In this document: piece by piece, positions 1 to 64,000 of the stretch | Numbering within the stretch: the stretch's first letter is position 1 | Layout of the letters: the number at the start of each line of letters is the position of its first letter | From: Naegleria gruberi | Taxonomy: Eukaryota | Assembly: GCA_000004985.1 (NCBI GenBank) | Contig: GG738855.1 | DNA: 64,000 bases | Reading direction: 5' to 3' (one strand) | Position numbers and translations under genes: made by a program | The notes under the pieces: generated by a model | Seen by the model: the letters and a program-made list of their open reading frames with translations, nothing else | What the model was told of the DNA's origin: nothing | Database searches by the model: none

Positions 1-364
1 ATTGATTCCAATCATAATTATCTTCTTCTTCATCATCTTCATCAATCCACTTTGACCAATCAACAGCAATATTTCTATTCTTGATGTTGGATTTAGTGAG
101 TCTTGGCCAGAATTCGCCACTCTCGGTTCTTTCAATGTTAAGATCAATAGATCTACCAGACACTTTCCATTTTGATTTTTCGGTATTGATTTCACCAAAC
201 AATTCCAATTCCAATTCATACTTGTTTTCACCTCCTGTTGCTGAAAACTTTAAAATACTATTATCCAATGAAACTTTGACATCTGTAGCATCTGGGACTT
301 CAACAGTCACATAGACACGATCGGCTCTTGGAGCCCACAAAACGTGAGGAACATGTACAGACAT
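1..364 (-). CDS. HSP90 co-chaperone p23 / CS-domain protein. The N-terminal part is in the window and the CDS continues past the window start.
   Basis: A minus-strand reading frame stays open to position 1, with ATG at 364..362 directly after an A/T run. My translation is MSVHVPHVLWAPRADRVYVTVEVPDATDVKVSLDNSILKFSATGGENKYELELELFGEINTEKSKWKVSGRSIDLNIERTESGEFWPRLTK...VDWSKWIDEDDEEED. This matches the CS-domain p23/PTGES3 pattern (HVLWAQR..V.L.. / W.RL / DWSKWVDEDE acidic tail). It is absent from the supplied ORF track because there is no stop inside the window. Confidence 0.75.
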   Translation of the reverse strand, partial: MSVHVPHVLWAPRADRVYVTVEVPDATDVKVSLDNSILKFSATGGENKYELELELFGEINTEKSKWKVSGRSIDLNIERTESGEFWPRLTKSNIKNRNIAVDWSKWIDEDDEEEDNYDWNQ

Positions 365-980
365 TTTTTTAAGAATTGTGTATTTGATTAAATTCCGAGA
401 ACAACAAGATCATTCCGAATAATATTTATTATTTTCGGAACATACAACAATTTTTGTTCTTCACATTGTCGAAAATTATAGAGTTGGTGATTATTTTGAT
501 AGGATGTAAAATATCAAAGATAACCAATGTTTTAATGTTTTGCTCTAAATCTTCCATTCTCTCATTCAAAACACCCTTAATTTCCCTATCTAATGCATTA
601 ATTTTCATGAGAACATTTAAATCAATCATTAGAAAGAAAGCAATATTTATATCTTTGAAGTTGTTGCAAACCATGATAGATCGATCACCTTCTGTATATT
701 CTATTCTATCAATATTGACATTAACTTTTCCAATAGAATATTGCGAAGAAATGGACGAAGATTTTGATGAAATTTATTCGGATGAAACAAACTTGTCTTG
801 TTATTCCAGAGTACAACATCGTTTTCGAAAAATCAAGTTAAAATTAGTATCTACCGAATCTTGAATATTAAAGATTGGTGGTGATTATTTTGCTATGTTA
901 AATATTATCTTGAAAGTGGAATCTCTCCCTGTTGAAATAAAATAGACAGTATTAAGGTTCCATTTTTTGGTGGGAAGAAG

Positions 981-990
981 TTGGCGCCAA
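981..990. promoter_or_regulatory. Perfect palindrome TTGGCGCCAA (E2F-like double half-site), 105 nt upstream of the NEK kinase ATG
   Basis: Read directly as gaagTTGGCGCCAAaaca. It is a GC-rich 10-mer in an AT-rich spacer. The same 10-mer recurs at 9334, 31509 and 57692, each time in an intergenic promoter region. Confidence 0.55.
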
Positions 991-1094
991 AACATTAAAA
1001 AAAAATACAACAAGATTAATTCGAGTAGAAACCCCATCACGAGTCGAGTCAGTTGTATAGTAATTGTGCTAGGAAGCTAGATTGTAAATAGTGA

Positions 1095-3117
1095 ATGAAT
1101 ATAAATATAATGGGTTTTCAGGATTATGATATTATTGAAGAGCTAGGATCTGGTTCCTACGGAAAAGTTTTCACTGTTCGGGATCGAAGAACTGGAGAAA
1201 TTTGTGTTCAGAAAATTGTTAGCCTAGATGGAGTTGATGAAAAGGATAGAGAAGAAACATTAAATGAGGTTCGTAGGAGTAATTATAATACAGTGCATTG
1301 ACTCTGAATAGGCTCGTTTAATGAGCCAGTGTGAACATTTCAATATCATTAAATATTTGGACTCTTTCATCGAGAATAACTACCTATGTATTATTATGGA
1401 ATATGCATCTGGAGGGGATCTGACAAAGAAAATTAAAGCACAACAGGGAAAACCATTCAAGGAAGATTTAGTGTGGAACTTTTTGATACAGATATCTCAA
1501 GGGTTGAAATATTTGCATGACAAGAGAATTTTGGTAAGTTTGTAAATTATTACAAATATTAAACTGATCACATATTATAGCACAGAGATCTTAAACCTCA
1601 AAATATATTTCTAGATGCAGAGGATAATATTAAAATTGGAGATATGGGTTTAGGAAGAATACTAGGACCTCAATCCTCTTTCGCCTCATCAAATGTAGGA
1701 ACACCTCTTTATCAAAGCCCTGAGCTGTGTCAGGAAAAGCCTTACAATCATAAGAGTGACATTTGGGCTTTTGGATGTCTTTTATATGAGCTAGCAGCTT
1801 TTTCACCTCCATTCTTAGCAACAAATCAGATAGCTCTAGCAAAGTAAGTCTCTTTGTTATACTAAATATACTTATGTTATAATAGGAAAATTGTTGGTGA
1901 TAGACCAAACAGTCTTCCCAAAATCTATTCTATGGAACTTCAATTTTTAATATTTAAAATGTTAGAAAAGGAGCCAAGTAAGAGACCAGATATAAACCAA
2001 ATATTGAATTATTCGGCTGTAAAGTTGAGAATTCAAAAGGCTAAGCTTAGACACAAGGAGTTAAAATTGAAGGAGCAATTTTTAACTTTGGAAAAACAAT
2101 TGAGAATGGATTATGAGACAAAAATTGATATGCTCGAAAGGAAACTCTCTGATTACAGATACCAGGAGGAGCAAGTGCAAATGGAAAGAGAAAATATTGT
2201 ACGTAAATAATTCTTAACATGGAATCTAATAATTTGTTATCTCACAACAGAGAGAAAGAGCTCAAGAGCTGGATAAGAAAGAGAATGGGCTGAGAGAACT
2301 CGAGGAAAAACTGCTGAGAAAGCAACACCAACTCAATGAGCTCATAAAACATGGGCATGTTATTATTTCAACACCAAATTCTGGGATTGGTCCCACCATC
2401 ACACCAAGCATACCATCGCCATTTACTTCGCCTGTGAAAGAGCACGGGACACCACAGAGAAAGGTCGACAGTAAATATTATAAACCTGAAACAACTAAGG
2501 TAGTACAAGAAAAGTTCAACTCACTCTATAACATGTTCCATGAACAACAACCAAATAATAGTCCTAATGCTCAGAAAGCTCGATCAGCACCATCAACACC
2601 TGTTAAAAAGCGAACCGATGCAGTTCCAAAGACTCCAAGCCCTAAACCTGTTCACAGACCAAAGAGCAATGGCAATGCTCCTCTTGAACACACACCAAAA
2701 CAAAAACGAAAGAATTCCAATCCTCCATCAACACCAAATGTAAACTCTTCCCAGGTGAGTGTTGGATCCTCAGTCCAGTTAGACTCTAAATTTGTTGGTA
2801 AGGTAATGGGTAAAATAATGCAGAAGAAGCAAACTACTGAGACACCACTAGGAAATAAGGGAAGAAAGCTAGGTATGGGAGGTTCTCCAGATGAAGGTTT
2901 GGTTGATAATAGGGTAAAGAAAAAGTTATCATTTGAAGAAAGTGAACCAACCTTATTCAGACCAATGCCAAGAACATCGCCCACATCAAGGCACTTTGAC
3001 TTTAGAATTTCAGAACCCAAAATAGAGATTGAAGAGTTCAATTCAGATGAAGAAAACTCAGAAGAAGACCTGTTCGTTTTAAGGAGGAAACTGAAAAATG
3101 AAGAACTAAACAAATAA
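1095..3117 (+). CDS. NIMA-related (NEK) serine/threonine kinase with coiled-coil and S/P/K-rich tail
   Basis: Model: join(1095..1268,1312..1533,1581..1843,1886..2198,2251..3117). Introns of 43, 47, 42 and 52 nt (donors GTTCGT, GTAAGT, GTAAGT, GTACGT; all end in AG) link five track ORFs into one frame. Kinase motifs are GSGSYGKV, HRDLKPQN, DMGLGR and SPE..KPYNHKSDIWAFGC, followed by the NEK-like LMSQCEHFNIIKY. Confidence 0.9.
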
Positions 3118-3118
3118 T

Positions 3119-6100
3119 TTATTCTGTTTGATAATAGATTACAACATTTCTTGTACCACCAGCAGCAAAGAGAGGGAACTTGTCATGGAAGCAGCACGAT
3201 CCAACTTTTTCACCTTCTATATCTTGTAAAATACCTACACACTGGGCAGTTCTGCAATTGAAGATGATAATCAAACCCTTAGACGTTCCAGTGACAAGAT
3301 ATGGAGATATTTCTGCATTTCCAGAAACTCCAATCGCTGTCACATTATCATTTGAAGAATCAGAAAGTTTAGGAATATCCTTCTTATTGTATGTGTGTAA
3401 TCTTGTAGCTGCTTCATTCAAAAAGAACAAACCACAAAGTTGAGCATTTTCAGTAACATTCTCTTTGTGAATAGCAACCAAAAATATTCCTTGGTTTGCT
3501 CCAGTGGTTACAGCCTTAATTACAGAAGAGTAAATAACAGAGTATGGATTTAAAGCTATTTTTTGGAGTAATTTTCCACTACTCATTCTCCAAATGCCAA
3601 TATATGAATTAGTACTTCCAATTACAAAATCTTTCAATTCAGGGACAAACTGAAGGTTATTGATGGCTTCCTTTCCATTAAGGGTTTGGAATGTGACAAC
3701 CTTGACCCTACTCGTAAAATCACTTGTGAGCATGTATTTTAAAAGTTCTCCATTATTGGTTGCAACCATCAAAGTAGAGTCGTAAACTTCCATACAAGAT
3801 ATTGGTGATCTTACATCATCCAAGCTTAATAGGGGTTTTTTCTCTTGACCCAACTGACTTCTGATTGATGACCCATCGATATCAAAGAATCTGATATGAT
3901 AGGAGAGAGTTCCATCAGCTTGGGCAGGATTTTCATCATCCAGTATGGACATGGTCATGGTTATTGATGGTTCAAATGAGGAAGAGGCAATAATCAACAT
4001 TTCTCCATCAGGTGTAAACTTGGAAGAATAAAACTCCTCATTTTCTTCATTTTCTAAACCAAAAAGTTCTGTTTGAATCCATTCTGATCCTGTTAGCTCA
4101 ATTAAGGATACTTGAGTCTTTGTACAAATAGTTAATCTGGGATCACCTACTGGTGAAAATATCATGTTCAAAACTGGACCCTTAATCTTGATCCTACTAT
4201 AGGACTTGAGAGGATGTTGCTTGTCTATTTTTTCGATTGGATGTCTAGGTAGAGAATTTTGTGATAGCACAGGTTGAGATCGCATAGGAGAGGCAAAACT
4301 GGCACGTGGAGGACTGGAAAGTGGAGGTGTGCTTAGATTACTTTTGTCTGCATCATTTTCAGATGTAACAGGTTTTGTGGCACTGGATGAAGCCAGCACA
4401 GGTGAGGAAGGTATTTCTTCCTCATCTTCTGATTCAAAATTCAAACTAAAATTGACAGCGATTGTTGGCTCAAGCTCATATTTAGGTTTAACATCCAAAG
4501 TTTCACCCTTGTTCACTATTGGAGGAGATCCTAAATTAGCTTTTGTTAGAATAGGTGAAAAGTTGATTGGTGGTGAACTGAAATCTTTGATTTCAAAAGT
4601 TTGAGAAGGTGTTCTTGGTGACAATTCATCATCTGTTTCATCATCTTGAACTTGCATAAATGGATTCTTCTTTTTGCTTGGAGAAATATCGCCTGGATTC
4701 AAAACTATCTTTACAGCAGAGTATTGTGTCTCTTCCACCTCTTCAAGAATTACATCAGATTTAGGAGTGGTATATGACAATATTCTACTGGTATTATGTG
4801 GTGGTGTAGACATTGGTGGTGGATTATTATCTTCTTCCATTTCATCATCACTAACATTTGCTCCTTGAGATTCAAGTGGATCGTAATAGACTGTTGGAGG
4901 AATTACAATTTGTGGTGATTGTGCCTTTTCCTTTGGCTTAATTGGAGTTGGGGTTGGTGGAACTTCTTCATCATCAATCATTGTGTCAGCTTGTTTCACA
5001 TTTCCTTCTTTTGTAGTTTCTTCTTTAGCTGGTGGTGTAATATCCAAGTTCATGGATGGAAGGGTTTGAGGTGTTTCATCGTCTTCATCTAATTTATCGG
5101 TAGATGTCTTTTCCAGAGAAATATTTGGTTTCTGAACTGTTGGTGGAGGAGGTGATGGTGCTGTTTCAGTTTTGGTTTCTAATTTCTCTTCCAGATTCGG
5201 AAGCTCGGTTGGTGTACTCAATGATGGTGAATTCAAGTCAGCACTGTCATTGGTATTGAAATTAATGTCAACAGTAGGCATAATGAGAACAGGTTTGTTT
5301 GGTGAGGGTTTTGTGGTCGGGTTAGGACTACTTTGTTTGGCTTCTATGATTGTTATTGTGGTTGTTGCAGAACTGTTGGTGGGAACTGGTTGATGATTGG
5401 CTGGTTCCAAATCCTCCATAAATAATAAATCATCACCTGGAGGCAAAGAATCAGGTGTACTACTTGGAGAATCGAGTGTTGGTGATTTTGGAAGATCAGT
5501 ATTAATTCTGAGGGGAGATTTTGGCTTTTCGATTGGTTCACAAGTTTTTGTTGTGGATTCAATTGGTTTCACTTGTTCCACAATTGTTTCAACCTCAGCT
5601 TGTACAATTTGTTCACTTGTGATGGGTGGTTTCTTCTCAATGGTTTCAATGATGGCTGGTTCAGTAAAAGATGTGTCCTTTGGAGGAGAGTTGAAAGATG
5701 TTTCAACCTTTTCCTCTTGTGTACTTTTCTTGTTATCCAGTGGTTGAATTTCTTCTCCCTCATCCAGCATTGGATCCTTTTTGACTACTTCTTCTGTTGC
5801 TATAGTTATTTCTATTAATGGCTGTACTGTAGTTTCAGAAGGTTTTTCTATGATATCTACAATCATTTTGTCTTCATTTTGCTTAATGGTTTCCTCGATA
5901 GTACTACTAGTTGGAGGAGTAGGTGGTGGAAGAATATTTTGAGATGGTAATGAGGCTGTCAAGGATGAACTAGTACTACTGGACTTTTGGGTACTGCTCT
6001 CTTGGGTTGACCTCTTGGATTGAGATGGAAGGGATGGTACTGCAAATTCTTCGTTTCGTCTCTCGATTGGCATTTTTCGATTTTGCAAAGGAGAAATAAC

Positions 6101-7592
6101 TTTGAGCTTGTCAACTTTTGGTGATTTTGGCATATTTACAAGGGATAGACGGGTGTTTGATGTAGAATTGTCTTCACTGTCACTCTCTTCAGCAATGGAT
6201 TCTTGACTGATAAGATTGGAAGTTTGGCTTGGTATTTTGGGTGGAGAGGAAGAAATTACTTGCTCTTGGTTTGATTTTTCAACTACAATATGAGATGACT
6301 CAGAATGAGTTGGTGTTACTATTGGCTCATCCGCATTGGGTCTCGAAAGAAGCATGAAATCGAGATTTTCTCTTGCATTAGTTGGGGAGGTATTAGAAAC
6401 AGGTGTAACATCATATTCTAAAGTATCCATTTTGAGCTTTTTGAGTGGTGTAATTTCTTCTGATGAAATTATTGATGAAGAAGGTTTTGGAGAAATTTGA
6501 GAAGATTCAGAGTCAGCTCCATTCTCTCTCATTGAATCATCTTCAACATCCTTGATTACTCTCTTACTTCTCTTCTTTCGTCTTTTTACAGCTGTGGTCA
6601 ATATTGTTGATGATGAATCCTCTGAAACAGTATCATCTGTCATTGTATCTGTTTGTTGATTTTCTTCAAGGAGCCGTTTTTTAGTATTTTCTAAACTCGT
6701 AATTTCTTCCAATAACTTTGCTTTTTCCTTTTCCAAAATGTCTTTCCAATATTCTCTGTCTCTTCCTCCAAAATAGTTAACCCTTGTGGGTAAGTGTAAA
6801 TTCTTTTGTTTGGCTATAGAATTGAGTAGATTTTTCAGAAAGTCTTCACAAAATCCAAAAGCTTTCAATCCTGTTAAATCTTCTGTATTGACTCCTATAT
6901 ATACATAATCCACGATAGTTTTATCCGTATTATTGATTGCATTCTCATCTTCAACCATTTCGGGTTGATACATTTGAAATGCTTGTTTGAAAGGTTGAGA
7001 GCAGCAACTTCCCATAAATCTTTCTCCGACACCTTTCCTACTCGAAACATCAGTAACCACAAATTGTGGTCCAACTAAACCTTTTATCACCTCGATTTGA
7101 AATTGTATTAATTCTATAGCATTATCAGTGGACCAATCTTTTTCATTTGGTTTTTTAGTTCTTCTCCTTCTCCTCAGCCTGAGTATTGCTGTATAACCTG
7201 ATGGATAGGGATGTTGATATTCTCCCTTGAATTTCCTCCAATAACTTTCCACTGACCCGAACAAAGTCTTTTTCGTTGATGAATTCCAATCAGGAAGAAG
7301 GAAACTCTATCAAATCACCAAGAGAAATAACCTCCAATGGAAGACATCTCAACGTGAAGGGTGTTGTTACAATTGTTCTAGTGTTCTGTAATGATGTGTT
7401 TTTACTCTCGCCTCGATCGGATCTATTATTATTCACTAATTGATCATCAGAAAAATCGTAAATATCACAACAAAAAGTCGAATATAATTCCTCATGATTT
7501 GTTATCATCACGGAAGAAGCAGATCCTCCACCACTCGATGAAGCAGAAGCAGCAACAGAAGAGGCCGATGATGTTAATATTCTTCCGTTCAT
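3119..7592 (-). CDS. Large protein of about 1450 aa. It has a structured N-terminal region, a very long S/P/T/E-rich disordered centre, and a C-terminal WD40-like beta-propeller.
   Basis: The 1381-aa ORF 3119..7264 has no ATG at its 5' end; the track start is TTG. ORF 7290..7592 lies directly upstream, begins with ATG in the usual A-run context, and is in a different frame. One short intron must join them; candidates are 7252..7318 (67 nt, GTGATT..CAG) or 7307..7331 (25 nt, GTTATT..TAG). The C-terminal 350 aa show repeated beta-strand/WD-like segments (GDPRLTICTK, LMVATNNGELLKY, FVIGSTNSYIGIWR, YLVTGTSKGLIIIFN, FAAGGTRNVVIYY). Confidence 0.7.
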
Positions 7593-7801
7593 TTTTTTTG
7601 TCTTTTCTTAGGAATGAGAGAAATTGTAATTTTGATGATAATTATAACAATATTGTTCGGAAATATCGGAATATTATTGGTTACTATTTGGTTTAATAAT
7701 GAAAGAATTGTTTATTGAATCAGTAACAATTTACAAAAAGATATCTTTTTGCATCATCATTACTCTTTGAACTTTTCGAATAAAAAACAAAATACAAAAA
7801 A

Positions 7802-9208
7802 ATGAAATCGTCCACTTTAATAATATTCATATGTTCACAGGCACTGTTTCTAGCACTGTCAGCACTCACATTTCGATTATATCTATCATCAAAAAACAAT
7901 GAAAAATGTTCAATTTCTTTTTTAATATTGACAGCTCCACGTCAAATGGATGGCAATAGTTTTTATTATCTAGGACAAACAATTAATAGTATTGCTAAAT
8001 TAAAACAACGATTATTCAATCCATGTATTGTAATATTCAATAGCAAGGGAGAAGCTTTTAAAGAAGAAGTTGAATTTATGGTGAGAGGTTCAGCTCTCGA
8101 TGCACAAGTAACAATCTATCACAAGAAGAAGGAATGGGAAAGTAATAATTTTGATAATTCACAATTATCACCTCGGAAGAAACATCAATCCAATGATTTT
8201 TATGATATGATCAAGACGGTTGATTCAAACTTTAGAGTGAAGGATAATACTCCAATTGCCATCATGGAAGATGATTTTATAATGTGTGAAGGAGCTTATT
8301 ATCATTTTGGTAGGATTTTTGAAAAGATTCATGAATTGGAATCGAGTGGAAAGGATTGGGTTGGTTATCGATTCTCCTTCGGTCTGAATGGTGTGCTAAT
8401 TCAGAGAAAGGATCTTGGCAGTATGTTGAGATTTTTGGAGAGAGAATCTGAAACTGATACACCAATTGATTGGCTATTGGAACAATACTTCCATCAATTG
8501 AATCATTATGGAAAATTACGTTTCCAAGACAGATTATTCTATATTTATAGATATCAATTAATGAAACACATTGGTGTCACATCGTCTGTTGGAAATGAGA
8601 GAAATATTGAGAGAAATAATGTTGATTTTCCAAATTGTATGGAACCTCAAACACAATCTCAACTTTTAGTACTGTTCCAGGCAGAGGCATGTCCAAACTC
8701 ATACTTTTTCCCGTGTAATGATACCCTAACTGGATCCAATACACTCACCAAAAGAATTCCAAAGTCAAGTATGGCAGGAGGTATTCCATATATTGACGAT
8801 AAGGACTATGAGTTTGAACATGATACTCTTCGATTGCCTTCCTATTCATCCTCAAATCCTTTACCATTGGTTGAATTGAAGAAAGTGAGAAGTGTTCCAT
8901 GTGATGCATCAGAGAGTTGTTCAACATGTTGTGAACGATTGGGCTCAGTGTGTGAACCTCAATTCTTTTCCTATATTAATAGATGTGATGAGTTGAAACG
9001 ATATGCACCAAATTGTAAGTGCATGTATGAGAGAAATCCTGTTTTGGACTCTAGCTCACCTCTCCTTGATGGAGACTATTGCATTCTTGGTTCAAGACCA
9101 AGCAGATTCAGATGTAAAAATCAAATGGATGGCAAACGAAGATTGTGTCCATGTTTCAGGGAGAAACAAAACTCATTCGATAGGTCAAGAAAGACTTCCA
9201 ATAATTAA
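7802..9208 (+). CDS. Type II membrane glycosyltransferase, GT54 (MGAT4/GnT-IV)-like, with a Cys-rich C-terminal domain
   Basis: A single 468-aa ORF with ATG after an A-run. It has an N-terminal signal anchor (LIIFICSQALFLALSALTF), a DxD-like motif (IAIMEDDFIM), and TPIDWLLEQYF...LMKHIGVTSSVG, which resembles the MGAT4 KPIDWLLDHILW...FQHVGLHSSL block. The family assignment is from memory of the motif and is not verified. Confidence 0.55.
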   Translation: MKSSTLIIFICSQALFLALSALTFRLYLSSKNNEKCSISFLILTAPRQMDGNSFYYLGQTINSIAKLKQRLFNPCIVIFNSKGEAFKEEVEFMVRGSALDAQVTIYHKKKEWESNNFDNSQLSPRKKHQSNDFYDMIKTVDSNFRVKDNTPIAIMEDDFIMCEGAYYHFGRIFEKIHELESSGKDWVGYRFSFGLNGVLIQRKDLGSMLRFLERESETDTPIDWLLEQYFHQLNHYGKLRFQDRLFYIYRYQLMKHIGVTSSVGNERNIERNNVDFPNCMEPQTQSQLLVLFQAEACPNSYFFPCNDTLTGSNTLTKRIPKSSMAGGIPYIDDKDYEFEHDTLRLPSYSSSNPLPLVELKKVRSVPCDASESCSTCCERLGSVCEPQFFSYINRCDELKRYAPNCKCMYERNPVLDSSSPLLDGDYCILGSRPSRFRCKNQMDGKRRLCPCFREKQNSFDRSRKTSNN

Positions 9209-9333
9209 TAAATCTTGAATTTAAAGAAAATATCAAGGTGAGGAACTGATATTGTAATATTGTTTCAAGGTGTGAAGAACTCATTACGGTTATCCAAATC
9301 TTAGGAGAAAAGACAAAACGTAACGGTTTGGAA

Positions 9334-9343
9334 TTGGCGCCAA
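9334..9343. promoter_or_regulatory. Perfect palindrome TTGGCGCCAA, 151 nt upstream of the UBE2S-like ATG, with TAACGG (Myb/MSA-like core) 8 nt to its left
   Basis: Read directly as acgTAACGGtttggaaTTGGCGCCAAgaat. Confidence 0.55.
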
Positions 9344-9493
9344 GAATAAATGCTCATCAGACGTTATTTAAAATTCAAAAAAAAACTACAACACTCTTCA
9401 AAGGTCGTTTGCAGTACATCTTGACGACGACTATTAATTTTAGGAAGACTATCTTCATCTCTTCTATTTATACAATTATAATAATTTAATACA

Positions 9494-10195
9494 ATGAGTA
9501 CTTTCTTGCCACCAAATACACTCCAAAGAGTAACCAAGGAAATTTTCGACCTTCAAAAGAACAAGATTGATGGAATTGAAATTCTCACCTATGATCCTGT
9601 TAGAAATGTAGACTTGTTGAGTGATTTGAGCGAGATTTATGCTTCTATTGATGGTCCACAAGGTACTCCATTCGAAGGAGGTAAATTTACTATCAAATTG
9701 GTCTTGGATCACGAATTCCCTAATAAGCCACCAAAGGGATATTTCGTTACCAAGATTTTCCACCCAAATGTTTCTACACGTGAAGGTGAAATTTGTGTGA
9801 ATACATTGAAGAGAGATTGGAAGTCTACTCTTGGTTTCAGACATGTTCTCATGGTTATTCGTTGTTTGATGATTGAACCAAATCCTGATAGTGCTCTCAA
9901 TGCTGAAGCAGGTAGACTTATTCAAGATAACTATGAAGGTTATTCAAACAAGGCTAAGATGTTCACAGATATCTATGCCAAACAACAACAAGGTGTCACA
10001 AGTCAATCAGAACCTGAAGTGTCCAAGACCATCTCTGAAGAAACTGTTGTTGATTCCGAAAATGCTAAGGAAAATATTTGTAATGTAAATCAAACCCAAC
10101 AAAAGAAACCACTCCTCTTACTCAAAAAGCCAACTACCACCACAACCAATACTTCTACTGTTGCCAAAAAACCAGCAGGTTTGAAACGTCTGTAA
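9494..10195 (+). CDS. UBE2S: Ubiquitin-conjugating enzyme E2, UBE2S-like (APC/C K11 chain-elongating E2 family)
   Basis: A single 233-aa ORF. It contains FPNKPPKGYFVTKIFHPNVSTREGEICVNTLKRDWKSTLGFRHVLMVIRCLMIEPNPDSALNAEAGRL, which closely parallels the UBE2S UBC core (FP..PPKGYFLTKIFHPNV...GEICVNVLKRDW...HPNPESALNEEAG). It has a long C-terminal extension ending in a basic patch (KKPLLLLKKP...AKKPAGLKRL). Confidence 0.88.
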   Translation: MSTFLPPNTLQRVTKEIFDLQKNKIDGIEILTYDPVRNVDLLSDLSEIYASIDGPQGTPFEGGKFTIKLVLDHEFPNKPPKGYFVTKIFHPNVSTREGEICVNTLKRDWKSTLGFRHVLMVIRCLMIEPNPDSALNAEAGRLIQDNYEGYSNKAKMFTDIYAKQQQGVTSQSEPEVSKTISEETVVDSENAKENICNVNQTQQKKPLLLLKKPTTTTTNTSTVAKKPAGLKRL

Positions 10196-10312
10196 ATGAA
10201 ATCTTGTGTAAGGATGTCATTCTAAGAAGATCTAGGCAATAAATAATATTATTTAACAACATAATAGGATATTAGAGAAACAAATTTCACTAATTACATT
10301 TTACAGTTTTAT

Positions 10313-12706
10313 TTAAGGAGCTAGTGCTTTAGCAGAAGTATTCACAATACCAGCAAACAAGTATTCCCCACCATCTTGTTCTTCCTTCATTAAATCCCTT
10401 AAGAAAAGAACAGTTTGCTTTTCAGTATTTTCAATTGATCTATCAATTTCAGCCTCTAATTGATTTCCTTCATATACTGCAGAGGTTTGTTTTCCTTCCA
10501 AAACCCAACTTTCAAATTGGAGAGCCTTAGCATGAGCAATTTCCTTTGTTGGAGCCAAAATACGATAGGCACGCTTGTATAAACTCTTTCTCTTATCTTC
10601 AGAAAGATTCTCGAAAACTTCAACCAAAATATCGTGAAGCAAGAAAGGTAAATCAAAGTTATAGTCTCGTCTGGCAACTTTTTCACAATAATCGAAAATC
10701 TTTTCCTTCTCTATTAATGATTTGGTAATTTCTTCCGTGGCAGTATCCTTATTCATTCTATGAATAATGTAGCTACCATGAATGGATCTGAGTTGAGCCC
10801 AAATCTTGAATTTGTTTTCAAAACAGTCTTCATTTCTTGAAAGAATAATTACAATATTTTCAAGGTATGATTCGAATTGTTCCTCTCTATTGAGTGCATG
10901 ATTTGAGTGTTCCCTCATTTGAGTAACAGCAAATCTCAACAAGTGGAGAGCTTCATTAATAATAACTTCCTTGAAGTTGAAGAAATGTACAGATAATTGA
11001 TTCCAAATTTGAGGGTGATTTTCCTTGATATTAGTTTCAAATGTCAATACATGAGTAATTGACATTAATAAATTATCCCAAACTTGAGCAAATTCGTCCC
11101 AACCAGAGTTTTCACTTTCTTCGCTCAAAAATCCCTTAATGAAAGAAAGTTGAAGTTTGCAAAGTTCAGAACATGCTTGAATTTCGACCTTATCCTTGAG
11201 AAGTTGAAGCATGGCAGATGATGGTTGATCACCAACACTTGGAATTTCATCAGAGAACATTCCAATGCTTTGACCAATACCTGTACCAATGTCAAGCAAT
11301 CTCTTGATTGTCTTTAATCTTGATGGAATATCTAGTGCATTATTTTGAGCTTCTTCACTTTCTTCTTCTTGTTCAGGTTGTTTCTCTCGTTGTTTAACAA
11401 GGAGCATCTTTCTTAAAAAGATTGACCATTCATAGGAAAGTACTACAGAATCTAATACAATTTGTTGACTGGTGAATTTAGGATGCAAAGACTTTTCAGC
11501 AGCAGGTAAGCTGTTCAATTGTCTAGCAGTAAGAAAAGTCAAATCTTCGTAACAAGAATCAGCTGATTTCCATTCATTTGCCATTGTGTACAAATATCCA
11601 AGTTTGAGCAATGATGTCTTGAGTTCGAACAAGTTTAGGCTATCAGATGCAAAGTTAATAGATGCAGGATTCTCTTTTGGAAGAAGCTTTTTAAGGTGAT
11701 CAGCTGAACTCTTAAAATCTTGCACTCTTTCGAATAGAATTGAAAGTCTCTTATCCAAATCTCTAATGTACTGTTCAGTAGATGCTATATGTTTGATAAC
11801 GTCTTGAGTTGAGGAAATGTTTTTAAGAATATTTAGAACCTCTTCCAATTTTTGGTATACAGCAATGAGAGTATTTACAGCATTTCTCAATTGTCCTTCA
11901 CGTTCATAAACAGCTGAGAGTTGGAAATATGTACCAAAAATGCTCATCACAAGATTTTCATTTCTTTTTTGCTCCAAGAAGGATTCTACAACAATTCTGG
12001 TTGCGAATGATGATGCATCATATTGGAAGAAGAGTAATTTTTGAAGAATAATCTTGCTCAATGATGTACATTGAAGAATATTGTAAATTCCGTTCATCTC
12101 GTTCAAATATTTGATAATTTCCTCTTTAGCTTTTTTAACAGTTTCAACATTTTCAGGAAGATGAGAAAGGTCTGTCTTTCTCTTTATCAATGATTGCAAC
12201 TTGCTTGTGGAAAAGCTCAATTTTGATAAATCTGCCAATTTACTATCATCCTTCTTTGACAATTCATGTTCCTTCAAGTATTGTGATGCTACTTGGAGTG
12301 CAATAAGTTGTGGATATATATCTTCGGCATCAGGTCTATCGGCCATATATTGTTTAGAAACATAAACAATACCGTCTATTGTTTTGGTGAGTGTCTCTGT
12401 GAGCGCTTTCTTATCATCTGTAGCATTCTTCCAGCTATAGAGTTGAATAATAAGAGTTTGTAAATGAGTTTGAGTCCACTTTGCTACAGTTTCATCATTT
12501 AAATCGGAAATATGATATTCATTTGCTTGACCAAGGTTTGTATCATAATGATAGGAATTAAAACAAGTGCCAGTTAAAGATGTTGTTGTTTTCAAACAAT
12601 TAATACTATTATGCTTAATTGATGATGATCTATTGTTGGTAACCAATAACGAAGATGAAGAAAGAGTCTTTGGCCTGAAAACCCTTTTCACGATGTGATT
12701 TTTCAT
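10313..12706 (-). CDS. Hypothetical all-helical protein of 797 aa with an S/T/basic N-terminus (possible organellar presequence)
   Basis: A single uninterrupted ORF with ATG at 12706 after an A-run. I recognise no family motif. Confidence 0.65.
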   Translation of the reverse strand: MKNHIVKRVFRPKTLSSSSLLVTNNRSSSIKHNSINCLKTTTSLTGTCFNSYHYDTNLGQANEYHISDLNDETVAKWTQTHLQTLIIQLYSWKNATDDKKALTETLTKTIDGIVYVSKQYMADRPDAEDIYPQLIALQVASQYLKEHELSKKDDSKLADLSKLSFSTSKLQSLIKRKTDLSHLPENVETVKKAKEEIIKYLNEMNGIYNILQCTSLSKIILQKLLFFQYDASSFATRIVVESFLEQKRNENLVMSIFGTYFQLSAVYEREGQLRNAVNTLIAVYQKLEEVLNILKNISSTQDVIKHIASTEQYIRDLDKRLSILFERVQDFKSSADHLKKLLPKENPASINFASDSLNLFELKTSLLKLGYLYTMANEWKSADSCYEDLTFLTARQLNSLPAAEKSLHPKFTSQQIVLDSVVLSYEWSIFLRKMLLVKQREKQPEQEEESEEAQNNALDIPSRLKTIKRLLDIGTGIGQSIGMFSDEIPSVGDQPSSAMLQLLKDKVEIQACSELCKLQLSFIKGFLSEESENSGWDEFAQVWDNLLMSITHVLTFETNIKENHPQIWNQLSVHFFNFKEVIINEALHLLRFAVTQMREHSNHALNREEQFESYLENIVIILSRNEDCFENKFKIWAQLRSIHGSYIIHRMNKDTATEEITKSLIEKEKIFDYCEKVARRDYNFDLPFLLHDILVEVFENLSEDKRKSLYKRAYRILAPTKEIAHAKALQFESWVLEGKQTSAVYEGNQLEAEIDRSIENTEKQTVLFLRDLMKEEQDGGEYLFAGIVNTSAKALAP

Positions 12707-12931
12707 TTTTTTTAAAATTTATTTTTATTCCTTTCCGAACTTTAATTTCCAGTTTGATTGTTGTTCTTATCCGTATTGCATGATTTTGAAAAGAGGGTAG
12801 ATGAAATTTAATGCCACATGTGGCTTACTCTGCTTTACAATGAGAAGAGATGATGATATTTAATGTAGGTGAAACACAAAGCTGTTTTAGTAGATAGGAA
12901 TAGCATTCACCACTTGTTGGAATCAAAAGTT

Positions 12932-12939
12932 TTTGCCGC
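12932..12939. promoter_or_regulatory. TTTGCCGC, matching the E2F consensus TTTSSCGC, 40 nt upstream of the Myb/SANT gene ATG
   Basis: Read directly as aagtTTTTGCCGCCttttttt. It is a single 8-mer match, so chance occurrence is not excluded. Confidence 0.3.
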
Positions 12940-12978
12940 CTTTTTTTAAATATCAAACGAATTGAAAATCAAAACAAA

Positions 12979-14121
12979 ATGGAAAGTGGTCTCTCTTTAA
13001 ACCTTGTAGATTTCAATTCCTTGGTTGTTTCCTCGACAAATAGTGTTGGAGACTCTGCAGTGAATACGAGGAGAATGTTGGCAAAATCGTGGACTTCACT
13101 CCTGTTGGGTGGTGATGAAGGAGAAGACGAAGTCTATTCGTCATCGCCTCCGACCATTCATCACCATCTGCAAAATACTCATTTAAATTCGGATCCTAAT
13201 GATTTAGTTGTTTTGCATGATTTTAATGACAATTCAAGTATTATTACAGATGTCATCAGTAATGTTGATAATGGCAGTAGCAATCACGTGATTGATTCAG
13301 CAGTAATTCAAAAAGAACGATTAATCAAAAAACAATTGGAATGTAAAAAATTGAGAATGCTCTTCTCACCTCCAGAAATGCTAACAGAGGATGGTGAAAT
13401 TGAAGAGTCTTACTTTAGACCAGATCCTTCCAGAATTTTTAATATGGATTGTCTGAAAACACTGACCTGGAATAAGACAGACGAAGAATTGTTGAGAAGA
13501 GGTATTAATGAGTTTGGAAATGATTGGACAGCCATAATTTTGAAATACCTTCCGAATTGGGACGCAAAAGAACTGCAAGAAAAGTGTAAACAATTGAAAA
13601 TCTCAACAAAAAAGGCTCGCACAACTCCTGAACCAAAAATCAATACTAGTGGTAAACTATCCACTTCTTCATCAACAAAGAGGAAGAAAAAAACAAAGAA
13701 AAAACCAGAAAGTGAAGACAAAGAATTTGAAGAAAATGAAACAGATGAAGAATCATTTGAAATTATTTCAGAAGAGGAGAAGAAGCCAAAGAGAAAAACA
13801 TCTAATAAGAAGAATGCCACAACCACTGTAAAATCTAAAACAATATCTAAAACCAATAAGAAATCTAACAGCAAACAAAATGGAAAATCAACCACTAAAA
13901 AGGTGGCTGTAACCAATTCTGAAACTTCTGAAGAGGAGGAAGAATTCAATGAAGATGATTTTATTTCAGAAGAAGAAGAGGAGGATGAAATGAGTGATGA
14001 AGAACCTCCAAAAAGTAGCAAAAGAGGTGGCAGAGCTAGGCCAAAGAGGCAAGTACAAAGGTATTGCTATCATGAAAATTCATCTGGTGAAGATGAAATG
14101 CTCGACCAGTACATTGATTAA
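12979..14121 (+). CDS. Myb/SANT-like DNA-binding domain protein with a K/E/S-rich tail
   Basis: A single 380-aa ORF. It carries one Myb-like repeat, TWNKTDEELLRRGINEFGNDWTAIILKYLPNWDAKELQEKCKQL, followed by lysine/glutamate-rich low complexity. Confidence 0.75.
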   Translation: MESGLSLNLVDFNSLVVSSTNSVGDSAVNTRRMLAKSWTSLLLGGDEGEDEVYSSSPPTIHHHLQNTHLNSDPNDLVVLHDFNDNSSIITDVISNVDNGSSNHVIDSAVIQKERLIKKQLECKKLRMLFSPPEMLTEDGEIEESYFRPDPSRIFNMDCLKTLTWNKTDEELLRRGINEFGNDWTAIILKYLPNWDAKELQEKCKQLKISTKKARTTPEPKINTSGKLSTSSSTKRKKKTKKKPESEDKEFEENETDEESFEIISEEEKKPKRKTSNKKNATTTVKSKTISKTNKKSNSKQNGKSTTKKVAVTNSETSEEEEEFNEDDFISEEEEEDEMSDEEPPKSSKRGGRARPKRQVQRYCYHENSSGEDEMLDQYID

Positions 14122-14141
14122 TGTATCAACACTCTAAAAAA

Positions 14142-15116
14142 ATGTCACCTCATGAATTGCTAGAAGATTATCAATTTTGGATAGAAAAATTAGTGATTGC
14201 ATATTGGATACTCGGAAGTGTCTTGTATTGTCTCCGATTTTTCAACAATTTTTTCCATTCATCATTTCAATATGGAAGATTTTCATCAACGAGTACGGAT
14301 AACTCTCCTCACACCAATCAACCAAGGAATGAATTTCTTGACAAAATTTCACACTTTATTATGAAACCTATTGTGACGGAAAGTTTTCATTGGAGAAGCA
14401 TATACTCAGTCGGATTGGTTGTGAATACTTTTGGAATTTATGTGTTTCACTCTGTGAATGGATTAGAGTGGTCAACAATTTTGATTCTTGTACTGTATGA
14501 AGCTCATCTCCTCAAGAGATGCATTGAAGTCTATTGGTTACAACCATGGGTCAATCCTCCAAGATTTGTTGGATCATTTCTATTCTTGAGTGGTGTTTCG
14601 TATTATGTCATCTCTCCAATTACATTCTTATTGGGATGCCTTAAGCGTACAGATTTGCAGAGGTATCCGCTGAATATTTTAGGAGCTTTCTTCTTTATCT
14701 ATTGCTGGTATGTAATTTGTTAAATATTTAATCACAATTAATTATTTGAATGGTCACTAGCTATCACCAATACCAATGTCACAAGATTCTCTATTCGCTT
14801 GCAAGAGAAAAAAACAAGAATCCAAGCATTGGGTATCAGATTCCAAATGGTGACTTATTTGATTTGTTATATTGTCCACATTACTCAACAGAAATCGGAA
14901 TGTACCTTTCACTCAATATTATCCTATGTTTTTCATACATTCCCTCAATGTAAGTTAATACTCCTTAGAAAATCATCTTAGAGTAATAGATTGTGTTTTG
15001 CATTCACTTCACTTAACCTTGGTTATCACTCAATTGAAACATATCGTTGGTATCAAACAAAATTCCCAAAGAAACTCCCATCTAAGCGCAAAGTACTCAT
15101 TCCTTACCTTTTCTAA
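14142..15116 (+). CDS. Polyprenol reductase / steroid 5-alpha-reductase family membrane protein (SRD5A3/DFG10-like)
   Basis: Model: join(14142..14707,14761..14949,14990..15116). The introns are 53 nt (GTATGT..CTAG) and 40 nt (GTAAGT..ATAG). The joined C-terminus reads YHQYQCHKILYSLAREK..YQIPNGDLFDLLYCPHYSTEIGMY...HSIETYRWYQTKFPKKLPSKRKVLIPYLF, the 3-oxo-5-alpha-steroid 4-dehydrogenase C-terminal pattern. The ORF opens at 14121 (ATG overlapping the upstream stop as TAATG), but the ATG at 14142 has the typical A-run context. Confidence 0.78.
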
Positions 15117-15372
15117 AAAAGGGGAATTTTCTTTGGCCAAACCGTTTGTTATAATGCTGTCTGACTCTGAGCAAATAAACAAACCGGCATTCCACCTCTT
15201 CTATAAGTTATTATTCTTATAAAAAAATTCACCATCCAACCGCTCGCTTACACTGTCGCCTCAATAGACTGCACAAAAACATTAAGCAGCAAACGTAAAC
15301 ATTAAAATTGGATTTTGATAACAATAATAACAATAATAATAATACATCCTATTCAGCTGCTCGACAGGAATT

Positions 15373-17631
15373 ATGTTCCGTCCCTCATCCTTCATAAGAT
15401 CAACAGGATCTCGACAACCCTTGGGAGATTTTTCATCTTCTTCTAATAACTCGACACCAAACACCCCTCCTCCACCTACATCCACTAATGAAACTAATAG
15501 TAATAATAATATTGGAAAATCATTTTTGAGAGGTTCTTCATTTGTTGGAGGATTTACTCAGTCCTTCAACCTTCCTATTAAGAGAACAACAGAAGTAGTG
15601 GAAACAGATAACAATGTCCGAAGAAATAGCGAGGCCACACAACGTCTTCCTTCACCCTCAATAGCAGAAACCATTGAAGTTGATAAAAACCTAGTATCCA
15701 GCATCAAATCATGGGCATTTGAGGGTTCAATTAAGTTACCAGAATGTTTGAATCCAAATTTTAAACCTAAAATACAACCAGAAGAAGAATCAGAAATGAA
15801 AAGATCGGAAAGTGTAGTAATTGATGAAAAAAAGTCTTTTAATGAGCTTTTCGACTCTTTATTCTCATCATCTTCCTTAGAGGAAACAGCAGGAGAAAAA
15901 TCTCCCTCAACAACAGATGATTCTGATGTTGCCTCTCCCCCTAATACACCACCTTCATCAACTAATAGTGTAGGAACACCTCCAAAGGGAGGTTTAAAAT
16001 CTCTTTTATTCGGAAAAAAGTATAAACCAACAACAACAGCAACAGTAAGCAATATTCCTCTGGTTAAGGAAACACCTAAGCCTCTAAATCCATATAGAAT
16101 TGCCCATGTTCCTCTTCGAGATGACCAATTTGGCAGAACAGGGTTTAAATTGGAATTAACAGATTTTCAAATTATAGAAACTTTCAGAGATGTATCTAGA
16201 TATAATAGAAAAAAAGATATTGACGAGCAACGAAGAATGAGAAACCAACTGATGGAAAATTCAAAAAACCAAAATAATGATACTTCAGATTCTGTTCTGG
16301 AAAGAGAGTATGAATACTCGTGCTATAGTTCCCAATCTGATTCCCCTGTTGTGGATAAGAATTCAGAGGAAATATTGAGAAGGAAAAAGTTTATAGAGAA
16401 GGAAATAATGGAAACAGAGATTGGATATGTGAGAAATCTTGTACATTTATTTGAGTATTATTTATTGCCAATTAGGAAAGTTGGTATTCTATCAAAAGAA
16501 AACTATCAGATAGTATTCAAAAACATTAATATGATTCTAGCAATTAATACTACATTGCTTACAGAATTCGAAAAAGCATACTATTCACTAAAACCAAAAG
16601 AGTCGATTGCGTCGATATTCAGTTCTAGAATTCCAGCAATTAAGCTCTATGTAGGATATGTAAATAGTTACCCGAGTGCAATCAAGTGTTTGAATGAAAT
16701 CTTGTCAAAAGATAATAATTTTGATTCATGGGAGAAATCTCAACGAAATACTAAAGTGAACGGAGTTCATTTGTTTCCACTGAGGAGTTTTATTGCGTTA
16801 CCTCTGCAAAGAATTACTAAGTACTACCTCTTATTCAATGATTTGTTGGAAACATTGGATGGTGATGACTATTACTCTCTTAGCGCAGTTATTGATGAAA
16901 TGAAATCCCTGTCCGCTTATTGTATCGAGAAGAAGAATGAATCAGATAATTTGGAAACTCTGTTAGAGTTCCAGAAAAAGCTGAAACTAAAAGAACTGGT
17001 AAGAGGAGATAGAACCTTCCTTAGGGAAGGAGTTGGAAGTGTAGATAATGGTGACACCATAGTTGAGTTATATCTATTCTCAGACCTTTTAGTTTATGTC
17101 ATGTCAAATGAATCGAAACGAGTAGTTAAGGAGGTACCTCTCAAAGCTGGTAATCTTATTGAACTAACCAAAATCTCATCCACAACTGTGATGCTTTCCT
17201 TTCAGAATGAAAAGAGTTATATCACATTTGATTCTGAAGAAGAGCAAAAAGTGTGGTCATCTGCAATCAATGAACAACTCAATTCCAGCTTAACAAAGGC
17301 AAGAATAAGAAGAAGAGGAAATTCAAGCACTCCACTAGAGGAAAAGATTATTTTTGCAGGCTACCTCACAAAATCCAAAGGCTTGAGCAAGAAAACTAGA
17401 TTCCATACATTATCTTCCATGGGAGGTGTAAAATACTATGACAAGCCCAATGGTGACATGAAAGGTTCCTATCAAATCAAGGGAAGTAAGATATTCAAAA
17501 AATCACCTACAACTTTCTTACTCACTGATAGTGATGGTAAATCCTTTTACTATAGCACAGAAAACGACAGTATTGCCTCAACTTGGATCAATCGATTCAT
17601 TGGTTTGGGAGCAGTCATTATGAAACAATAA
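15373..17631 (+). CDS. Rho guanine-nucleotide exchange factor (DH domain, PH-like region, and a second C-terminal PH domain)
   Basis: A single 752-aa ORF. DH-domain hallmarks are RRKKFIEKEIMETEIGYVRNLVHLFEYYLLPI and LPLQRITKYYLLFNDLLE. The C-terminal segment IFAGYLTKSKGLSKKTRFHTLSS..VKYYD is PH-like. Confidence 0.85.
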   Translation: MFRPSSFIRSTGSRQPLGDFSSSSNNSTPNTPPPPTSTNETNSNNNIGKSFLRGSSFVGGFTQSFNLPIKRTTEVVETDNNVRRNSEATQRLPSPSIAETIEVDKNLVSSIKSWAFEGSIKLPECLNPNFKPKIQPEEESEMKRSESVVIDEKKSFNELFDSLFSSSSLEETAGEKSPSTTDDSDVASPPNTPPSSTNSVGTPPKGGLKSLLFGKKYKPTTTATVSNIPLVKETPKPLNPYRIAHVPLRDDQFGRTGFKLELTDFQIIETFRDVSRYNRKKDIDEQRRMRNQLMENSKNQNNDTSDSVLEREYEYSCYSSQSDSPVVDKNSEEILRRKKFIEKEIMETEIGYVRNLVHLFEYYLLPIRKVGILSKENYQIVFKNINMILAINTTLLTEFEKAYYSLKPKESIASIFSSRIPAIKLYVGYVNSYPSAIKCLNEILSKDNNFDSWEKSQRNTKVNGVHLFPLRSFIALPLQRITKYYLLFNDLLETLDGDDYYSLSAVIDEMKSLSAYCIEKKNESDNLETLLEFQKKLKLKELVRGDRTFLREGVGSVDNGDTIVELYLFSDLLVYVMSNESKRVVKEVPLKAGNLIELTKISSTTVMLSFQNEKSYITFDSEEEQKVWSSAINEQLNSSLTKARIRRRGNSSTPLEEKIIFAGYLTKSKGLSKKTRFHTLSSMGGVKYYDKPNGDMKGSYQIKGSKIFKKSPTTFLLTDSDGKSFYYSTENDSIASTWINRFIGLGAVIMKQ

Positions 17632-17670
17632 ACTTGTTCAACAATTTATTGGTAAAATCCAATCAAAAAA

Positions 17671-19938
17671 ATGCTTCAAAAATCAACAAGAAGAATTTCA
17701 TCACTTTATGCTGGTTGTGGTCGTATTTCATCAACACCATCATCATCGGGAGTTGTACTCAACACTAATAGTTCAATCAAAATAATTAACCATCAATACA
17801 GATGTTATAATAATCATTTGGCAAAATTAAATCGTCTATCGGAATTATCAAATAATAACAAGAAACAATTTAAAAATCATCGTGATAGACAATATCAACC
17901 AATGGATAACATTGAAACACCAAAGGAAGTAAAGAATGATGTAACTACAGAATCCTATACTAAAATATTGAAAAAGTTCTTCTTAAAGGTTCACCCTGAC
18001 TTTTTCCAACAAGATCCACCAAAACAACAACAAAACAAGGAGTCCTTCTCAAAATTGAACGAACTTTTAAATTGGACTAACGAATATACCCAATTAACAC
18101 TTGATAATAAGAATTTGAATGAAGAGGAAATAGCTGACCTGGAAAAGAGATTGAATAGACTTGGTCCTATTCCAAGCGTTGATGAATCATTTGTTTTCTA
18201 TGTTAAGGAAACTGGAAGACAAAAATCTGAACCATTTAGAATTGAAGTTTTGTTTTCTTTACCAAAGAAGGTTCAATTCAATGGAAAATTAAAGAGTAGA
18301 TTGATTTTAACTCAACGTTTGGAAGAATTAGTAACTTCACTTTTGGAAAAATCAAAAATCATAACTGCTGAGGAAGCTAAAGCAAGAAGAGACATTGCTT
18401 TGGAACAATACAGAGAAATGGAAGAGTCCGTGGGTTCAAAGGGTAAGAAGACCTATAAATCACTGAAAGAAGAGTTACGTATGGCTCTCCAAAATAATTT
18501 ACAAGGAGCAGTCAACCTTGAAAAATTAAGAAGAGGTGAAGAAGATGATGAAGAATGGTGGTGGGATAAAGACTTGCCATCCATTGAACACTTGGTTACA
18601 CACGGCATGCTCTTCTTCTCTAAGAATATTACAGCAGAACAAACCATCAAAGCTATGAATCAATTGAAGAATGGTCTTGGTGAGATGAGATATTATGAAT
18701 GGAGTGATATTCCATTAATGATTACAGAAAAAACTGGCAAGTATGCTGTAAATGATCCTGTTGATGGGTTCATTTGCATTCCTTATGACTTTACTCCATT
18801 CGATTTTGTCAAGGAAATCATTACCAACGAAAAGAACATGACACTCCTCGTTGAAAAACGTGAATTGACAAGAAAAAAGGCCGAAGCTATTCAAAACATT
18901 AGAGAAAAACTTATTGAAGAAGTTGGTTTCTCTGATTTAACCATTTCACCAGAATTGACCTCAGAAGAACTCTATACATTTATTGAAAACTTTGAAAAGA
19001 GATACTTAAGTAATGACAAGATGAAATTGTTACTGAAAGACCTCTGTATCATCATTGATAACAAGTATTCAGCAAGTCCAGATGGATACATTTCAATTCA
19101 TTGGAACTTTATGCACAATGGAAAGGACAATATGTTCGAATTTTTGAAAGATTTAGGAGCTCAAAAAATCAAGAATATCAAAGATATGGGAAGAACTCTC
19201 AGCAATCTTAAGAGAGCATGTGTTTCACTCGGTGAAGAACTCATTGATAAACTTAAATGTAAAGAACTCAATTTGACAACCTATGCCGATTTGAACGAAT
19301 CCAATATGAAACGGTATCAAACTCTCCCAGTTACCCACGAATATATGAAACGATTGAGAGAATGTTGCCTCTTCTTGGAACGTTATGATTGGAGCACACA
19401 TACTTTCTATTTGGTCAATACTTTGGATTTACCTAAAGGTTTCAAACTTCCACTCAAACAAGTTCCTCATGTCAAGACAGAGGCCGATGTTAAGAGTTTA
19501 ATGAGAAGAATGACAATATATGGTGATACTATCATTGATATGGGCGCCAGAGCAGTCTATATTCCTGTAAACTTTACTGAAAATCAATTGTTCGAAACAG
19601 TCAACAAATATTGGAAGATGATTGAAAAACCTCAATTGCAATTGGATGGTGATGATTTTACAGATGTTGTAGATCCTCAAGGATTCCAACAATATAGAAA
19701 TTTGGCCTCTGAACTCGTCAAACAAGCTGAGTTTATGCTGACAAAGAAGAGAGCAGAAAGATATCAACAATTGGCTGAATTCCTCAACAGTCTTGAAGAT
19801 CAACAATTGTATGGTAAGGGTGCCAATAGTATTATGGAAGCAGCACTAGATAGACAAGAAGATGAAAGATATATCAATCTGTATCGTACTTGGTTCAGAA
19901 TTAGAGATATTCCATTAGATGTTTTTGAAACTCAATAA
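17671..19938 (+). CDS. TCAIM-like mitochondrial protein (DUF4460/DUF4461-type)
   Basis: A single 755-aa ORF with a basic, S-rich N-terminus. FFLKVHPDFFQQDPPKQQQNKESFSKLNELLNW resembles the signature FAVHPDFF..HP.E...NE.SLK.LN block of TCAIM/C3orf23. The family call is from memory. Confidence 0.55.
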   Translation: MLQKSTRRISSLYAGCGRISSTPSSSGVVLNTNSSIKIINHQYRCYNNHLAKLNRLSELSNNNKKQFKNHRDRQYQPMDNIETPKEVKNDVTTESYTKILKKFFLKVHPDFFQQDPPKQQQNKESFSKLNELLNWTNEYTQLTLDNKNLNEEEIADLEKRLNRLGPIPSVDESFVFYVKETGRQKSEPFRIEVLFSLPKKVQFNGKLKSRLILTQRLEELVTSLLEKSKIITAEEAKARRDIALEQYREMEESVGSKGKKTYKSLKEELRMALQNNLQGAVNLEKLRRGEEDDEEWWWDKDLPSIEHLVTHGMLFFSKNITAEQTIKAMNQLKNGLGEMRYYEWSDIPLMITEKTGKYAVNDPVDGFICIPYDFTPFDFVKEIITNEKNMTLLVEKRELTRKKAEAIQNIREKLIEEVGFSDLTISPELTSEELYTFIENFEKRYLSNDKMKLLLKDLCIIIDNKYSASPDGYISIHWNFMHNGKDNMFEFLKDLGAQKIKNIKDMGRTLSNLKRACVSLGEELIDKLKCKELNLTTYADLNESNMKRYQTLPVTHEYMKRLRECCLFLERYDWSTHTFYLVNTLDLPKGFKLPLKQVPHVKTEADVKSLMRRMTIYGDTIIDMGARAVYIPVNFTENQLFETVNKYWKMIEKPQLQLDGDDFTDVVDPQGFQQYRNLASELVKQAEFMLTKKRAERYQQLAEFLNSLEDQQLYGKGANSIMEAALDRQEDERYINLYRTWFRIRDIPLDVFETQ

Positions 19939-19944
19939 ATATAT

Positions 19945-22182
19945 TTATTTCACCAAGTCCAAATAGTTTCCAGAATTATTATCAATATACTTGACCGAAC
20001 AAGACAAACAAGGAAGCAAAATTAAGGGAAGAGGAAGCAAAAACAATGTGGCAAACCCAAAAGAGTACTGTTCTGGATAAGCAATGATAATGGCATGATG
20101 AACGAATAAACAAATCAGACTACACAGTACGGTAATGTACATGTTAATGTACAAACAACGTTTGGTTTTCGAATAGAGAGCTCTACACTCCAAGCAACAC
20201 CACAAAAAGGCAATAAATATCGTTCCAGCAAACAAGAGAAACTCTACTACAAATAGTGGAATCATAGCCACTGCCCAATCAATCTCTGACTCAATAGAAA
20301 ATTGATGAGTAATCATGATTGAACACAGCATACTATAACAAAATGCCACTATTAAAATGATAGAGTTGCAAGTAGAAGTGAGCTTGGAAATCACTGTTCT
20401 GAATTTGATACTTCTCACAATCAACCAAATAAAACAATAAATCAGCATGATTGTCGAAAGTCCACCAAAAACGGCAAACAAATACCATGGAGATTGACTG
20501 AATTGAGAATGAGGCAGACACAAGTACAAATTCCACACAAGTGCAAAAACAATTCCACAAATAGATAAGAGTAACAATCCAATACATGACATGACACTAT
20601 CAAAAAACATCTTCCTCAAACTCAAGATATTCCTCTGTTTTTCCCTTCTCTTACTGTTATTCCTGAGCGCAATTCCAAGTTTCCTCGCTGAAAGTCTCAA
20701 CTCTATTATGGACGATACGAGAATATTAATCATTCCACAATAGAGTGGAAAGAATACCACAATCCAACTCCACTCATTCTCATAATCAATACCAACATTC
20801 ATCAACACTCCCTTAATGGAGAATCCCAATATGAAACATGTGAAAAAGATGTAAACCAAGGGTGCAGAAAATACAAAGTGAATAGAAGATAGCCCCTCAA
20901 TGTCATCCAAAATGAGTTGCTCTGATAGTGGAATAGTTGTGAAACGATCTGATTTTTTCTTTTCAATCTTTCTAAATATGTCAATTCCAAATTGTTTGAC
21001 TTTCTTTTCAGTTTTCAAACATTCACAATAACAATCCTTCTCGAAAATAATATCATTCACTCCCTCAATTGTTACCGATTTGTACTTTTTAAACATAGAT
21101 GGAGGTATCTGAACAGTTGATTCCTCGCTATCACAATCTGATTCATTAATTAGTGTCAATATTTCCATTTCTTCCTCTTCAGAAACATATTCTTCTGAGG
21201 TAAGAGTTTCTGATAATTGATGATCAATCAGAGCAGTTTGGCTAGCACCACTATTATTCGAAAACTCATCCATTTCAATTGAAATTACCTCCTGATGGTT
21301 TCTCTCACCACGTGGAGATTCAATATCCTCAATAAATTCCATAATTTTTGGTGGTGAAAAACATGAATTTTCTATTTTACAAACTCCTCCCAAGTCCAAT
21401 AGAGAAGGTTTCGTATTCACCTTCTTTCCATTCGACATTAAATAATTTAAATGATATTGACCTAAATTTCCACCCTTCTTCCTATTGAAAAAGTAATTCT
21501 TAACTGCCAATATTCTTCTCTTTACAACTTTTTCCTGCACATAAATATCAAAATCCTTAAAGTATAATAATTTCAATTCTCGTATCTTGATTTGATATAA
21601 TCTATTCCAAAAACGTTGTTCTCTATCCAGAAAATTGTACCACATTGAACAAGTATGTGATAAATTGACCATTGTCAAAGAATCATCCAAAAACTCTGAA
21701 ATAATCATCAAAATATCATTTGCAATAATATTCTCAAAATTATGCCATTCAACAGGTTTCAATCGTTGATTATTATTACGATGACGATGATGATGATGAT
21801 TTGCACCATCCAATATAATTGTTCCTTCCTCCTCCGAATCATCATTTCTATTTTCCATTATTATTGTTGTGGTGGTGTTGTGATTGTTGTTGTTATATGA
21901 AGAACTGAGGGCGTGAAAAATTCTGGCAATTGGTGATTTGGTATTGGTTCGTTGTTGATTGTTTATAATGGGAGAAGGTGGCTGGTCAGTTTGGATTGTG
22001 ATATGTTCTTCATCAACATCATGTCTTTCCATCAATAATTGATTACGAGATTGACTAACATGAGTAGTGACAGGTATTGGTGAGTCATCTTCGGAGAGGA
22101 GAGATTCAGAGTTTGCAAAACCAATTTCCGAAGTTTGAATTTGATGGTTGGATTTATTGGTGGATGATCGTTTTCTAGTCAT
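19945..22182 (-). CDS. F-box-like domain fused to a C-terminal polytopic (about 8-10 TM) membrane domain
   Basis: A single 745-aa ORF with ATG at 22182 after an A-run. The F-box-like segment is NDILMIISEFLDDSLTMVNLSHTCSMWYNFLDREQRFWNRLY. The C-terminal 330 aa consist of successive hydrophobic helices. It is paralogous to 35012..37813. Confidence 0.75.
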   Translation of the reverse strand: MTRKRSSTNKSNHQIQTSEIGFANSESLLSEDDSPIPVTTHVSQSRNQLLMERHDVDEEHITIQTDQPPSPIINNQQRTNTKSPIARIFHALSSSYNNNNHNTTTTIIMENRNDDSEEEGTIILDGANHHHHRHRNNNQRLKPVEWHNFENIIANDILMIISEFLDDSLTMVNLSHTCSMWYNFLDREQRFWNRLYQIKIRELKLLYFKDFDIYVQEKVVKRRILAVKNYFFNRKKGGNLGQYHLNYLMSNGKKVNTKPSLLDLGGVCKIENSCFSPPKIMEFIEDIESPRGERNHQEVISIEMDEFSNNSGASQTALIDHQLSETLTSEEYVSEEEEMEILTLINESDCDSEESTVQIPPSMFKKYKSVTIEGVNDIIFEKDCYCECLKTEKKVKQFGIDIFRKIEKKKSDRFTTIPLSEQLILDDIEGLSSIHFVFSAPLVYIFFTCFILGFSIKGVLMNVGIDYENEWSWIVVFFPLYCGMINILVSSIIELRLSARKLGIALRNNSKRREKQRNILSLRKMFFDSVMSCIGLLLLSICGIVFALVWNLYLCLPHSQFSQSPWYLFAVFGGLSTIMLIYCFIWLIVRSIKFRTVISKLTSTCNSIILIVAFCYSMLCSIMITHQFSIESEIDWAVAMIPLFVVEFLLFAGTIFIAFLWCCLECRALYSKTKRCLYINMYITVLCSLICLFVHHAIIIAYPEQYSFGFATLFLLPLPLILLPCLSCSVKYIDNNSGNYLDLVK

Positions 22183-22335
22183 TTTTTTAATGTCGTTTCC
22201 ACCGAGATGACAAATGAAAACTTGTTTTAAAAGATGTTTGGTTGACCTCAGTTTTATGAACCAAATTATGAACTTCTTAACATCATAACTATTTGTATTC
22301 TTAATTTTGTAAACAAGTTCTTTGATTGAATTTAA
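22137..22335. repeat. Direct repeat copy A. It covers the 5' end of the F-box/TM gene plus the spacer up to the DUF4116 ATG.
   Basis: Hand alignment to 23645..23890. For example, gatttattggtggatgatcgttttctagtcatttttttaatgtcgtttc aligns with gatttattggcggaagatcgttttcttgtcatttctttaatatcgtttc with 5 mismatches in 49 nt, and aaaagatgtttggttga aligns with aaaagatgtttggctga. Confidence 0.7.
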
Positions 22336-22340
22336 AAAAA

Positions 22341-23609
22341 ATGCTCAAACGTTTCAACAAATTTCCTCTCAAAATGATCATCTTGCCCTCTGGATACACA
22401 CCTACGCTCCGACAATCACATTCCAATCAAAATGTTGAAAACAACTCCTCCTCCTACCTCAACAATCTTCAAAATATGATCAATGAGGCTTGTTATTCAG
22501 ATGTTGTTGGATCCTATCTCAAAACTGAATTGGTGGATGCCTACATGCAAAAGAATCCCTTCCCAAATAATCAATCAATAATGGAGGAGGGAGTCACACG
22601 TTTAGGATATCTTTTGAAATATTCCAATGACAATGTTAAGAGAAATAAGAATCTTGTTAGTTCTGCTTTGAATGATGAATATCAAAATGAGGTGTTTGAA
22701 TTTTCACATGAATCACTGCGATGTGACAAGTCATTTATTATTGAGAATGTCATTGGAAAGTGTCATGTAATATTACCTTACTTGTGTGATGAATTAAAAA
22801 GAGACAAGGAATTAATCTTGAAAATTATAGAAAGAAATTGTCGTGACTTGTACTATGCCCCTGATGAATTGAAAAGTGACAGGGATATTATTGCAATGGC
22901 AGGTAGAACGAATTTGATGGTCGCTTATGAAAATGGTTCCAAAGAAATACAGCAAGACAGAGAATTCTGGAAGGATTTAATGTCATCAAAATGTTGCAGT
23001 TTTGTTTTTGGAATCCCATTTCCCTTAAATAACGATTTGGAGATGATGAATATTGCTGTGGAGCGTAATTCATTTTTTGCAATTAGTTCAACTTCGAATG
23101 AATTAAGAAATGATCGAGAGCTCATATTAAAAGCAGTGAAATTGGATGGATGGGCTCTCAAGTGGGCATCTGTTGAATTGCAAGATGATTTTGAGATTGT
23201 TTTGGAAGCTGTTAAATGTACTGGGCTTGCTTTTGAGTATGCTTCTGAAAAATTGAGAAATAATGAGATTATTACAATGGAGGCAGTGAAAACATATCCA
23301 AATGCACTATATCATACTCCAACATTGTATGATAATTGGCAGATTGTCATGACAGCTGTCAAAGTGAATGGATGGGCTCTCAAGTGGGCGTCTGATAAAT
23401 TACAAGGAGATTTTGAAATTGCTTTGGAAGCTGTCAAATCAAATGGTGAAGCTCTCCAGTTTGCATCTAAGGAATTGAGAAGTAATAAGATGATTGTAAT
23501 GGAGGCAGTAAAACAGAATGAATTTTCCATCAGATTTGCTTCTGAAGAGCTTCAAAATGATAGTGAAGTTGTAGCTGCTTCTAGAAAATACAGAATATCT
23601 AAAATGTGA
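22341..23609 (+). CDS. DUF4116 repeat protein
   Basis: ORF 22326..23609, with the first ATG at 22341 after an A-run. It contains at least 8 tandem units of about 30 aa of the DUF4116 type (..D.E.vL.AVK.nG.AL.yAS.eLr.D..iv..AV..). Examples are VKLDGWALKWASVELQDDFEIVLEAVK, GLAFEYASEKLRNNEIITMEAVK and GEALQFASKELRSNKMIVMEAVK. Confidence 0.8.
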   Translation: MLKRFNKFPLKMIILPSGYTPTLRQSHSNQNVENNSSSYLNNLQNMINEACYSDVVGSYLKTELVDAYMQKNPFPNNQSIMEEGVTRLGYLLKYSNDNVKRNKNLVSSALNDEYQNEVFEFSHESLRCDKSFIIENVIGKCHVILPYLCDELKRDKELILKIIERNCRDLYYAPDELKSDRDIIAMAGRTNLMVAYENGSKEIQQDREFWKDLMSSKCCSFVFGIPFPLNNDLEMMNIAVERNSFFAISSTSNELRNDRELILKAVKLDGWALKWASVELQDDFEIVLEAVKCTGLAFEYASEKLRNNEIITMEAVKTYPNALYHTPTLYDNWQIVMTAVKVNGWALKWASDKLQGDFEIALEAVKSNGEALQFASKELRSNKMIVMEAVKQNEFSIRFASEELQNDSEVVAASRKYRISKM

Positions 23610-23644
23610 AATTAACTCAAAAAATACCATGTTTCATCCAATCT

Positions 23645-23890
23645 CAGTTAGAGTTTGTTGCATCCTTTTTGGAATCTTCCTCTACATTTACACAAGAGAG
23701 TTGTTTGTGATTAATAATGAATTTGATGATTTATTGGCGGAAGATCGTTTTCTTGTCATTTCTTTAATATCGTTTCTGTGACAAGTGAAATCTTCAAAAG
23801 ATGTTTGGCTGATGGTTATTATTGGTTACCAAATCATAACATCCTTTAAAATAATTATTCCTCTTTGTGAACTATTCAATTAAACTAAAG
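23645..23890. repeat. Direct repeat copy B, a diverged copy of 22137..22335 lying 3' of the DUF4116 gene
   Basis: See copy A. This copy contains a dead start region of an F-box/TM paralogue and a copy of the promoter spacer. Confidence 0.7.
23688..23759 (-). pseudogene. Truncated 5' stub of an F-box/TM paralogue (24 codons then stop)
   Basis: The minus strand from 23759 reads ATG ACA AGA AAA CGA TCT TCC GCC AAT AAA TCA.. = MTRKRSSANKSSNSLLITNNSLV*. The intact neighbour begins MTRKRSSTNKSNHQIQTSE... (22182 downwards). No continuing ORF follows. Confidence 0.6.
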
Positions 23891-23899
23891 TATTCAAAA

Positions 23900-24811
23900 T
23901 TAGTCCAATTCAAATTTGTAATCGAGATCAGGACGTCTTTCTGAAATGTCACCCTCAAATTTAAGCAATTGTTTTTTGACTGACGTCTTTTTATCCAAAG
24001 GTTGATATCTTTGATAAGCTCCAATTCTCAAATCTTGTGAAACATATGATGGCTCATTATAGTCATTCTTTGGAACAATTAGAGGTGCCTTATTACTCGA
24101 CTTCAAATATCTTTGTTGAATGGATTGAGTCGTTTCTTGTCTTTCATTTTCAACAGTTTGATTATTAGACATCTTTTTCAATTGATCCTGTTCAAATTCC
24201 TTTAATTGTCTTCCGACCAACTTTAAATGAGATCTACGCATAGCTTGATACTCAATTGGAAGAGGCTTCCTTTCAGAATCCAAATCTTTCAACATTGTTT
24301 GTCTATCAGCAGAAGGAGCTGCCATAACTAATGGTGAACGACCTGTTGGTATATTTGTAAATAATTCCTCAGTTCCCTCTGCATAGAATCTATTGTAAGG
24401 TCTCCACGATACAAATGACCTAGTATGTTTTGAATCCTCATCCTCATCATCAATTCCTCTAACTGCTTTATCAATTTCATCACTCAAAAACATGGCACTT
24501 CTCAAAACTCTCAAATCAGTAACCTTTCCTCCAGTATCTCTGAAGAAATCTTCCAGTGCTCTTTTCTGTTTCTCTCTATTGGTTATTCTCCTCTCCAAGG
24601 CTTGTTGCTCTGCAGATTTTGCAAAGAGTGATTCCGAACTTGTAAGTGCTGGACTTCCAATAATTACTCTCTTTACATGTTCCGAAAGTAAATGTCTCAA
24701 GAAACGATAGGAAAGCAAACTGACAAGCGATGCTATCAGTGATATCTATTAAATGATTGCAATTTTAATTATCTTTCCGATTAATAATATACTTACAAGT
24801 GATGATCCCAT
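23900..24811 (-). CDS. Hypothetical protein (about 286 aa) with an N-terminal hydrophobic anchor
   Basis: Model: complement(join(23900..24745,24797..24811)). A 5-codon first exon ATGGGATCATCACTT is followed by a 51-nt intron (GTAAGT..AATAG) and then ISLIASLVSLLSYRFL.., in frame with track ORF 23900..24718. No family recognised. Confidence 0.65.
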
Positions 24812-24994
24812 CTAGATAATATCCTCAAATAAATATTAAATTTCCAAAATAATTGTTTAATTCACTCTCCTATTTTAATTTAGAGTTTTTGAAAATGGAA
24901 GTGAAGAAGGAAATAATGCTGATGAAGGATGAAGGGATGAAGGTTGCTCTATTTTTTAAATTTAAAATCTTTTAATAAACAAATTATTAAAAAA

Positions 24995-25572
24995 ATGTCG
25001 GAAAGTGAATCATTAAATTCCATCACCACAAATGATGATCAGCAGCAAATAGTTGTAACAGAGGAAGGGAAGAGTGAAATAAACGAGGAAATTGAAACTT
25101 TGGGAGAAGGAGAAAATAATAGACCATCACCACTTATACCTAAAGAATTAGTTTTTGATTCTAAATTGATACAATATATTTCCGAGTATAGAGATGAAAT
25201 TAAGATGAAGCCGAGATGTGATTTGTTGGAGTGTGAAGCTAAATCATTGGAAGTTTTAATTAATGATCAAGGATTTAAGTATGTGACGAGAAAAATGATG
25301 GGAAAAGAACATTTGGAAGAAGCTTTTTTCATTGAATTTTTAGAAAGCTATTGCTTAGGTAGGTATTATTTATTGAGTGCATTTGATAAAATTCGAATAT
25401 TTGAACTCTTTCAGATTATTACAATTTCATAAATACGGGAGAGGAATTAAATCATGATGAAGAGGAAATTCAAACCCCTGAAGAGGATACATCATCATCA
25501 ACTACAAAAGTACAATCCAATGTTGTGATTGAAGAGTTGACCAATACTGAAGATCTGAAACAAAATGAATAA
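24995..25572 (+). CDS. Hypothetical small acidic protein (about 173 aa)
   Basis: Model: join(24995..25358,25415..25572), with ATG after an A-run. The 56-nt intron (GTAGGT..TTCAG) removes the in-frame stop and continues ..ESYCL-DYYNFINTGEEL..EDLKQNE*. No family recognised. Confidence 0.65.
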
Positions 25573-25748
25573 TATTCAAATAAACACTATTATTCATTCC
25601 AAAAAAAATCACCATCCACTCAATTCCATTATTTATTTAATTAATTTATGATATTAATTCCTCTCAGTGGTAGATTAATTCCTAAATGAAATTTAAAAAG
25701 AAAGAGAAAACTGGTTGAATCAAAAAAGAAATAAAGTTTTATTAAAAA

Positions 25749-26232
25749 ATGCCACGACCATCAATTACACCAAAGACTTTCAAGAGTTTGAATTATATTC
25801 TCGATAATAGAGTTGTTTTTCCAACTAATTTGAAGAAAATAACGACCATCTATAACTCTTACGGAGGACAGGTAAACTCTATTTCTAGAGATTTTGTTGT
25901 TAAACACTATCCAGCTATTCAACATTTCAACCCACAAACAGAATGCAAGAGAGTTAAATATAACAAGACTTCAGGTTTTGCTAAAATTGTCATTGAATTG
26001 GGTAAGTAATTATTATGCGGAACTAATCAAGAACAACAACAACATTACAGATGACGGAACACAAACAGCCATCAAGGTTCAAGAAACAGATAATGAACAA
26101 ACTCTTGCCGAACGTATTAAACAAACTGCTCTCTCATTAACTGAAACTCAATACGAACCAGAAGTTGCTATTTTCATCAAGGATTTTGCTAAGCGTGTTC
26201 AAGAATCCAAGTCATTGGTCCAACAACAATAA
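25749..26232 (+). CDS. MRPS25: Mitochondrial ribosomal protein mS25 (L51/S25/CI-B8 thioredoxin-like domain)
   Basis: Model: join(25749..26001,26051..26232) with a 49-nt intron (GTAAGT..TACAG). The N-terminus KSLNYILDNRVVFPTNLKKITTIYNSYGG...SRDFVVKHYPAIQHFNPQ parallels MRPS25 [46 protein letters not shown]. Confidence 0.72.
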
Positions 26233-26569
26233 TTTAACTACTAGTATTAAATCATAATAACAATGGAAACATAGGATTTACCGAGACAAATATATTTTGA
26301 AATTAGGAATTAGAATAAACATCACCGATAGATTTTAGAATTTATTAATTTCTTACTTTAGATAATTATTAAGGATAATTCTCCCAATCTGTTAATCTAA
26401 ATATAAAGGAAGGGAGCATTCTGTTTGTGAAGAGAGTGTTATCATTATCAAATATGAATACTTTTGGATTTTCGTTGAACAAGGTAGCCGGTGCACATTT
26501 GATATTGTCATCACGTGCCCATCATAAAAATAAAATTGCAATTCATATTGTTGAAAATTAAAATAAAAA

Positions 26570-29500
26570 ATGAGTAAACTCCAAGAAGTAGACGCAAGTA
26601 TTAACTTTGCTAGAGAAGAAGAAAAGACTTTGTCGTATTGGAAAGAAATCGACGCCTTCAATACCAGCTTGAAAAAGTCGGAAGGAAAGAAGCCATTCTC
26701 CTTCTATGATGGTCCACCATTCGCAACAGGGTATGTAAAAATCATCATAACTTGGAAAGCCTAACAATCTATTTAAATGTTGTTGTATATAATGACGATC
26801 TATTAATTATATTACATAGTGTAAGTATTAACTAGGTGATTCAATCAGTATTTACAATTATTTTCAGCTTCCTCACTATGGTCACATTTTAGCAGGTACT
26901 ATTAAAGACGTTGTTACCAGATATGCTCACCAAACTGGTCACTATGTTGAAAGAAGATTTGGTTGGGATTGTCACGGTCTTCCAATTGAATTTGAAATTG
27001 AAAAGATTTTGAAGAGAGACAAGATTTTCGAGGAAAAACTCTTGTCAGAAGAAGAGTTGAAAAACGAAGAATTGATCAAAAAGAAGATTTCAGAAATGAC
27101 TTTGAGTCGTGCTGATATCGAAGAATATGGTATTGCCAGATATAATGACAAATGTGAATCTATTGTCATGAAATACTCTTCCGAATGGGAACAAATCATT
27201 ACAAGATTGGGAAGATGGATTGACTTTAAGAATGACTACAAGACAATGAACTTCTCATTTATGGAAAGTGTTTGGTGGGTTTTCAAGCAATTATGGGATA
27301 AGAATTTGGTTTATAAAGGAGTTCGTGTCATGCCATACAGTACAGGTTGTACAACACCACTCTCCAACTTTGAAGTCACACAAGGATACAGAGATGTCCA
27401 AGATACTGCCATCACAGTTGCTTTCCCAATTAAGAGTGAAGATGAAAAATTCAAGGATACAAGCTTTTTGGTTTGGACAACTACTCCATGGACATTGCCA
27501 AGTAACTTGGCTCTCTGTGTTAATCCTGAATTCACATATGTTAGAGTTTATGATGAACAAAAGAAATGGTACTTTATCGTTTTGAAGGATTTGGCTTCTA
27601 AATATTTCAAGAAGGTCAAAACTGAAGGTGAATTTAAGGGAAGTGATTTGGTTGGTATGAAGTATGAACCTCTCTATAATTTCTATGCTGAAGAATTTGC
27701 TGATGCTTTTAGAGTTATTTCCGATGATTACGTCACAAATTCAAGTGGTACTGGTATTGTCCATCAAGCTCCAGGTTTTGGTGAAGACGATAACCGTGTT
27801 TGTGCCAAGTTTGGAATTATTGATAACAAGACTAGATTACCTCCATGTCCTTTGGATGATATTGGTCGTTATGTTTCACCAATTGAAACTTTCAAGGGAA
27901 TGTACATCAAGGATGCTGATCCATTGATTATTGAAGATTTGAGAAGCAGACTCAGACTTTTCAAGAAGGAAGGTATTACCCACAAGTATCCATTCTGTTG
28001 GAGATCTGATACTCCATTGATTTACAAGACTGTTCCATCTTGGTTCGTTAGAGTTACTGATTTAAGAGATAGACTTCTTGAAAACAATAAGCAAACTTAT
28101 TGGGTTCCTGAACACGTTCAAGAAGGTAGATTCCACAACTGGCTTGCTGATTGTAAGGATTGGACCATTTCTAGAAGTAGATATTGGGGTACTCCAATTC
28201 CTGTCTGGATGAGTGAGGATGGTGAAGAAATGGTTGCTGTTGGTTCTGTTGCTGAATTGGAACAATTGACTGGTATCACTGGAATTAACAATCTCCACAG
28301 ACAACACATTGACAAGCTTACTATTCCTAGCCAAAAGGTACCTGGTAAGGTTTTGAAGAGAGTCAGTGATGTCTTTGATTGTTGGTTTGAATCTGGTTCT
28401 ATGCCATATGCTCAAAACCACTATCCATTTGAAAACCCAGAAAAGTTCCAAGACTCTTTCCCAGCTGATTTCATTGCTGAAGGTTTGGATCAAACTAGAG
28501 GTTGGTTCTACACTTTGTTGGTTTTGGGTACTGCTTTGTTTGACAAGTGTCCATTCCAAAATGTTATTGTAAACGGTCTCGTCCTTGCTGAAGATGGTTC
28601 CAAGATGAGTAAGAGTAAGAAGAATTATCCAGATCCACAAATTGTTATTGACAAGCACGGTTCTGATGCCTTGAGATTATATTTGATCAACTCACCAGTT
28701 GTTAGAGCTGAACCACTCAAGTTCAAGGAAGATGGTGTTTTCGATGTCGTCAAGGAAATCTTGTTGCAATGGTACAATGCTTACAGATTCTTTGTTCAAT
28801 CTGTCAAACGTTATGTTGACGAAACTGGTGAAGATTTTAACAGTGATATTGCCAATGCTGCCAAGATTGATAATATCATGGACAAGTGGATCATTTCCTC
28901 TAGCAACAGTTTGTTGAAGAATATTAGTGCTGAAATGAAGGCCTATCGTTTGTATAATGTTACACCAAAGTTGGAAGGTTTCATTGACCATCTTACTCGT
29001 TGGTATGTCAAGATTAACAACAAGCGTTTGAAGGGTGAACAAAAGGATCAAACTAAGGAAGATAGATTGTCTGCCTTGTCTGCTATGTTCATTGCTTTGT
29101 ATAATGTTGTTAGAATTATGGCTCCATTCACTCCATTCTTGACTGAAAAGATGTATCAAAATCTTAAGAACTTGCTCACAAAGAGTGAAGATTCTGTCCA
29201 CTATGAAATGCTCCCAGAATGTGATGAATCCAAGATTGATTTGGAAATTGAAAGAACTGTTGAAGCTATGCAAGCTGTCATTAAGGTTGGTAGAACTTTG
29301 CGTGTCAGAAAGAACATTCCTTCCAGAACTCCAGTATCTTCCTACATTGTTTGTAACATTGATGAAGATTTCATTAGAAGAGTTAAGAGTATGGAATACT
29401 TTATCAAGAAGGAACTCAACATTCATGGATCTGTTATTGCTACAAGCAACATTCAAGAATATAGTGTTAAATTGGAAGCTACTCCAAATAACAAGGCTTT

Positions 29501-30029
29501 GGGTGTTCGTTTGGGTAAGAAGTTCAAGGATGTCTATAAGGCAATTACTGGTTTGAAACACGAAGAATTGGTTTCATTCTTGATGAAGAAGGAAATTGTT
29601 TTGTGCGGTGAAACTATCAACAATGAAGACTTGATTGTGGCTAACAAGTTTGTTGGTACTGAAAAGAATTACTTTGCTGATGAATGTGGTACTGGTACTT
29701 TGATTTTGAACACTGACTTGTCAGAAGAATTGAAGGAATTAGGTTTCGTCAGAGAAGCTGGTAGTAAAGTCCAACAAATGAGAAAGGAAGCTCGTCTCAA
29801 GTTTGAAGATAAGGTTGACGTTTTCTTGACTGGTAAGAGTTCTCAAACAGTAGTTGAAGTTTTGAAGAAGCACTCTGCCACTCTTGCTCAACATTTGAAG
29901 GGTATGGACGTCTTCTTTGAAGCTGTTCCTTCTGGAAAGGATTTGATCATTCAACAAGAAATGAATGTTGACAGATTAACTCAAGAAGAAAGCAATGTTG
30001 TTGTTTTCACGTTGATTAGAAAAGAATAA
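26570..30029 (+). CDS. IARS1: Isoleucyl-tRNA synthetase, cytosolic (eukaryote/archaeal) type
   Basis: Preferred model: join(26570..26730,26820..26820,26868..30029). Alternative: join(26570..26734,26868..30029). Motifs are [10 protein letters not shown] / [14 protein letters not shown] (HIGH), [43 protein letters not shown] and KMSKSKKN (KMSKS). Confidence 0.95.
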
Positions 30030-30044
30030 ATTTTTGAAAATATT

Positions 30045-31303
30045 TTAATTAATTTCTTTCCTCAGTTTCATCCAATCCATTTCGAAATCCATCTTGTAAC
30101 CCATTCTATTGAAGAGATTGGCAAATTTTGTTCTTAAATAATCATAATCTGGTTTTTCCTCAAATTTCAGTTTCTTTACGTAGAGAAAGTATTGAGTAAA
30201 CTCGATTGGCAAGCCAGCGCATAATTGATTTATGGAAGTGTTCATCTTCTTTTCCATAATCTTTTCATACTTTTTCTGTCTATTGTTTGCCATGAGACCT
30301 TGCCAAGGTAAACTACCATTTAAGAAATATACAAATAAATAACCAATACTTTCCAAATCATCACGACGACTCTGTTCATAACCCAAGTGAGAGTTTGTAC
30401 TTGTATATCTTGCTGTACCTGTAAGAGATTTGTTCTTCCTCATTGGTATATGTTTGAGACCTTCTCCTTTTTCTTCAACCATATATCTCTTAGCGAGACC
30501 AAAGTCTAACATGTAGACGTGGTGACCTTTTTCTTTTCTTCCCATTAGAAAGTTTTCAGGTTTAACTATTAAGGTGTTGGATTAGAGCTAGTTACTAAAA
30601 AAAACTTACCATCTCTATGAATAAAATGTTTGTAATGCAAAAATTCAATTCTTGAAATTAATTGATCTGCCAAAATAAGAACAGTTTTCAATGAAAATCT
30701 TCTACTACAAAAACTAAATAAATCTTCCAAAGATGGGCCAAGACATTCAATTACCATTACATTGAAATCATCTTCTACTCCATACCAATACAATTTTGGA
30801 ATTCCTATCACAGTGGCTTCTTCTTGATGATGTTGTGTAACAGAGAGTACTTCTTGACTCTTTGATGTCCCAATACCTGTACTATTAGGGCTATTTCCAT
30901 GGTTCACATGTAAAGAAGCAGTATCAATAGATGTATTCAAAGCAGCTGAGGCTGCACTTAGAGTTTTCCTGCTTGTAGAGACTGGTAATCCCCAAAGAAT
31001 TTTATAGATTCTACTCTCCGCAAGCAATTGAGGGAATTTACATTTTACTTCTTCAAACTTGATGGCTACTTCTTGATTATTACTTATTATTTTACCTGCG
31101 TGAATAGTACCAAAACTTCCACTTCCTAGTTTTGCTCCTACTAAAAATCGTTTTCCTATTAATCTAGGTATTTGTGGTTTATATGACTGTTGTTGAGCAA
31201 CTTCTATTTGTTGTTGTTGCTGTACTGCTCGAACTCCATTGTCATTCGCTGTCCTATTATTTGGAGAGGAAGGAACGACTTGATTTGAATTTGGTGGATT
31301 CAT
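30045..31303 (-). CDS. Casein kinase I with a roughly 59-aa insertion in the N-lobe and a Q-rich N-terminal extension
   Basis: Model: complement(join(30045..30565,30610..31303)). The 44-nt intron (GTAAGT..AATAG) joins ..FIHRD to VKPENFLMG. Motifs are [48 protein letters not shown] and [10 protein letters not shown]. Confidence 0.9.
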
Positions 31304-31508
31304 GATGAAACAATAATACTACCAATACTACTACAAGGGTGTAAAGGTTTAATATACACGAAAAAGGATTATTGCCAATCCCTTAGTTTGTTGTTCGGAT
31401 ATTGATGATGAAATGGCCAGCGTGTTAGTTCAGCTTGCCCAATGATGATATTTTCTTTTATAAATATTGAAAGGCAGTAAATTTTACGGTTTTTCATCTC
31501 TATGTCTA

Positions 31509-31518
31509 TTGGCGCCAA
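31509..31518. promoter_or_regulatory. Perfect palindrome TTGGCGCCAA in the 622-nt divergent spacer between CK1 (206 nt away) and the GAF-domain gene (408 nt away)
   Basis: Read directly as gtctaTTGGCGCCAAcgcctc. Confidence 0.5.
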
Positions 31519-31925
31519 CGCCTCTCATGAAACCTTTTGGAACTATTATAAGTTTACTCACATCATCATAATTGTACATTATTCCTCTCTCTCAATAATT
31601 GCATATACTACATTCACTATTTGTGAGTGGAATGAAGACATCATCAGGACTTTATCCTAGCAAAACCTCACTTGATTTTCTTGGTATCTAGATTGCTTTA
31701 ATATATTCTACGAAACTTTTCAGTGATTGTCATTCTCAAAGACAATAAACCTAGCAACAACAACAGATTTAACGACTTTTTGTCTACAGTTTCACTATTA
31801 TCTAAGGAGAGAGAAAAAACAGCAGAAAAAAAAGAACTATCATCAACCTCTATTCGGGCTTGGTATAAAATTCATTGATACTAATCATTAACAATAATTG
31901 GATTATTGTTTCTGAACAATAAGAA

Positions 31926-34898
31926 ATGAGTACACTAGTAGGAGGAGGAAATTCCGTGAAGCTTGTCTCATCATCCTCTACAGGATCATTGACAGAAAAA
32001 CAGGCTCTTGGTACAAAATTACCAAGAAGTAGTAGTGAGTTGAGAATTACGGAAAAGACAACATTACAACCTCTCTCACCACTTTCATTCCATGATGAAG
32101 ATAACGAATTTGATGACAATAATCAACAAACTCCAGATAAAAAAGAGGAAGATAAATATCCAGAATTTAAAGTACCAGAATCGGAGTTAAAACAAACAAG
32201 TGATTATTTGAAATTTGTAGGTGATGATGTAGATTTGGATAAGGAAACAGATTCAGATCAAAGTGATGAAGAATTGGATTTAACATCAAATTCTGTTGGA
32301 GAAGATCCAAGATTGAGGAATGTCCACAATCTTCCTGAGGAATTCTTTTACAATCACGAAAAGCTGGGGAAAACAATGGATAGATTATTATCTATTTTTG
32401 ACGAAACTCTTATTTTCAAGACTGGGCAACTAATTGAATCAAAAGATAATGGAGGAAACCATCAAGTTAATATTGGTAAAGTTATTCAACCAAACATATT
32501 CTCTGAGAGTAGGAATGAGTTTGCCAAATGTTCCAAAAAAGTATCATTTCGTTTAAAGGAGATGGAGATTATTTTGAACACCAAGATTAATGATCTGAAA
32601 CAAGAATTGACCATTGCAAAGAAAGAGAAGGACGTAAAAGCACTAGAGTGGAAGGAAAGATATGATAAATTGCAAAAGAGATGGCAAGATGTAATCTCTG
32701 ACATGAACAGCTTACAAAAAGAAAAGGAAGAGATAAGAAAAGAAAGAGACTCACTCTATGGATTAGTTAGACTAAGTGAAACAATACCAGTTGTACCTCA
32801 TCACATTCAAATGCCAACATCTGTTTCTTTAAATGCATTTACTGACGAAGTTGACAAAACCCACCCTCCAATTTCTGAAACTCCTTCACTAATGACAAGT
32901 AAGGTCGAACCTGCCACTACACCAAACAGAATGACAAAAACAAATCTTTTGTCTAAGGAAATCTCTCCTAAACCCCAACGTCTGGAGATGCTTAAAGCTG
33001 TTTCCCAAAGATTGTTAACATCTATGGCGGATTCTCTCTCTTCACAAATGGCAACCATATTTCTCTATAACCCTAGGATTAACGAATTGCAAAGTTTTTG
33101 CATTGTTTGTAAATATGATTTTAACAATCCAGTATTGTATACATTAGTGGAAAATAAGAATCTAAGTAATGCAACACAATACTCGAATAATACACATATA
33201 CTGATTGGAGGACCAAAAGCATTCCCAAAGCAGATATCTGTTCCTGCAAATCAAGGAATCATTGGAGAGACCTTTGCAAAAACAACTGCTTTGAATATTT
33301 TCGATGTTCCAACATTCAAAAAGCATTACAGACAAATAGACAAAGATACTGGGCTTAAAACAAAGGTCGCAATTTCATATCCACTCATTACAAAGAAGAT
33401 GAATAATTGTTTTGGAGTTTTGGAAATTATGAATAAGACACCAAATCCAGATAATCTAGAAGAAATTGAACCTTATGACATTCAGGACGAAGCCAAAATG
33501 CATGAATATTCGACAATAATATCTGACCTTCTCGAAAGCGAAGCAGATTGCTTACCTTATTCAATTTTTGTTGGAAGAAGATCCAATACTCCCGTTGTTG
33601 CAAAAGAAAAGGATGATAAAAATACAGATCTTTCCAGGATCAATGTCACTAGGGTTTATGCACAAAATGCAATGAGAGTTTTTGAGGATTTGGAAGACTC
33701 GAGGACACCTGGAAGTCCGAGTAGCCCAGTTTCTAATCTTGCCCGTCCTACTAACGCTCTGGTTCCAAAAGATATTGAAGAGTACATTAAAAAGTTGGAA
33801 TCTTGTTGGAGGAAATCGGTGAGTGAAACAGCTCAATTCAAGAATGCTGCCACTCAATTGGAAGATCAATTAAATGACAGACAGGGGTATATCAAAAATT
33901 TGGAGAGAAAAGTTGGTGAAATGGAGAAAAATATGGAAGAAGCAAGGGATAAGATGATTTCAGACTTTAAGGAACAAAAGATTGCCAAGCAAGAGTGGAA
34001 AATTAAAGAAAATGAAATGAGAGTGGAATTGGATTTTATTAAAAAGGCTCACAATACCATTGTACAGGAACACATGTTCAGATTGAAGGAAGAAAGTATC
34101 AAGTCACTCTTACTACCTGTGAACCAGAATGAATCGAACTCTTCAAAACCTTCACCCCCACAGCCCCAACAGGAAGCTAAAAGAGATCGAGTTGAATTGC
34201 CCTATCTTGACAAGACTGTAAACCAATCGAAAAGGGTTCAAAATAATAGCACGAACAGTGGCTCCTCAAGAAAGACACCTGTAACAAAGAATGAAAGAGT
34301 CTCTATTGATTTTGCTGAGAGAAATTCTGTATACTATCCGCCAATATTTTACGAGCTTTTTTCTCAATACGCTCTCCCAACTTTGATTCTCAATAGCAAA
34401 TTTAGAATTTGGAAGTACAATGTAAGATTCCTCACTTTAATTGGTTGCAAGACTGAGCAGAACGAAATATTCCTCTCTCAAATATTGGGAATGCAATTTT
34501 CTGATATTTGTGTTGGTATTGAGGCTGATGCTCTGCCGAGACTATTGCAGTATGATGTTTTGCAAGGTTTGGGAATTGCCAAGTTGGGAAATGACAATTC
34601 AACTGATGCATTTAACTCTAATGGATCTAGGTCAGCCTCTCCAATTTTGAATAATTCAGGATTCAATACTTTAGATTTGCGATCAGACTCGAAATCTCCA
34701 ACTCAAAATCTACTTAGTAAGAAGACGTTTGTGAGAGTGACTGCCTACATCAGCAAACTAGGTCAAAATGGACAAAAGTTTTCTACCTACCAAGGAGGAT
34801 CTAAAATATCAGCCTCTCCTATCATGGATGAATCATCTGTTGGTAACAGTAATACATTAATTAAGGGACCTCTCTACAGCATTATTTTCACCAAATAA
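31926..34898 (+). CDS. GAF-domain protein with coiled-coil segments (990 aa)
   Basis: A single ORF. The central segment LLTSMADSLSSQMATIFLYNPRINELQSF....ISVPANQGIIGETFAKTTALNIFDV....ISYPLITKKMNNCFGVLEIMNK has the GAF pattern (..a.l.l.d.....l.......p...Gi.G.v...g..l.i.D.......P......viGVle..nk). Coiled-coil regions flank it. I recognise no catalytic output domain. Confidence 0.6.
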   Translation: MSTLVGGGNSVKLVSSSSTGSLTEKQALGTKLPRSSSELRITEKTTLQPLSPLSFHDEDNEFDDNNQQTPDKKEEDKYPEFKVPESELKQTSDYLKFVGDDVDLDKETDSDQSDEELDLTSNSVGEDPRLRNVHNLPEEFFYNHEKLGKTMDRLLSIFDETLIFKTGQLIESKDNGGNHQVNIGKVIQPNIFSESRNEFAKCSKKVSFRLKEMEIILNTKINDLKQELTIAKKEKDVKALEWKERYDKLQKRWQDVISDMNSLQKEKEEIRKERDSLYGLVRLSETIPVVPHHIQMPTSVSLNAFTDEVDKTHPPISETPSLMTSKVEPATTPNRMTKTNLLSKEISPKPQRLEMLKAVSQRLLTSMADSLSSQMATIFLYNPRINELQSFCIVCKYDFNNPVLYTLVENKNLSNATQYSNNTHILIGGPKAFPKQISVPANQGIIGETFAKTTALNIFDVPTFKKHYRQIDKDTGLKTKVAISYPLITKKMNNCFGVLEIMNKTPNPDNLEEIEPYDIQDEAKMHEYSTIISDLLESEADCLPYSIFVGRRSNTPVVAKEKDDKNTDLSRINVTRVYAQNAMRVFEDLEDSRTPGSPSSPVSNLARPTNALVPKDIEEYIKKLESCWRKSVSETAQFKNAATQLEDQLNDRQGYIKNLERKVGEMEKNMEEARDKMISDFKEQKIAKQEWKIKENEMRVELDFIKKAHNTIVQEHMFRLKEESIKSLLLPVNQNESNSSKPSPPQPQQEAKRDRVELPYLDKTVNQSKRVQNNSTNSGSSRKTPVTKNERVSIDFAERNSVYYPPIFYELFSQYALPTLILNSKFRIWKYNVRFLTLIGCKTEQNEIFLSQILGMQFSDICVGIEADALPRLLQYDVLQGLGIAKLGNDNSTDAFNSNGSRSASPILNNSGFNTLDLRSDSKSPTQNLLSKKTFVRVTAYISKLGQNGQKFSTYQGGSKISASPIMDESSVGNSNTLIKGPLYSIIFTK

Positions 34899-35011
34899 CA
34901 ATAAAGAGTCGCACTTAATTTGAAACCCACTTTCTCCTTTGTTACAAAAAAAGATTCCAAACAATATCTTGTTCTCTAATGAAAACCGATTAACTGTTGG
35001 TTTGCCACACA

Positions 35012-37813
35012 ATGACCGAACATGATCATCATGAAGAAGAGAACAAACATGCTACTAGTTTACCGACAGGTTCCATAGAATTGGATGAAGTCATAACAAC
35101 AATTTCAACGACAAATAATCAATTGCAACAAACTTCTAATAACCATTCCGAAAATTCATCATCAAATCATTCTTCAACAACCTCTACAACAACTCGGAAT
35201 CACCCTAACCTTCCGGAAATAATAATTCCAAAGAATGAAGATATTATCGTAGCCATTTCCAAACATCATACCTCTCCAAATTCTCACCATATTCCCAATA
35301 ATAATACATCTACAGATATTGTCTTTGAGGATAATGGTGAATCCAATACTAGTTTTATGAATACAGAAGATGATATAATTTCAGATTCAACACAAGAGGA
35401 AAACCTCTATGATGATATTGTTCTATCAAATCCGACCCAACCAAACTCTGCGCGATCCAATAGTAACAATAGTACGGCAACAACAACAAGTAGTAACCAA
35501 CCCTCTCCTCTTCAACAATTAAACATTCAGCCCCATCATCAAATACAGGATGGTAGAGTTTCTCCCTCTGCAAATCCCTATCCGACAAGTTCTAATTCAT
35601 CAATTAAACAACAACATTCGGTAATCACGACTCCATCTCCTCCTTCGATTCCTTTTTCATCAGCTGCTACAAGACACCATGTAAATAATAATACACCAAC
35701 ATCATCACTACACAAACATACCACCACTACACCAACCGTAAATATATCAAGACATTATAGTGGCACCAGTAACAAATCTGATATTATCAGTATTGAATCA
35801 TCTTACTCTGAAACTTCGAGTTACAAAGCTAAAAGACATAGAGAAAGGAATATACAATACCAAACCAATACTGTATCTGAAAGGTCAAACAATTCTCATA
35901 GACAATCCAAATTACCTCCCTCTCTCATTTCTGATTTTACACCAAATAGAAACTCTCTAGTAAGGTTTCAAGAAGATAATATCATTGATAATAATTTACA
36001 TCATCAAATTTCCAAGAGACTCACATCCTCTCCAAGGGCTGAAGATGATCAAAGAATGATTGCAAGCAATTTCTTCACCAATGCCTCAGTGCCTAATCTT
36101 TTATCAATTGGAAGTAATATTTTCTTTTCTGGAAACAAGACCTCTACTGTCACAAGTAATAATGTAGACAAGTATAAGGATACTACAAATGTTCTAAGCT
36201 TACCAGATAATATTATGCTGCACATTTTCTCATTTGTTGGAATTCAATATGCAGAGGATAACAATTACAACATGCTCTGTAAGAGGTGGTATGTCTTGTT
36301 GTGCTTGGATTATTTGTGGAAGGAGAGATACTTTAATTTTTTCAATTCGAGATCAATTCAAGCAAATCCAATGCTTCTTTCATATTCTAAAGATTTTGAT
36401 TTTCCTCAAAGAAGCAAATTTAGATATAATTTAATCTTATTGAGAAAGAAGAAGCACCTCCTCAAGCAACGTCTTCTATCTCAAAACAGACACGAAAAAT
36501 CAAGAAGATACTTCCTATTCAACTCATTTGTATTGAATCCATTAGTTGCAATAATATGTTTCATGATTTCCACTGTAGTGTTTGGCCTACAAGAGGATGG
36601 TGTAATTCCAAAGAATGATAGAAATACTTTACTCTTTGTTTTTTTGCCTTTCTTCACATCATTCCTGTTTTCCATTGTTGGAAATGTTTCACTTGGTTTG
36701 AGAGAGACCATTTTCTGCAAGAATGGATTTTATGACATTTCTCACTTTATCCATTTTCTTGTTATTGTACTCGGACAGTACACATTCTATTTTTGCTCTT
36801 TACTGTTTGGTTTAAAGTGGTTTTGGTTTAAAACCTCTTTATGGACTTCCTTCTCCATTCCATGCCTTTGTATCTATATCATGTTTGTTGGATTTTGCTT
36901 TGCATATATTTTGCATAAGTATGTCAAAAGAAGAATTCAATTCCAAGATATGAGAAAGGATAGACCCAACCTGAGTGTAAATAGTCCTGAATACTTTTAT
37001 TTTGCTTATAGACTGAGATCTCATAAGAGAAGAGAATTCTACTCAAAAGCCAAATATATTGCACAACCATACGATGATGATTTTATAGAGTTGAGTGAAG
37101 ATGAAGATATGGGAAATGATACAGATGAGGATCTTGAGGATACTTTTGATGACTCTACTGCATTTGATGATGAAACTGAAACAACATCAAGAAAAACTGA
37201 TGAAATGGTTTCAACACCAAAGACCAGGGAAAGAAAGAAAGAGACAGCCAAGCTTTCTGTCTTTAAAGAGTTTGATAATCAAATGCATATTCAAGATATT
37301 ACTGACATATCCACACTTACCATTATTGTATTTATATTTCTCATACTATTTATGGTAGGATTGGAGATGATTCTGGTACCCCTCAAAATTGATGGGATTA
37401 TTGTATCTTCTTGGAGTTCTGTGTTTGTACCTCTATGGATAGTAATGTTCATTCTTTTATGTGGATTGCCGTCGTGGATAACATGGGAAATTTGCACCAA
37501 AACCAATTTAGACAAGAAAACAATAAGCACTTCAGTGGATGTCATTACTGAAGAATTTTCAAAGGCAACCACCAAAAATAAGAATGACCCAGAAAGATAC
37601 CAACGAGCATATTATTCGTTTGTTGCATGTCCATGGTGTTTTACCATTCCATTGTTTGTTGCTTTGGTTGTTCTTGCAGCCACTCTTGATGGAGCCAACA
37701 TTCCATATGTTGTTTCCTGTGCATTATTTGCATTTTGTGAGTTTGTAATTGGTGGCCTTTACTTGATGATTGTTATACCTTATACTCTAGCACACAACGT
37801 TTGGGATGTTTGA
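35012..37813 (+). CDS. F-box-like domain fused to a polytopic membrane domain (paralogue of 19945..22182)
   Basis: ORF 34997..37813, with the first ATG at 35012. The F-box-like segment is LPDNIMLHIFSFVGIQYAEDNNYNMLCKRWYVLLCLDYLWKERYF. Two blocks of hydrophobic helices follow, separated by an acidic loop (DDDFIELSEDEDMGNDTDEDLED). Confidence 0.75.
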   Translation: MTEHDHHEEENKHATSLPTGSIELDEVITTISTTNNQLQQTSNNHSENSSSNHSSTTSTTTRNHPNLPEIIIPKNEDIIVAISKHHTSPNSHHIPNNNTSTDIVFEDNGESNTSFMNTEDDIISDSTQEENLYDDIVLSNPTQPNSARSNSNNSTATTTSSNQPSPLQQLNIQPHHQIQDGRVSPSANPYPTSSNSSIKQQHSVITTPSPPSIPFSSAATRHHVNNNTPTSSLHKHTTTTPTVNISRHYSGTSNKSDIISIESSYSETSSYKAKRHRERNIQYQTNTVSERSNNSHRQSKLPPSLISDFTPNRNSLVRFQEDNIIDNNLHHQISKRLTSSPRAEDDQRMIASNFFTNASVPNLLSIGSNIFFSGNKTSTVTSNNVDKYKDTTNVLSLPDNIMLHIFSFVGIQYAEDNNYNMLCKRWYVLLCLDYLWKERYFNFFNSRSIQANPMLLSYSKDFDFPQRSKFRYNLILLRKKKHLLKQRLLSQNRHEKSRRYFLFNSFVLNPLVAIICFMISTVVFGLQEDGVIPKNDRNTLLFVFLPFFTSFLFSIVGNVSLGLRETIFCKNGFYDISHFIHFLVIVLGQYTFYFCSLLFGLKWFWFKTSLWTSFSIPCLCIYIMFVGFCFAYILHKYVKRRIQFQDMRKDRPNLSVNSPEYFYFAYRLRSHKRREFYSKAKYIAQPYDDDFIELSEDEDMGNDTDEDLEDTFDDSTAFDDETETTSRKTDEMVSTPKTRERKKETAKLSVFKEFDNQMHIQDITDISTLTIIVFIFLILFMVGLEMILVPLKIDGIIVSSWSSVFVPLWIVMFILLCGLPSWITWEICTKTNLDKKTISTSVDVITEEFSKATTKNKNDPERYQRAYYSFVACPWCFTIPLFVALVVLAATLDGANIPYVVSCALFAFCEFVIGGLYLMIVIPYTLAHNVWDV

Positions 37814-38065
37814 GATTCTTTATTTGCCAAATCCAAATGAAATTCAAAATATCCTCCGTCAAAATAAATTTAAAAATGACAAGTGAATCTCAATTTAAGT
37901 AAGAGAGAATAAAGGGATTGAAATCATTGAATTTGTAATGCTCGCCCTTAGTTTAGAGTCATACAGACAGTGCGCGTATGTTATAATGTTTCACCTCTTA
38001 AACATGCAATATTCAAATTTAAACAAATCAAATAGAGAAAGTTGAAAAAAATTAATTCAAACATC

Positions 38066-39446
38066 ATGAATACTCAACACCTTTCTAATGAGCCATTCCA
38101 TAACACAATACCCTACCTGGAGCTTCTAGGCGTAACTGAATCTCTGGCCAGCAATTCAACAAGTAGCAGCAAAGGTATCAATTTTACTTCTGGCAAAATA
38201 CCTGAAGCTGCTGAAAACATTGGAAGTCTGGTCAATTCTGGCTTCTTCATATTGACTTTAGTTCCTGTTTTTATCATCCTAATTGCCTTTTATTATAAAC
38301 AAAGACAAGAGATGAAACGTAACCAGAGATTACTTTTCATTCTCGTGGCCATCCTAATTGTGGTGGAGGTTGTTGGGTTGTGCATTAGAGTTGTCTACAA
38401 TGCAACTGCACTTCACATGAACCAAATCGATTGGCAATCACTGCCTGACTTGCCTAGTTACAGAATTGTATTGTGGATTTCAGGTGTCTTGGAAAATGCT
38501 ATTGTCTATTCAGTCGTTGTAGCCATCACACTCATTATGGCCTTCGTTCAAGATATTTTGTAAGTTTATCACATTTATTCATGTTGAAATATTAAAGTTA
38601 TTTAGTTTGACAACTGCTGCAGCTGCTGGTTCCATGTCTAAAAAAGTTTACAGAAGATTACGTTACTCACTCATTGTTTTCTCAGTTGTGGCTTCCATCA
38701 TCTTGGGTCTTGTCATTGTAATTAATGCAACACTCAATTTACTAGTGAAAATGTCTATTATTGATAAGAATGCTGGTATTCCACTCCAAGTAGTTCTTTT
38801 AATTGTTTATTTCCTCACAAGTGTCCTCACACTCATTGTATTTTCAATTGTGGCAATCAGATTAATTGGTATTGTGAAAAAAACTTCAAGCAACATTTCC
38901 AGTGCAGTTTCTCCAACTCAAAAGAAGAAACAAAAAAAGGATGTGCCTTATATGAAGATTGTTGGCTTAATGTTTGGTATGATTATCAGTTCCTTCTTTC
39001 AAATCTTGTCAGCAATTATTGGCTTCCTCACCTCTTCATTTGCAGGATATTTACACATTTTGGACTATTTCTGCCAAGCTGTTGGTATTCTAATCTTTGT
39101 CGTTTTCGTTTTATTGTTGTACAATCCATTGTGGAGACGTGAAGTTGCTGAAGATCAACAACGTGCTTTGGATGATACTCAAACAGATACCTCTTCTCAC
39201 ACTCATCCAAATGCAACAAGAAAGAGTTTGAAAATTGAAACTACTTCCAAAATGCAACAATTAGATGATTTGGAAATGACACCTGTCTCACCAATGGTGC
39301 AATCTCCAAAGGCAGAGACAATCACAACAATGAGTGGAGCTGGAGAGGGTTCATCACTAGCTAATTCAATCGTTAATGGAGAATCTCAAGATGAAAACTC
39401 TCATTCTTTGATGGGAAATACTGAAACACCTCAATCTGTTGTTTAA
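38066..39446 (+). CDS. Seven-transmembrane receptor-like protein
   Basis: Model: join(38066..38559,38606..39446) with a 46-nt intron (GTAAGT..TTTAG). I count seven hydrophobic helices, with a basic loop between helices 5 and 6 (KKTSSNISSAVSPTQKKKQKKD). Helix 7 ends LLLYNPLW (NPxxY-like), followed by a hydrophilic tail. Confidence 0.6.
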
Positions 39447-39614
39447 GCTAAGATCACGTCATAACAGCTATTATTGTATCATATATCCTCAAAACATTAA
39501 GAAATAACCCTTTAAATATGAAATGCAGAGTCTATTAATAAATATTGATTTTATTCGCTTTCAAAATTTTGTAATCTCTATATTTTGTTTTTCAACCAGG
39601 TCAATTGAATTAAT

Positions 39615-40811
39615 TTAAGCAAGACGTTCAATAACAACTGCTGAAGCACCACCACCACCATTACAAATGGAAGCACAACCAATTTCTTGATTTCTATGTT
39701 GGAGAGCACTGATCAAAGTACAGAGAATTCTAGCACCTGAACAACCAATTGGGTGACCCAATGAAACAGCACCACCAAAGATGTTTACATTACTAACATC
39801 CAATCCAAGAATCTTCATATTAGCAAGGGCAACAACAGAGAAAGCTTCATTAACTTCCCACAAATCAACATCACCAATATTAACACCAGCATGTCTCAAA
39901 GCAATTGGAACAGCAGCAGAAGGAGCAGTTGGGAAATCAATTGGAGCCTTTTCAGCATCACCATAACCCAAAATTCTAGCAATTGGCTTCAAACCAGCAT
40001 TCTTGGCCTTTTGTTCACTCATCAAAACTAAAGCAGCACCACCATCAGACAGTGTGGAAGCATTGGCAGCGGTGACAGTACCATCCTTCATAAAAACTGG
40101 CTTGAGTTGTGGAACCTTATCAAAGTTAATGTTAGTATATTCTTCATCTTTTTGGAGATAGCTGACAACATCACCCTTCTTCTTTGTTGGAAGAGCAATC
40201 GAGAACATTTCATTAGCCATATATCCCTTTTCATTAGCTTCACGAGCTCTATTATATGATTCAATTGCATAGTTATCTTGATCTTCACGAGTAATACCAA
40301 ATGATTTGGCAGTATGTTCAGCACACCAACCCATATGTTCATTACTGAAGGCATCAGTCAAACCATCCTTCAAAATTGAGTCAACCAATTTACCATCACC
40401 TAATCTGTGACCAGATCTTCCGTGTGGAACATAATATGGTGCATTACTCATAGATTCAAAACCACCAGCAACAACACAATTATGGATTCCTAATTCAATT
40501 GATTGAGTACCATACATGACAGCCTTCATACCAGAAGCACACATCTTGTTGAGTGTTGTACAAACGACACTATCTGGAAGACCAGCATGAATACAAGCTT
40601 GGCGAGCTGGAGCTTGACCCAAATTAGCAGAAATAACATTGCCCATAATTACTTCTTGTACTTCGGAGAGTGTAACACCTGATTTTTGAAGGGCAGAACG
40701 AATGGCCAATGAACCTAATTTTGGTGCATCAAATCCAGAGAGTTTACCAAGGAAGGAACCGATTGGTGTTCTTTGAGCGGCAACAATAACAGCACGAGTC
40801 TTTAAAGTCAT
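39615..40811 (-). CDS. Acetyl-CoA C-acetyltransferase (acetoacetyl-CoA thiolase)
   Basis: ATG at 40811 after an A-run; the track ORF extends upstream only through an alternative start. Motifs include the active-site Cys region LNKMCASGMKAV, NEAFSVVALAN, GGAVSLGHPIGCSGARIL and ASICNGGGGASAVVIE. Confidence 0.92.
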   Translation of the reverse strand: MTLKTRAVIVAAQRTPIGSFLGKLSGFDAPKLGSLAIRSALQKSGVTLSEVQEVIMGNVISANLGQAPARQACIHAGLPDSVVCTTLNKMCASGMKAVMYGTQSIELGIHNCVVAGGFESMSNAPYYVPHGRSGHRLGDGKLVDSILKDGLTDAFSNEHMGWCAEHTAKSFGITREDQDNYAIESYNRAREANEKGYMANEMFSIALPTKKKGDVVSYLQKDEEYTNINFDKVPQLKPVFMKDGTVTAANASTLSDGGAALVLMSEQKAKNAGLKPIARILGYGDAEKAPIDFPTAPSAAVPIALRHAGVNIGDVDLWEVNEAFSVVALANMKILGLDVSNVNIFGGAVSLGHPIGCSGARILCTLISALQHRNQEIGCASICNGGGGASAVVIERLA

Positions 40812-40948
40812 TTTTTTATAATAATTTAATAAATAAATTTTCGCGTTTTTCCATTCAACCAAGAGTATGGACCATTTTAGTTTTGGAAGGAAAAGCGGAT
40901 CTCCATTTTGTAAAGTTAAGCTCAATTGAAATTAATTAATTGAATAAG

Positions 40949-41911
40949 CTAATTGAAAATCTTCCAAATGCCTCTGATTGACTTTTGGTGAACAGCATAT
41001 GGAACCTCAAGAAGACCTCTCAACATTTTCATAATATCTAACCCCATTGTTAAACCGATAATACCAGCAATAGAACCCAATAAACCTGGAATATCTGTCG
41101 ATAGGACTTCATCAATAACTTGAACATCAAGCGTTCCATAAGAGACAGAGATAATAATATCTGCAGAACTGGCATTCGATATTTTGATTTGTGACAAGGT
41201 TGGCTCCCACAGTGTAGTTGAATTCCCATCAAGAAAGTTCTTTGTCACCTTATTCAGAGTATACATATTATCCTTGTATGGAGAAGCAAATTGTGTCTCT
41301 GCAAAAATGTCAGCTTCAGCAGCTATTTCATGGAATGAAATCTGAGCACCATATTTCCCTGCAGTAGGAGCTTTCATTTTAAAGTTCAATGATATTGATC
41401 CTCCAAATCCTGCAGTTGATGTTGTCTTAATACTCTTAATTTCATTATTAAGAAAATAACAATTAAATTTCAGTCCAGAAGTTACAATCTCCTTCTTTTG
41501 ATTTGTAATGGTTGTTGAAGACTTTACTCCAGAGCTGGAGTAAGAATAAGCTCCAGTAAAAGTAATATCACAATAATCACAAGCTTCGGAAGGAGGCTTG
41601 GCATTATAATTACAAATGGTCATCCCAGGAAATTCCATCTTATCCTGAGTGACATACGAGATTGTTGTTGTAGGCTGGTTTTTACTCTTCTCATAGGTAT
41701 CCGATACGTCATAAATATACCAGCCACTAAATCCTAGAAAAATCAACCAACCAATAATTGCGAAAATATCCCTTACTGCAAATTTCCATTTCTTTTTAGG
41801 AGCAGCTGGAGCAGAAATTTGTATACCTATTTTCTCTCCAACCTTTTCAACTCCTTCTACAAGAGTATGCACGGGAACAGTTGAATTCATTTTTTTAAGC
41901 ATGTAGTTCAT
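40949..41911 (-). CDS. Miniature ENaC/DEG/ASIC-family-like two-TM channel subunit (about 313-320 aa)
   Basis: A single ORF, with an alternative ATG at 41890 in an A-run context. TM1 is IFAIIGWLIFLGFSGWYIY, followed by EFPGMTICNYN (compare the family post-TM1 motif FPAVT.CN). A roughly 210-aa ectodomain follows, then IPGLLGSIAGIIGLTMGLDIMKMLRGL (compare LLGDIGGQMGLFIGASILT..E preceding and within TM2). Confidence 0.62.
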   Translation of the reverse strand: MNYMLKKMNSTVPVHTLVEGVEKVGEKIGIQISAPAAPKKKWKFAVRDIFAIIGWLIFLGFSGWYIYDVSDTYEKSKNQPTTTISYVTQDKMEFPGMTICNYNAKPPSEACDYCDITFTGAYSYSSSGVKSSTTITNQKKEIVTSGLKFNCYFLNNEIKSIKTTSTAGFGGSISLNFKMKAPTAGKYGAQISFHEIAAEADIFAETQFASPYKDNMYTLNKVTKNFLDGNSTTLWEPTLSQIKISNASSADIIISVSYGTLDVQVIDEVLSTDIPGLLGSIAGIIGLTMGLDIMKMLRGLLEVPYAVHQKSIRGIWKIFN

Positions 41912-42035
41912 ATTGTATTTGGGGTGTTTCTACAGAGAGTGTATGAACTTGAACATAAAAGCGGGAGATGAATGGCTTCTCGATTATGTTTATTAAATTC
42001 ATAATGTATTATATTACATTGTTGGTTATTAAACC

Positions 42036-42977
42036 TTAATTCAAAGCTTCATAGACCAGTCTGTGTTGTTTAGTTTTGACTGCTTCGAATATAATAAACC
42101 CAACTCTTATCATTTTTAGGAGATCCAGGCCGAACAATACACCCAACATACCAGCAATTTCTCCCATCAATTCAGTCCAAGTTTTAGACTCGAATTCATT
42201 TCTAGTTGTAATGTCCAATTTACCATAACCAACAGAAACCACAACTGTTCCATCAGAATAGTTAATTAATTTTACAGAAGACTTCACTGCCTTATAGAGT
42301 GTGTTATCAGTTCTATACTCGACTGATGTCTTTAATCTCTTAATGTTCTCTAAAGAGAGAGTGAAAAAGTTATCATCTCCAACTGATGCAAAATTGAACT
42401 TGGCATGGTCATTATCGACAGAAACACCTTCATCATAAGTATTGAAAAATACATAAAGACCAGCTCTTTTAAGACTATTAATCTTTGAGAAATCATCAAG
42501 TGTAAACTCAAAAGCAATTGATCCACCATATCCACTTTGATTTGATTTGTATTTTGATTTTCCATCTCCATTAAATGTAAAACACTGATACGTGTAGACA
42601 GTACCTGCCTGTGTTACTGTAATTTTTGATGATGAAAGAGTTTCAGTGCAACTCCCTCCAGGAATTGTGCATCCAGTAAAACTTAGTGCTGTATCTGGTA
42701 TTGATGAACAAAATGTTGTCTTGGGAAAGTTCAATGATGAATAAGAAGTGACATCCACTGATACTGGAGGATGGGTCTGAAGATAAGAGTAGCCAGATAT
42801 AACACTCCACATATAAACTCCCAACATTGCAATACTTCCTAGCCATCCGAAAATTACAAGAAATTCTCCATAAGTGTATCCATATTTCTTCTCAAGCTCA
42901 TCTCTTGCTCCTTCTCCACTTCCATCATCGGAATCTTCTTCTGCTCCTAAAACATCAACAGGTTGATCGGTGGTCAT
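42036..42977 (-). CDS. Miniature ENaC/DEG/ASIC-family-like two-TM channel subunit, tandem paralogue
   Basis: A single 313-aa ORF. TM1 is FLVIFGWLGSIAMLGVYMWSVI, followed by NFPKTTFCSS. It shares GYGGSIAFEF (GFGGSISLNF in the neighbour) and ELMGEIAGMLGVLFGLDLLKMIRV. Confidence 0.58.
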   Translation of the reverse strand: MTTDQPVDVLGAEEDSDDGSGEGARDELEKKYGYTYGEFLVIFGWLGSIAMLGVYMWSVISGYSYLQTHPPVSVDVTSYSSLNFPKTTFCSSIPDTALSFTGCTIPGGSCTETLSSSKITVTQAGTVYTYQCFTFNGDGKSKYKSNQSGYGGSIAFEFTLDDFSKINSLKRAGLYVFFNTYDEGVSVDNDHAKFNFASVGDDNFFTLSLENIKRLKTSVEYRTDNTLYKAVKSSVKLINYSDGTVVVSVGYGKLDITTRNEFESKTWTELMGEIAGMLGVLFGLDLLKMIRVGFIIFEAVKTKQHRLVYEALN

Positions 42978-43046
42978 TCTCTATTTCTTCTCTATGTATC
43001 CCTTAATGATGAAAATTTATTAATTTTTTTGAATATGAACTTGTTA

Positions 43047-43055
43047 TTCCCGCGC
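43047..43055. promoter_or_regulatory. TTCCCGCGC (near-consensus E2F-type site) in the divergent spacer, 70 nt from the ATG at 42977
   Basis: Read directly as gttaTTCCCGCGCattg. It is one position short of TTTSSCGC. Confidence 0.3.
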
Positions 43056-43282
43056 ATTGTACTCTGGAGACATTATTGTAGTGCGATTGATCAGAATGGC
43101 TTGAGGGTTTTGAGGTGAAAGAATGGAAATTGAGCTCCAACTAAGAATAAGTTCCCATTTCAAATAATTGTCAATGGCTCAATGGATTGTTGAGCTTGTA
43201 TGTCAAATTATCACTGTGGCAAAGATTAGACCAAAGAATTCAAGTTTGGTTGCTATGTTTGTCTAAACTTATTGTACTCTAA

Positions 43283-43972
43283 ATGTTTGGTGAAGGAAGA
43301 AAAGAAAAAATGTCATCAAGCAACAACACTCATTCATCATCATCTTCCCTTCTCTTGGATATTGAAGACAATTTGAACAAAAAGAAAGAAAATTCAAATC
43401 CTATTAGTAAACCATCCTTTCTCAAATTATCACAGCAACAAGATGGCACAAATGAAGGAATGCCTAGATTTGCTCCTTCCGAGCTCTTGTCCAGACTACA
43501 AAGCTTTTTACCACAAATTAAAGAAGCAAACGAAAAGCTAGAAAGTGGTGAAGTTGAAGGCTTTTCGGATTGTGTTGAAATTATTGAGAATGATGATGAG
43601 GAGGAACAAGATGGTGCTCAACTTCAAGAGGAAAATTATAATGATGAAGAAGAATCCGAACATAAACCCTATGTGGAGATGAATGTAGTATTGGGAGTAT
43701 TAGAACAAAAACAAAAAACAAGCCTAATTACAGATATAGATGGACCAACAGAGGATGAACAAAAATTGGAAGAAAAAGATGAAGTTGTAAATTTGAGAAT
43801 TGGAAAGGATTTTACTCCACAAGAAAGCAAAAATATTGAACAGGATATGGTGGCATATATGAATATTATGAATTCTCTTCTCGGTTCTTCATCAGCATTG
43901 AAAAGAAAACGAGTAGAGGACAACAGTGATAGTGGCAGTAGTGGTGATAGTAGTGACAGTGATCAAGATTAG
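43283..43972 (+). CDS. NOPCHAP1 (C12orf45/DUF4598)-like acidic protein
   Basis: A single ORF, with an in-frame second ATG at 43310 in an A-run context. ELLSRLQSFLPQIKEANEKLE and YVEMNVVLGVLEQK parallel LLERVKQFLPQMAQANEKLQ and VIQMDVALFEMNQ of human C12orf45, as I recall it. Confidence 0.55.
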   Translation: MFGEGRKEKMSSSNNTHSSSSSLLLDIEDNLNKKKENSNPISKPSFLKLSQQQDGTNEGMPRFAPSELLSRLQSFLPQIKEANEKLESGEVEGFSDCVEIIENDDEEEQDGAQLQEENYNDEEESEHKPYVEMNVVLGVLEQKQKTSLITDIDGPTEDEQKLEEKDEVVNLRIGKDFTPQESKNIEQDMVAYMNIMNSLLGSSSALKRKRVEDNSDSGSSGDSSDSDQD

Positions 43973-45408
43973 AACATTACATTTGCTACATATTTACGTT
44001 TCAAGTATTCAGCCATGGTTCTATCCTCTTTTGCTAATTCTGTTTGACCCAATGCCTCATAGGCTTCGCATCTATCTCTGAAAGCAGGGAAGAAGGTATT
44101 ATCAATATTAATTGCTTCAGTATTGTCATTTACACATTTCCAATACTCCTTCTTTCTGAAATATGACAGACCTCTCTTATTAAGTGCATTGACCTTGTAT
44201 TGTTTCAATATTTGTGCATTTGCTGGATTCTTCTTTAAACAAGTGTCAATATATTCCATACAGTATGCGAAATGAGAACGTGCCATTTCATGATCCTCAT
44301 ACTTTGTGTAAGCAATACCTAATTTCACCAAAATATCCACATAAACTGCATTAAAATCAATATTATTTCCTTTGGCAACACAATCCTTCACAAATAAATT
44401 AAAGTGATCAATAAATCTATTGTAGAATGAAAGAGCAACTTGATCATTACCCAATTTTGAGTGACAATCACCAGCATTCATCTCTGCATGGTATTCAGTT
44501 GGATCTATCTTTAAGATCTTATCATAACAACTGACTGCCTCTTTCAGATAATTTTCTCTTTCTTCAACTCGTGTGATTGGCAAAATTTTGGATAATTCTT
44601 CCAAAAAGATACCCTTAGCATAGAGTAGTCCACAATGTGTGTCGTCCTTTTCAATTGCTCCAGAAACGAGCTTGATTCCCTCCTTCAACATGTCAGTTTT
44701 TTGACTGAGGTCATACCTCTTATCTTGTGAAATTGATAACAAGTTGTAAGATAATTTTTCAATAATAGTTGAGGCCAAAACCGATCTATTTTCACACAAT
44801 TCCAAAGATTTTTCGAGAATTTGATTGGCTTCATTAATATTTCCAGTAGCTACATAACAATCATGTAAATTTACACAAATGTCAGAAATTTCATATTTTG
44901 TCAAAGATTCAGTTGGGATCTTTTCACATTGTTCCAGGTAGAATGATCTTAATTCCTCAAATAATGGCTTTGATTTTTCATATTCTCCCAAAGAAAAGAA
45001 CATTGTGCCAAGAAGTTCTTTCAGCTTGTAAATACTGACTTGGTAATGTTCATCACTTTCATCAATTTCTTCCGAAAAAGTAACAATTTTCTTTTCCAAA
45101 TACTTGATGGCATCCTTGTTATCTAAAACCCAAAATTCCTCTGCATTCTTAGCAGCATCACTAATCTTTTTCGAAAGTATTGATTCGTGAAATGGTGCCT
45201 GTATGAGGTGTGATGGTTTTTCTGGTTTTAAATTTGGATTTGTATCGATGGCCTTGTTGGACAAACCTGGCTTTTGATTTAATACCACACCACCATGATG
45301 AAGTGAGAAAGTTTTCAATTGTACTCTAGTATTTCCGAAAAATGTCAATGATGAAGAAGTTTTATAAAGACGATTGAGTCTGAGAATGCTTTGTCCAATC
45401 TTTTTCAT
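43969..45408 (-). CDS. TPR-repeat protein with a basic N-terminal presequence-like region (about 479 aa)
   Basis: ORF 43969..45420, with the first ATG at 45408. It has multiple 34-aa TPR-like units (e.g. AEMNAGDCHSKLGNDQVALSFYNRFIDH, ALNKRGLSYFRKKEYWKCVNDNTEAINID, AFRDRCEAYEALGQTELAKEDRTMA). The N-terminus is MKKIGQSILRLNRLYKTSSSL. Confidence 0.72.
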   Translation of the reverse strand: MKKIGQSILRLNRLYKTSSSLTFFGNTRVQLKTFSLHHGGVVLNQKPGLSNKAIDTNPNLKPEKPSHLIQAPFHESILSKKISDAAKNAEEFWVLDNKDAIKYLEKKIVTFSEEIDESDEHYQVSIYKLKELLGTMFFSLGEYEKSKPLFEELRSFYLEQCEKIPTESLTKYEISDICVNLHDCYVATGNINEANQILEKSLELCENRSVLASTIIEKLSYNLLSISQDKRYDLSQKTDMLKEGIKLVSGAIEKDDTHCGLLYAKGIFLEELSKILPITRVEERENYLKEAVSCYDKILKIDPTEYHAEMNAGDCHSKLGNDQVALSFYNRFIDHFNLFVKDCVAKGNNIDFNAVYVDILVKLGIAYTKYEDHEMARSHFAYCMEYIDTCLKKNPANAQILKQYKVNALNKRGLSYFRKKEYWKCVNDNTEAINIDNTFFPAFRDRCEAYEALGQTELAKEDRTMAEYLKRKYVANVMF

Positions 45409-45465
45409 TTTTTCTTTCAATTTTAATATTAAATAATTTATGATGAATACGAAATTATTAAAAAA

Positions 45466-46650
45466 ATGTCCTTTCTCTCATCACAATATCAACCAACATC
45501 TGATAATAATTCATCGGCATCAAGCCGATCATCAATTTCCATGTTTCAGCCAACATTCTTTGAAATAATGACACAGGAAAGAATGATTTCTGGATTAAAA
45601 TCAGCGCTCCGATACATCTTGTCAATGGCTGCACAACGCAATTTTAGATATTTGAACATTTTGAAATATTATGATGAATTATTTGGAATACTTCAACTTG
45701 TGATCGAGAGACATTTTCTCTCAAATTTTGACTCTTCTTTTGCCGAGCATTTATTTGGATTGAAACGAGTGGATGCAAATCAATTTACACCTGATAATCA
45801 ATCAAAACCTTCATTTCTTACCAGCAAACAGAGAGCACAAAGTCTTGCATATCTTGTCTTTGTTCCTTATATAAAGGATAAATTGGAAAATTTATATGTT
45901 GATTTGAGAAGAGAGCATGCCTTGTCAGATATTAGAAATTCTACAGAATTGGATAATTCAATTATTCCTTCGGAAATGCTGCAAGAGGAGTCAAGTAATA
46001 TGGGATATCATAGATTTTCAAAAATTGTTAGGACATACTTTATGAAATTATGGCCATATATTAGTACTGCCTATGAGGGCTCTCATTTCTTTTTCATGTT
46101 CCTCTATCTGTTAAAGAGAGATTTCAAATATCATAATCCTTTCATGTATTTGATTGGACTATGTCTTAAGAGATTATCACCATCAGAACATGTACAACAT
46201 TTGAGTGCTATGAATATCAAGAGAAATAATCTCATTGAATCTTTCAAAAAATTGGGGGGAAATTTATTTGGATCTCTTTTTGGTTACATTATCAAATTTT
46301 TATACTCAATTTCTGATTACTCAACTCATTTACTCTTAGCAATAGCCTTCCTTTTCAAATTCTTTGAATGGTATTTCAATAATGAATCATCACTTCTCAC
46401 AAAGGGAAATATCATCATTCCACCTCCACCTTCACAACCAGAGAGAACTCCAGGAGGTCTAGAAATACCAACAAACCCAAGATTATGTCCATTGTGTAAG
46501 AAGGAAAGAAGAAATGCCACTTTATTGACAGTTTCTGGCTTTGTATTCTGTTACAAGTGTATTCAAAATCATTTGATAAGTCATTCAACCTGTCCAATCA
46601 CACTCTCTCCCTGTAACAAATCACATCTTGTAAAGATATTTGAAAATTAG
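45466..46650 (+). CDS. PEX12: Peroxin-12 (peroxisome assembly protein 12, RING peroxin)
   Basis: A single 394-aa ORF. The N-terminal Pex2/Pex12 domain is PTFFEIMTQERMISGLKSALRYILSMAAQRNFRYL.. and the C-terminal degenerate RING is CPLCKKERRNATLLTVSGFVFCYKCIQNHLISHSTCPITLSPC. Confidence 0.85.
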   Translation: MSFLSSQYQPTSDNNSSASSRSSISMFQPTFFEIMTQERMISGLKSALRYILSMAAQRNFRYLNILKYYDELFGILQLVIERHFLSNFDSSFAEHLFGLKRVDANQFTPDNQSKPSFLTSKQRAQSLAYLVFVPYIKDKLENLYVDLRREHALSDIRNSTELDNSIIPSEMLQEESSNMGYHRFSKIVRTYFMKLWPYISTAYEGSHFFFMFLYLLKRDFKYHNPFMYLIGLCLKRLSPSEHVQHLSAMNIKRNNLIESFKKLGGNLFGSLFGYIIKFLYSISDYSTHLLLAIAFLFKFFEWYFNNESSLLTKGNIIIPPPPSQPERTPGGLEIPTNPRLCPLCKKERRNATLLTVSGFVFCYKCIQNHLISHSTCPITLSPCNKSHLVKIFEN

Positions 46651-46703
46651 TACTAACTGAAATAACAGTCTAGGAGCTATCTGTTACTACTCAACAAAAA
46701 TAG

Positions 46704-46714
46704 TTTCCCGCCAA
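46704..46714. promoter_or_regulatory. TTTCCCGCCAA (canonical E2F-type site), 76-86 nt upstream of the CEP41 ATG
   Basis: Read directly as aatagTTTCCCGCCAAtcag in the 139-nt spacer. Confidence 0.5.
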
Positions 46715-46789
46715 TCAGAGTACAAATTTCAAATCAAAAAAAAATTCAACTTTGGATTTTTAATCTCCATTATACTGCACTGTTGTATT

Positions 46790-47787
46790 ATGAGCTGCTA
46801 TTTTAAACCTATTGGTGATGCTAAGGTAGGTTGGGAATATATTGTATGATGATGATGGTCTAATTATTCTTTTGTTTTAATTTAAATCAAAATAACAACA
46901 ATAGATTTTGGAGAAGAAGGCACCATCAAGTGTTTGTTTTAAAGATGTAAGATCATCACTGGATACAGGAAAAGTAAAAAAGAAGGATGATTCAGGTAAG
47001 TTCAAAGATCTTGAATGTTTCCGAACATTACTTTCCTAACAACAGGCGATTCTAAATTATTTAAAAAAGTTGAAAACTTTAAGAGAATGAAAGGAACTGA
47101 ATTAATGAAACTCATTCTTCTCAAATTAAATTCGCAAAATAACACCTCACAAACAGAGCCTCTAGAACATGCTCCACCATCACCAAGTGGATCAAAAAGC
47201 TTGTATTCATCTATGGCTTCTTGCACATTCTCTGAAGCCAAATTAGCAGTGCATCAATCTGATCCAATCCTTGTAAAAACCAGATTGAAGGAAGATGTTC
47301 ATGATGTGGATAATATGGTACTCTTATTGGATGTTAGAGATACAGATGAATATTCAGTATGTCACATCCAGACAGCTTATAGATATCCAGCTGCTACAGT
47401 GAATAGAACTGTTAATCCATTTACACCTGAAATGCTTTCTTTTGTAAGTGTTTAAATCTTTAAAATTGGAACCTTATTGGAATTATTAAGAAAAATCATC
47501 CTCTCAAAAAAATTGTAATATATGACAGGGACGAAAAGATTGCTTGTCCTGCTGCCAACCTTCTCTTTGAAAAGGGTTTTGATAATATTGTAGTTCTTAG
47601 TGGAGGCTTACAAGAATTCTTCCAAAAACACCCAGAGCTCATTGTTGGAGAAGTGCCAAAGGAATGGTATCCTCCTGTTCTAAAGAAGAAAACAAGACCT
47701 CCTTCTGTCGCTAGCTTGAACTCAACAAAGAAGGCTTCGATTACAAAAGAGAAGACGAAATCAACAGGACCAAAACCATTCAAGTAA
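46790..47787 (+). CDS. CEP41: Centrosomal protein CEP41 (rhodanese-domain ciliary/basal-body protein)
   Basis: Model: join(46790..46825,46905..46995,47046..47443,47491..47787). The introns are 79, 50 and 47 nt (GTAGGT, GTAAGT, GTAAGT donors; AG acceptors). The joined protein has [66 protein letters not shown] and [33 protein letters not shown]. These parallel human CEP41 [60 protein letters not shown] and [34 protein letters not shown]. Confidence 0.85.
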
Positions 47788-48006
47788 TTTAGAGGCAGTT
47801 TTTGTCAAGCAAAGACTTCAATTTGTGCATTAAATTCGCAGCGATGTTAACTCGTGTAACATCATTGATAAATACCAACAACAAGAACACGAATAAATTT
47901 TAAATTATGTTTTATTGTTTGATGATGATTAGGAAAAGGTGTTGGGTGGTAGAGAGGGAAAATTGAGAGTGAGTAAATAATCTGAGATTATTAAACATTG
48001 AAATGT

Positions 48007-48351
48007 TTAGAAACCGTGGACTTTAAGAGATTCCTTGGTGACAATACCTTCTTCGAGCAAAAATTCAGAAATATTGCCTCGTTGATCTCCAGAAACTTGG
48101 ATAACTTTACCTGCCTTTTCATCTTCTACTATTGTTCCGTTGCAACAGAATTTATGCTTGACACCACTGATGAATTTCTTAAACTTGAAATTACGAGGCA
48201 ATCCTTCAACAATAGTAACACATTTTCTACCGTTACGCTTTTGGACTCTGATGTGAACGAAGTTTTGTTCAGTAACAGTGGTTGAAAGTTGGTTGTTGTC
48301 TGCGGAATCTCTGAAAGGATCGAATGTTTGGAAGTTTTGAATTTCAGACAT
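48007..48351 (-). CDS. EIF1: Translation initiation factor eIF1 (SUI1)
   Basis: ATG at 48351. The 114-aa product contains FDPF.D......VHIRVQKRNGRKCVTIVEGLP..F.FKKF....KHKFCCNGTIVEDEKAGKVIQVSGDQR..I.EFL, the SUI1 domain pattern. Confidence 0.92.
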   Translation of the reverse strand: MSEIQNFQTFDPFRDSADNNQLSTTVTEQNFVHIRVQKRNGRKCVTIVEGLPRNFKFKKFISGVKHKFCCNGTIVEDEKAGKVIQVSGDQRGNISEFLLEEGIVTKESLKVHGF

Positions 48352-48513
48352 GATGATGCGATGCAATATTTTTTTGTGTTTTTTATTTAAAAAAATAATA
48401 TTACTTGTTTTTTATTGATGATTATTTTTAGTTTGACAAAGTCCATTTGAAATTTGTTATGCTCTGTTTACAATTCAAATTAAAGATGTAAGCCGATTCT
48501 AAAATATTAGCAT

Positions 48514-49152
48514 CTATTGACTGGTTGAAGTACCATTCTTATTTTCAATATCTTTTTTAATGTAAGAGAAATTAGCTTCGAGCTCTCTTTCCAATTCTTG
48601 TTCCTTCTCTTCACTCTTTTTAATCTTGTCATTGAACTTTTTAACCTTGGCTTCCAAATTCTTCCTCTTTACAGCCCAAATCAATAAACAAACAGAAATA
48701 AACAGAACACCAAATGCACGAATACCTCTATAAATAACCTTCTTTAACATGACTTCTGCATCCTTACGGGATTCCAATTCTTTTTGTAACATTTCTCTCT
48801 TTTGTTTCAGACTTTCGGCAGAGTCCATGATGAGAGAAGCTGTCGATTGCAAATTAAAAACATTTTCTGATGTTGTTGATTGTTCTGATGAGGTATTGGT
48901 TTGTTGTTCGTTGGTTGTTGTGGTAGGTTCTTGGGCTGGTGAATTTTCTACCACTGGTTCCGATAATGTTGAGGTTTTTTCTTCTTTACTTTCTGATTGT
49001 TCTGATGAGGTATTTGTTGTTGTTGTATTATTGGATAATAATCTATTAGAAAATTGAGTGGAAAAACATCTTGATGAGAAGGTAGTGGCCAATCTTTGGT
49101 TATATCCTGTTGGCAATCGGAGTAATTGTTTGGTAAATTGTCGTGATAACAT
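48514..49152 (-). CDS. Hypothetical protein (212 aa) with a presequence-like N-terminus, T/S/E/Q-rich repeats, one TM helix and a C-terminal coiled coil
   Basis: A single ORF with ATG after an A-run. The N-terminus is MLSRQFTKQLLRLPTGYNQRLATTFSSRCF. There is an internal duplication (NTSSEQSESKEE / NTSSEQSTTSEN), and the TM helix is AFGVLFISVCLLIWAV. Confidence 0.6.
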   Translation of the reverse strand: MLSRQFTKQLLRLPTGYNQRLATTFSSRCFSTQFSNRLLSNNTTTTNTSSEQSESKEEKTSTLSEPVVENSPAQEPTTTTNEQQTNTSSEQSTTSENVFNLQSTASLIMDSAESLKQKREMLQKELESRKDAEVMLKKVIYRGIRAFGVLFISVCLLIWAVKRKNLEAKVKKFNDKIKKSEEKEQELERELEANFSYIKKDIENKNGTSTSQ

Positions 49153-49248
49153 TTTTTTGTTGTGAATTTAAAAATTGAAAATTATTACACAAGTACCTGC
49201 AAGGTAAATTGAAAATCTAAATCATTTCTTTAGGGTTTTATGGTACAA

Positions 49249-50123
49249 TTAATGAGAGAGTAAATTCAAACGATCTTTCCATGCTGTATCTGCCGAGTGG
49301 AAGGTAATAATTCTCTTTTCGTCTTGCTCATCTGCCACTTCAGAGTTCATGTCTGTATCGACTGGTTCGAAAATAATACAGAGAATGTGACATTTGGTTG
49401 TGTCTGACATGGCATCTTTGATGATAGTGTGATGTGGTTGCTTCATCACATCTTCTTCCAATAATCTATTTCCCCATTCAATGAGCGAAATTCCACTTGA
49501 AAAAACAGATGGTAAATCCAATCTATCAAATCGTTCCAATCTATAGAGGTCAATATGATGAATAGGACTATTAAATTATTATATTTGTTAAATTAAAATT
49601 CATTGTAATAATACGAAACTTACACTTTCTTGCTCGTCATTTTGGATTCGTAAATATTATCTAGCAAAAATGTTGGTGATGGAACATTGAGATTCATATC
49701 CTTTTCCAATACTCTGATAACGTGTCTTGCAAAAACAGATTTTCCACTTCCCATATCACCAATTAATAAGACAACATCTGTAGATTCCAACATGGATGAA
49801 AATCTTTCGGCCAAATTTCTAGTTTCTTCAACTGAATTGACAACAAAAGTTGCTTCAAAATAGGTGGGAGTGACCTGGGATGGTATTTCTCTAGCCGAAT
49901 ATTTATAATCATCCATTTTCTGTTGCTTTTTCAACTCTGGCCCATTTAAACAAGAGTGAGTACTGAATGTTCTTTCTCCGATGAATTTTGTAGATTGATT
50001 CCAATTAGTGGTAGTCCAGTTGGCCGCACTTCCAAGTATAAACTTTCCATTGTTTTTGGTGATGGATTGAATTTGATGGATGAGATTGATACTTCTTCTT
50101 CTGCTGCTGTTGCTCGATAACAT
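49249..50123 (-). CDS. tsaE: TsaE (YjeE)-family P-loop ATPase of the bacterial t6A tRNA-modification system, with a roughly 90-aa N-terminal extension
   Basis: Model: complement(join(49249..49567,49624..50123)) with a 56-nt intron (GTAAGT..AATAG). All TsaE signatures are in order: Walker A LLIGDMGSGKSVFARHVI, SPTFLLDNIY, (intron) PIHHIDLYRLER, and ISLIEWGNRL. Confidence 0.8.
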
Positions 50124-50477
50124 ATTGATTAATGGACAATAGAAGTCTACTACTGTGTGTGTTAATCAAAAATGAAGCTTTGAGGCAAGTTAAAGTTGTG
50201 TGATGATATTTTTTTTTTGTATGAAAGAAGGGTTTGATTCTGATCTTGTTTGTGTGGCTTAGAGTCTATTTATACAATGAAGCCGAAAATAGGAAGTATT
50301 ATTCAAGAATGTACTTGATAAATGACTACTTTAAATAATTTGATTTTACAATGCAAAGTATCATCTACAGAGAGTTTCTATTAAAAGTCAACTCTTGTCG
50401 AACTAAAGTATTTATCCTGTAGAACACAATGATGGAAATTAGTCATCTCCTTGTTCAGGAATAAGTATTTATTAAGC

Positions 50478-51865
50478 TTACTTTTCATAAATTCTATGCA
50501 AATAAATGGTTAGTGGTTCATATTGATCAGTGGCTTCTTCAATGTCAAAACAGTAAGCTTTTGGATATTTTGGTGGTTCTTTTGAAGAGATAGATAGTCC
50601 CTCTGATTCGGCCTCTACTCTTGATATTCCACAAAATGTTTGAAGAGATTCAACAAGGGATGTTGCATTTTCACTCAAAGGATACTCAATTGAATCATTT
50701 TCTGCCTTCTTTCTCCTTTCGTTTGTATAAATTGCTTGTTGATGAAAGGAAAAAATGTTTTCTTTAGTTTCTGATAAGGCAACATCTATTTTGATTCCAC
50801 TCCATTCAGTATCATACTCCTCTGAATCAAATCTATTATCCCTTATTGTAAAGTAGTGTAAATTATCCTTATTGGGAGTATCACATGATTGTCTCATCAT
50901 TTTCTTGAGGAGATCAATAGGAGAACGGTCAATTTGAATTTTCATTGAACGATTGCCAGAGAGAGAACCATCCCAACTACGTAATTGACCCTTCTTGATT
51001 TGTACTGGCTTGTTTGGTTTAACCTTGAGTTTCCAACTCAAAATCATTTCATCTGAATTACCTCCAGGATATCGACTGAATAAAAATTAATAAACTCATT
51101 GAATTAAGAAACATACTCTAGTGCCATGAATAGAATACTGATTGATAGTGAGCAATTCTTCTTGTACTCTTCAACAACAGATGGTAGATTTGAGGTTAGG
51201 TGAACACTAAATCTAGGATCCACCTTCTTACTTCTCATCACTTGTACAAACTCATTTCTATTCATCATATCACAAATGCACGAGTTAAACTTTCCATACA
51301 TTCTAGAATTCAACACTGCCAAATTTGCAAATGATTCAGCATTGAGAAACTTTGAAATTTCATAAATCAAATCATTGGTAAACTCTTCCAATGCACTTGT
51401 TCGTGTGAGTGTTGAGCTTGACATTTTAATCTTTTTAGAAAGATTTTCCTCTTCATCAATTGTAATTTCCAAACTTCTCTTCTTCTCTTGTTTTAACAAT
51501 TCCTCAATTCTTTTCTTATCATTGGCTTTTAATTTTTTTAATCCGTGTATTTCGTGATTCTTCAATTTTTCAACCAAATCATCATCTTTGATATATTCTA
51601 AATTAAATATTATTTGTTATTGATGATGATGGTGGTGTGTGATTATAAAGTATTTACCTTCAAAATTGTACCATTCTGGATAATTTCCACCAAAACTATC
51701 AACCTCTGATCTGACAATCTTTCCAATCCTAAGAACACTTTGTGGAATATTCTTGCCAGTCAACTTGCATTTTGATCGGCTTGATTTACTGTACTCGATC
51801 ATATAATCACCTAGTGGTGGAAATTCAGGCATTTTTTCTTGTGTTTTCTTTCTGTTTGCAAACAT
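50478..51865 (-). CDS. Hypothetical protein (about 428 aa) with a PARP-type zinc-finger-like N-terminus lacking most zinc ligands, an F-box-like segment, and an unknown C-terminal domain
   Basis: Model: complement(join(50478..51075,51117..51597,51658..51865)). Introns of 41 nt (GTATGT..TTCAG) and 60 nt (GTAAAT..TTTAG) join three track ORFs in frame. DYMIEYSKSSRSKCKLTGKNIPQSVLRIGKIVRSEVDSFGGNYPEWYNFE follows the zf-PARP template (EYAKSGRS.CK.C...I.K..LR......S..FDG....WYH..C), but only the first Cys is kept. EEFTNDLIYEISKFLNAESFANLAVLNSRMYGKF is F-box-like. Confidence 0.55.
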
Positions 51866-52151
51866 TTCTGGTTTTTATCTGTGGCCACTGGATGGTTGTT
51901 TGGAAGTAAAAGAATAGAAATTGTAAACTAATGAAAAGTGCGCGCAACGGGATGTGTTTGTGTTGTTTCTGCGAGTCAATTTTGTAAAACTCATGCTGGG
52001 GTTGAATTTATTTTGATACAATGTTATTGAAAAAGCTGACAAACAAACCTTATTGGAATATTTCACACACCACAAAAGAAAATTAGGAATCACAAATTGA
52101 TAAGGACCTTAACGATTCTTACTATACGCACATCAATAGTGAAAACAATAT

Positions 52152-52757
52152 TTATTGAGAGTAATAATCCTTTCTTGGTTTCCAAGTTTTCATTAGTTCA
52201 TTCTTTTGTTTCAAATTCTTAATAGCCTCATTTGGGTCAATAATTGCTAAATATCCAAAATTGAGTGGATGAGTTTGACACAAAGATGGTGTAGCTGTTT
52301 CAGATAATCTCTGATTGACCTCTACTAATTTTCCTTTCACATATGATTGTATTTCCAATGAGCAAATTGTTTCTGGAGACTCATTTGAGGCATATTCAAT
52401 TTTACAAATTATTGTGTTTGGTTGAATTGAGTGACATGGTAATTTTTGTTTGTTCTTTTTTCCATTGTTGTTATTTTGTTGTTTGACCTCCTTTGGTTTT
52501 TCATCATCCTCCATGGCATTATCGGATGGTGTTGTTGTAGTTGGTGGTTGAATTGGAAAATGCACTTTTACTACTCGGAAAGTATTTTGGCAAAGAAAGT
52601 GCTTCGGAGATAAACAAATCACAAATAAACCATTCTTATGTTCTTGAATACATAAATCATAATTTAAAATTGGGTCATTACTGGTTGTTGCAGGTTGAAT
52701 ATAGTAATCATCAATATTCTCGTTGATTAAAAGTTGGGTACGTTCACATTTACTCAT
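52152..52757 (-). CDS. ABITRAM (FAM206A/Simiate)-like protein
   Basis: A single 201-aa ORF with ATG after an A-run. LFVICLSPKHFL and VKGKLVEVNQRLSETATPSLCQTHPLNFGYLAIIDPN parallel human ICVITLAESHPVL and [35 protein letters not shown], as I recall them. Confidence 0.6.
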   Translation of the reverse strand: MSKCERTQLLINENIDDYYIQPATTSNDPILNYDLCIQEHKNGLFVICLSPKHFLCQNTFRVVKVHFPIQPPTTTTPSDNAMEDDEKPKEVKQQNNNNGKKNKQKLPCHSIQPNTIICKIEYASNESPETICSLEIQSYVKGKLVEVNQRLSETATPSLCQTHPLNFGYLAIIDPNEAIKNLKQKNELMKTWKPRKDYYSQ

Positions 52758-52784
52758 TTTTTTAAATTAATTTTAAATTATTAA

Positions 52785-54906
52785 TTATTTATTGAGAGTG
52801 AATTTCTTTCGTTGTTGCTGAGAGTAAGCTAGTGTATTATACATGTTCTTGATTTCTGCTAATTGACGTTTCAATTGATCATTTTCTTCAAGTAATCGTT
52901 TCTGTTCTTCTTCTAATTCTGATTGTTGTGCTTCTGGGTCTAATCTTGGTGGAGTTCTTTGTCTAATAGATGGTAGCTCAAAGCTCGAAGATAATTGTGA
53001 AGATTCTCCTAGTTTATCCTTGAGTGCAGTTATGTGTTGTTCATAATTTCTTTTCTGTGTTTCAATAATTTCTTGGTAGGTCCTGATTTCCTCTTCCTTA
53101 GATCGTTTACTATGCTCAATTGTGAGTTTAAGAGCTTCATTTTCATCTCTGAGGAGCATTATTTCTTCCTGGAGTTGTGATGTTGAAGGATAATCGAACG
53201 TATTTCTTTCTCCTTTCAAGAATTGACATTTTCTTTCCAGTTCTGAAGTTTGCAATCGTTCTTTCATCAGTATTTCATTAGTCTCGTTCAGCTTTTGCTC
53301 CAGCTCTGTTATTTTAGATCCAGTAACTTTTTTAAGTTCTTTCAACTTTTCCAATTCTATAGTTGTAATAGTGAGTTTTAATCTTAATTCCTCATCCGGT
53401 GTGGTATTGGAAATTGGCTGTTTGAGATCGAAACTAGTATTTTGAAATTGTAGAGTGTCTAGTGCTCTTCTACTTGTGCTTTGAAGCTCATTTTTCAAAT
53501 ATTTGATGATTTCATCCTTTTGTTCAATGTCTTTGCCCTATAGAAAATATTAAGCAAAGCTTCATTAAAAGTACTACCTACCAGCCTTTTGATTTCTTGC
53601 TCTAATTGTGGAGCAGATGGTATAGATGCTCCAGATTTTGGCCTTCTTTTCTTTAAATTGTCAATTTCTGCTTTCAACAAATCGACAAGCTTGTTGTCAT
53701 TCTCGGATTTCTCAATCATTCTGGCCTGTTTGGCCTTAATCTCATTGTAGGTCTTTTCTAAAATTTTGTTTCTAGCCACAGATGCATCCAACTTATTCTT
53801 GACAGCTTTGATTTCTTCCACTTTTTCAGTAATTTCTTTTTTCAAATCGACAACTTCATTCCTTCTTTCTTGTTCAAGTTTTTCAATTGCTTTTCTTTGC
53901 CTCTCATCCACAGAAACAGTAGATAGTGTTGAAATGGAGCTGTTTTCATTGGCAGAGACTGATTGAGGAGATATACTATTAATTGTTGATGAGAGAGGAC
54001 TTGGAATATTTGAAATTGTAGGAGAAGAGATTGTTTGTGATTCTAACTTCTTTTGGAGATCCTTGACCTTATTTTTAAGTAAATAAATTTGTTGAGCTCT
54101 TCCTCTAAACCCGTCGCTATTGGTAAGAAGTGAATCAATCGACAAGTCATCACCAACTTCTTTTTGAATAAGAGCTCTCAGTTTCAAATTTTCATTCTTG
54201 TGCTTTTCTCCTTGCTCTCTAAGCATTTTCATTCGTTTCTCATAAGTTGCAGCCCTTTCTTTAAATTGTTTAAGTAATTTCATTGTTTCATCCTCTCCGT
54301 CCTCTTCTTCCACAGATCCTGAATTGGTTTCATTTAAGTTTTCCCTCACCTTAGAACTAAAATGTCTCAGATTGTTATTATTTGTGACTGTTATTGATCG
54401 ACTCGATTGTTGTAATTGTTGTACCTGTTGAGTAAGAACTGCAACTTTAGACTTTTCCTTATTCAATTTTACAATTATATTCTTATTTTTTTTTGCCAGC
54501 TCAATGAGCTTTTTGTCTCTCAAGTCTATTAATTCCTCCGAATCTTGATCATGAAGTCATTAAATTGAATCTTGTTGTAATATTACATACCATCCAAAAA
54601 CAAAGCTTCTACTTCTCGGTTTGTATTCCTCAACTCTTCCACAACTTCTTTTAAATCTCGTATTTCACTCTCCTTTGCTTCAAGCTCCTCTAGGAGAGAT
54701 TTATTTACATCTGGAGAGCCTTCCATTGCAAGTTTATCCAACTTGGCATAGGATGATGGTTTGTTGTTTCCTAAATCCTCAATATTTGGAGGAGTTTCGT
54801 CTCCGCTACTATTCTCTTCATCCAATTCCTTTTTTTTGATGATCTCCTTTGATTTTAATTCTTGTTTTGATGACGATTTTTGTAGTTGTTGTTTACTTGT
54901 CGACAT
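52785..54906 (-). CDS. Long coiled-coil protein (676 aa)
   Basis: Model: complement(join(52785..53537,53582..54543,54591..54906)). Introns of 44 nt (GTAGGT..CTATAG) and 47 nt (GTATGT..TCAAG) join three track ORFs. The exon total of 2031 nt is divisible by 3. There is heptad-rich sequence throughout. Confidence 0.75.
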
Positions 54907-54936
54907 TTTTTTATTTGAATGAAAATTGTACTCTAC

Positions 54937-54949
54937 TTTTGGCGGGAAA
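54937..54949. promoter_or_regulatory. TTTTGGCGGGAAA (canonical E2F-type site, TTTCCCGCCAAAA on the gene strand), 31 nt upstream of the coiled-coil gene ATG
   Basis: Read directly as ctacTTTTGGCGGGAAAgttt in the 99-nt spacer. Confidence 0.55.
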
Positions 54950-55005
54950 GTTTATTCAACCTCCCAACTGTTATCAAGACTTAAAACAGAGGAAATATAT
55001 TTTGA

Positions 55006-57585
55006 TTACATGATCGAACAACACTTAGCCTCCTTTTCTTGGACTGGTTTTCCTGGGTTCTTATTTGGGAGTGGTGTTGGTGGCATGAAAATAGGAGATA
55101 GTTGAATATCATCTGTGTGAAGAGTGTCATTAACATTCTTCGTTTGATTATTCTGTTTAGTGAGTGGAGGAGAGTTGGACTCAGAAGCATTAAGGTTGAC
55201 TGCAAAAATATTCTCATCAGTTTTGAGAGCACTGTTACTGGAGGAGGGTTTTTCCTTGACTGGAGTTTGTGGAGGAGATAGCTGGTATGGTGTGATGTAC
55301 TTTTCATTTTCTGGACCTTTCAAATCCTTGATATGAAAAAGAGAAAAGAATGTAGACTGAAGGGATGGATCCATTGGGTGTGGCTCCAACTTTTGTTTTC
55401 TATCAGCAAAAGGTACTGGTAAATAGAGATTTTCTCGTAATTTCCACTCATATTTGGCTCCTCTTTCGAATGGTATAGTTCTATTGTTCTGCACAACATC
55501 AATATTGTAATAGAAGGATTTGGACAGCTCATCTCTTTCCAACAAATTAGATCCTCCTCCCACGTTTACAAATGAATAGTAGAATGCAAATATTTTGAAT
55601 AATGATTGATTTCTTGAAGGGTCATTTTCAAAAATCTTGTAAAACTCTACAAAACAAGGCACATCTTCCTCAACCCAATCAAGCTCAGTAAGCTTTTTGT
55701 CAAGGAAAAGAGAAATACTGACATTGAGTATAAGTCTATAAGAATTATGGTGTGAGGAAGATATTATATCATCAACGTATCTGGTAACATCAGTTTTTCC
55801 AAAAAATGCTATTGAATGTTGCTCAATAGATCTCTTTTCAATAGCCTTGTTAAAGCTCATATCTATTACTTCCATAACAAAGTCTCGAGCTATAACTATG
55901 GAATCATAGGAGGGCTTGTGTTGTGGACTGGTTGGAGGAGAATAGAAAACGTCAGAAATATATCCAACTGGTGTTGGAGTACTAGACTTGGACTCACCAC
56001 TCATTTTAGAGAATGAAGATGATCGTGTTCTTTCCTTGTAGTTTTCCCTTCTCCACTGCATTAGTTTCCAATTTTTTGGTTGGCTTCTATCGTGCACTTC
56101 AAAAGAAGAAAAATCATTGTCATACATTTCAACACTCTCCGCAGTACTTATTTCACTAAACGTATCAGTGACATCATATTGATCTAGCTCTTGTTTAGTT
56201 TCAGGCAAAGAAGTTGCAACTGTAAGAGGACTGTTTGGCCGAGATGTGGTGAAACTTTTAGAATTTCCAGTTGTGTTGGGCCTAGAAGGTTTCTTCTTTG
56301 CTTTCATGTCCCCTATTGTTGGAGTTTTCACTCTTTGTATTTGAGTATTTACAGGAACTCTTTCCACACTCTTCCTTACATCAGTTACTATGGATGTAAG
56401 TGATGATATACTTCCTCTTCGAGGTGAATTTTGGGCTGATGGTGGTGGAAACATTGTGGAATTTGTGGGTATGGCATCTTTAAGACTTGGTTTCTTAACA
56501 GCAGTTGAACCAATACTACCACTCGATGTATTGGCTGTACTTGTCTTATCCCACTGTTGCTTCTTCTTTTCTGAGGGTTCTTTACATTTAATTTCATCGG
56601 TTGGATTGAAAAATTGAGGCTTATATCCCATATCCTTAATTGGTTTTGAAGGTTCCGATCTCCTTAATGGATCAACGGCATTTGTTTTTGTTTTTGGTTT
56701 AGATTTTGTTATTATTACTGGTTGAGGGGGTGGAGGTTGGTTAATTGTTTCAATTGTGGCTTGTTTCTTTGCTTTTTCATCATTTACATATTTTGACTCG
56801 TCTTCAAGAACTGGGGAAGCTTGGAAAAACTCATCCTCAGAAGAATCTCCAATTAAAAAGTCGTCTTCCTCCTTTTTTTCTACTTTGGAGCCGGGCACTG
56901 AGAATGTTATTTGAGTTTTTGGATTGCCTTGAATGTTAGGAGTAAAAAGCCACTCTCCACTTTCGTCTTCTTGAGCCTCGCTCAGTAATTTTGAGGCAGC
57001 CATCAATCTAATGTTATGAGCAACAGATTTTCTGTCACTAATATTGGGTAAAACCTTATCCTCTGTTAGAAGGTCTTTTTGAGATCCAGGTTTAAGGTTG
57101 AGTAGTTTTGCAGAATTTCCTAACGGAGAAGGGTAATGAATATACTTCTCATTAATTAAATAATTATTTACACCTTTCTTTTCAATTAGATTTCCACTTG
57201 GAGTTTCATATTTGATGTCTGGCATTAGAGAATCCATTTTTGTAATATAATATGCTTTGTCCCTCTCCTTTTTTACCATTATCTCCTTTTCAAAGAATTC
57301 CCCATCCATAAAACGTTTCTCTTCATCACCCATTGAGAGGTTTGCTCTCGGCGTTAGAATTGTTGGAGAAAGCAAAATGTCACTCATTTCAAGAGGTGAT
57401 AATTTACTTCCTGTTGGATCAAAGAAAGATCCTCCTAAAGATCCATTCAAATCATCAAATTCATCATCCAAAATACTTGTTTGTTTGAGCATGGTAAGAT
57501 TGGTATCCATCTCCCGCTGCATCTCCTCAATGGATTGTTGATTATCAAACAAATCCAACTCGCTATTGTCCAACAAACTAGACAT
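55006..57585 (-). CDS. Hypothetical 859-aa protein, largely disordered, with a structured region of about 200 aa near the C-terminus and a terminal CaaX box (CCSIM)
   Basis: A single ORF. It ends ...KEAKCCSIM*, and CSIM fits C-a-a-X with X=M. No family recognised for the region ILNVSISLFLDKKLTELDWVEEDVPCFVEFYKIF...FAFYYSFVNVGGG...YEWKLRENLYLPVPF. Confidence 0.68.
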   Translation of the reverse strand: MSSLLDNSELDLFDNQQSIEEMQREMDTNLTMLKQTSILDDEFDDLNGSLGGSFFDPTGSKLSPLEMSDILLSPTILTPRANLSMGDEEKRFMDGEFFEKEIMVKKERDKAYYITKMDSLMPDIKYETPSGNLIEKKGVNNYLINEKYIHYPSPLGNSAKLLNLKPGSQKDLLTEDKVLPNISDRKSVAHNIRLMAASKLLSEAQEDESGEWLFTPNIQGNPKTQITFSVPGSKVEKKEEDDFLIGDSSEDEFFQASPVLEDESKYVNDEKAKKQATIETINQPPPPQPVIITKSKPKTKTNAVDPLRRSEPSKPIKDMGYKPQFFNPTDEIKCKEPSEKKKQQWDKTSTANTSSGSIGSTAVKKPSLKDAIPTNSTMFPPPSAQNSPRRGSISSLTSIVTDVRKSVERVPVNTQIQRVKTPTIGDMKAKKKPSRPNTTGNSKSFTTSRPNSPLTVATSLPETKQELDQYDVTDTFSEISTAESVEMYDNDFSSFEVHDRSQPKNWKLMQWRRENYKERTRSSSFSKMSGESKSSTPTPVGYISDVFYSPPTSPQHKPSYDSIVIARDFVMEVIDMSFNKAIEKRSIEQHSIAFFGKTDVTRYVDDIISSSHHNSYRLILNVSISLFLDKKLTELDWVEEDVPCFVEFYKIFENDPSRNQSLFKIFAFYYSFVNVGGGSNLLERDELSKSFYYNIDVVQNNRTIPFERGAKYEWKLRENLYLPVPFADRKQKLEPHPMDPSLQSTFFSLFHIKDLKGPENEKYITPYQLSPPQTPVKEKPSSSNSALKTDENIFAVNLNASESNSPPLTKQNNQTKNVNDTLHTDDIQLSPIFMPPTPLPNKNPGKPVQEKEAKCCSIM

Positions 57586-57691
57586 TTAAAATGTTTTTCA
57601 ATGATAATGGTGCAGATGATGTTTTGATCTATCAAATTAAGTAGTGCCTTAAATCGTCCTAGTCGTATTTTTTTTTAAATTTTTAAATCAT

Positions 57692-57701
57692 TTGGCGCCA
57701 A
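57692..57701. promoter_or_regulatory. Perfect palindrome TTGGCGCCAA (as TTTGGCGCCAA), 107 nt upstream of the ATG at 57585, with CAACGG 9 nt to its right
   Basis: Read directly as aatcaTTTGGCGCCAActcctttCAACGGcaac. Confidence 0.55.
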
Positions 57702-57997
57702 CTCCTTTCAACGGCAACAAAGGGCCTGTTCTTTTTTCTAAGGACAAACCATATCAATCCTATGATACGATAACGTATTAATAAATTAATTTGTTTGATT
57801 CAGATCTACAGGATTCTTAGAAGATATATAATACTCTTTGTAAGGAATTGAAAATGATCTCTTCAATATTGAACTAGATACTTTGTTACTACCATATATC
57901 AGCCCAACTCACGGCAATTTATTTAATAATCGTGATAGACCTTGAAATTAGAGGCCTTGAAATTGTTGGCAGGGAAGATGCGTATGGCAAATAAAAA

Positions 57998-58803
57998 ATG
58001 GCTAAACAACTCTTCCAAGTTCATCATCAGCAGAATCAACAACAACAACATGAAGAGGTGAAAGATGTCATCACGGGATTTGGTATTATCATAGTATTAT
58101 GTTTTTCTCAATATTTGATTGGATTCTTTTTAAATTATAATAACTTTACTTTATACGAATACTTTGCCACATGTGTTGTTTCTTTATTTGCATTTGTTGG
58201 AGGATTTGAACTATATTTCAAAGTAAGTGATTATGATTGATAGGTCAATATCTTAATTATCCACAGTCACAAAGAATTGTAATGGCCAAACCTAGAGATT
58301 TTATCAATTTACATTGTAAATTAGATGACTGGATACCCTTTATTCCTCATGCTATTTATTTGTATTCTTTTGGAGATTTATTTATCATGTCTCTGATTAT
58401 ACCCACCTCACCTGATTTGGAATATTTATTTAGAGTCTTATTTGGAATGCTTCTAGTGACAATTACACAATGTATTTTCTTTGTAATTTTCCCATCCAAT
58501 ACTCCAGATTTCTATCGGGATAGCATAGCTCACTATGAGTCAAAAAACGGAAAGTTGGACAACTTGACAAAGTATTTCTATGAAAAGATGCACAAAGCAG
58601 ATCTGAATATCAACACAGTACCATCAGGCCATTGCTCTCTGGCTACCTATTTGTCACTCACTCAACTCCACATTTTTGGATATTGGACTTTATTGAATCC
58701 ATTGGCAATTGGAATAAGTTGTGTCCTCACCAAACAACATTCAATACTGGACACTTTTGCAGGAGCACTATTTGGATATTTTCTCTTCATTCTCATTCAT
58801 TAA
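57998..58803 (+). CDS. PAP2-superfamily integral membrane protein (PAP2_3 / sphingolipid-synthase-like)
   Basis: Model: join(57998..58222,58267..58803) with a 44-nt intron (GTAAGT..CACAG). It has the PAP2 C2 and C3 motifs VPSGHCSLA and KQHSILDTFAG, and multiple TM helices. Confidence 0.68.
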
Positions 58804-58899
58804 ATTCGCTGTATTTCCTTCCTCAATAATATCAAATCACAATTAGAATCTACTCTTTTCCCAACAGCAAAGAAATTAAAAAATCAATTCACATAAAAA

Positions 58900-61637
58900 A
58901 TGGCTGGATTGAAAAAACTTTTAAATAAGAAAAAGTATGTCCTCTCCATGTTTCCCTATCCGAGTGGTAATTTGCACATGGGACATGTTAGAGTGTACAC
59001 AATTTCGGACCTCATTGCTAGGACTCATAAAATGTTAGGGTACAATGTTATTCATCCATTTGGTTTTGATGCCTTTGGATTACCTGCAGAGAATGCTGCC
59101 ATTGAGAGAGGTGTTTCTCCAGCAGATTGGACTCACAAGAATATTGCTCACATGAAGGAACAAATTAAAGCCTTGGATTTTGATTTTGATTGGGAGAGAG
59201 AAGTGATAACTTGCAATCCGGAATATTACAAGTGGACACAATGGCTTTTCCTTCAACTCCACAAGAAGGGATTAGCCTATCAACAAGAAGCTTTGGTAAA
59301 TTGGGATCCGATTGATAATACTGTATTGGCCAATGAACAAGTTGATAGTCAGGGAAGATCTTGGAGATCTGGTGCTTTGGTGGAGAGAAAGAATTTGAGA
59401 CAATGGTTTTTCAAAATTAGAGAATTTGCAAACGTATGTTTAATGCAATATGATTCAGTATTATTTAGTGATGATGATTTTTAAATTTGGAATTTATTAA
59501 TAATTATTCTGTAATTCTGATTTAATGATAATTAATTGATGATTTAATGTTGGATGAATAATATTAATAATAGGAATTATTGGAAGATGCTGATACTTTG
59601 GAAAATTGGCCAATTAATGTTAGAACAATGCAAAAACAATGGATTGGAAAATCGGAAGGAGCTGAATTTTCTTTTGAAACAACTAGTGGAAGTAAGATTA
59701 CTGTCTTTACAACAAGACCAGACACAATTTATGGTGTCACTTATTTAGCTGTTGCTCCAGAAAATGATAAATTAATTGCTGCAATGGTTCCAGAATCGGA
59801 TAAATCTAGAGTTGATGCTTTTATTAAGCGTCTTTCATCATTGACAAGTGTGAAGAGAAATGAAGTTGCCAGCAACTCAAAAGAAGGTTGTTATACTGGT
59901 GTTGATGCTATTCATCCAATCACCAAAGAACGTATTCCAATTTATATTGCCGATTATGTCATTGCTGACTTTGCTGAGGGATGTGTTATGGGAGTCCCAG
60001 CTCACGATACCAGAGATTTTGAATTTGCTCAAAAACACTCCATCCAAGTTAAGAGAGTAATCAAACCACTCGATGATATTGTCGATGAAAATCAATGCTA
60101 CACTGAAAAGAATGGTATTCTCGTTAATTCTGCACAATTTAATGGTATGAAAATTGCTGAAGCTACACCAAAAATTATTCAATTTGCTAAAGAACAAGGT
60201 TTTGGTGGGCCATCTGTCCAATTCAAATTGAGAGATTGGTTAGTTTCAAGACAAAGATACTGGGGTGCACCAATTCCAATCATTCATTGTCCTCAATGTG
60301 GACCTGTTCCAGTTCCTGAAAAGGACTTGCCAGTTCTTTTGCCAACAAATATTGAATTTACTGGTAAGGGACCATCTCCATTGGCCAAAGTTGAAGATTG
60401 GATTAATGTCAAATGTCCATGTGGAAAGGGTATCGATTGTAAACGTGATACTGATACTATGGATACCTTTGTTGATTCATCTTGGTATTTCCACAGATAT
60501 ACCGATGCCAAGAATGATAAGGAGGCATTTAGTGTAGAAAAATCCGATAAGGAAATGAATGTAGATATCTATATTGGAGGTATTGAACATGCCATTCTTC
60601 ACTTGCTCTATTCTAGATTCATTCACAAATTCCTCCACAGTGAAGGATATATGAAACATAAGGAACCATTTGATACTCTCCTCACTCAAGGAATGGTCCA
60701 AGGTGAAACATTCAAAGATTTGGATAACAATAAGTATTACAAACCAGAAGAAATGACAAGATTGGAAGATGGCACAGTTGTAGATAAGAATACTCTCAAA
60801 CCATTGACAAGCGTTTGGGAAAAGATGTCCAAATCCAAATATAATGGTGTAGATCCAGAAGCTGTTGTGAAAGAATTTGGTTCAGATACTGTTCGTCTCT
60901 ACATTCTATTCAAAGCTCCATATGATAAGGAGTTGATGTGGGAACAAAATCAAATTTTGGGGCAACAAAGATTCCTTGCTCGTTTGGATGGTTTGATTTC
61001 CAACTTTGCTAAACGTAAATCTGAAAATGTACAACAATCTGAAGTGGAAACATCTGATGATGAATTCAAATTCTTGAAGGAGATTTATTCTCTCATTGAA
61101 CAAACACGTGAAGGTGTGACATCTCGTTATACATTCAATGTTTGTGTTTCTAATCTCCACAAATATGGTATTGCTCTCCAAGAATATGAAGAAAAGATTG
61201 GAAATACTAAGGCTTATGAAGAAGCAATGCTTTTGTTACCATCTGTTATGGCCCCTTTCACACCAATATTTGCTGAAAAGACCTTCAAGACAGTGACAGC
61301 TCATTTACCAAAAGATCACCCACTCAAACAATGTACATCTGTGTTCGAAACTGCCTTCCCAACTGTTACTCCAAGCGAAATTAAGGTTGAAAAGAAGAGT
61401 CAACTCTGTGTCGTGCAAGTGAACGGTAAGAGAAGAGACGAGCTCCAAATTCCAATGTCCCTTTTAAAGATTGCCAACAATTCTGAAAGACAAACAGCTG
61501 TTGAATCATTTGTTATGAGTAACAGTAGAGTTATTGCTATCAAGAGGGAACAAAATGAAACATTCAAAAAGATTATTCACGTCGACAAGATGAAACATCA
61601 ATATGTAATCAATTACATTGTCGAAGAAAAAGAATAA
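58900..61637 (+). CDS. LARS2: Leucyl-tRNA synthetase, bacterial/mitochondrial (LARS2) type
   Basis: Model: join(58900..59433,59574..61637) with a 140-nt intron (GTATGT..AATAG). Motifs are [25 protein letters not shown] (HIGH), [72 protein letters not shown] and KMSKSKYN (KMSKS). Confidence 0.9.
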
Positions 61638-61641
61638 AAAT

Positions 61642-63380
61642 TTATCTCTTTGGTGGCCTTATCAATTGTTTCTTCACTTTCATTGGGAACATGTTGGCAA
61701 AGAACATTGGATCTTTCATCATTTGTTCACTCATTTTCTTTGGATCCTTCATGGCTGCTGAACCAGCCTTACTGATGAATGATTTCATCTTTTCGTACAT
61801 CTTGAGCATCTTGTTTACATCGGTAACTTCAACCTTAGCTCTCTTAGCCAAGTCCAATCTTCTGGCACTCGATGATTCAACCAAGAGAGGTTGCAATTTT
61901 TCTTGTTCAGACATGCAACTAATGATATGTTCGTGATTATCAATGAATGACAAGTCCATATTATCCAATTTATCTCTGAATTTACCAATAAATTGTTCTG
62001 GAAGGTAACTGGCCATATTTTTCAGAGATCCCATCTTTTTAAGCATTTGAATTTGATCTTGATAATCCTTGAATGTGTATGCACCCTTACTGAATTGAAC
62101 AAGTTTTTGTTGAGCTTGAGCAGCATCCAAATTCATGGCATCCTTAGCTTTTTGAGCGAGAGTCATAATGTCACCTCCACCCAAAATTCTCTTAGCCAAA
62201 CTTTGGGGATCAAAAGTTTCCAAATCATCCATCCTTTCACCAATACCAATATATTTAACACTCAAACCAACAACTTGTTTCATACTGATAGCACAACCAC
62301 CACTGCTAGTACCATCCATTCTTGTCAAAACAATACCAGATAAACCAACACGATCGTGGAATTGAGTAGCAATATTCACAGCGTCGTTACCAAGCATAGA
62401 GTCTGCAACCAACAAGGTTTCATTTGGTTGAACAATAGCTCTTAATTCTTCCAATTCTGTCATGAGTTGTTCGTCAATGTGCATTCTACCAGCTGTATCG
62501 AAAATTACAGTATCAAATTGTTCACCATTTGGACCCACATATTCCATAGCTCTCTTTGCAATTTCAATTGGATTTTGTTCTGGAATAATTGGAAGTGATT
62601 CGACTTGAATTTGTTGAGCCAATGTTTGAAGCTGCATTTGAGCTGCAGGTCTGTAAGTATCAAGTGATACCAACAAGACTCTTCTATTTTCCTTTCTCTT
62701 TAATTGTAAAGCCAACTTGGCACTCGATGTGGTTTTACCAGAACCTTGAATACCTGTCACCATGATAACTGATTTACCTTCAGTGGATGGAATTAATTCC
62801 AAAGGAGCAACACCTCCACCCAACAATTCTGAAAGTCTATCCATCACCATCAAGTAAACAGTAGCAGATTTTGGTAATTCTTCAGCTTTTTGATTCGGAC
62901 CAACCCATTTTGCAATACGTGACAGTATTCCCTTATTTTCCTGTGATTCAACTTGTTTAACAGCTGCAATACCAATGGCATCCTCAGTGGCTTCCTTCAC
63001 AAATTGTGAAACAACAGATTCAGCAACATCAGCATCCAACAAGGCAACTCTAACTTTTTGCATGGCCTCTTCGACATCTTCCTTGGTGAGTGTCTTCTTT
63101 TTGAAGAGATTAGTAAAAGCATCAGACATATTAGAGGTCAAGTTTGAAAATAGACCATATTGTTTTGGTGAAGAGTGGAAGAATCTCACTTGTTGTTGAT
63201 TGTATTGTTGAAGAACATTTGGAGCCCAACATTCTTGTTATTTGATGAAAATAAACTTGTATGATGGCACAAGGCTGGTGAAAATACTTCCGATGATGAA
63301 AAGACAATTTTACAGTGATGATGTGTGTTGGCTGTCTTTAAAAATCGTGAGAGGAGAGAACGACTATTACTTTTAAACAT
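61642..63380 (-). CDS. ffh: Bacterial-type signal recognition particle GTPase Ffh (SRP54 family) with an N-terminal presequence, so a putative mitochondrial Ffh
   Basis: The main ORF is 61642..63189 and has no ATG at its 5' end. An upstream ATG at 63380 in an A-run context opens MFKSNSRSLLSRFLKTANTHHH.. in another frame. One intron is needed: 63189..63313 (125 nt, GTAAAA..CAAG) or 63189..63256 (68 nt, GTTTAT..CAAG). The N, G and M domains are LLDADVAESVV, GIQGSGKTTSSAKLA, DTYRPAAQMQLQTLA, FDTAGRMHIDE, VLTRMDGTSSGG, IGIGERMDDLETF, RILGGGD and a Met-rich C-terminus. These are closer to bacterial Ffh than to cytosolic SRP54. Confidence 0.82.
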
Positions 63381-63617
63381 TTTTTTCTAATCTGTGTTGT
63401 TTTATTATTATAATTGTTTCTTCATGTATCTAATTGATGTGATGATAACAAATTGTTGTACTATTAGATATTATGAACGACGACAATTAAATAATTAATA
63501 TTATATTATAGTTTTTATTGTTTGAAAAAGGTGTCGAAAATTAAAATCAACCAAAACAAAGACCCATTTTGGTTAATATTGTTGTTATTGTTGGTGTTAA
63601 AAGGTGGTAGAGTAGAA

Positions 63618-64000
63618 TTATTGTTTACCTCCGATGATAGACTTCAAGTGTTCGTTGAGCTTGGTTGGTGTATTCTTCCATGAGTGAGAAGTAACAAGAT
63701 TGTAGGTGGAAATGGTTGGTTTGACTGGATATTGAACAAAGAAAGTTTGAGCAGCTTCTTCTTCTCCATTGACAAGATAAGAGTACAGCAAAGCATTACG
63801 CAAGGAAGCAACTTCTCTATCAGTTGAAGCTCTCTTAATATATAATCCAAAGGTAAGTTCAGCATCAGGTACGCTACCAACTTGACCGAAAGCAGCAATA
63901 ATCTTGGCCATATCATCAATTTCCAAATCACGTGGGTGAGCATCGTAGTGTTGCTTGAGAGAAATGAGAGACTTGTAGTCGCTTGCCTTGGCAAATTCTA
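63618..64000 (-). CDS. C-terminal part of a hypothetical helical-repeat protein. The CDS continues beyond the window end.
   Basis: The minus-strand frame stays open from 64000 down to the stop at 63618. It reads ..EFAKASDYKSLISLKQHYDAHPRDLEIDDMAKIIAAFGQVGSVPDAELTFGLYIKRAS...SIIGGKQ*. The track shows only the part after an internal TTG. Confidence 0.45.
   Translation of the reverse strand, partial: EFAKASDYKSLISLKQHYDAHPRDLEIDDMAKIIAAFGQVGSVPDAELTFGLYIKRASTDREVASLRNALLYSYLVNGEEEAAQTFFVQYPVKPTISTYNLVTSHSWKNTPTKLNEHLKSIIGGKQ

What the first reader, a model, noticed from the sequence alone, without database searches (positions are those of the whole stretch)
981..990. The perfect palindrome TTGGCGCCAA occurs four times, always in promoter spacers
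The identical 10-mer is at 981-990 (105 nt before the NEK ATG), 9334-9343 (151 nt before the UBE2S-like ATG), 31509-31518 (CK1/GAF divergent spacer) and 57692-57701 (107 nt before the ATG at 57585). I saw no copy inside coding sequence. Assuming roughly 1/3 each for A and T and 1/6 each for G and C, a back-of-envelope expectation for this 10-mer in 64 kb is well below 0.1, so four copies confined to the roughly 10% of non-coding DNA is striking. TTGGCGC on both strands is the E2F/DP core (TTTSSCGC), and TTTGGCGCCAAA is the classical symmetric E2F site. Two of the four downstream genes (a NEK kinase and the APC/C-associated E2 UBE2S) are textbook cell-cycle genes. AACGG (Myb/MSA-like core) lies within 8-10 nt of two copies (9322-9326, 57710-57714) and next to GCGCGC at 51946-51950. 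That co-occurrence is suggestive but statistically weak.
Basis: partly seen in the sequence, partly recalled or inferred. Interest (0 to 1): 0.65.

Follow-up and report, generated by a model that had tools for sequence, protein, structure and literature searches.

The report
Conserved E2F-type promoter sites in Naegleria
The repeated 10-base palindrome TTGGCGCCAA is a real, evolutionarily conserved promoter element of the amoeba Naegleria gruberi. It is almost certainly the docking site of the cell-cycle regulator E2F, so it is an expected kind of element, seen here in an organism whose gene switches are largely uncharted.

Summary
TTGGCGCCAA occurs exactly four times, at the stated coordinates, against about 0.01-0.02 expected. 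All four copies lie in non-ORF spacers upstream of genes. It is the most over-represented word in the window that is not a coding trinucleotide repeat.

The window is Naegleria gruberi. The orthologues of one target gene in N. fowleri and N. lovaniensis are only about 33% identical as proteins. Each carries the same 10-mer just upstream of its ATG, as the only copy in 23 kb.

The relaxed E2F consensus is also promoter-confined. TTCCCGCCAA occurs twice, both times close upstream of an ATG. Of 13 TTSSCGC strand hits, 12 are non-ORF.

N. gruberi encodes E2F, DP, a DEL/E2F7-8-like protein and RB. The recognition helices of its E2F and DP are identical to those of human E2F4 and DP2. The E2F7/8-like genes of the two sister species have TTTSSCGC sites in their promoters.

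Downstream genes include a confirmed UBE2S and a NEK kinase. In the CK1/GAF spacer, GAF is not the conserved target.

Verdict: these are E2F-family binding sites, a new member of a known kind. Binding and cell-cycle expression were not tested. Interest is moderate.

The parts
981..990 (.). TTGGCGCCAA copy 1. It lies in the divergent spacer between the CS/p23-like gene (ATG 364, - strand) and the NEK gene (ATG 1095, + strand), 104 nt before the NEK ATG.
9334..9343 (.). TTGGCGCCAA copy 2. It lies in the tandem spacer 150 nt before the UBE2S ATG (9494). It is unchanged in a 99.2% identical N. gruberi strain whose spacer otherwise differs at about 12 positions.
31509..31518 (.). TTGGCGCCAA copy 3. 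It lies in the divergent CK1/GAF spacer, 205 nt from the CK1 ATG (31303, - strand) and 407 nt from the GAF ATG (31926). The GAF orthologues elsewhere lack the site, so CK1 is the more likely target; this was not tested.
57692..57701 (.). TTGGCGCCAA copy 4, 106 nt before the ATG (57585) of the 859-aa gene NAEGRDRAFT_64718. It is conserved upstream of the orthologues in N. lovaniensis and N. fowleri.
46705..46714 (+). TTCCCGCCAA (in context TTTCCCGCCAAT), the asymmetric E2F-type variant, 76 nt before the ATG (46791) of a rhodanese-domain gene.
54939..54948 (-). TTCCCGCCAA on the - strand (TTGGCGGGAA on the + strand), 32 nt before the ATG (54906) of a - strand coiled-coil gene.
12932..12939 (+). 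TTTGCCGC, a weaker E2F-consensus site in the divergent spacer between the 797-aa gene (ATG 12706, - strand) and the Myb-domain gene (ATG 12979, + strand).
43047..43055 (+). TTCCCGCGC, a weaker E2F-consensus site in the divergent spacer 42978-43282. It abuts an AGAGTACAA copy.
51940..51950 (+). GCGCGC followed directly by AACGG, about 75-85 nt upstream of the ATG (51865) of a zf-PARP-domain gene on the - strand. It may be a related GC-core site; this was not evaluated.
997..1014 (+). A9 run followed by TACAAC, 6 nt downstream of copy 1. It is a putative core-promoter or start-site element. The same arrangement occurs at 9377-9392 (+), 46736-46750 (+) and 57662-57676 (-).
9322..9326 (+). AACGG 7 nt distal to copy 2. 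A second AACGG at 57710-57714 lies 8 nt distal to copy 4.
1095..3117 (+). NEK kinase gene of 5 exons and 612 aa, with a kinase domain followed by a coiled coil. It is the presumed target of copy 1.
9494..10195 (+). UBE2S orthologue of 233 aa whose C-terminal tail ends ...LKRL. It is the presumed target of copy 2.
30045..31303 (-). CK1-family kinase gene of 2 exons. It is the possible target of copy 3.
55006..57585 (-). 859-aa Naegleria-specific protein ending in the CAAX-like sequence KCCSIM. It is the target of copy 4.

Best explanation
TTGGCGCCAA is a promoter-proximal binding site for the E2F family of winged-helix transcription factors of Naegleria gruberi. The asymmetric relatives TTCCCGCCAA and TTTSSCGC are sites of the same kind. 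The most likely binder is the E2F/DP heterodimer, with the E2F7/8-like DEL protein as a possible competitor.

The sites sit about 30-200 nt upstream of start codons. In several promoters they lie 6-33 nt upstream of an A-run plus TAC(A/G)AC block that may mark the transcription start.

By analogy with animals and plants, an RB-family pocket protein bound to E2F/DP would keep these genes off outside the proliferative window, and CDK activity would release them. This would co-regulate a set of division-related genes: UBE2S, a NEK kinase, probably a CK1, and several lineage-specific genes.

Shown here:
- the enrichment of the motif
- its confinement to promoters
- its conservation at one orthologous promoter in three species
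- the existence of E2F and DP with unchanged recognition helices
- consensus sites in the E2F7/8-like gene's own promoter

Inferred:
- actual binding
- which family member binds
- the RB/CDK logic
- cell-cycle timing of the target genes
For: - Four exact copies against 0.01-0.02 expected, all in the 17.5% of the window that is non-ORF, and the top non-repeat word in an unbiased scan.
- TTSSCGCCAA has 6 distinct sites against 0.09 expected strand hits, and all 6 are upstream of ATGs. TTSSCGC has 13 strand hits against 2.9 expected, and 12 of them are non-ORF.
- The genome is CpG-depleted (observed/expected 0.36 in ORFs), so retention of a CpG-core word in promoters implies selection.
- Each 23-kb locus around the N. 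lovaniensis and N. fowleri orthologues of the 859-aa gene holds exactly one TTGGCGCCAA, 22-26 nt before the annotated ATG. This holds despite about 33% protein identity, unalignable flanks and a different upstream neighbour. There is no copy in 40.5 kb of unrelated Naegleria DNA.
- The 10-mer is contained in the human E2F1 HT-SELEX consensus. TGGCGCCA is the E2F-assigned top upstream motif in Cryptosporidium.
- N. gruberi has E2F, DP, DEL and RB. Its E2F helix [24 protein letters not shown] and its DP segment KNIRRRVYDALNVLMA match human E2F4/DP2 of structure 1CF7 exactly.
- The promoters of the E2F7/8-like gene, a canonical E2F target, carry TTTTGGCGC in both N. fowleri and N. lovaniensis. 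N. lovaniensis also has TTTCCCGCC about 145 nt further upstream, where N. fowleri reads GCTCCCGCC. In the N. lovaniensis locus these are the only two TTSSCGC hits in 22.5 kb.
- Targets include a confirmed UBE2S and a confirmed NEK.
- The flanks of the copies share no extended similarity, and there are no RNA genes in the spacers.
Against: - There is no binding or expression evidence.
- Classical replication targets (MCM, PCNA, RNR) could not be examined, because N. gruberi loci outside the window were not retrievable.
- All six full copies seen (four here, two in the sister species) are perfect 10-bp palindromes, and no near-variant occurs in non-coding DNA. E2F/DP sites are usually asymmetric and tolerant, so this pattern would suit a symmetric dimer.
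- The GAF orthologues lack the site.
- A more distant UBE2S orthologue (57% identity, organism unknown) lacks the exact 10-mer and has AAAGCGCTAAA at the aligned place.
- Two of the six strong-site targets have no recognisable function, and the rhodanese-domain and CK1 genes have no established cell-cycle role.
- The N. fowleri and N. lovaniensis DEL promoters are nearly identical overall, so conservation there says little.
Confidence: 0.78

Rival explanations
1. The site is bound by a different, possibly lineage-specific, factor that recognises the GGCGCC palindrome as a symmetric homodimer. On this reading the resemblance to E2F sites is coincidental.
For: - All six full copies are perfect 10-bp palindromes, with no 1-mismatch variants in non-coding DNA.
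- Only two of the four palindrome-linked genes are textbook cell-cycle genes.
- Other over-represented words, such as AGAGTACAA, show that the window holds unassigned promoter motifs.
Against: - The asymmetric TTCCCGCCAA and TTTSSCGC variants share the promoter confinement and the same downstream A-run architecture. A strict palindrome reader would not predict this.
- E2F and DP with unchanged recognition helices exist in the genome.
- The 10-mer is the published E2F1 optimum.
- The E2F7/8-like gene promoter carries consensus sites.
Confidence: 0.12
2. The palindromic copies are sites specifically for the atypical two-domain repressor DEL (E2F7/8-like), or for an E2F homodimer, rather than for the E2F/DP-RB module. 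This is the same protein family with a different logic: constitutive or late-S repression.
For: - N. gruberi and both sister species encode a two-domain DEL protein.
- From my own knowledge, TTCCCGCCAAAA-type sites are the published E2F7/8 optimum, and isolated E2F DNA-binding domains select symmetric TTTGGCGCCAAA in SELEX. The E2F1 consensus is of this symmetric kind.
- The strict symmetry of the copies fits two equivalent DNA-binding domains.
Against: Nothing here distinguishes between family members. In animals and plants, E2F/DP and E2F7/8 share the same sites.
Confidence: 0.2
3. The motif has a non-transcriptional or passive origin. It could be a chance or compositional artefact, a remnant of a repeated or mobile element, or a CpG word that merely survives in unmethylated spacers.
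For: CpG words in general are less depleted in non-ORF DNA (observed/expected 0.66 against 0.36 in ORFs). Of 16 GCGC occurrences, 9 are non-ORF.
Against: - The expectation is 0.002 copies in the non-ORF DNA, against 4 observed.
- The flanks are unrelated.
- The exact 10-mer recurs at the orthologous promoter in two other species, and nowhere else in 86 kb.
- It always lies on the 5' side of a gene.
Confidence: 0.02

Closest known systems
Animal E2F sites (TTTSSCGC; human E2F1 HT-SELEX optimum TTTGGCGCCAAA; E2F4-DP2-DNA structure 1CF7)
   Same: - The 10-mer is contained in the published optimum.
- The location is promoter-proximal.
- The cognate E2F and DP recognition helices are identical.
- UBE2S, NEK-type and E2F7/8-type genes are among the targets.
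   Different: - The organism is a heterolobosean (Discoba), far from animals.
- The copies seen are strictly palindromic, rather than the usual loose asymmetric sites.
- Binding, RB dependence and cell-cycle timing are untested.
- The CDE/CHR tandem arrangement of animal G2/M promoters was not found in its canonical form.
Cryptosporidium parvum upstream 'E2F' motif 5'-TGGCGCCA-3' (Oberstaller et al. 2013, PMC3734150)
   Same: - It has the same palindromic core.
- It is the most over-represented upstream word in a compact, AT-rich protist genome.
- It was assigned to E2F by similarity, not by binding.
   Different: - The eukaryotic supergroup is different.
- In Cryptosporidium the motif was tied to expression clusters genome-wide. 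Here only one 64-kb window and eight small loci were available.
- Cross-species conservation was shown here.
Plant E2F sites (TTTCCCGCC type) combined with Myb3R/MSA elements (AACGG)
   Same: - TTTCCCGCCAA occurs twice in promoters.
- AACGG lies 7-8 nt from two palindromes and directly next to a GCGCGC core.
   Different: - The AACGG partner is not conserved in N. fowleri or N. lovaniensis.
- No Myb3R protein was looked for.
- The sample is tiny.
NFI/CTF sites (TTGGC-N5-GCCAA)
   Same: The half-sites TTGGC and GCCAA are the same.
   Different: The spacing is 0 instead of 5 nt. From my own knowledge, NFI proteins are known only from animals. NFI sites lack a CpG core. This is not a member of the family.

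Membership tests
E2F-family binding site | The sequence matches the E2F consensus (TTTSSCGC, or the symmetric optimum TTTGGCGCCAAA). | tested here: met
   TTGGCGCCAA contains TTGGCGC on both strands. It is contained in the human E2F1 HT-SELEX consensus quoted in PMC5449588. Copies 1 and 4 extend to TTTGGCGC on one strand.
E2F-family binding site | The same genome encodes the cognate E2F and DP proteins, with intact RRXYD recognition helices. | tested here: met
   NgruE2F, NgruDP, NgruDEL and NgruRB sequences are given in the supplement of Medina et al. 2016. Alignment to 1CF7 chains A and B shows identical recognition helices. The N. fowleri and N. lovaniensis DEL orthologues carry Pfam WHD_E2F_TDP.
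E2F-family binding site | The site is promoter-proximal and absent from coding sequence. | tested here: met
   All 6 TTSSCGCCAA sites lie in spacers 32-205 nt from an ATG, and 12 of 13 TTSSCGC strand hits are non-ORF.
E2F-family binding site | The site is conserved at orthologous promoters. | tested here: inconclusive
   - Met for the 859-aa gene in two species.
- Not met for GAF, which reassigns copy 3 to CK1.
- Unchanged in a 99.2% identical strain for UBE2S.
- A distant UBE2S orthologue lacks the exact word.
- The NEK, UBE2S and CK1 orthologues of N. fowleri and N. lovaniensis could not be fetched.
E2F-family binding site | The site is enriched at cell-cycle and DNA-replication genes, including canonical targets. 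| tested here: inconclusive
   UBE2S and NEK are confirmed. The promoters of the E2F7/8-like gene carry TTTSSCGC sites. No MCM, PCNA, RNR, CDC6 or cyclin promoter could be retrieved, and several targets have unknown function.
E2F-family binding site | E2F/DP physically binds the site (EMSA, ChIP or DAP-seq). | not testable with these tools
   This needs recombinant protein or chromatin experiments.
E2F-family binding site | The downstream genes show cell-cycle-dependent, RB-dependent expression. | not tested
   A mitotic-synchrony and differentiation RNA-seq series exists, but its data tables are not held.
NFI/CTF site | TTGGC and GCCAA half-sites are separated by 5 nt. | tested here: not met
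   The half-sites abut with spacing 0 in all copies.
Repeat or mobile-element remnant | Sequence similarity extends beyond the core word. | tested here: not met
   The flanks do not align; only the core columns are invariant.

The most novel reading that the evidence does not exclude
The E2F-type site may be one part of a composite Naegleria promoter code that marks a division and centriole-assembly regulon. The other parts would be a downstream A9 + TAC(A/G)AC block and partner words such as AACGG and AGAGTACAA.

The motif-bearing genes seen here are a NEK kinase, a rhodanese-domain protein that looks like CEP41 (from memory, not tested), UBE2S, a CK1 and coiled-coil proteins. That set would fit E2F control of de novo basal-body and centriole assembly during the amoeba-to-flagellate switch. 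This would parallel the E2F4/5-multicilin programme of animal multiciliated cells and would push that link back toward the last eukaryotic common ancestor.
Probability: 0.12. Interest if true: 0.7.

Novelty: new member of a known kind. Interest (0 to 1): 0.4.

Why it matters
Cis-regulatory elements of Naegleria are essentially undescribed. A recent review notes that the factors driving its large differentiation programme are unknown, because RFX, FOXJ1 and XAP5 are absent.

A conserved E2F-type site gives a concrete and testable entry point: a motif, a cognate factor set, and candidate targets.

The result is confirmatory rather than surprising. The proteins were already known to be present, and their recognition helices are unchanged.

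Tried and rejected
- Chimeric protein queries. These were built to fetch several orthologues in one homology search. The search appears to filter candidates by length, so only long proteins came back: the GAF and DEL orthologues.
- N. gruberi genes. They are not in the gene-position index, so the window could not be extended and no N. gruberi cell-cycle promoters could be read.
- AlphaFold model of the 859-aa target. It failed, with mean pLDDT 30.5, so no fold search was run and the function stays unknown.
- tblastn of window proteins against the six sister-species loci. No hits, so there is no fortuitous synteny.
- Expression data. The 2010 differentiation paper and the 2025 Current Biology paper are not held, and the preprint has no held supplements.
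- Metagenome scan for UBE2S relatives. It gave one full-length but distant orthologue without the exact word, and otherwise unrelated eukaryotes with no E2F-like sites upstream. This is inconclusive.
- NFI-type site. Rejected on half-site spacing.
- Repeat remnant. Rejected because the flanks are unrelated.
- RNA gene in the spacers. Rejected: no Rfam or tRNA hits.
- AGAGTACAA. It is over-represented in the window but absent from 131 kb of sister-species DNA, so it was not built into the model.

Full report
**Observation.** TTGGCGCCAA occurs exactly four times, at 981, 9334, 31509 and 57692, and in none of 100 dinucleotide-preserving shuffles. With the window's composition (34.6% G+C) the expected number is 0.011-0.020. 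For the 17.5% of the window not covered by ORFs it is about 0.002, and the Poisson P for four or more copies is about 1e-9. The choice of word was not a lucky one. In an unbiased scan of all 8-, 9- and 10-mers, TGGCGCCAA/TTGGCGCCAA is the most over-represented word apart from coding trinucleotide repeats such as CAACAACAA. GGCGC occurs only five times in 64 kb, four of them inside the palindrome. The single 1-mismatch variant lies in coding sequence and lacks the CpG core. All four copies are in spacers on the 5' side of at least one gene. The estimate of about 10% non-coding DNA is low; I measure 17.5% non-ORF.

**Organism and genes.** The 859-aa ORF downstream of copy 4 is 100% identical to a predicted protein of Naegleria gruberi, NAEGRDRAFT_64718. 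Genes have short introns of about 45-55 nt.
- The gene after copy 1 is a five-exon NEK kinase with a coiled-coil tail. Its best solved relatives are NEK1, NEK2 and NEK7.
- The gene after copy 2 is a true UBE2S. Its six best solved relatives are all UBE2S, at 171 bits against 104 for the next E2, and its tail ends ...LKRL.
- Copy 3 lies between a CK1-family kinase and a 990-aa protein annotated as GAF-domain in the sister species.

No tRNA or Rfam RNA gene lies in the window. The flanks of the copies do not align with each other, so this is not a repeat remnant.

**The relaxed consensus behaves the same way.** TTCCCGCCAA, the classical asymmetric E2F word, occurs twice. One copy lies 76 nt before the ATG of a rhodanese-domain gene (46705). 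The other, on the - strand, lies 32 nt before the ATG of a coiled-coil gene (54939). TTSSCGCCAA thus has six distinct sites against 0.09 expected strand hits. TTSSCGC has 13 strand hits against 2.9 expected, and 12 of these are outside ORFs. The genome is strongly CpG-depleted, with observed/expected 0.36 in ORFs and 0.66 outside. Survival of a CpG-core word in promoters therefore points to selection.

**Phylogenetic footprint.** I fetched about 23 kb around the orthologues of the 859-aa gene in N. lovaniensis and N. fowleri.
- The proteins are only about 33% identical to the N. gruberi one.
- The upstream neighbour is different: a tandem RGS gene instead of a divergent PAP2 gene.
- The promoter flanks do not align.
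- Each locus nevertheless contains exactly one TTGGCGCCAA, which is also its only GGCGCC, 22-26 nt before the annotated ATG.

The two loci around the GAF orthologues (40.5 kb) contain no copy at all, and GAF is not next to CK1 there. This gives a background rate. It also shows that GAF is not the conserved target of copy 3, so CK1 is the more likely target, though I could not test that. A metagenome contig from a 99.2% identical N. gruberi strain has about a dozen differences in the UBE2S spacer but none in the block from AACGG through the palindrome to the A-run. That evidence is weak but consistent.

**The factor.** The sequence supplement of Medina et al. 2016 lists N. gruberi E2F, DP, DEL (E2F7/8-like, two DNA-binding domains) and RB. 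Aligned to the human E2F4-DP2-DNA crystal structure 1CF7:
- the E2F recognition helix [24 protein letters not shown] is identical
- the DP segment KNIRRRVYDALNVLMA is identical and the next stretch, NIISKxKKEIKW, differs at one residue (D for E)

The human E2F1 HT-SELEX consensus is ATTGGCGCCAAA/TTTGGCGCCAAA, which contains the Naegleria 10-mer. A protein able to read this word is therefore present, with its reading head unchanged.

**A hypothesis-driven test.** E2F7/8-type genes are classical E2F targets. The only further Naegleria proteins I could retrieve were the DEL orthologues of N. fowleri and N. lovaniensis.
- Both promoters carry TTTTGGCGC about 70-80 nt before the ATG.
- About 145 nt further upstream, N. 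lovaniensis has TTTCCCGCC where N. fowleri reads GCTCCCGCC.
- In the N. lovaniensis locus these are the only two TTSSCGC hits in 22.5 kb.

The two promoters are nearly identical overall, so conservation there is uninformative. The point is that the sites are present.

**Promoter architecture (inferred).** Four of the six A runs of 9 or more in the window lie 6-33 nt downstream of an E2F-type site, and each is followed by TACAAC, CTACAAC, TACGAC or TTCAAC, 47-109 nt before the ATG. Shorter A-runs precede many other genes, often abutting the ATG. The A-run is therefore probably a general core-promoter or leader feature, and the E2F site sits just upstream of it, as E2F sites do in animals. AACGG is rare here (19 copies, 5 of them non-ORF). 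It lies 7-8 nt distal to copies 2 and 4 and directly beside a GCGCGC at 51940, for a nominal P of about 0.002. It is not conserved at the orthologous promoters.

**Mechanism.** The best-supported reading is that E2F/DP binds these sites, with DEL as a possible competitor. They would place a set of division-related genes under RB/CDK-type control, as in animals and plants. The enrichment, the position, the conservation at one locus, the presence of the proteins and the consensus sites at the DEL promoter are shown. Binding, the identity of the family member, the RB logic and the timing of expression are inferred.

The main internal tension is the strict symmetry of all six full copies. That would suit a symmetric dimer or the two-domain DEL protein better than the usually tolerant E2F/DP heterodimer.

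**What could not be done.** N. gruberi is not in the gene-position index. The structure prediction of the 859-aa protein failed. The expression tables that would test co-regulation are not held. A distant UBE2S orthologue lacks the exact word.

**Comparison and novelty.** The closest known cases are animal E2F sites and the TGGCGCCA 'E2F' motif that tops upstream-motif searches in Cryptosporidium parvum. I found no paper that describes E2F sites, or any promoter motif, in Naegleria. This is a new member of a known kind. It is useful as a first cis-regulatory handle in Naegleria, and as a Discoba data point for an ancestral E2F word, but it is not surprising.

Noticed in passing
window 808, 43057, 43272, 45319, 46717, 51162, 54926: AGAGTACAA occurs 7 times exactly, against about 0.8 expected from composition, and 5 of the copies are outside ORFs. 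Three lie 1-5 nt from an E2F-type site (46705, 54939, 43047). The word is absent from 131 kb of N. fowleri and N. lovaniensis DNA. This is unexplained.
   Followed up: partly
window, e.g. 7796, 14136, 17665, 22334, 24989, 45460 (+); 54912, 52763, 49158, 40817, 22188, 12713, 7599, 370 (-): Many genes have a run of 7-8 A directly abutting the start codon (AAAAAAATG). Longer A9 runs followed by TAC(A/G)AC sit just downstream of E2F-type sites. This may be a core-promoter or leader signature of Naegleria.
   Followed up: partly
whole window: CpG is strongly depleted in ORFs (observed/expected 0.36) and less so in non-ORF DNA (0.66), while GpC is near normal. This is compatible with gene-body cytosine methylation in this organism.
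   Followed up: partly
L003:9815-9850 and L004:9790-9825: The promoters of the GAF orthologues in N. fowleri and N. lovaniensis share a block TTCGTTAAAAAAAAAT[A/T]GCGCGCT...TTTACTGTT about 150-200 nt before the ATG. It is a different GC-core element and is not present upstream of the N. gruberi GAF gene.
   Followed up: no
window 55006-57585 (-); L001:10001-12868; L002:10001-13060: The 859-aa target protein is Naegleria-specific and mostly predicted to be disordered. It has islands conserved across the three species (RKSVAHNIRL.AASKLL, GYKPQFFNP, KCKEPSE.KKQQW, WKLM.WRR.N) and a conserved C-terminal CAAX-like end (KCCSIM / KCCFM). The AlphaFold model was unusable.
   Followed up: partly
window 46791-47787 (+): The multi-exon gene downstream of TTTCCCGCCAAT encodes a rhodanese-domain protein. 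Its core (LLLDVRD..EY..CHI..AY.YP) looks like the centriolar/ciliary protein CEP41. That resemblance is from memory only; the only tool support is a Pfam Rhodanese match below the gathering score.
   Followed up: no
window 9494-10195 (+); L007: The NCBI model of the UBE2S gene is a partial 159-aa protein, but the ORF is 233 aa with an APC/C-type C-terminal tail (...LKRL). The full 233-aa product is found on a metagenome contig (ERZ929261) from a 99.2% identical strain.
   Followed up: partly
window 51940-51950: The only GCGCGC in the window is fused to AACGG (GCGCGCAACGG), about 75-85 nt upstream of a gene with a PARP/DNA-ligase-type zinc finger. It may belong to the same regulatory class.
   Followed up: no
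L009:270-360: A full-length UBE2S orthologue (57% identity, tail ...NLKRL) lies on contig JAESGV010000908.1, from an unidentified organism. Upstream it has CCGTTACGTGCTTTGGAATGTAAAAGCGCTAAATAAA. This aligns with the N. gruberi sequence CGTAACGGTTTGGAATTGGCGCCAAGAATAAAT, with an AGCGCT core in place of GGCGCC.
   Followed up: partly
window 30569-31303 (-): The CK1-family kinase has a long N-terminal extension and an insert of about 60 residues in the N-lobe (...[44 protein letters not shown]...), which is unusual for CK1.
   Followed up: no
L005:21636-21644 and L005:19464-19470: In N. fowleri, a 9-of-10 copy (TGGCGCCAA) lies 166 nt before the ATG of an unannotated gene at 21811. A TTGGCGC lies 10 nt before the ATG of a small gene at 19453 on the - strand. 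These are further candidate sites.
   Followed up: no

What the first reader, a model, noticed from the sequence alone, without database searches (positions are those of the whole stretch)
14119..14144. Same-strand neighbours with a TAATG stop/start overlap, or a 20-nt spacer
The Myb/SANT gene ends GAT TAA at 14119-14121. The reductase ORF opens with an ATG that shares the final A (TAATG, 14121). The better-context ATG (aaaaaaATG) is only 20 nt downstream, at 14142. No room exists for a terminator plus a promoter. Either the downstream promoter and 5' end lie inside the upstream coding region, or the two genes are co-transcribed as a dicistron with reinitiation or processing.
Basis: partly seen in the sequence, partly recalled or inferred. 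Interest (0 to 1): 0.5.

Follow-up and report, generated by a model that had tools for sequence, protein, structure and literature searches.

The report
Two abutting genes in compact Naegleria genome
In the amoeba Naegleria gruberi a Myb-like gene stops only 20 bases before the start of a steroid-reductase-family gene; this looks like an extreme case of this genome's usual tight packing with tiny untranslated regions, not an operon, although the pair has stayed together across the three related genomes compared.

Summary
The Myb/SANT-like ORF ends GAT TAA at 14116-14121. An ATG shares the last A (14121-14123). An aaaaaaATG lies 20 nt downstream (14142). The window is Naegleria gruberi.

The TAATG overlap is chance: 7.4% of all TAA triplets in the window are followed by TG, and three orthologous loci lack the overlap. 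The likely start is 14142. A5-ATG opens an ORF of at least 100 codons at 19 of 27 sites, against 13% for all ATGs.

The Myb-to-reductase adjacency is kept in N. lovaniensis, N. fowleri and Willaertia magna, with spacers of 61, 88 and 13 nt. All other neighbours differ. The window holds two more tandem junctions of 27 and 39 nt, and stop codons of convergent genes lie 1-15 nt apart.

Published direct-RNA data for N. gruberi give a median 3' UTR of 39 nt, or 22 nt where the stop codon overlaps AAUAAA.

Best reading: two separate mRNAs whose ends abut or overlap, with the reductase promoter overlapping the 3' end of the Myb coding region. No signature of trans-splicing, termination-reinitiation or leaky scanning was found. 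Transcript ends were not observable here. It is an ordinary feature of a known kind, at the extreme of the range.

The parts
12979..14121 (+). Myb/SANT-like gene, a single exon of 380 codons. It is N. gruberi NAEGRDRAFT_47217 / XP_002679951.1 / D2V775.
   Evidence: ORF. A 100% identical protein named [Naegleria gruberi]. Myb profile hits. Orthologues lie upstream of the reductase in three other genomes.
14117..14122 (+). ATTAAT hexamer overlapping the TAA stop (14119-14121). It is a candidate degenerate 'dual-use' stop/poly(A) signal. This is inferred, not shown.
   Evidence: All four orthologues end GAT TAA, giving ATTAAT (N. gruberi, N. fowleri), ATTAAA (W. magna) or ATTAAC (N. lovaniensis). 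None has AATAAA from -40 to +150 of the stop. Dual-use stops with a median 22-nt 3' UTR are documented for N. gruberi (PMC11529991).
14121..14123 (+). ATG overlapping the stop (TAATG). It is in frame with ATG 14142, seven codons upstream, in a poor context (ttgattaATG). It is probably not the normal start.
   Evidence: It is not conserved in the orthologous loci.
14122..14141 (+). The 20-nt spacer tgtatcaacactctaaaaaa. It contains UGUA (14122-14125) and a six-A run (14136-14141), and has no AG dinucleotide.
   Evidence: UGUA is reported as an upstream auxiliary poly(A) element in N. gruberi (PMC11529991).
14142..14707 (+). Reductase exon 1, starting at the aaaaaaATG that is the likely initiation codon.
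   Evidence: A5-ATG opens an ORF of at least 100 codons at 19 of 27 sites, against 321 of 2455 for all ATGs. W. magna has the same aaaaaaATG context. Splice model.
14708..14760 (+). Reductase intron 1 (53 nt, GTATGT...TAG, phase 2).
   Evidence: N. fowleri has an intron at the same position: P0004 reads into it, and the tblastn alignment breaks there.
14761..14949 (+). Reductase exon 2, carrying the Steroid_dh core (GYQIPNGDLF...YCPHY..E).
14950..14989 (+). Reductase intron 2 (40 nt, GTAAGT...TAG).
   Evidence: The tblastn alignments break at the same residue (about 252) in all three orthologous loci.
14990..15116 (+). Reductase exon 3, ending ...RKVLIPYLF TAA.
   Evidence: C-terminus conserved in four species.

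Best explanation
These are two separate protein-coding genes of Naegleria gruberi, each most likely making its own mRNA, packed so tightly that the transcript ends abut or overlap. Shown: the Myb-like ORF stops at 14121. The reductase ORF has an aaaaaaATG at 14142, a context typical of gene starts in this genome. The same gene order with a very short spacer (13-88 nt) is kept in three other heterolobosean genomes while the surrounding genes differ. Inferred: translation of the reductase starts at 14142. The Myb mRNA is cleaved and polyadenylated within or a few tens of nucleotides past the 20-nt spacer, possibly directed by the AUUAAU hexamer overlapping the stop and the UGUA just after it. 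The reductase mRNA has a very short 5' UTR, starting in the spacer or in the last codons of Myb. Its core promoter therefore overlaps the 3' coding end of Myb. This overlap of functional elements makes any breakpoint between the genes harmful, which would explain why the pair has stayed together. The TAATG overlap is a coincidence.
For: 1. Identity and anatomy.
2. Start codon: A5-ATG marks ORFs of at least 100 codons at 19 of 27 sites, against 13% for any ATG. In two other genes (starts 41890 and 43310) an in-frame ATG also lies 7-9 codons upstream. W. magna has aaaaaaATG at its reductase start.
3. Very short junctions recur in the window. Tandem junctions of 39 nt (17631 to 17671) and 27 nt (52785 to 52757, minus strand) both have AATAAA overlapping the upstream stop and an A-run ATG. 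Five convergent pairs have stops 15 nt or less apart, or overlapping. One divergent pair has 57 nt between its ATGs.
4. Published direct-RNA sequencing of N. gruberi gives AAUAAA as the signal, a median 3' UTR of 39 nt, 11-13% of stops overlapping AAUAAA with a median 22-nt UTR, and UGUA enriched upstream (PMC11529991).
5. Conserved adjacency: the Myb-like orthologue lies directly upstream on the same strand in N. lovaniensis (61 nt), N. fowleri (88 nt) and W. magna (13 nt). No other window neighbour is shared. The control pair RhoGEF to DUF4460 is not conserved.
6. In N. lovaniensis and N. fowleri only the 25 nt next to the reductase ATG are conserved (GAAAAAATATTGAAAsATGATGA). The rest of each spacer carries three ATGs (shown out of frame for those traced). 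This suggests the 5' end lies close to the ATG.
7. Heterolobosea show about 2 genes per same-strand run and no polycistronic signature (bioRxiv 10.64898/2026.07.29.740908).
Against: No transcript data for this locus could be reached, so both mRNA ends are inferred. The stop-overlapping hexamer in N. gruberi is AUUAAU, not a documented signal, and no AAUAAA or AUUAAA lies within 150 nt downstream. The site of Myb 3' end formation is therefore unknown. I found no published 5' UTR lengths for N. gruberi. k-mer enrichment upstream of 29 window starts gave no promoter motif. Synonymous sites in the last 14-27 codons of Myb are more conserved between N. lovaniensis and N. fowleri (0.93 against 0.77 gene-wide), but the test is post hoc and underpowered. 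Conserved adjacency is equally expected for a dicistronic unit. No N. gruberi product of the reductase turned up in the protein collection, so its expression is unconfirmed.
Confidence: 0.68

Rival explanations
1. Conserved dicistronic unit. Myb and the reductase are transcribed from the Myb promoter as one RNA. The reductase is then translated by reinitiation, or after processing of the precursor.
For: A spacer of 0-20 nt leaves no room for conventional signals. The adjacency and the very short spacer are kept in four genomes while the flanks are rearranged. No canonical poly(A) hexamer lies near the Myb stop. Polycistronic mRNAs are now documented in other eukaryotes with compact genomes (PMC11761812; PMC11291117). 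Heterolobosea are relatives of the Euglenozoa, which are polycistronic.
Against: The spacers of N. gruberi and W. magna have no AG, so no trans-splice acceptor fits between the cistrons. 29 ATGs lie between the Myb start and 14141, and the Myb start has an A-rich context, so leaky scanning is excluded. Reinitiation after a 380-codon ORF is not expected without a special element, and none was seen (no UGGGA; junction RNA fold z = 0.08). The ATGs in the N. lovaniensis and N. fowleri spacers would intercept reinitiating ribosomes. Heterolobosean genomes show no polycistronic architecture. Cleavage without trans-splicing would leave an uncapped downstream RNA (established knowledge).
Confidence: 0.1
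2. UAAUG-coupled termination-reinitiation, as in influenza B M1/BM2 or calicivirus VP1/VP2. The ribosome terminating at TAA 14119-14121 restarts at the overlapping ATG 14121.
For: The pentanucleotide TAATG is present, and the ATG is in frame with the reductase ORF with no intervening stop.
Against: 7.4% of all TAA triplets in the window are followed by TG. The orthologous junctions have 13, 61 and 88 nt between stop and start and no overlap. No UGGGA (TURBS motif 1) lies in 13900-14121. The context of this ATG is poor compared with the A-run typical of starts in this genome.
Confidence: 0.02
3. Separate mRNAs, but the reductase TSS lies well inside Myb. Translation then begins at the first ATG met, 14121, giving a protein seven residues longer.
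For: ATG 14121 is in frame with no stop before 14142. The N-terminal tails of the four orthologues are unconserved in length and sequence, so homology cannot tell the two starts apart.
Against: If the 5' UTR reached further upstream it would also include ATGs at 14072, 14093 and 14098. The A-run context strongly favours 14142. Two other window genes show the same pattern of a poor-context in-frame ATG 7-9 codons upstream of an A-run ATG.
Confidence: 0.15
4. The reductase ORF is a silent or decaying gene in N. gruberi, so the missing promoter space means nothing.
For: No N. gruberi product of this gene appears in the protein collection.
Against: The three-exon ORF is intact, with GT-AG introns at positions shared with the orthologues. 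It is 46-53% identical to them, with all family-invariant residues kept. The neighbouring DUF4460 and RhoGEF genes are also missing from the collection. This points to annotation gaps rather than gene decay.
Confidence: 0.03

Closest known systems
[quoted passage not shown] 2005 PNAS, PMC1182411; Corradi et al. 2008; both as cited in PMC3629993)
   Same: Intergenic spacers are shorter than the UTRs. Transcripts start in upstream genes or end in downstream genes. Each gene is still translated from its own message. Tightly packed neighbours tend to stay linked.
   Different: N. gruberi is a free-living amoeba with a roughly 41-Mb, intron-containing genome, not a reduced parasite or endosymbiont genome. 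Transcript overlap at this locus is inferred here, not observed.
Ultrashort 3' UTRs and 'dual-use' stop codon/poly(A) signals in protists, including N. gruberi itself (Genome Res 2024, PMC11529991)
   Same: The organism is the same. Two other very short tandem junctions in this window have AATAAA overlapping the stop (17627-17632, and about 52784-52789 on the minus strand). The 20-nt spacer matches the published 22-nt median UTR of dual-use sites.
   Different: At this junction the hexamer is AUUAAU (AUUAAA only in W. magna), so whether it works as a signal is unknown.
SL trans-spliced operons of nematodes, tunicates and kinetoplastids
   Same: Same-strand neighbours with very little intercistronic space, and conserved gene order.
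   Different: The spacer has no AG acceptor. I know of no spliced leader reported for Naegleria (own knowledge). Heterolobosean genomes lack same-strand clustering.
Bicistronic mRNAs of green algae translated by leaky scanning (PMC11291117), and polycistronic transcripts of Cryptosporidium parvum (PMC11761812)
   Same: Nuclear genes in compact or streamlined genomes with two ORFs very close on one strand.
   Different: The algal ORF1s have weak Kozak contexts and few ATGs before ORF2. Here the Myb start sits in the favoured A-rich context, and 29 ATGs precede the reductase start.
Viral termination-reinitiation at UAAUG (influenza B M1/BM2; calicivirus TURBS). Named from my own knowledge.
   Same: The literal TAATG stop/start overlap.
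   Different: There is no UGGGA motif, the overlap is not conserved in orthologues, and a better-context ATG lies 21 nt downstream.

Membership tests
Overlapping/abutting monocistronic units of compact genomes | Spacer shorter than the organism's typical UTRs | tested here: met
   The spacer is 20 nt. The published N. gruberi median 3' UTR is 39 nt (PMC11529991).
Overlapping/abutting monocistronic units of compact genomes | Recurrent across the genome, not a one-off | tested here: met
   The window has tandem junctions of 20, 27 and 39 nt, five convergent pairs with stops 15 nt or less apart, and one divergent pair with 57 nt between ATGs.
Overlapping/abutting monocistronic units of compact genomes | Transcripts observed to start in the upstream gene or end in the downstream gene | not testable with these tools
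   No N. gruberi transcript data were reachable.
Overlapping/abutting monocistronic units of compact genomes | Adjacency retained in evolution more than that of neighbouring junctions | tested here: met
   The Myb-to-reductase junction is kept in 3 of 3 genomes. The four flanking and control junctions are kept in 0 of 2-3 genomes. The sample is small.
Dual-use stop codon / poly(A) signal | AAUAAA or AUUAAA overlapping the stop codon | tested here: inconclusive
   The hexamers are AUUAAU (N. gruberi, N. fowleri), AUUAAA (W. magna) and AUUAAC (N. lovaniensis).
Dual-use stop codon / poly(A) signal | Cleavage about 20 nt after the stop | not testable with these tools
   This needs 3'-end reads.
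SL trans-spliced operon | 3' splice acceptor (AG) between the cistrons | tested here: not met
   There is no AG in the 20-nt N. gruberi spacer or the 13-nt W. magna spacer.
SL trans-spliced operon | Genome organised in long same-strand gene runs | tested here: inconclusive
   Same-strand runs in the window range from 1 to about 9 ORFs. The literature gives about 2 genes per directon for Heterolobosea, with no heavy tail.
SL trans-spliced operon | Spliced-leader RNA present in the organism | not tested
   No SL search was made.
Termination-reinitiation (TURBS / UAAUG) | Stop and restart codons overlap or lie within a few nt | tested here: met
   TAATG at 14119-14123.
Termination-reinitiation (TURBS / UAAUG) | Upstream UGGGA motif complementary to 18S rRNA | tested here: not met
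   No TGGGA in 13900-14121.
Termination-reinitiation (TURBS / UAAUG) | Arrangement conserved in orthologues | tested here: not met
   The spacers are 13, 61 and 88 nt with no overlap.
Leaky-scanning bicistronic mRNA (green-algal type) | Weak start context on ORF1 | tested here: not met
   The Myb start is caaaacaaaATG, the A-rich type favoured in this genome.
Leaky-scanning bicistronic mRNA (green-algal type) | Depletion of AUGs before ORF2 | tested here: not met
   29 ATG triplets lie between 12979 and 14141.
Steroid 5-alpha-reductase / polyprenol reductase family (downstream gene) | Steroid_dh domain above the Pfam gathering score | tested here: met
   PF02544 at 70.7 bits against a cut-off of 22.6. 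PDB 7c83 at E=3e-8.
Myb/SANT domain proteins (upstream gene) | Myb_DNA-binding domain above the Pfam gathering score | tested here: inconclusive
   The single sequence scores 22.1 bits, below the 24.4 cut-off. A four-species profile hits MYB21 at E=4e-6, plus TBF1 and c-Myb.

The most novel reading that the evidence does not exclude
The Myb-like gene and the reductase form an evolutionarily conserved dicistronic transcription unit in Heterolobosea. That would be a nuclear bicistronic mRNA, or a co-transcribed and processed precursor, in a lineage related to the Euglenozoa, the group where polycistronic transcription became universal. It would be a possible living intermediate in the origin of that system.
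Probability: 0.08. Interest if true: 0.7.

Novelty: new member of a known kind. Interest (0 to 1): 0.25.

Why it matters
If the reading is right, the junction is a clear example of how far a free-living eukaryote can compress gene boundaries. A stop codon, a 3'-end signal, a 5' UTR and a core promoter share about 20-40 nt. That sharing can lock two functionally unrelated genes together across the divergence of Naegleria and Willaertia. In practice the locus flags a probable gap in the N. gruberi annotation, since no product of the reductase gene was found in the protein collection. It also supplies a usable start-codon rule for the species (A-run before ATG). Finally, it points to a short DNA fragment that could be tested as a minimal promoter or terminator in the existing N. 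gruberi transfection system (PMC7200600). It does not change current understanding unless long reads show a true dicistron.

Tried and rejected
1. Exact-product look-ups of three window ORFs found no N. gruberi contig with gene calls. No N. gruberi annotation or transcript contigs were available.
It is a 40%-identical SRD5A3-like gene with different intron style and no Myb neighbour, so it was discarded.
3. An ENA metagenome contig (L006) is a near-identical N. gruberi strain but covers only 7750-10370 of the window. It is genomic DNA, not a transcript.
4. 6-mer enrichment in the region -60 to -7 upstream of 29 start codons gave no motif with at least 4 occurrences.
5. A test for suppressed synonymous change at the Myb 3' end compared N. 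lovaniensis with N. fowleri. The last block scored 0.93 against 0.77 overall. The result is suggestive but post hoc and underpowered.
6. An Rfam scan of 12500-15500 found nothing credible (one chance hit, E=0.59).
7. Folding of 14040-14200 was no better than shuffles (z=0.08).
8. An N-terminal alignment of the four reductases cannot discriminate the two ATGs.
9. Literature searches found no report of Naegleria polycistrons and none of 5' UTR lengths or TSS maps.
10. A fusion by frameshift or readthrough was rejected. The ORFs are in different frames, and both proteins are complete and separately conserved.
Full report
**What is there.** The window is Naegleria gruberi. The upstream ORF (12979-14121, 380 codons) is 100% identical to 'predicted protein [Naegleria gruberi]', NAEGRDRAFT_47217 / XP_002679951.1 / D2V775. 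The genome is AT-rich, about 34% GC, with very short GT-AG introns.

The junction reads TGATTAATGTATCAACACTCTAAAAAAATGTC for 14115-14146.
- GAT is 14116-14118 and TAA is 14119-14121.
- One ATG shares the last A of the stop (14121-14123).
- A second, in-frame ATG follows six A's at 14142-14144.
- The spacer is 20 nt.

The upstream protein is Myb/SANT-like. Pfam PF00249 scores just under its gathering cut-off. A four-species profile hits MYB21, TBF1 and c-Myb.

The downstream gene belongs to the steroid 5-alpha-reductase / polyprenol-reductase family (PF02544, E=1.7e-19; PDB 7c83, 7bw1). It has three exons, 14142-14707, 14761-14949 and 14990-15116, separated by introns of 53 and 40 nt.

**Which ATG.** I listed every A5-ATG in the window on both strands.
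- 19 of 27 open an ORF of at least 100 codons, against 321 of 2455 (13%) for all ATGs.
- About half of the clearly real genes start with aaaaaaATG, so this context marks starts in this genome. ATG 14142 has it. ATG 14121 (ttgattaATG) does not.
- Two other genes (A-run starts at 41890 and 43310) also have a poor-context in-frame ATG 7-9 codons upstream, so the configuration is commonplace.
- The W. magna orthologue also starts at aaaaaaATG.
- The N-terminal tails of the four orthologues are not conserved, so homology cannot decide between the two ATGs.
- TAATG is no more than chance, because 7.4% of all TAA triplets here are followed by TG.

**Related loci.** The reductase has orthologues of 46-50% identity in N. 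lovaniensis, N. fowleri and Willaertia magna. In all three genomes the gene directly upstream on the same strand is the orthologue of the Myb-like gene.
- The four share the core KLRMLFSPPEMLTEDGxIDESYFRPNPS...EFGNDWTAIILKYLPNWDAKEL.
- They share a C-terminal tail ending in Asp-stop; the RPKRxVQR part of that tail is present in the three Naegleria only.
- The stop-to-ATG spacers are 61 nt (N. lovaniensis) and 13 nt (W. magna).
- For N. fowleri the spacer is 88 nt, using the longer N-terminus seen in P0004 and in the DNA.
- The conserved C-terminus up to the last residue rules out a missed intron that would move the Myb stop.

No other gene within 8 kb is shared with the window. As a control I took the next very short tandem pair in the window, RhoGEF to DUF4460 (39 nt). 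Its adjacency is not kept in N. fowleri or W. magna.

The Myb-to-reductase junction is therefore specifically retained. In each sampled locus it is the shortest tandem junction. Other tandem gaps are 86-279 nt in the two Naegleria loci and 32-259 nt in W. magna.

**The genomic background.** The window shows that near-zero spacers are normal in N. gruberi.
- Two more tandem junctions measure 39 nt (17631 to 17671) and 27 nt (52785 to 52757, minus strand). Both have AATAAA overlapping the upstream stop and an A-run ATG.
- Convergent gene pairs have stops 1, 4, 6 or 15 nt apart, or overlapping by 4 nt.
- One divergent pair has only 57 nt between its two ATGs.

Published nanopore direct-RNA sequencing of N. 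gruberi (PMC11529991) reports several relevant facts.
- AAUAAA is the poly(A) signal.
- The median 3' UTR is 39 nt.
- 11-13% of stop codons overlap AAUAAA ('dual-use' stops), with a median 22-nt UTR.
- UGUA is enriched upstream of the signal, and U-rich sequence downstream.

A 20-nt spacer is thus the extreme of a known regime, not a different phenomenon.

**How it most likely works.**

Shown:
- two intact, separately conserved ORFs;
- a start context typical of real starts at 14142;
- conserved, very close adjacency.

Inferred:
- The Myb mRNA ends in or just beyond the spacer. All four orthologues end GAT TAA, which gives AUUAA[U/A/C] over the stop. This is canonical AUUAAA only in W. magna. 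In N. gruberi UGUA follows at once. None has AAUAAA within 150 nt.
- The reductase mRNA has a very short leader. Between N. lovaniensis and N. fowleri only the 25 nt next to the ATG are conserved (GAAAAAATATTGAAAsATGATGA). The rest of each spacer holds three ATGs, out of frame where traced, that would spoil a longer leader.
- The reductase core promoter must therefore overlap the last codons of Myb.
- A breakpoint between the genes would damage one of them, which would explain the retained linkage.

A weak hint of extra synonymous conservation appears in the last Myb codons of N. lovaniensis against N. fowleri (0.93 against 0.77). It is post hoc and underpowered.

**Why not a dicistron.**
- The spacers of N. 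gruberi and W. magna contain no AG, so no trans-splice acceptor can lie between the ORFs.
- 29 ATGs lie between the Myb start and 14141, and the Myb start has a strong context. The leaky-scanning mechanism documented in green algae (PMC11291117) therefore cannot apply.
- No UGGGA lies upstream, and the junction has no stable structure (z=0.08).
- The stop/start overlap is absent from all orthologues.
- A comparative study of Discoba finds about 2 genes per same-strand run in Heterolobosea, with no polycistronic signature.

None of this is transcript evidence, so I keep about 10% for co-transcription.

**Comparison with what is known.** The closest analogue is the overlapping or abutting transcription described for microsporidia and nucleomorphs (Williams et al. 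2005 and Corradi et al. 2008, as cited in PMC3629993). The ultrashort UTRs and dual-use stops described for N. gruberi itself also match. The junction differs from these in three ways: it lies in a free-living, non-reduced genome, the hexamer is non-canonical, and the overlap is inferred rather than observed. It fails the tested defining features of SL operons, TURBS-type reinitiation and leaky-scanning bicistrons.

**Verdict.** This is a new member of a known kind, of modest interest. The conserved linkage is the only feature beyond the ordinary.

Noticed in passing
window 14142-15116: No N. gruberi product of the reductase gene appears in the protein collection. The homology search returned only N. 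lovaniensis, N. fowleri, W. magna and one N. fowleri-like fragment. Four exact variants of the protein were absent. The gene is probably unannotated in the reference gene set, perhaps because it abuts NAEGRDRAFT_47217.
   Followed up: partly
window 15373-17631 and 17671-19938: The exact products of the RhoGEF/PH ORF (752 aa) and the DUF4460/DUF4461 ORF (755 aa) are also absent from the collection. The DUF4460 homology search returned no N. gruberi protein. These may be further annotation gaps or different gene models.
   Followed up: partly
window 17627-17673: A second very short tandem junction. The RhoGEF stop TAA (17629-17631) lies inside AATAAA (17627-17632). A 39-nt spacer follows, then aaaaaaATG of the DUF4460 gene at 17671. 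This adjacency is not conserved in N. fowleri or W. magna.
   Followed up: yes
window 52755-52800 (minus strand): A third very short tandem junction. A 160-aa coiled-coil ORF ends CAATAAAT, so AATAAA overlaps the stop. A 27-nt spacer follows, then aaaaaaATG of a GCV_H-like ORF at 52757. Whether the upstream ORF is a real gene was not established.
   Followed up: partly
window 3117/3119, 19938/19945, 30029/30045, 43969-43972, 61637/61642: The stop codons of convergent gene pairs lie 1, 6, 15 and 4 nt apart, or overlap by 4 nt. At 19936-19947 the two stops form the palindrome TAAATATATTTA. The 3' UTRs must run antisense into the neighbouring coding region.
   Followed up: no
window 45408-45466: A divergent gene pair has only 57 nt between its two ATGs, both in A-run context. 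Two promoters and two 5' UTRs therefore fit in 57 nt or overlap the coding regions.
   Followed up: no
whole window; e.g. 413, 434, 7656, 12733, 24632, 24680: The heptamer TTCCGAA occurs 18 times on the two strands, against 6.1 expected (0 of 100 shuffles reach 18). Several copies lie just upstream of, or just inside, gene 5' ends. It may be a transcription-factor site.
   Followed up: partly
window 41890 (minus strand) and 43310 (plus strand): Two other genes have an A-run ATG 7-9 codons downstream of the first in-frame ATG. Their true starts are probably the A-run ATGs.
   Followed up: no
L001 7975-8007 and L002 7876-7908: N. lovaniensis and N. fowleri share a perfectly conserved block, GAAAAAATATTGAAA[C/G]ATGATGA, directly upstream of and including the reductase start. 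The rest of the spacer has diverged and differs in length. The block is a candidate minimal leader or initiator.
   Followed up: partly
L006 (ENA ERZ929261 metagenome contig), corresponding to window ~7750-10370: An environmental metagenome contig is about 98% identical to the window. It encodes the same Glyco_transf_18 and UBC proteins, so it is an N. gruberi-like strain. In the 285-nt intergenic region the differences cluster about 70-110 nt upstream of the UBC ATG. The 65 nt next to the ATG and most of the stretch after the stop are unchanged.
   Followed up: no
window 14950-14989: The second reductase intron is only 40 nt. Its position is shared by all four species. The W. magna gene model likewise implies a single intron of about 41 nt.
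   Followed up: partly

What the first reader, a model, noticed from the sequence alone, without database searches (positions are those of the whole stretch)
19945..22182. An F-box fused to a polytopic membrane domain, one of two paralogues in the window
Genes 19945..22182 (-) and 35012..37813 (+) share one architecture: a long low-complexity N-terminus, an F-box-like helix bundle (ILMIISEFLDDSL..CSMWYNFL..FWNRLY and IMLHIFSFVG..CKRWYVLL..LWKERYF), and then 8 or more predicted TM helices. F-box proteins are normally soluble SCF substrate adaptors. An integral-membrane F-box would tether an SCF ligase to a membrane, or couple a transporter- or receptor-like domain to ubiquitylation. A third copy existed and has decayed (stub at 23688..23759), which indicates an actively turning-over family.
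Basis: partly seen in the sequence, partly recalled or inferred. Interest (0 to 1): 0.55.

Follow-up and report, generated by a model that had tools for sequence, protein, structure and literature searches.

The report
Membrane-embedded F-box proteins in Naegleria
Two Naegleria gruberi genes each join a ubiquitin-ligase docking motif (F-box) to an eight-helix membrane domain that, clearly in one gene and weakly in the other, resembles the poorly understood TMEM185 domain, which plants and humans also pair with ubiquitin ligases.

Summary
The window is Naegleria gruberi. Both ORFs are real. Each encodes a disordered N-terminus, then an F-box, then eight TM helices, and the positive-inside rule puts the F-box in the cytosol.

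**p2 (35012..37813, NAEGRDRAFT_78867).** It passes Pfam F-box-like. Its TM5-8 is homologous to TMEM185/"Fragile-X-F" (hhalign 93-95%, z=14-16 against decoys).

**p1 (19945..22182, NAEGRDRAFT_47219).** It fails the F-box models itself (I-A replaces L-P), but its Willaertia orthologue passes (33.5 bits). The F-box block is the best-conserved part of the family. RefSeq truncates p1 to 380 aa with an invented intron. Orthologues support the continuous ORF.

**Relationship of the two genes.** p1 and p2 are at best very distant paralogues. They belong to two separate single-copy families, both older than the Naegleria/Willaertia split.

**The "decayed third copy".** This is a ~110-140-nt duplicate of p1's own 5' end. 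With its partner it brackets a DUF4116 gene.

**Best reading.** These are integral-membrane SCF substrate adaptors. They parallel plant TMEM185-RING ligases (SGD1/DGS1/TT3.1, AtPPRT1) and the human TMEM185A/B-CHIP complex. Skp1 binding is untested, and I found no paper describing this architecture. I rate it a new variant of a known kind, of moderate interest.

The parts
19945..22182 (-). p1 coding sequence (745 aa + stop), NAEGRDRAFT_47219; one continuous ORF
   Evidence: ORF list. The N-terminal 372 aa match XP_002680069.1. Full-length orthologues are P0002, P0003, P0005 and P0006. The RefSeq model truncates it with an invented intron at 20699-21084.
21736..22182 (-). p1 residues 1-149: low-complexity, disordered, unconserved N-terminus
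   Evidence: AF2 pLDDT below 50. Family identity is 11%.
21487..21735 (-). p1 residues 150-232: F-box core (about 152-196, IIANDILMIISEFLDD...CSMWYNFL...FWNRLY) plus the invariant Y-x-KDFD-x-x-VQE-x-V helix
   Evidence: This is the most conserved block of the family (45% identity, against 7-11% in the flanks). Orthologues hit PF12937/PF00646 in these columns. The top PDB profile hit is the FBXW7 F-box, but at E=0.68. p1 itself gives no Pfam hit.
19978..20892 (-). p1 residues 431-735: eight TM helices, N-in/C-in, as four helix hairpins each with a W/F-x-W/F-x3-hydrophobic-x-P/G-L motif
   Evidence: Hydropathy. AF2 helices with pLDDT 60-87. K+R is 21 in the cytosolic loops and 0 in the outer loops. 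There is weak profile similarity to the p2 TM domain and to TMEM185A.
35012..37813 (+). p2 coding sequence (933 aa + stop), NAEGRDRAFT_78867
   Evidence: 100% identical to P0007. Orthologues are P0008, P0009 and P0010.
36182..36496 (+). p2 residues 391-495: F-box (LPDNIMLHIFSF...LCKRWYVLL...LWKERY) plus the following KDFD-containing segment and basic pre-TM stretch
   Evidence: PF12937 scores 24.4 bits over residues 395-441. Orthologues score 23.2-28.0 bits. The top PDB profile hits are Skp2, FBXO42, TIR1 and FBH1 F-boxes (E 1.3e-3 to 0.1).
36497..36931 (+). p2 residues 496-640: TM helices 1-4
   Evidence: Hydropathy. Family identity is 74%. On its own it shows no detectable similarity to TMEM185A (z=0.3). 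It aligns colinearly in the whole-domain hhalign.
36932..37285 (+). p2 residues 641-758: conserved acidic cytosolic loop inserted between TM4 and TM5
   Evidence: Alignment A3. Family identity is 47%. The flanking K/R residues place it in the cytosol.
37286..37810 (+). p2 residues 759-933: TM helices 5-8, a TMEM185/Fragile-X-F-like half-domain (LKIDGIIVSSWSSVFVPLW motif)
   Evidence: PF10269 scores 19.6-22.4 bits in all four orthologues, below the cut-off of 23.1. hhalign against a Pfam-validated TMEM185A gives 93-95% probability, E 5e-8 to 3e-7, z=14-16 against decoys.
23718..23850 (.).
   Evidence: the repeat finder families D2 and D5. Pairwise alignment. A 34-mer has 2 matches against 0 expected. 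blastn and tblastn show no further p1-like sequence.

Best explanation
Both genes encode integral membrane proteins of Naegleria gruberi. Each has a long disordered cytosolic N-terminus, an F-box, a short conserved helical linker (KDFD motif) and eight TM helices with both ends in the cytosol.

**The two proteins**
- p2's membrane domain is a divergent TMEM185/Fragile-X-F domain, split by a conserved acidic cytosolic loop.
- p1 belongs to a faster-evolving family restricted to Naegleria, Willaertia and close relatives. It has the same layout and only weak similarity to p2 and TMEM185.

**Most likely mechanism (inferred, not shown)**
- The F-box docks Skp1-Cul1-Rbx1 on the cytosolic face of an endomembrane or the plasma membrane.
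- The polytopic domain anchors the ligase and selects membrane-embedded or membrane-proximal clients for ubiquitylation.
- This would be an SCF version of the cis fusion that plants build with a RING finger (SGD1/DGS1/TT3.1, AtPPRT1), and of the trans arrangement in humans, where TMEM185A/B recruits the U-box ligase CHIP.

**What is shown**: the architecture, its conservation, the topology signal, the F-box profile matches, and the TMEM185 homology of p2 TM5-8.

**What is inferred**: Skp1 binding, SCF assembly, the substrate class and the cellular location.
For: - **Organism and genes.** The proteins are XP_002680069/NAEGRDRAFT_47219 and NAEGRDRAFT_78867.
- **The fusion is conserved in a single ORF.** This holds in N. 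lovaniensis, Willaertia magna and metagenome sequences for p1, and in N. fowleri, Willaertia and a metagenome sequence for p2.
- **F-box.**
  - p2 and two of its orthologues reach the PF12937 cut-off.
  - The p1 Willaertia orthologue scores 33.5 bits.
  - The p2 profile's best PDB hits are all F-boxes, with Skp2 at E 1.3e-3.
  - The F-box block is the most conserved cytosolic segment: 45% in the p1 family and 60% in the p2 family, against 7-16% in the flanks.
- **Topology.** The positive-inside rule is strongly satisfied with the F-box in the cytosol.
- **TMEM185 link.** PF10269 gives sub-threshold hits in 4 of 4 p2 orthologues. hhalign gives 93-95% probability and z=14-16.
- **p1 similarities.** p1 versus TMEM185A gives z=4.4, and p1 versus p2 gives z=3.5 (TM) and 6.6 (F-box block), with 0 of 60 decoys reaching the real score in each case.
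- **Precedents linking this TM domain to E3 ligases.** These are plant "seven-TM Fragile-X-F + C3HC4 RING" ligases working with an ERAD E2 (PMC10226984; PMC10987426; PMC6358930), and human TMEM185A/B co-immunoprecipitating with CHIP at the ER (bioRxiv 10.1101/2023.07.17.549407).
Against: - p1 itself fails both Pfam F-box models. It carries I-A where orthologues have L/I-P. From my own knowledge, this proline belongs to the Leu-Pro pair often mutated to abolish Skp1 binding.
- The p2 F-box scores sit right at the cut-off.
- The p1-TMEM185 and p1-p2 similarities are weak: hhalign probability 10-46%, and a HMMER decoy test was not significant (best rank 43 of 5000).
- p2 TM1-4 alone shows no similarity to TMEM185A.
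- No experimental data exist for Skp1 binding, localisation or substrates.
- The N. fowleri p1 orthologue is broken over three reading frames. If that is real, the gene is dispensable there.
Confidence: 0.55

Rival explanations
1. The F-box-like segment is a relic or a general helical module that no longer binds Skp1, especially in N. gruberi p1. The proteins then act purely as TMEM185-like membrane proteins with a long regulatory cytosolic tail.
For: - p1 gives no Pfam F-box hit and has I-A in place of L-P.
- p2's scores are borderline, 23.2-28 bits against a cut-off of 24.3.
- Fold searches of the p1 F-box model found no F-box structure.
Against: - The F-box block is the best-conserved cytosolic region in both families.
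- The canonical positions (LPxxhhxxIhxxL...C+xW..L....LW) are kept almost perfectly in p2 and in three p1 orthologues.
- A relic would not be expected to be conserved above the level of the TM domain, as it is in the p1 family.
Confidence: 0.2
2. The F-box binds Skp1 but works outside a cullin ligase, as yeast Rcy1 does in endosome-to-Golgi recycling (from my own knowledge). The proteins would then regulate membrane traffic or the assembly of a membrane complex rather than ubiquitylate clients.
For: - The architecture places a Skp1-docking site permanently on a membrane.
- No recognisable soluble substrate-binding domain (WD40, LRR, Kelch) follows the F-box.
Against: - No positive evidence supports this.
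- The two known partners of the same TM domain are bona fide ligases (RING in plants, CHIP in humans). That favours a ubiquitylation role.
Confidence: 0.12
3. The polytopic domain is a transporter- or receptor-like sensor whose state (ligand, temperature, lipid) is coupled to SCF activity.
For: - The rice orthologue of the plant TMEM185-RING protein (TT3.1) is described as a plasma-membrane thermosensor in PMC10226984.
- The TM helices contain conserved polar residues: E647, E665 and H695-H696 are invariant in the p1 family.
Against: - No similarity to any solved transporter or receptor fold. The Foldseek PDB matches were generic helical bundles with E>=0.54 and TM-score <=0.2 relative to the query.
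- The domain is built from four two-helix hairpins, like TMEM185, for which no transport activity is known.
Confidence: 0.1
4. Gene-model artefact. The F-box part and the TM part are separate genes or exons of different proteins, as the RefSeq model of p1 (380 aa, no TM domain) implies.
For: XP_002680069.1 ends after residue 372 with a 14-residue tail read in another frame, after a predicted intron.
Against: - The window has one uninterrupted 745-codon ORF.
- Orthologues from N. lovaniensis, Willaertia and two metagenome contigs are colinear across the junction, and the predicted "intron" encodes conserved residues (the EKDCY..., KGILM...DYE.W.W..VF.P block).
- p2's RefSeq model already contains both parts.
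Confidence: 0.03

Closest known systems
Plant TMEM185-RING E3 ligases: SGD1 (Setaria), DGS1/TT3.1 (rice), AtPPRT1-3 (Arabidopsis)
   Same: A polytopic "transmembrane Fragile-X-F" (Pfam Tmemb_185A) domain is fused in one polypeptide to a ubiquitin-ligase module that faces the cytosol. These proteins are located at the plasma membrane and ER, work with an ERAD E2, and ubiquitylate a membrane receptor (PMC10226984, PMC10987426, PMC6358930).
   Different: - The ligase module there is a C-terminal C3HC4 RING, which recruits an E2 directly. Here it is an N-terminal F-box, which would recruit Skp1-Cul1-Rbx1.
- Neither Naegleria protein contains a RING.
- The Naegleria TM domains fall below the PF10269 cut-off, and p2 carries a 120-residue acidic loop in the middle of the domain.
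Human TMEM185A/TMEM185B (FRAXF-associated; function unknown)
   Same: - p2 TM5-8 aligns with TMEM185A residues 151-240 at 93-95% hhalign probability, sharing the L-K-[LI]-D-x-I-I-x2-W-x2-VF-x-P-L-W hairpin motif.
- TMEM185A/B form a complex with an E3 ligase (CHIP) at the ER (bioRxiv 10.1101/2023.07.17.549407).
   Different: - The human proteins have no ligase-docking domain in cis. They recruit CHIP through a C-terminal EEVD-like peptide.
- They lack the long N-terminal extension and the F-box.
- The TMEM185A sequence I used was recalled from memory. I validated it only as a PF10269 member (207 bits).
Canonical F-box proteins (Skp2, FBXW7, TIR1 and relatives)
   Same: The N-terminal-side F-box has the LPxxhL...CKRW...LW signature. 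The p2 profile's best PDB hits are Skp2, FBXO42, TIR1 and FBH1, and the p1 profile's top hit is FBXW7.
   Different: - Canonical F-box proteins are soluble and carry WD40, LRR, Kelch or other soluble substrate-binding domains.
- From my own knowledge, membrane association in known cases comes from lipid anchors (FBXL2, Legionella AnkB), a single TM segment in one isoform (FBXW7-beta) or partner proteins, not from an eight-helix domain.
- No paper in the searchable library describes a polytopic F-box protein.

Membership tests
F-box (Pfam PF12937 F-box-like / PF00646 F-box) | Profile score at or above the curated cut-off, for p2 | tested here: met
   PF12937 scores 24.4 bits against a cut-off of 24.3 for p2. 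Orthologues score 28.0, 25.0 and 23.2 bits.
F-box (Pfam PF12937 / PF00646) | Profile score at or above the curated cut-off, for p1 | tested here: not met
   p1 gives no hit at E<=1. The orthologous columns do score in relatives: Willaertia 33.5 bits on PF12937 and 22.3 bits on PF00646 (both above cut-off), a metagenome sequence 22.7 bits, N. lovaniensis 15.7 bits. Membership for p1 therefore rests on orthology only.
F-box | Signature residues: Leu-Pro start, hydrophobic helix 1, C-[KR]-x-W in helix 3, trailing L-W | tested here: inconclusive
   p2 has all of them (LPDNIMLHIF...LCKRWYVLL...LWKERY; alignment with Skp2). p1 keeps the hydrophobic core, CSxW and FW, but has I-A in place of L-P, while its orthologues have IP or LP.
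F-box | Three-helix F-box fold | tested here: inconclusive
F-box | Binds Skp1 and assembles with Cul1/Rbx1 | not testable with these tools
   This needs co-IP, two-hybrid or a multimer prediction with Naegleria Skp1. Only single chains from the window could be modelled here.
TMEM185 / Transmembrane Fragile-X-F (Pfam PF10269) | Profile score at or above the curated cut-off (23.1 bits) | tested here: not met
   p2 scores 19.6 bits. Its orthologues score 22.4, 20.3 and 20.4 bits, all with E 1e-4 to 8e-4 but below the cut-off. In the p1 family the best score is 14.8 bits.
TMEM185 / Fragile-X-F | Profile-profile homology to a validated family member, for p2 | tested here: met
   hhalign of the p2-family TM alignment against TMEM185A gives 93-95% probability and E 5e-8 to 3e-7. 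The real score is 55-57, while column-shuffled decoys average 15 and peak at 26 (z=14-16). The signal lies in TM5-8; TM1-4 alone gives z=0.3.
TMEM185 / Fragile-X-F | Profile-profile homology to a validated family member, for p1 | tested here: inconclusive
   hhalign gives 13-15% probability and E about 2e-3. The score of 30.8 exceeds all 60 decoys (maximum 27.6, z=4.4). The HMMER decoy test was not significant.
TMEM185 / Fragile-X-F | Eight TM helices built from four hairpins with a repeated hydrophobic W-x-W-x2-VF-x-P-L-W motif | tested here: met
   This is read directly from the sequences.
- p2: LQEDGVI...LLFVFLPFF; SLWTSFSIPCL; LKIDGII..SWSSVFVPLW; TLDGANI...
- p1: EWSWIVVFFPLY; PWYLFAVFGGL; DWAVAMIPLF; FGFATLFLLPLP.
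- An offset hhalign hit of p2 TM5-8 on TMEM185A TM1-4 (75% probability) shows the internal repeat.
Plant TMEM185-RING ligases (SGD1/DGS1/TT3.1/PPRT) | C-terminal C3HC4 RING finger | tested here: not met
   Neither p1 nor p2 gives any RING hit. Both proteins end 10-14 residues after TM8. They are analogues, not members.
p1 and p2 as paralogues of one family | Significant sequence or profile similarity over the shared architecture | tested here: inconclusive
   - BLASTP E=0.002.
- p2 was not retrieved by exhaustive phmmer with p1.
- hhalign gives 46% probability, E 2e-4 for TM1-4; 32%, E 5e-4 for the F-box + KDFD block; and 10.7% for a colinear eight-TM alignment.
- Decoy z-scores are 3.5 (TM) and 6.6 (F-box block).

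The most novel reading that the evidence does not exclude
The TMEM185 membrane domain is an ancient platform for membrane-localised ubiquitylation that has been wired to three different classes of E3 machinery in three eukaryotic supergroups: SCF through a cis F-box in Heterolobosea, a cis RING in plants, and the U-box ligase CHIP through a C-terminal peptide in animals. On that reading, the Naegleria proteins would be the first integral, polytopic F-box proteins, that is, SCF substrate receptors that read their clients inside the bilayer. They would also supply a testable function for the uncharacterised human TMEM185A/B.
Probability: 0.3. Interest if true: 0.72.

Novelty: new variant of a known kind. 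Interest (0 to 1): 0.52.

Why it matters
F-box proteins are the textbook soluble substrate adaptors of SCF ligases. Membrane-embedded E3 ligases are almost all RING or HECT proteins. A conserved F-box fused to an eight-helix domain would put an SCF ligase permanently in a membrane.

The membrane domain also matters. In p2 it is the TMEM185 domain, whose function in animals is unknown. Two independent cis fusions to ligase modules (RING in plants, F-box in Naegleria and Willaertia), together with the reported CHIP complex in human cells, form a domain-fusion argument that this domain's general job is to bring ubiquitylation to membrane clients. That turns the question "what does TMEM185 do?" into experiments that can be run.

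On a practical level, the RefSeq model of NAEGRDRAFT_47219 is wrong, because it lacks the whole membrane domain.

Tried and rejected
- **Word-indexed homologue searches.**
  - With full-length p1 the search returned nothing.
  - With the p2 TM alignment it also returned nothing, even though family members are in the database.
  - The exhaustive phmmer search and a search with the p2 F-box-to-end region did work.
- **Exact look-up of p1.** It failed because the RefSeq model differs from the ORF.
- **Fold searches.**
  - The afdb50 library was unavailable, so I could not compare against the AlphaFold TMEM185A model.
  - Foldseek against PDB with the full p1 model gave only generic helical bundles.
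- **PDB profile search with the whole p1 family.** No hits.
- **Metagenome contig scans with both families.** No hits.
- **HMMER decoy test of p1 against p2 TM domains.** Not significant.
- **Synteny.**
  - The N. lovaniensis and N. fowleri p1 orthologues sit next to a NUFIP1 gene.
  - N. gruberi p1 does not, so synteny could not explain the stub.
- **Nearby E2 as an ERAD-type partner.** I considered whether the E2 at 9494..10195 could be an ERAD-type E2 partner. I rejected this because it is a UBE2S orthologue with no TM anchor.
- **Gene-model artefact.** Considered and rejected; see the rival explanations.
- **Literature.** Searches for a polytopic F-box protein or an F-box/TMEM185 link found nothing relevant.
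Full report
**Source and genes.** The window is a compact, intron-poor eukaryotic genome of about 34% G+C. Exact or near-exact protein matches identify it as Naegleria gruberi.
- The first 372 residues of the ORF at 19945..22182(-) equal XP_002680069.1/NAEGRDRAFT_47219. I call this protein p1.
- The ORF at 35012..37813(+) equals NAEGRDRAFT_78867. I call this protein p2.
- Neighbouring genes are ordinary eukaryotic housekeeping and signalling genes: RhoGEF-PH, IleRS, thiolase, SRP54, a Pex2/12 RING protein, a UBE2S-like E2 and a DUF4116-repeat protein. Nothing in the neighbourhood bears on function.

**Checking the observation.** Both ORFs are uninterrupted.
- Hydropathy finds eight hydrophobic segments in each. 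In p1 they lie at about residues 436-731. In p2 there are four at 503-634 and four at 765-923, separated by an acidic loop of about 120 residues.
- An AF2 model of p1 shows the same eight long helices at pLDDT 60-87, with residues 1-152 and 234-378 disordered.
- Loop charges obey the positive-inside rule. With the N-terminus in the cytosol, p1 has 21 K+R in cytosolic loops and 0 in outer loops, and p2 has 29 against 4. So the F-box faces the cytosol, which SCF assembly requires.

**The F-box.**
- p2 scores 24.4 bits on Pfam F-box-like, with a cut-off of 24.3. Its N. fowleri, metagenome and Willaertia orthologues score 28.0, 25.0 and 23.2 bits.
- A profile of the p2 F-box region finds only F-box proteins at the top of the PDB list. 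Skp2 scores E 1.3e-3, followed by FBXO42, TIR1 and FBH1, in the canonical register.
- p1 gives no Pfam hit. The same alignment columns score in its orthologues: Willaertia 33.5 bits (E 3.5e-8, plus PF00646 at 22.3 bits), a metagenome sequence 22.7 bits, N. lovaniensis 15.7 bits.
- The N. gruberi protein has I-A where the others have L-P or I-P.
- The F-box, together with an invariant Y-x-KDFD-x-x-VQE-x-V helix, is the best-conserved part of the p1 family. Its mean pairwise identity is 45%, against 30% for the TM domain and 7-11% for the flanking linkers. That argues for function.
- A structural test was uninformative. The AF2 model of the 87-residue block had pLDDT 64.5 and did not retrieve F-box folds.

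**Gene model.** RefSeq truncates p1 to 380 aa. It splices from about 21084 to 20699 and then reads 14 codons in another frame.

**Family and distribution.**
- An exhaustive phmmer search of 1.84 billion cluster representatives with p1 residues 140-745 found five proteins. One is the N. gruberi model itself. The others come from N. lovaniensis, N. fowleri, Willaertia magna and a metagenome sequence. All share the same layout.
- p2 has orthologues in N. fowleri (73% identity over the F-box-to-end region), a metagenome sequence (66%) and Willaertia (51%).
- Each species contributes one member per family, so there is no sign of expansion or turnover.
- p1 evolves much faster than p2.
- In the N. 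fowleri assembly the p1 orthologue is split over three reading frames. This is either assembly indels or a pseudogene.

**Are p1 and p2 paralogues?**
- Ordinary searches say no.
- Profile-profile comparison gives weak, colinear signals. TM1-4 aligns at 46% probability, E 2e-4. The F-box plus KDFD block aligns at 32%, E 5e-4. All eight helices align at 10.7%.
- I calibrated the scores against decoys in which alignment columns were shuffled inside 10-column windows, which preserves the hydropathy pattern. The real scores exceeded all 60 decoys (z=3.5 for the TM domains, z=6.6 for the F-box block).
- A HMMER-based decoy test was not significant.
- I conclude that a very old common origin is plausible but unproven. 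If real, the split predates the Naegleria/Willaertia divergence.

**The membrane domain.**
- All four p2-family proteins give sub-threshold hits to Pfam Tmemb_185A ("Transmembrane Fragile-X-F protein"), at 19.6-22.4 bits against a cut-off of 23.1.
- I recalled the human TMEM185A sequence from memory and validated it as a family member (207 bits over the full profile).
- hhalign of the p2 TM alignment against it gives 93-95% probability, E 5e-8 to 3e-7, and z=14-16 against decoys. The core match is LKIDGIIVSSWSSVFVPLW against LKLDRIIHWPWLVVFVPLW.
- An offset alignment of p2 TM5-8 onto TMEM185A TM1-4 (75% probability) shows the internal duplication typical of this domain.
- The signal lies in TM5-8. 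TM1-4 alone is not detectably similar, although it carries the same hairpin motif by eye.
- For p1 the similarity to TMEM185A is weak (13-15% probability, z=4.4). I treat it as suggestive only.
- No solved transporter or receptor fold resembles the p1 model. The AlphaFold database library, which would hold TMEM185 models, was not available.

**The "third copy".** The 23-codon stub at 23688..23759 begins MTRKRSSANKS, while p1 begins MTRKRSSTNKS.
- At the DNA level a segment of about 110-140 nt (22136-22290) reappears at 23718-23850 with 76-90% identity. It contains p1's first 11-15 codons and about 100 nt upstream.
- The similarity stops sharply, and no other p1- or p2-like coding sequence is found nearby.
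- Only about 80 nt separate the stub from the stop codon of the DUF4116 gene, which the two repeat copies bracket.
- So this is a local duplication of p1's 5' end and promoter region, associated with the DUF4116 gene. It is not the remains of a third paralogue.

**Mechanism.**
- Shown: a cytosol-facing, conserved F-box joined in one polypeptide to an eight-helix membrane domain.
- Inferred: the F-box recruits Skp1-Cul1-Rbx1 (universal eukaryotic components, not checked here), and the membrane domain anchors the ligase and selects membrane clients.

The inference gains weight from two independent precedents for this TM domain.
- Plants fuse it to a C-terminal RING. These ligases include SGD1, DGS1/TT3.1 and AtPPRT1. 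They sit at the plasma membrane and ER, pair with the ERAD E2 UBC32/UBC45, and ubiquitylate the receptor BRI1 (PMC10226984, PMC10987426, PMC6358930).

Naegleria would be a third solution, with the ligase supplied by an F-box. The rivals are a degenerate F-box, a Skp1-dependent but cullin-independent role, a sensor-coupled ligase, and a gene-model artefact. They are weighed in the structured fields.

**Novelty and score.** The proteins are in public databases as "predicted protein" or, by automatic rule, "F-box domain-containing protein".
- The TMEM185 relationship is below Pfam's threshold and so is not annotated.
- The N. gruberi p1 model lacks its membrane domain.
- Ten full-text searches found no paper describing a polytopic F-box protein or an F-box/TMEM185 link.
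- This is a new variant of a known kind (membrane-embedded E3 ligase/F-box adaptor), not a new category.
- I score interest at about 0.5. The architecture is unusual for F-box proteins, and the three-way association of TMEM185 with ligases gives an uncharacterised conserved human protein a testable function. Against that, Skp1 binding is untested, p1's own F-box is sub-par, and the p1-TMEM185 link is weak.

Noticed in passing
window 22136-22290 and 23718-23850: A direct repeat of about 110-140 nt (76-90% identity) brackets the DUF4116-repeat gene at 22326..23609(+). It carries p1's start codon, first 11-15 codons and upstream DNA. This looks like a duplication linked to insertion or duplication of the DUF4116 gene.
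   Followed up: partly
window 20699-21084: The RefSeq model XP_002680069.1 (380 aa) removes this stretch as an intron and ends in another frame. That deletes the whole membrane domain. Orthologues show that the stretch is coding.
   Followed up: yes
L002 1351-4112 (N. fowleri VFQX01000029.1): The N. fowleri p1 orthologue is split over three reading frames (ORFs 1351..3234, 2843..3553, 3591..4112). The annotated model bridges this with an "intron" that drops TM1-4. The cause is either assembly indels or a pseudogene.
   Followed up: partly
L001 6694-7857; L002 162-1301: The N. lovaniensis and N. fowleri p1 orthologues both have a NUFIP1-domain gene immediately upstream on the same strand. N. 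gruberi instead has the DUF4116 gene and an unrelated 272-aa ORF, so the locus was rearranged in N. gruberi.
   Followed up: partly
window 21715-21729 (p1 residues 152-156, IIAND): N. gruberi p1 has Ile-Ala where all orthologues have Leu/Ile-Pro at the start of the F-box. This position is usually important for Skp1 contact.
   Followed up: no
window 36932-37285 (p2 residues 641-758): A conserved, highly acidic cytosolic loop (DDDFIELSEDE...DTFDDSTAFDDETE...) is inserted in the middle of the TMEM185-like domain. It shows 47% identity across the family. It may be a regulatory or sorting element.
   Followed up: no
window 9494-10195 (+): A UBE2S-type E2 (E 2.5e-49 to human UBE2S) with a long basic C-terminal tail ending in GLKRL. 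It is not membrane-anchored and has no evident link to the F-box genes.
   Followed up: yes
window 40949-41911 and 42036-42977 (-): Two adjacent ORFs both hit the amiloride-sensitive sodium channel (ENaC/ASC) family. They are probably one gene split by an intron.
   Followed up: no
window 19938-19945: The stop codons of the convergent genes 17671..19938(+) (DUF4460/DUF4461) and p1 (-) are only 6 nt apart, so their 3' UTRs must overlap.
   Followed up: no
The word-indexed protein search returned nothing for p1 and for the p2 TM alignment, although family members are in that database.
   Followed up: partly

What the first reader, a model, noticed from the sequence alone, without database searches (positions are those of the whole stretch)
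22137..23890. The DUF4116 gene is bracketed by diverged direct repeats about 200 bp long, and the distal copy holds a dead gene start
The sequence from the first codons of the F-box/TM gene through the spacer to the DUF4116 ATG (22137..22335) recurs just after the DUF4116 stop (about 23645..23890). It has a roughly 90%-identical core (5 mismatches in 49 nt by hand alignment) and looser flanks. The distal copy preserves ATG-ACA-AGA-AAA-CGA-TCT-TCC (MTRKRSS) but hits a stop after 23 residues. The layout fits an ancestral tandem duplication of an [F-box/TM + spacer + DUF4116] unit followed by deletion. Alternatively the DUF4116 cassette moved along with its flanking sequence. DUF4116 families are hugely expanded in some protists, so this could be a fossil of the expansion mechanism.
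Basis: seen in the sequence. Interest (0 to 1): 0.5.

Follow-up and report, generated by a model that had tools for sequence, protein, structure and literature searches.

The report
Decayed gene-start copy beside DUF4116 gene
In the amoeba Naegleria gruberi, a 110-160 base piece holding the start of a conserved F-box membrane-protein gene was copied once to a spot 1.6 kb away, on the far side of the neighbouring DUF4116 gene, and has since decayed; it is a real but ordinary leftover of a small local duplication.

Summary
The window is Naegleria gruberi. The direct repeat is real but shorter than reported. 22136-22245 matches 23718-23812 (85 matches, 10 mismatches, 15 gap columns; z=27 against shuffles; blastn E=2e-18). 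A weak collinear extension reaches 22293/23859, and nothing matches beyond that. The distal copy carries a dead start, MTRKRSSANKSSNSLLITNNSLV*, with a 5-nt frameshift deletion. Homology stops 47 nt into the coding sequence. There is no third copy in the 64 kb window, and none in the metagenome or viral collections. The whole N. gruberi genome could not be scanned.

The "F-box/TM" gene (NAEGRDRAFT_47219) is a conserved gene with one homologue found per genome. In N. lovaniensis, N. fowleri, an uncultured Naegleria and Willaertia its upstream neighbour is NUFIP1, never a DUF4116 gene. The layout and the duplication are therefore specific to the N. gruberi lineage. The DUF4116 gene has no close paralogue (about 29% identity at best within N. 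gruberi), no terminal inverted repeats and normal base composition, so a recent duplicative "cassette" is not supported.

Three origins remain open:
- a 1.58-kb tandem duplication followed by loss of the second DUF4116 copy (favoured, because N. lovaniensis DUF4116 clusters show this kind of turnover);
- a one-step templated patch;
- an insertion with a long target duplication.

Interest is low.

The parts
22136..22293 (.). Proximal repeat copy A. It holds the first 47 nt of the F-box/TM coding sequence (22136-22182, read on the minus strand) plus 111 nt of the upstream spacer. 22136-22245 is firmly supported. 22246-22293 is a weak collinear extension.
23718..23859 (.). Distal repeat copy A', lying in the convergent spacer between the DUF4116 stop (23609) and the stop of the 23900-24718 gene. 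23718-23812 is firmly supported. 23813-23859 is a weak extension.
23688..23759 (-). Dead gene start inside A': ATG at 23759, 23 codons (MTRKRSSANKSSNSLLITNNSLV), then TAA. Compared with the live start it has 3 substitutions (2 synonymous, 1 Thr->Ala) and a 5-nt frameshifting deletion. Homology is lost after 47 nt (42 nt in the dead copy).
19945..22182 (-). Live F-box/TM gene, a 745-aa uninterrupted ORF (NAEGRDRAFT_47219; the public model is only 380 aa). It has a poorly conserved N-terminus, an F-box-like segment at about aa 150-196 and a multi-pass hydrophobic C-terminal half. One homologue per genome was found in N. lovaniensis, N. fowleri, a Naegleria sp. and Willaertia.
22341..23609 (+). 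DUF4116 repeat-protein gene (NAEGRDRAFT_47220, XP_002679953; the public start is at 22374). It is the gene bracketed by A and A'.
23610..23717 (.). Unique 108-nt 3' flank of the DUF4116 gene. It ends at the sharp left boundary of A' and has no similarity to the F-box/TM gene body or to 23860-23905.
23900..24718 (-). Neighbouring minus-strand ORF (272 aa from a TTG; no Pfam family). Its stop codon lies 40 nt from the end of A'. It is not the NUFIP1 gene that sits upstream of F-box/TM in the other species.

Best explanation
The distal element is a non-functional remnant of a local DNA duplication that happened in the N. gruberi lineage, after the ancestral NUFIP1-F-box/TM adjacency had been broken. 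I favour two steps. First, a 1,582-bp head-to-tail duplication of the segment 22136-23717. That segment holds the first 47 nt of the F-box/TM coding sequence, the 158-nt divergent spacer, the whole DUF4116 gene and 108 nt of its 3' flank. The second unit therefore began with an F-box start that was truncated, and so dead, from the outset. Second, a deletion removed the redundant second DUF4116 copy from about 47 nt upstream of its ATG onwards. This left a solo 142-nt stub next to the 3' end of the next gene. The stub then decayed by substitutions, small indels and a 5-nt frameshift.

Shown: the repeat, its boundaries, its decay, its restriction to this lineage, the absence of further copies within reach, and duplication with partial loss in a DUF4116 cluster of a sister species.

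Inferred: the two-step order, the deleted second gene copy, and the lack of function.
For: - The repeat is real and occurs as a single pair in 64 kb.
- The left boundary is sharp at 22136/23718, inside the coding sequence. Nothing further matches the gene body, so the unit started there.
- The copies are in direct orientation with an offset of 1,577 nt, which makes one full [A+DUF4116+3' flank] unit followed by the start of a second.
- The stub shows decay consistent with neutral evolution: a frameshift, a premature stop, and identity falling from 90% in the core to roughly 70% (estimated by eye from the alignment) in the distal upstream part.
- F-box/TM has one homologue per genome and NUFIP1 upstream of it in four other genomes, so the arrangement is derived in N. 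gruberi.
- N. lovaniensis locus L001 holds five DUF4116 genes with 1.5-2.9 kb segmental duplications at 88-93% identity and mosaic partial units. Four non-cluster Naegleria loci (about 80 kb) have essentially no DNA repeats. Duplication followed by partial loss is therefore how this family turns over.
- The DUF4116 gene also carries an internal 222-bp duplication at 79% identity, so the locus is prone to duplication.
Against: - This needs two events where a templated patch needs one.
- No remnant of a second DUF4116 copy is detectable in 23813-23899.
- No outgroup close enough to N. gruberi was available to show an intermediate state.
- Genome-wide copy number of the unit could not be measured, because the N. 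gruberi assembly is not indexed in the tools.
- Lack of function is inferred from decay only. No expression data were available.
Confidence: 0.4

Rival explanations
1. One-step templated patch (filler DNA or template switch). A break or stalled fork in the convergent spacer between DUF4116 and the next gene was repaired by copying about 140-160 nt from a template 1.58 kb away on the same molecule, the F-box/TM start and its upstream spacer. This inserted A' between 23717 and 23860. No second DUF4116 copy ever existed.
For: - It is a single event and explains both sharp edges of A' and the absence of any trace of a second DUF4116 copy.
- The size (95-142 nt), the short distance and the direct orientation fit templated insertions known from double-strand-break repair in other eukaryotes (my own knowledge, not tested here).
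- Without A', the convergent spacer would be 148 nt.
Against: - No microhomology is visible at either junction, although the boundaries are blurred by later divergence (read directly).
- No independent evidence exists that such patches occur in Naegleria. There is no other example in the 64 kb window or in about 80 kb of other Naegleria loci.
Confidence: 0.3
2. Insertion with a long target duplication. The ancestral order was gene3 - about 140-nt spacer - F-box/TM. A 1.42-kb segment carrying the DUF4116 gene (22294-23717) was inserted at staggered breaks about 158 nt apart, and fill-in duplicated the target (A and A').
For: - The A-X-A' layout is what a target duplication looks like.
- An evolutionary breakpoint lies immediately upstream of F-box/TM in N. 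gruberi: NUFIP1 is the neighbour elsewhere and is absent from the window.
- The distance from the dead ATG to the gene3 stop is 140 nt, within the 96-199 nt range of NUFIP1-F-box spacers in the other Naegleria.
Against: - No close paralogue exists as a source copy. The best within N. gruberi is about 29% identical, whereas the flanks are still about 89% identical, so only a conservative move of a single gene would fit.
- The segment has no terminal inverted repeats, no transposase and no poly(A) tail.
- The composition of the DUF4116 gene is typical of the window.
- A 158-nt target duplication is far longer than those made by known transposition mechanisms (my own knowledge).
Confidence: 0.12
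3. The distal copy is functional. It could be an alternative upstream first exon of F-box/TM spliced across the DUF4116 gene. It could be a retained promoter driving antisense transcription into DUF4116. Or it could be a 3'-UTR segment of the convergent genes that pairs with the 5' end of the F-box/TM mRNA.
For: - The ATG context and a second upstream block are the best-preserved parts (90% identity in each block).
- On the minus strand the dead ORF ends at ...CTTGT|GTAAAT, which resembles a splice donor, and would be in frame with an AG after codon 2 of the live gene (read directly; weak).
Against: - The copy has a frameshift and an early stop.
- The pattern of higher identity near the ATG is also expected if only the proximal copy is under constraint.
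- The implied intron of about 1.5 kb would be much longer than typical Naegleria introns (my own knowledge).
- No Rfam family matches, and no expression data were available.
Confidence: 0.05
4. Both copies belong to a dispersed repeat or small mobile element of the N. gruberi genome that happens to overlap the F-box/TM start.
For: The complete N. gruberi genome could not be scanned, so this cannot be excluded.
Against: - Exactly two copies occur in the 64 kb window. The core pattern gives no match in the metagenome or viral collections.
- The pair has no inverted termini.
- The proximal copy includes the native N-terminal codons of a conserved gene whose orthologues start in a similar way.
Confidence: 0.05

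Closest known systems
Truncated tandem (segmental) duplication leaving a gene-fragment pseudogene
   Same: The copies are direct and the offset equals one unit. The unit boundary falls inside a neighbouring gene, so the copy of that gene's start is non-functional from birth. The copy has since decayed by a frameshift and substitutions. Comparable duplication and partial loss is seen in the N. lovaniensis DUF4116 cluster.
   Different: Only the first 142 nt of the second unit remain. The rest, including the second DUF4116 gene, is absent without trace, so the tandem stage is inferred rather than observed.
Filler-DNA or templated insertions at repaired double-strand breaks (described in plants, Drosophila, yeast and human tumours; cited from my own knowledge)
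   Same: A short patch of about 100-150 nt is copied from a nearby template on the same chromosome into an intergenic site, with no mobile-element features.
   Different: No junction microhomology can be recognised, and the mechanism has not been documented in Naegleria. Nothing here separates it from duplication plus deletion.
Target-site duplications flanking inserted DNA
   Same: Direct repeats of host sequence immediately flank a discrete segment that carries one gene.
   Different: The repeat is about 110-158 nt rather than 2-20 nt. The enclosed segment has no inverted termini, transposase, LTR or poly(A), and no source paralogue exists.

Membership tests
Transposable-element insertion with target-site duplication | Terminal inverted repeats, LTRs or a poly(A) tail at the ends of the enclosed segment | tested here: not met
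   No inverted repeat links 22294-22340 with 23610-23717. The 3' end reads ...GATTAATAA, with no poly(A).
Transposable-element insertion with target-site duplication | The enclosed segment encodes transposition functions, or is one of many near-identical copies | tested here: not met
   The only gene is a DUF4116 repeat protein. The best paralogue within N. gruberi is about 29% identical. There is no second DUF4116 gene in the window.
Transposable-element insertion with target-site duplication | Short duplication of a length characteristic for the element (2-20 bp) | tested here: not met
   The repeat is 110-158 nt.
Tandem segmental duplication (truncated second unit) | Direct orientation, with the second copy starting exactly where the first unit ends | tested here: met
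   A at 22136 and A' at 23718 are both on the + strand with an offset of 1,577-1,582 nt. Unique sequence runs up to 23717.
Tandem segmental duplication (truncated second unit) | The second unit continues collinearly with the first beyond the flank | tested here: not met
   Similarity ends by 22293/23859. 23860-23899 matches neither 22294-22340 nor the 3' flank 23610-23717. An extra deletion must be assumed.
Dispersed repeat family | More than two copies, at unrelated loci | tested here: inconclusive
   There are two copies only in the 64 kb window, and none in the metagenome or viral collections.
Processed pseudogene (retrocopy) of F-box/TM | A copy of mature mRNA: coding body present, upstream promoter DNA absent, poly(A) tail | tested here: not met
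   The copy holds only 47 nt of coding sequence plus at least 63 nt (probably 111 nt) of upstream spacer, and has no poly(A).
F-box protein (the label used for the neighbouring gene) | Match to an F-box profile (Pfam PF00646 or PF12937) | tested here: inconclusive
   The N. gruberi protein itself gives no Pfam hit even at E<=10. Of the 6 aligned proteins, 4 match F-box-like (best E 3.5e-8) and 3 match F-box. The segment is the best-conserved block of the alignment. No solved structure matches by sequence.
DUF4116 (PF13475) repeat protein | Repeated matches to PF13475 above the gathering score | tested here: met
   256 bits against a cut-off of 24.9, in 6 stretches.

The most novel reading that the evidence does not exclude
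The stub may not be inert. It keeps the F-box/TM start context and its proximal upstream block, and it sits between two convergent genes. It could fire antisense transcription through the DUF4116 gene. Alternatively, as part of overlapping convergent 3' UTRs, it could yield double-stranded RNA about 89% complementary to the translation-start region of the F-box/TM mRNA. Either way, the expression of the neighbours would be coupled through a duplicated gene start.
Probability: 0.05. Interest if true: 0.45.

Novelty: new member of a known kind. Interest (0 to 1): 0.15.

Why it matters
The finding matters little on its own. It is one small, datable scar of local duplication in a compact protist genome where DNA-level repeats are otherwise rare: only two in 64 kb, both at this gene. 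It marks an evolutionary breakpoint next to a conserved gene, because the NUFIP1-F-box/TM adjacency kept in four other Heterolobosea is broken here. It also adds a data point that DUF4116 genes in Naegleria are gained and lost by local segmental duplication. Comparison among N. gruberi-complex strains could turn it into a worked example of how such families are born and die. A practical by-product is that the public gene model for NAEGRDRAFT_47219 appears truncated.

Tried and rejected
- Chance similarity is rejected: z=27, no comparable score among 1264 real control segments, and 0 of 100 shuffles give the core pattern.
- The 200-245 nt extent is rejected. The outer flanks are not above shuffled sequence.
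- Synteny through the DUF4460 neighbour failed. Orthologous loci in N. fowleri, N. lovaniensis and a metagenomic Naegleria (L002-L004) share only that one gene with the window, so they say nothing about the repeat.
- The word-indexed homologue search for F-box/TM returned nothing, probably because low-complexity words filled the candidate cap. The full-library HMMER search found five matches: the truncated public N. gruberi model and four orthologues.
- I asked whether the gene at 23900-24718 is the NUFIP1 neighbour seen in other species. It is not: no tblastn or Pfam match.
- I asked whether N. fowleri P0010, the best N. fowleri DUF4116 match, lies beside the DUF4460 orthologue. It does not map there.
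- Upstream spacers of the orthologues cannot be aligned with A or A' beyond the ATG context, so no conserved promoter motif could be defined.
- A mobile element or cassette is not supported: no terminal inverted repeats, no transposase, no close paralogue and ordinary GC3.
- A known RNA family is ruled out: no Rfam match at E<=1.
- The bacterial promoter/terminator scan is not applicable to a eukaryote and was ignored.
- Metagenome and viral scans for relatives of the gene or of the repeat core found none.
- Exact-protein look-ups showed that the N. gruberi assembly is not indexed, so other N. gruberi DUF4116 loci could not be inspected.
Full report
**Source and genes.**
The window has 34.6% G+C. 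The ORF at 22341-23609 (+) is 100% identical to the Naegleria gruberi protein XP_002679953 / NAEGRDRAFT_47220, a DUF4116 repeat protein (Pfam PF13475, 256 bits, six stretches). Its public model starts at 22374. The uninterrupted minus-strand ORF at 19945-22182 (745 aa) matches the public model NAEGRDRAFT_47219 (380 aa, 98% identity over residues 1-372, then divergent). A further minus-strand ORF ends at 23900. The layout is therefore: F-box/TM gene (minus), a 158-nt divergent spacer, the DUF4116 gene (plus), a 290-nt convergent spacer, then the next gene (minus).

**Is the repeat there?**
Yes.
- The repeat finder reports a 49-nt ungapped core, 22151-22199 vs 23728-23776, at 90%, and a second block, 22226-22245 vs 23793-23812, at 90%.
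- A gapped local alignment runs from 22136 to 22293 against 23718 to 23859 and scores 102.
- A thousand dinucleotide-preserving shuffles give 22.1 ± 2.9 (max 36). The best of 1264 real segments from the same AT-rich window scores 34.
- blastn gives E=2e-18.
- A degenerate consensus of the core finds exactly these two sites in the window, and none in 100 shuffles.

**How far does it extend?**
I tested the pieces separately.
- 22136-22199 vs 23718-23776: z=20.
- 22200-22245 vs 23777-23812: z=8.8.
- The next 48 nt (22246-22293 vs 23813-23859) are not significant by local alignment but are modestly so by collinear global alignment (21 of 3000 shuffles).
- 22294-22340 vs 23860-23899 shows nothing. 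Neither does the sequence left of the boundary, 22050-22135 vs 23610-23717.

The unit is thus 110 nt for certain and about 158/142 nt probably, not 200-245. The distal copy begins at 23718, not about 23645. Over the firm part there are 85 matches, 10 mismatches and 15 gap columns.

**The dead start.**
On the minus strand the distal ATG (23759) opens MTRKRSSANKSSNSLLITNNSLV followed by a stop. The live gene opens MTRKRSSTNKSNHQI... Within the shared 47 nt of coding sequence there are two synonymous changes, one Thr->Ala change and a 5-nt deletion that shifts the frame. Ten bases later all similarity stops. The duplicated unit therefore began 47 nt inside the F-box/TM coding sequence. The rest of the gene was never part of the surviving copy.

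**Is it a common element?**
Not within reach of the tools.
- A self-comparison of the whole 64 kb at E<1e-6 returns only two repeats: this one, and a 222-bp internal duplication of the DUF4116 gene (23132-23294 vs 23354-23515, 79%).
- The repeat core has no match in the JGI metagenome or IMG/VR collections.
- No Rfam family matches the region.
- The full N. gruberi assembly is not indexed in the locus look-up. Genome-wide copy number remains untested.

**What the neighbours in other genomes say.**
The word-indexed search found no relatives of the 745-aa protein, probably because its low-complexity runs filled the candidate cap. The full-library HMMER search found five: the truncated N. gruberi model, plus one protein each in N. 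lovaniensis, N. fowleri, an uncultured Naegleria (metagenome ERZ27315067) and Willaertia magna. All four are collinear with the whole 745-aa ORF. Four of the six aligned proteins match Pfam F-box-like (best E 3.5e-8). The N. gruberi protein itself does not. The 'F-box' label thus rests on orthology.

In all four other genomes the gene immediately upstream of the F-box/TM start is NUFIP1. It lies in tandem with spacers of 96-199 nt in the three Naegleria and in divergent orientation in Willaertia. No DUF4116 gene is nearby. NUFIP1 is absent from the window, and tblastx finds only the F-box/TM gene shared between these loci and the window. The DUF4460 gene on the other side is likewise the only gene shared with its orthologous loci.

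Three points follow.
- F-box/TM is an old gene with one homologue per genome.
- Its adjacency to a DUF4116 gene is peculiar to N. gruberi, and a rearrangement breakpoint lies just upstream of its start.
- The duplication, at about 89% identity, is much younger than the split from the other species, whose upstream spacers can no longer be aligned.

**Is the DUF4116 gene a recent arrival?**
Nothing says so.
- Its nearest relatives anywhere are about 35% identical, and its best N. gruberi paralogue about 29%. No source copy of comparable age to the flanks exists.
- The enclosed segment has no inverted termini and no poly(A).
- Its GC3 (0.319) lies within the range of the window's genes, 0.226-0.349.

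**How DUF4116 genes turn over in Naegleria.**
The N. lovaniensis locus L001 carries five DUF4116 genes on one strand. It has segmental duplications of 1.5-2.9 kb at 88-93% identity, units with different boundaries, and short fragments repeated at 98%. Four other Naegleria loci totalling about 80 kb contain essentially no DNA-level repeats. Local duplication with partial loss is thus a documented behaviour of this family in a sister species.

**Explanation.**
An A-X-A' layout can arise in three ways.
- **(a) Tandem duplication then deletion.** A tandem duplication of [A+X] = 22136-23717 (1,582 bp) is followed by deletion of the second X.
- **(b) Templated patch.** A alone is copied into the convergent spacer in one step.
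- **(c) Insertion with target duplication.** X is inserted into an ancestral gene3-F-box/TM spacer, with a 158-nt target duplication.

Option (c) is weakened by the missing source paralogue and by the length of the duplication. Options (a) and (b) cannot be separated with the data at hand. No trace of a second X remains, and divergence has blurred the junctions. I favour (a) at about 0.40 because of the N. lovaniensis precedent and the internal duplication in the gene. I put (b) at about 0.30, (c) at about 0.12, and a functional stub or a dispersed element at about 0.05 each.

In every version the distal copy is best read as a decaying relic. The gradient of identity, highest around the ATG and lowest far upstream, is what is expected if only the proximal copy is constrained. 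It does not require function in the distal one.

**Verdict.**
The interpretation as a duplication fossil is reasonable in outline, but the 'whole-gene unit' and 'mobile cassette' versions are not supported. This is an ordinary small duplication remnant of low general interest. Its value is as a marker for comparing strains of the N. gruberi complex (such genomes exist; PMC9928731).

Noticed in passing
window 19945-22182 (-): The public N. gruberi gene model NAEGRDRAFT_47219 is 380 aa. It matches residues 1-372 of this ORF and then diverges. The uninterrupted 745-aa ORF is collinear to its end with orthologues of 646-788 aa in N. lovaniensis, N. fowleri, a Naegleria sp. and Willaertia. The public model looks truncated or mis-spliced.
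   Followed up: partly
window 23132-23294 vs 23354-23515: The DUF4116 gene has an internal direct duplication with a 222-bp period and 79% identity. It is the only other DNA-level repeat in the whole 64 kb window.
   Followed up: partly
L005 6694-7857, L006 6662-7801, L007 1774-2790, L008 6529-7683: NUFIP1 is the immediate upstream neighbour of the F-box/TM gene in N. lovaniensis, N. fowleri, an uncultured Naegleria and Willaertia magna. This is a conserved gene pair across Heterolobosea that is broken only in N. gruberi. Two of the F-box/TM orthologues also give weak hits to Tmemb_185A ('Transmembrane Fragile-X-F protein', E 0.024).
   Followed up: partly
L001 (N. lovaniensis PYSW02000025.1, 507096-528646): A cluster of five same-strand DUF4116 genes has 1.5-2.9 kb segmental duplications at 88-93% identity. 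A 248-bp piece is present three times at 98% (6074-6321, 14127-14373, 21158-21404), which is more similar than the genes around it.
   Followed up: partly
L002 12774-14310 (-) (N. fowleri): In N. fowleri the gene just downstream of the DUF4460 orthologue is a divergent DUF4116-like gene. It occupies the position that F-box/TM holds in N. gruberi. N. lovaniensis and the metagenomic Naegleria have other genes there, so this flank is variable in every species examined.
   Followed up: partly
window 19938-19945: The DUF4460/DUF4461 gene (17671-19938, +) and the F-box/TM gene (19945-22182, -) converge with only 6 nt between their stop codons. Their 3' UTRs must overlap on opposite strands.
   Followed up: no
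one search hit list (P0012, P0021, P0038, P0097): Proteins annotated from Legionellales, Parachlamydiaceae and Fusobacterium appear in the hit list for this Naegleria DUF4116 protein (about 26-45% identity). The first two are amoeba-associated lineages, which suggests exchange of this repeat family between amoebae and their intracellular bacteria.
   Followed up: no
window 22341 vs 22374: The DUF4116 ORF has an in-frame ATG 11 codons upstream of the public start (MLKRFNKFPLK-MIILPSG...). Which one is used is unknown.
   Followed up: no
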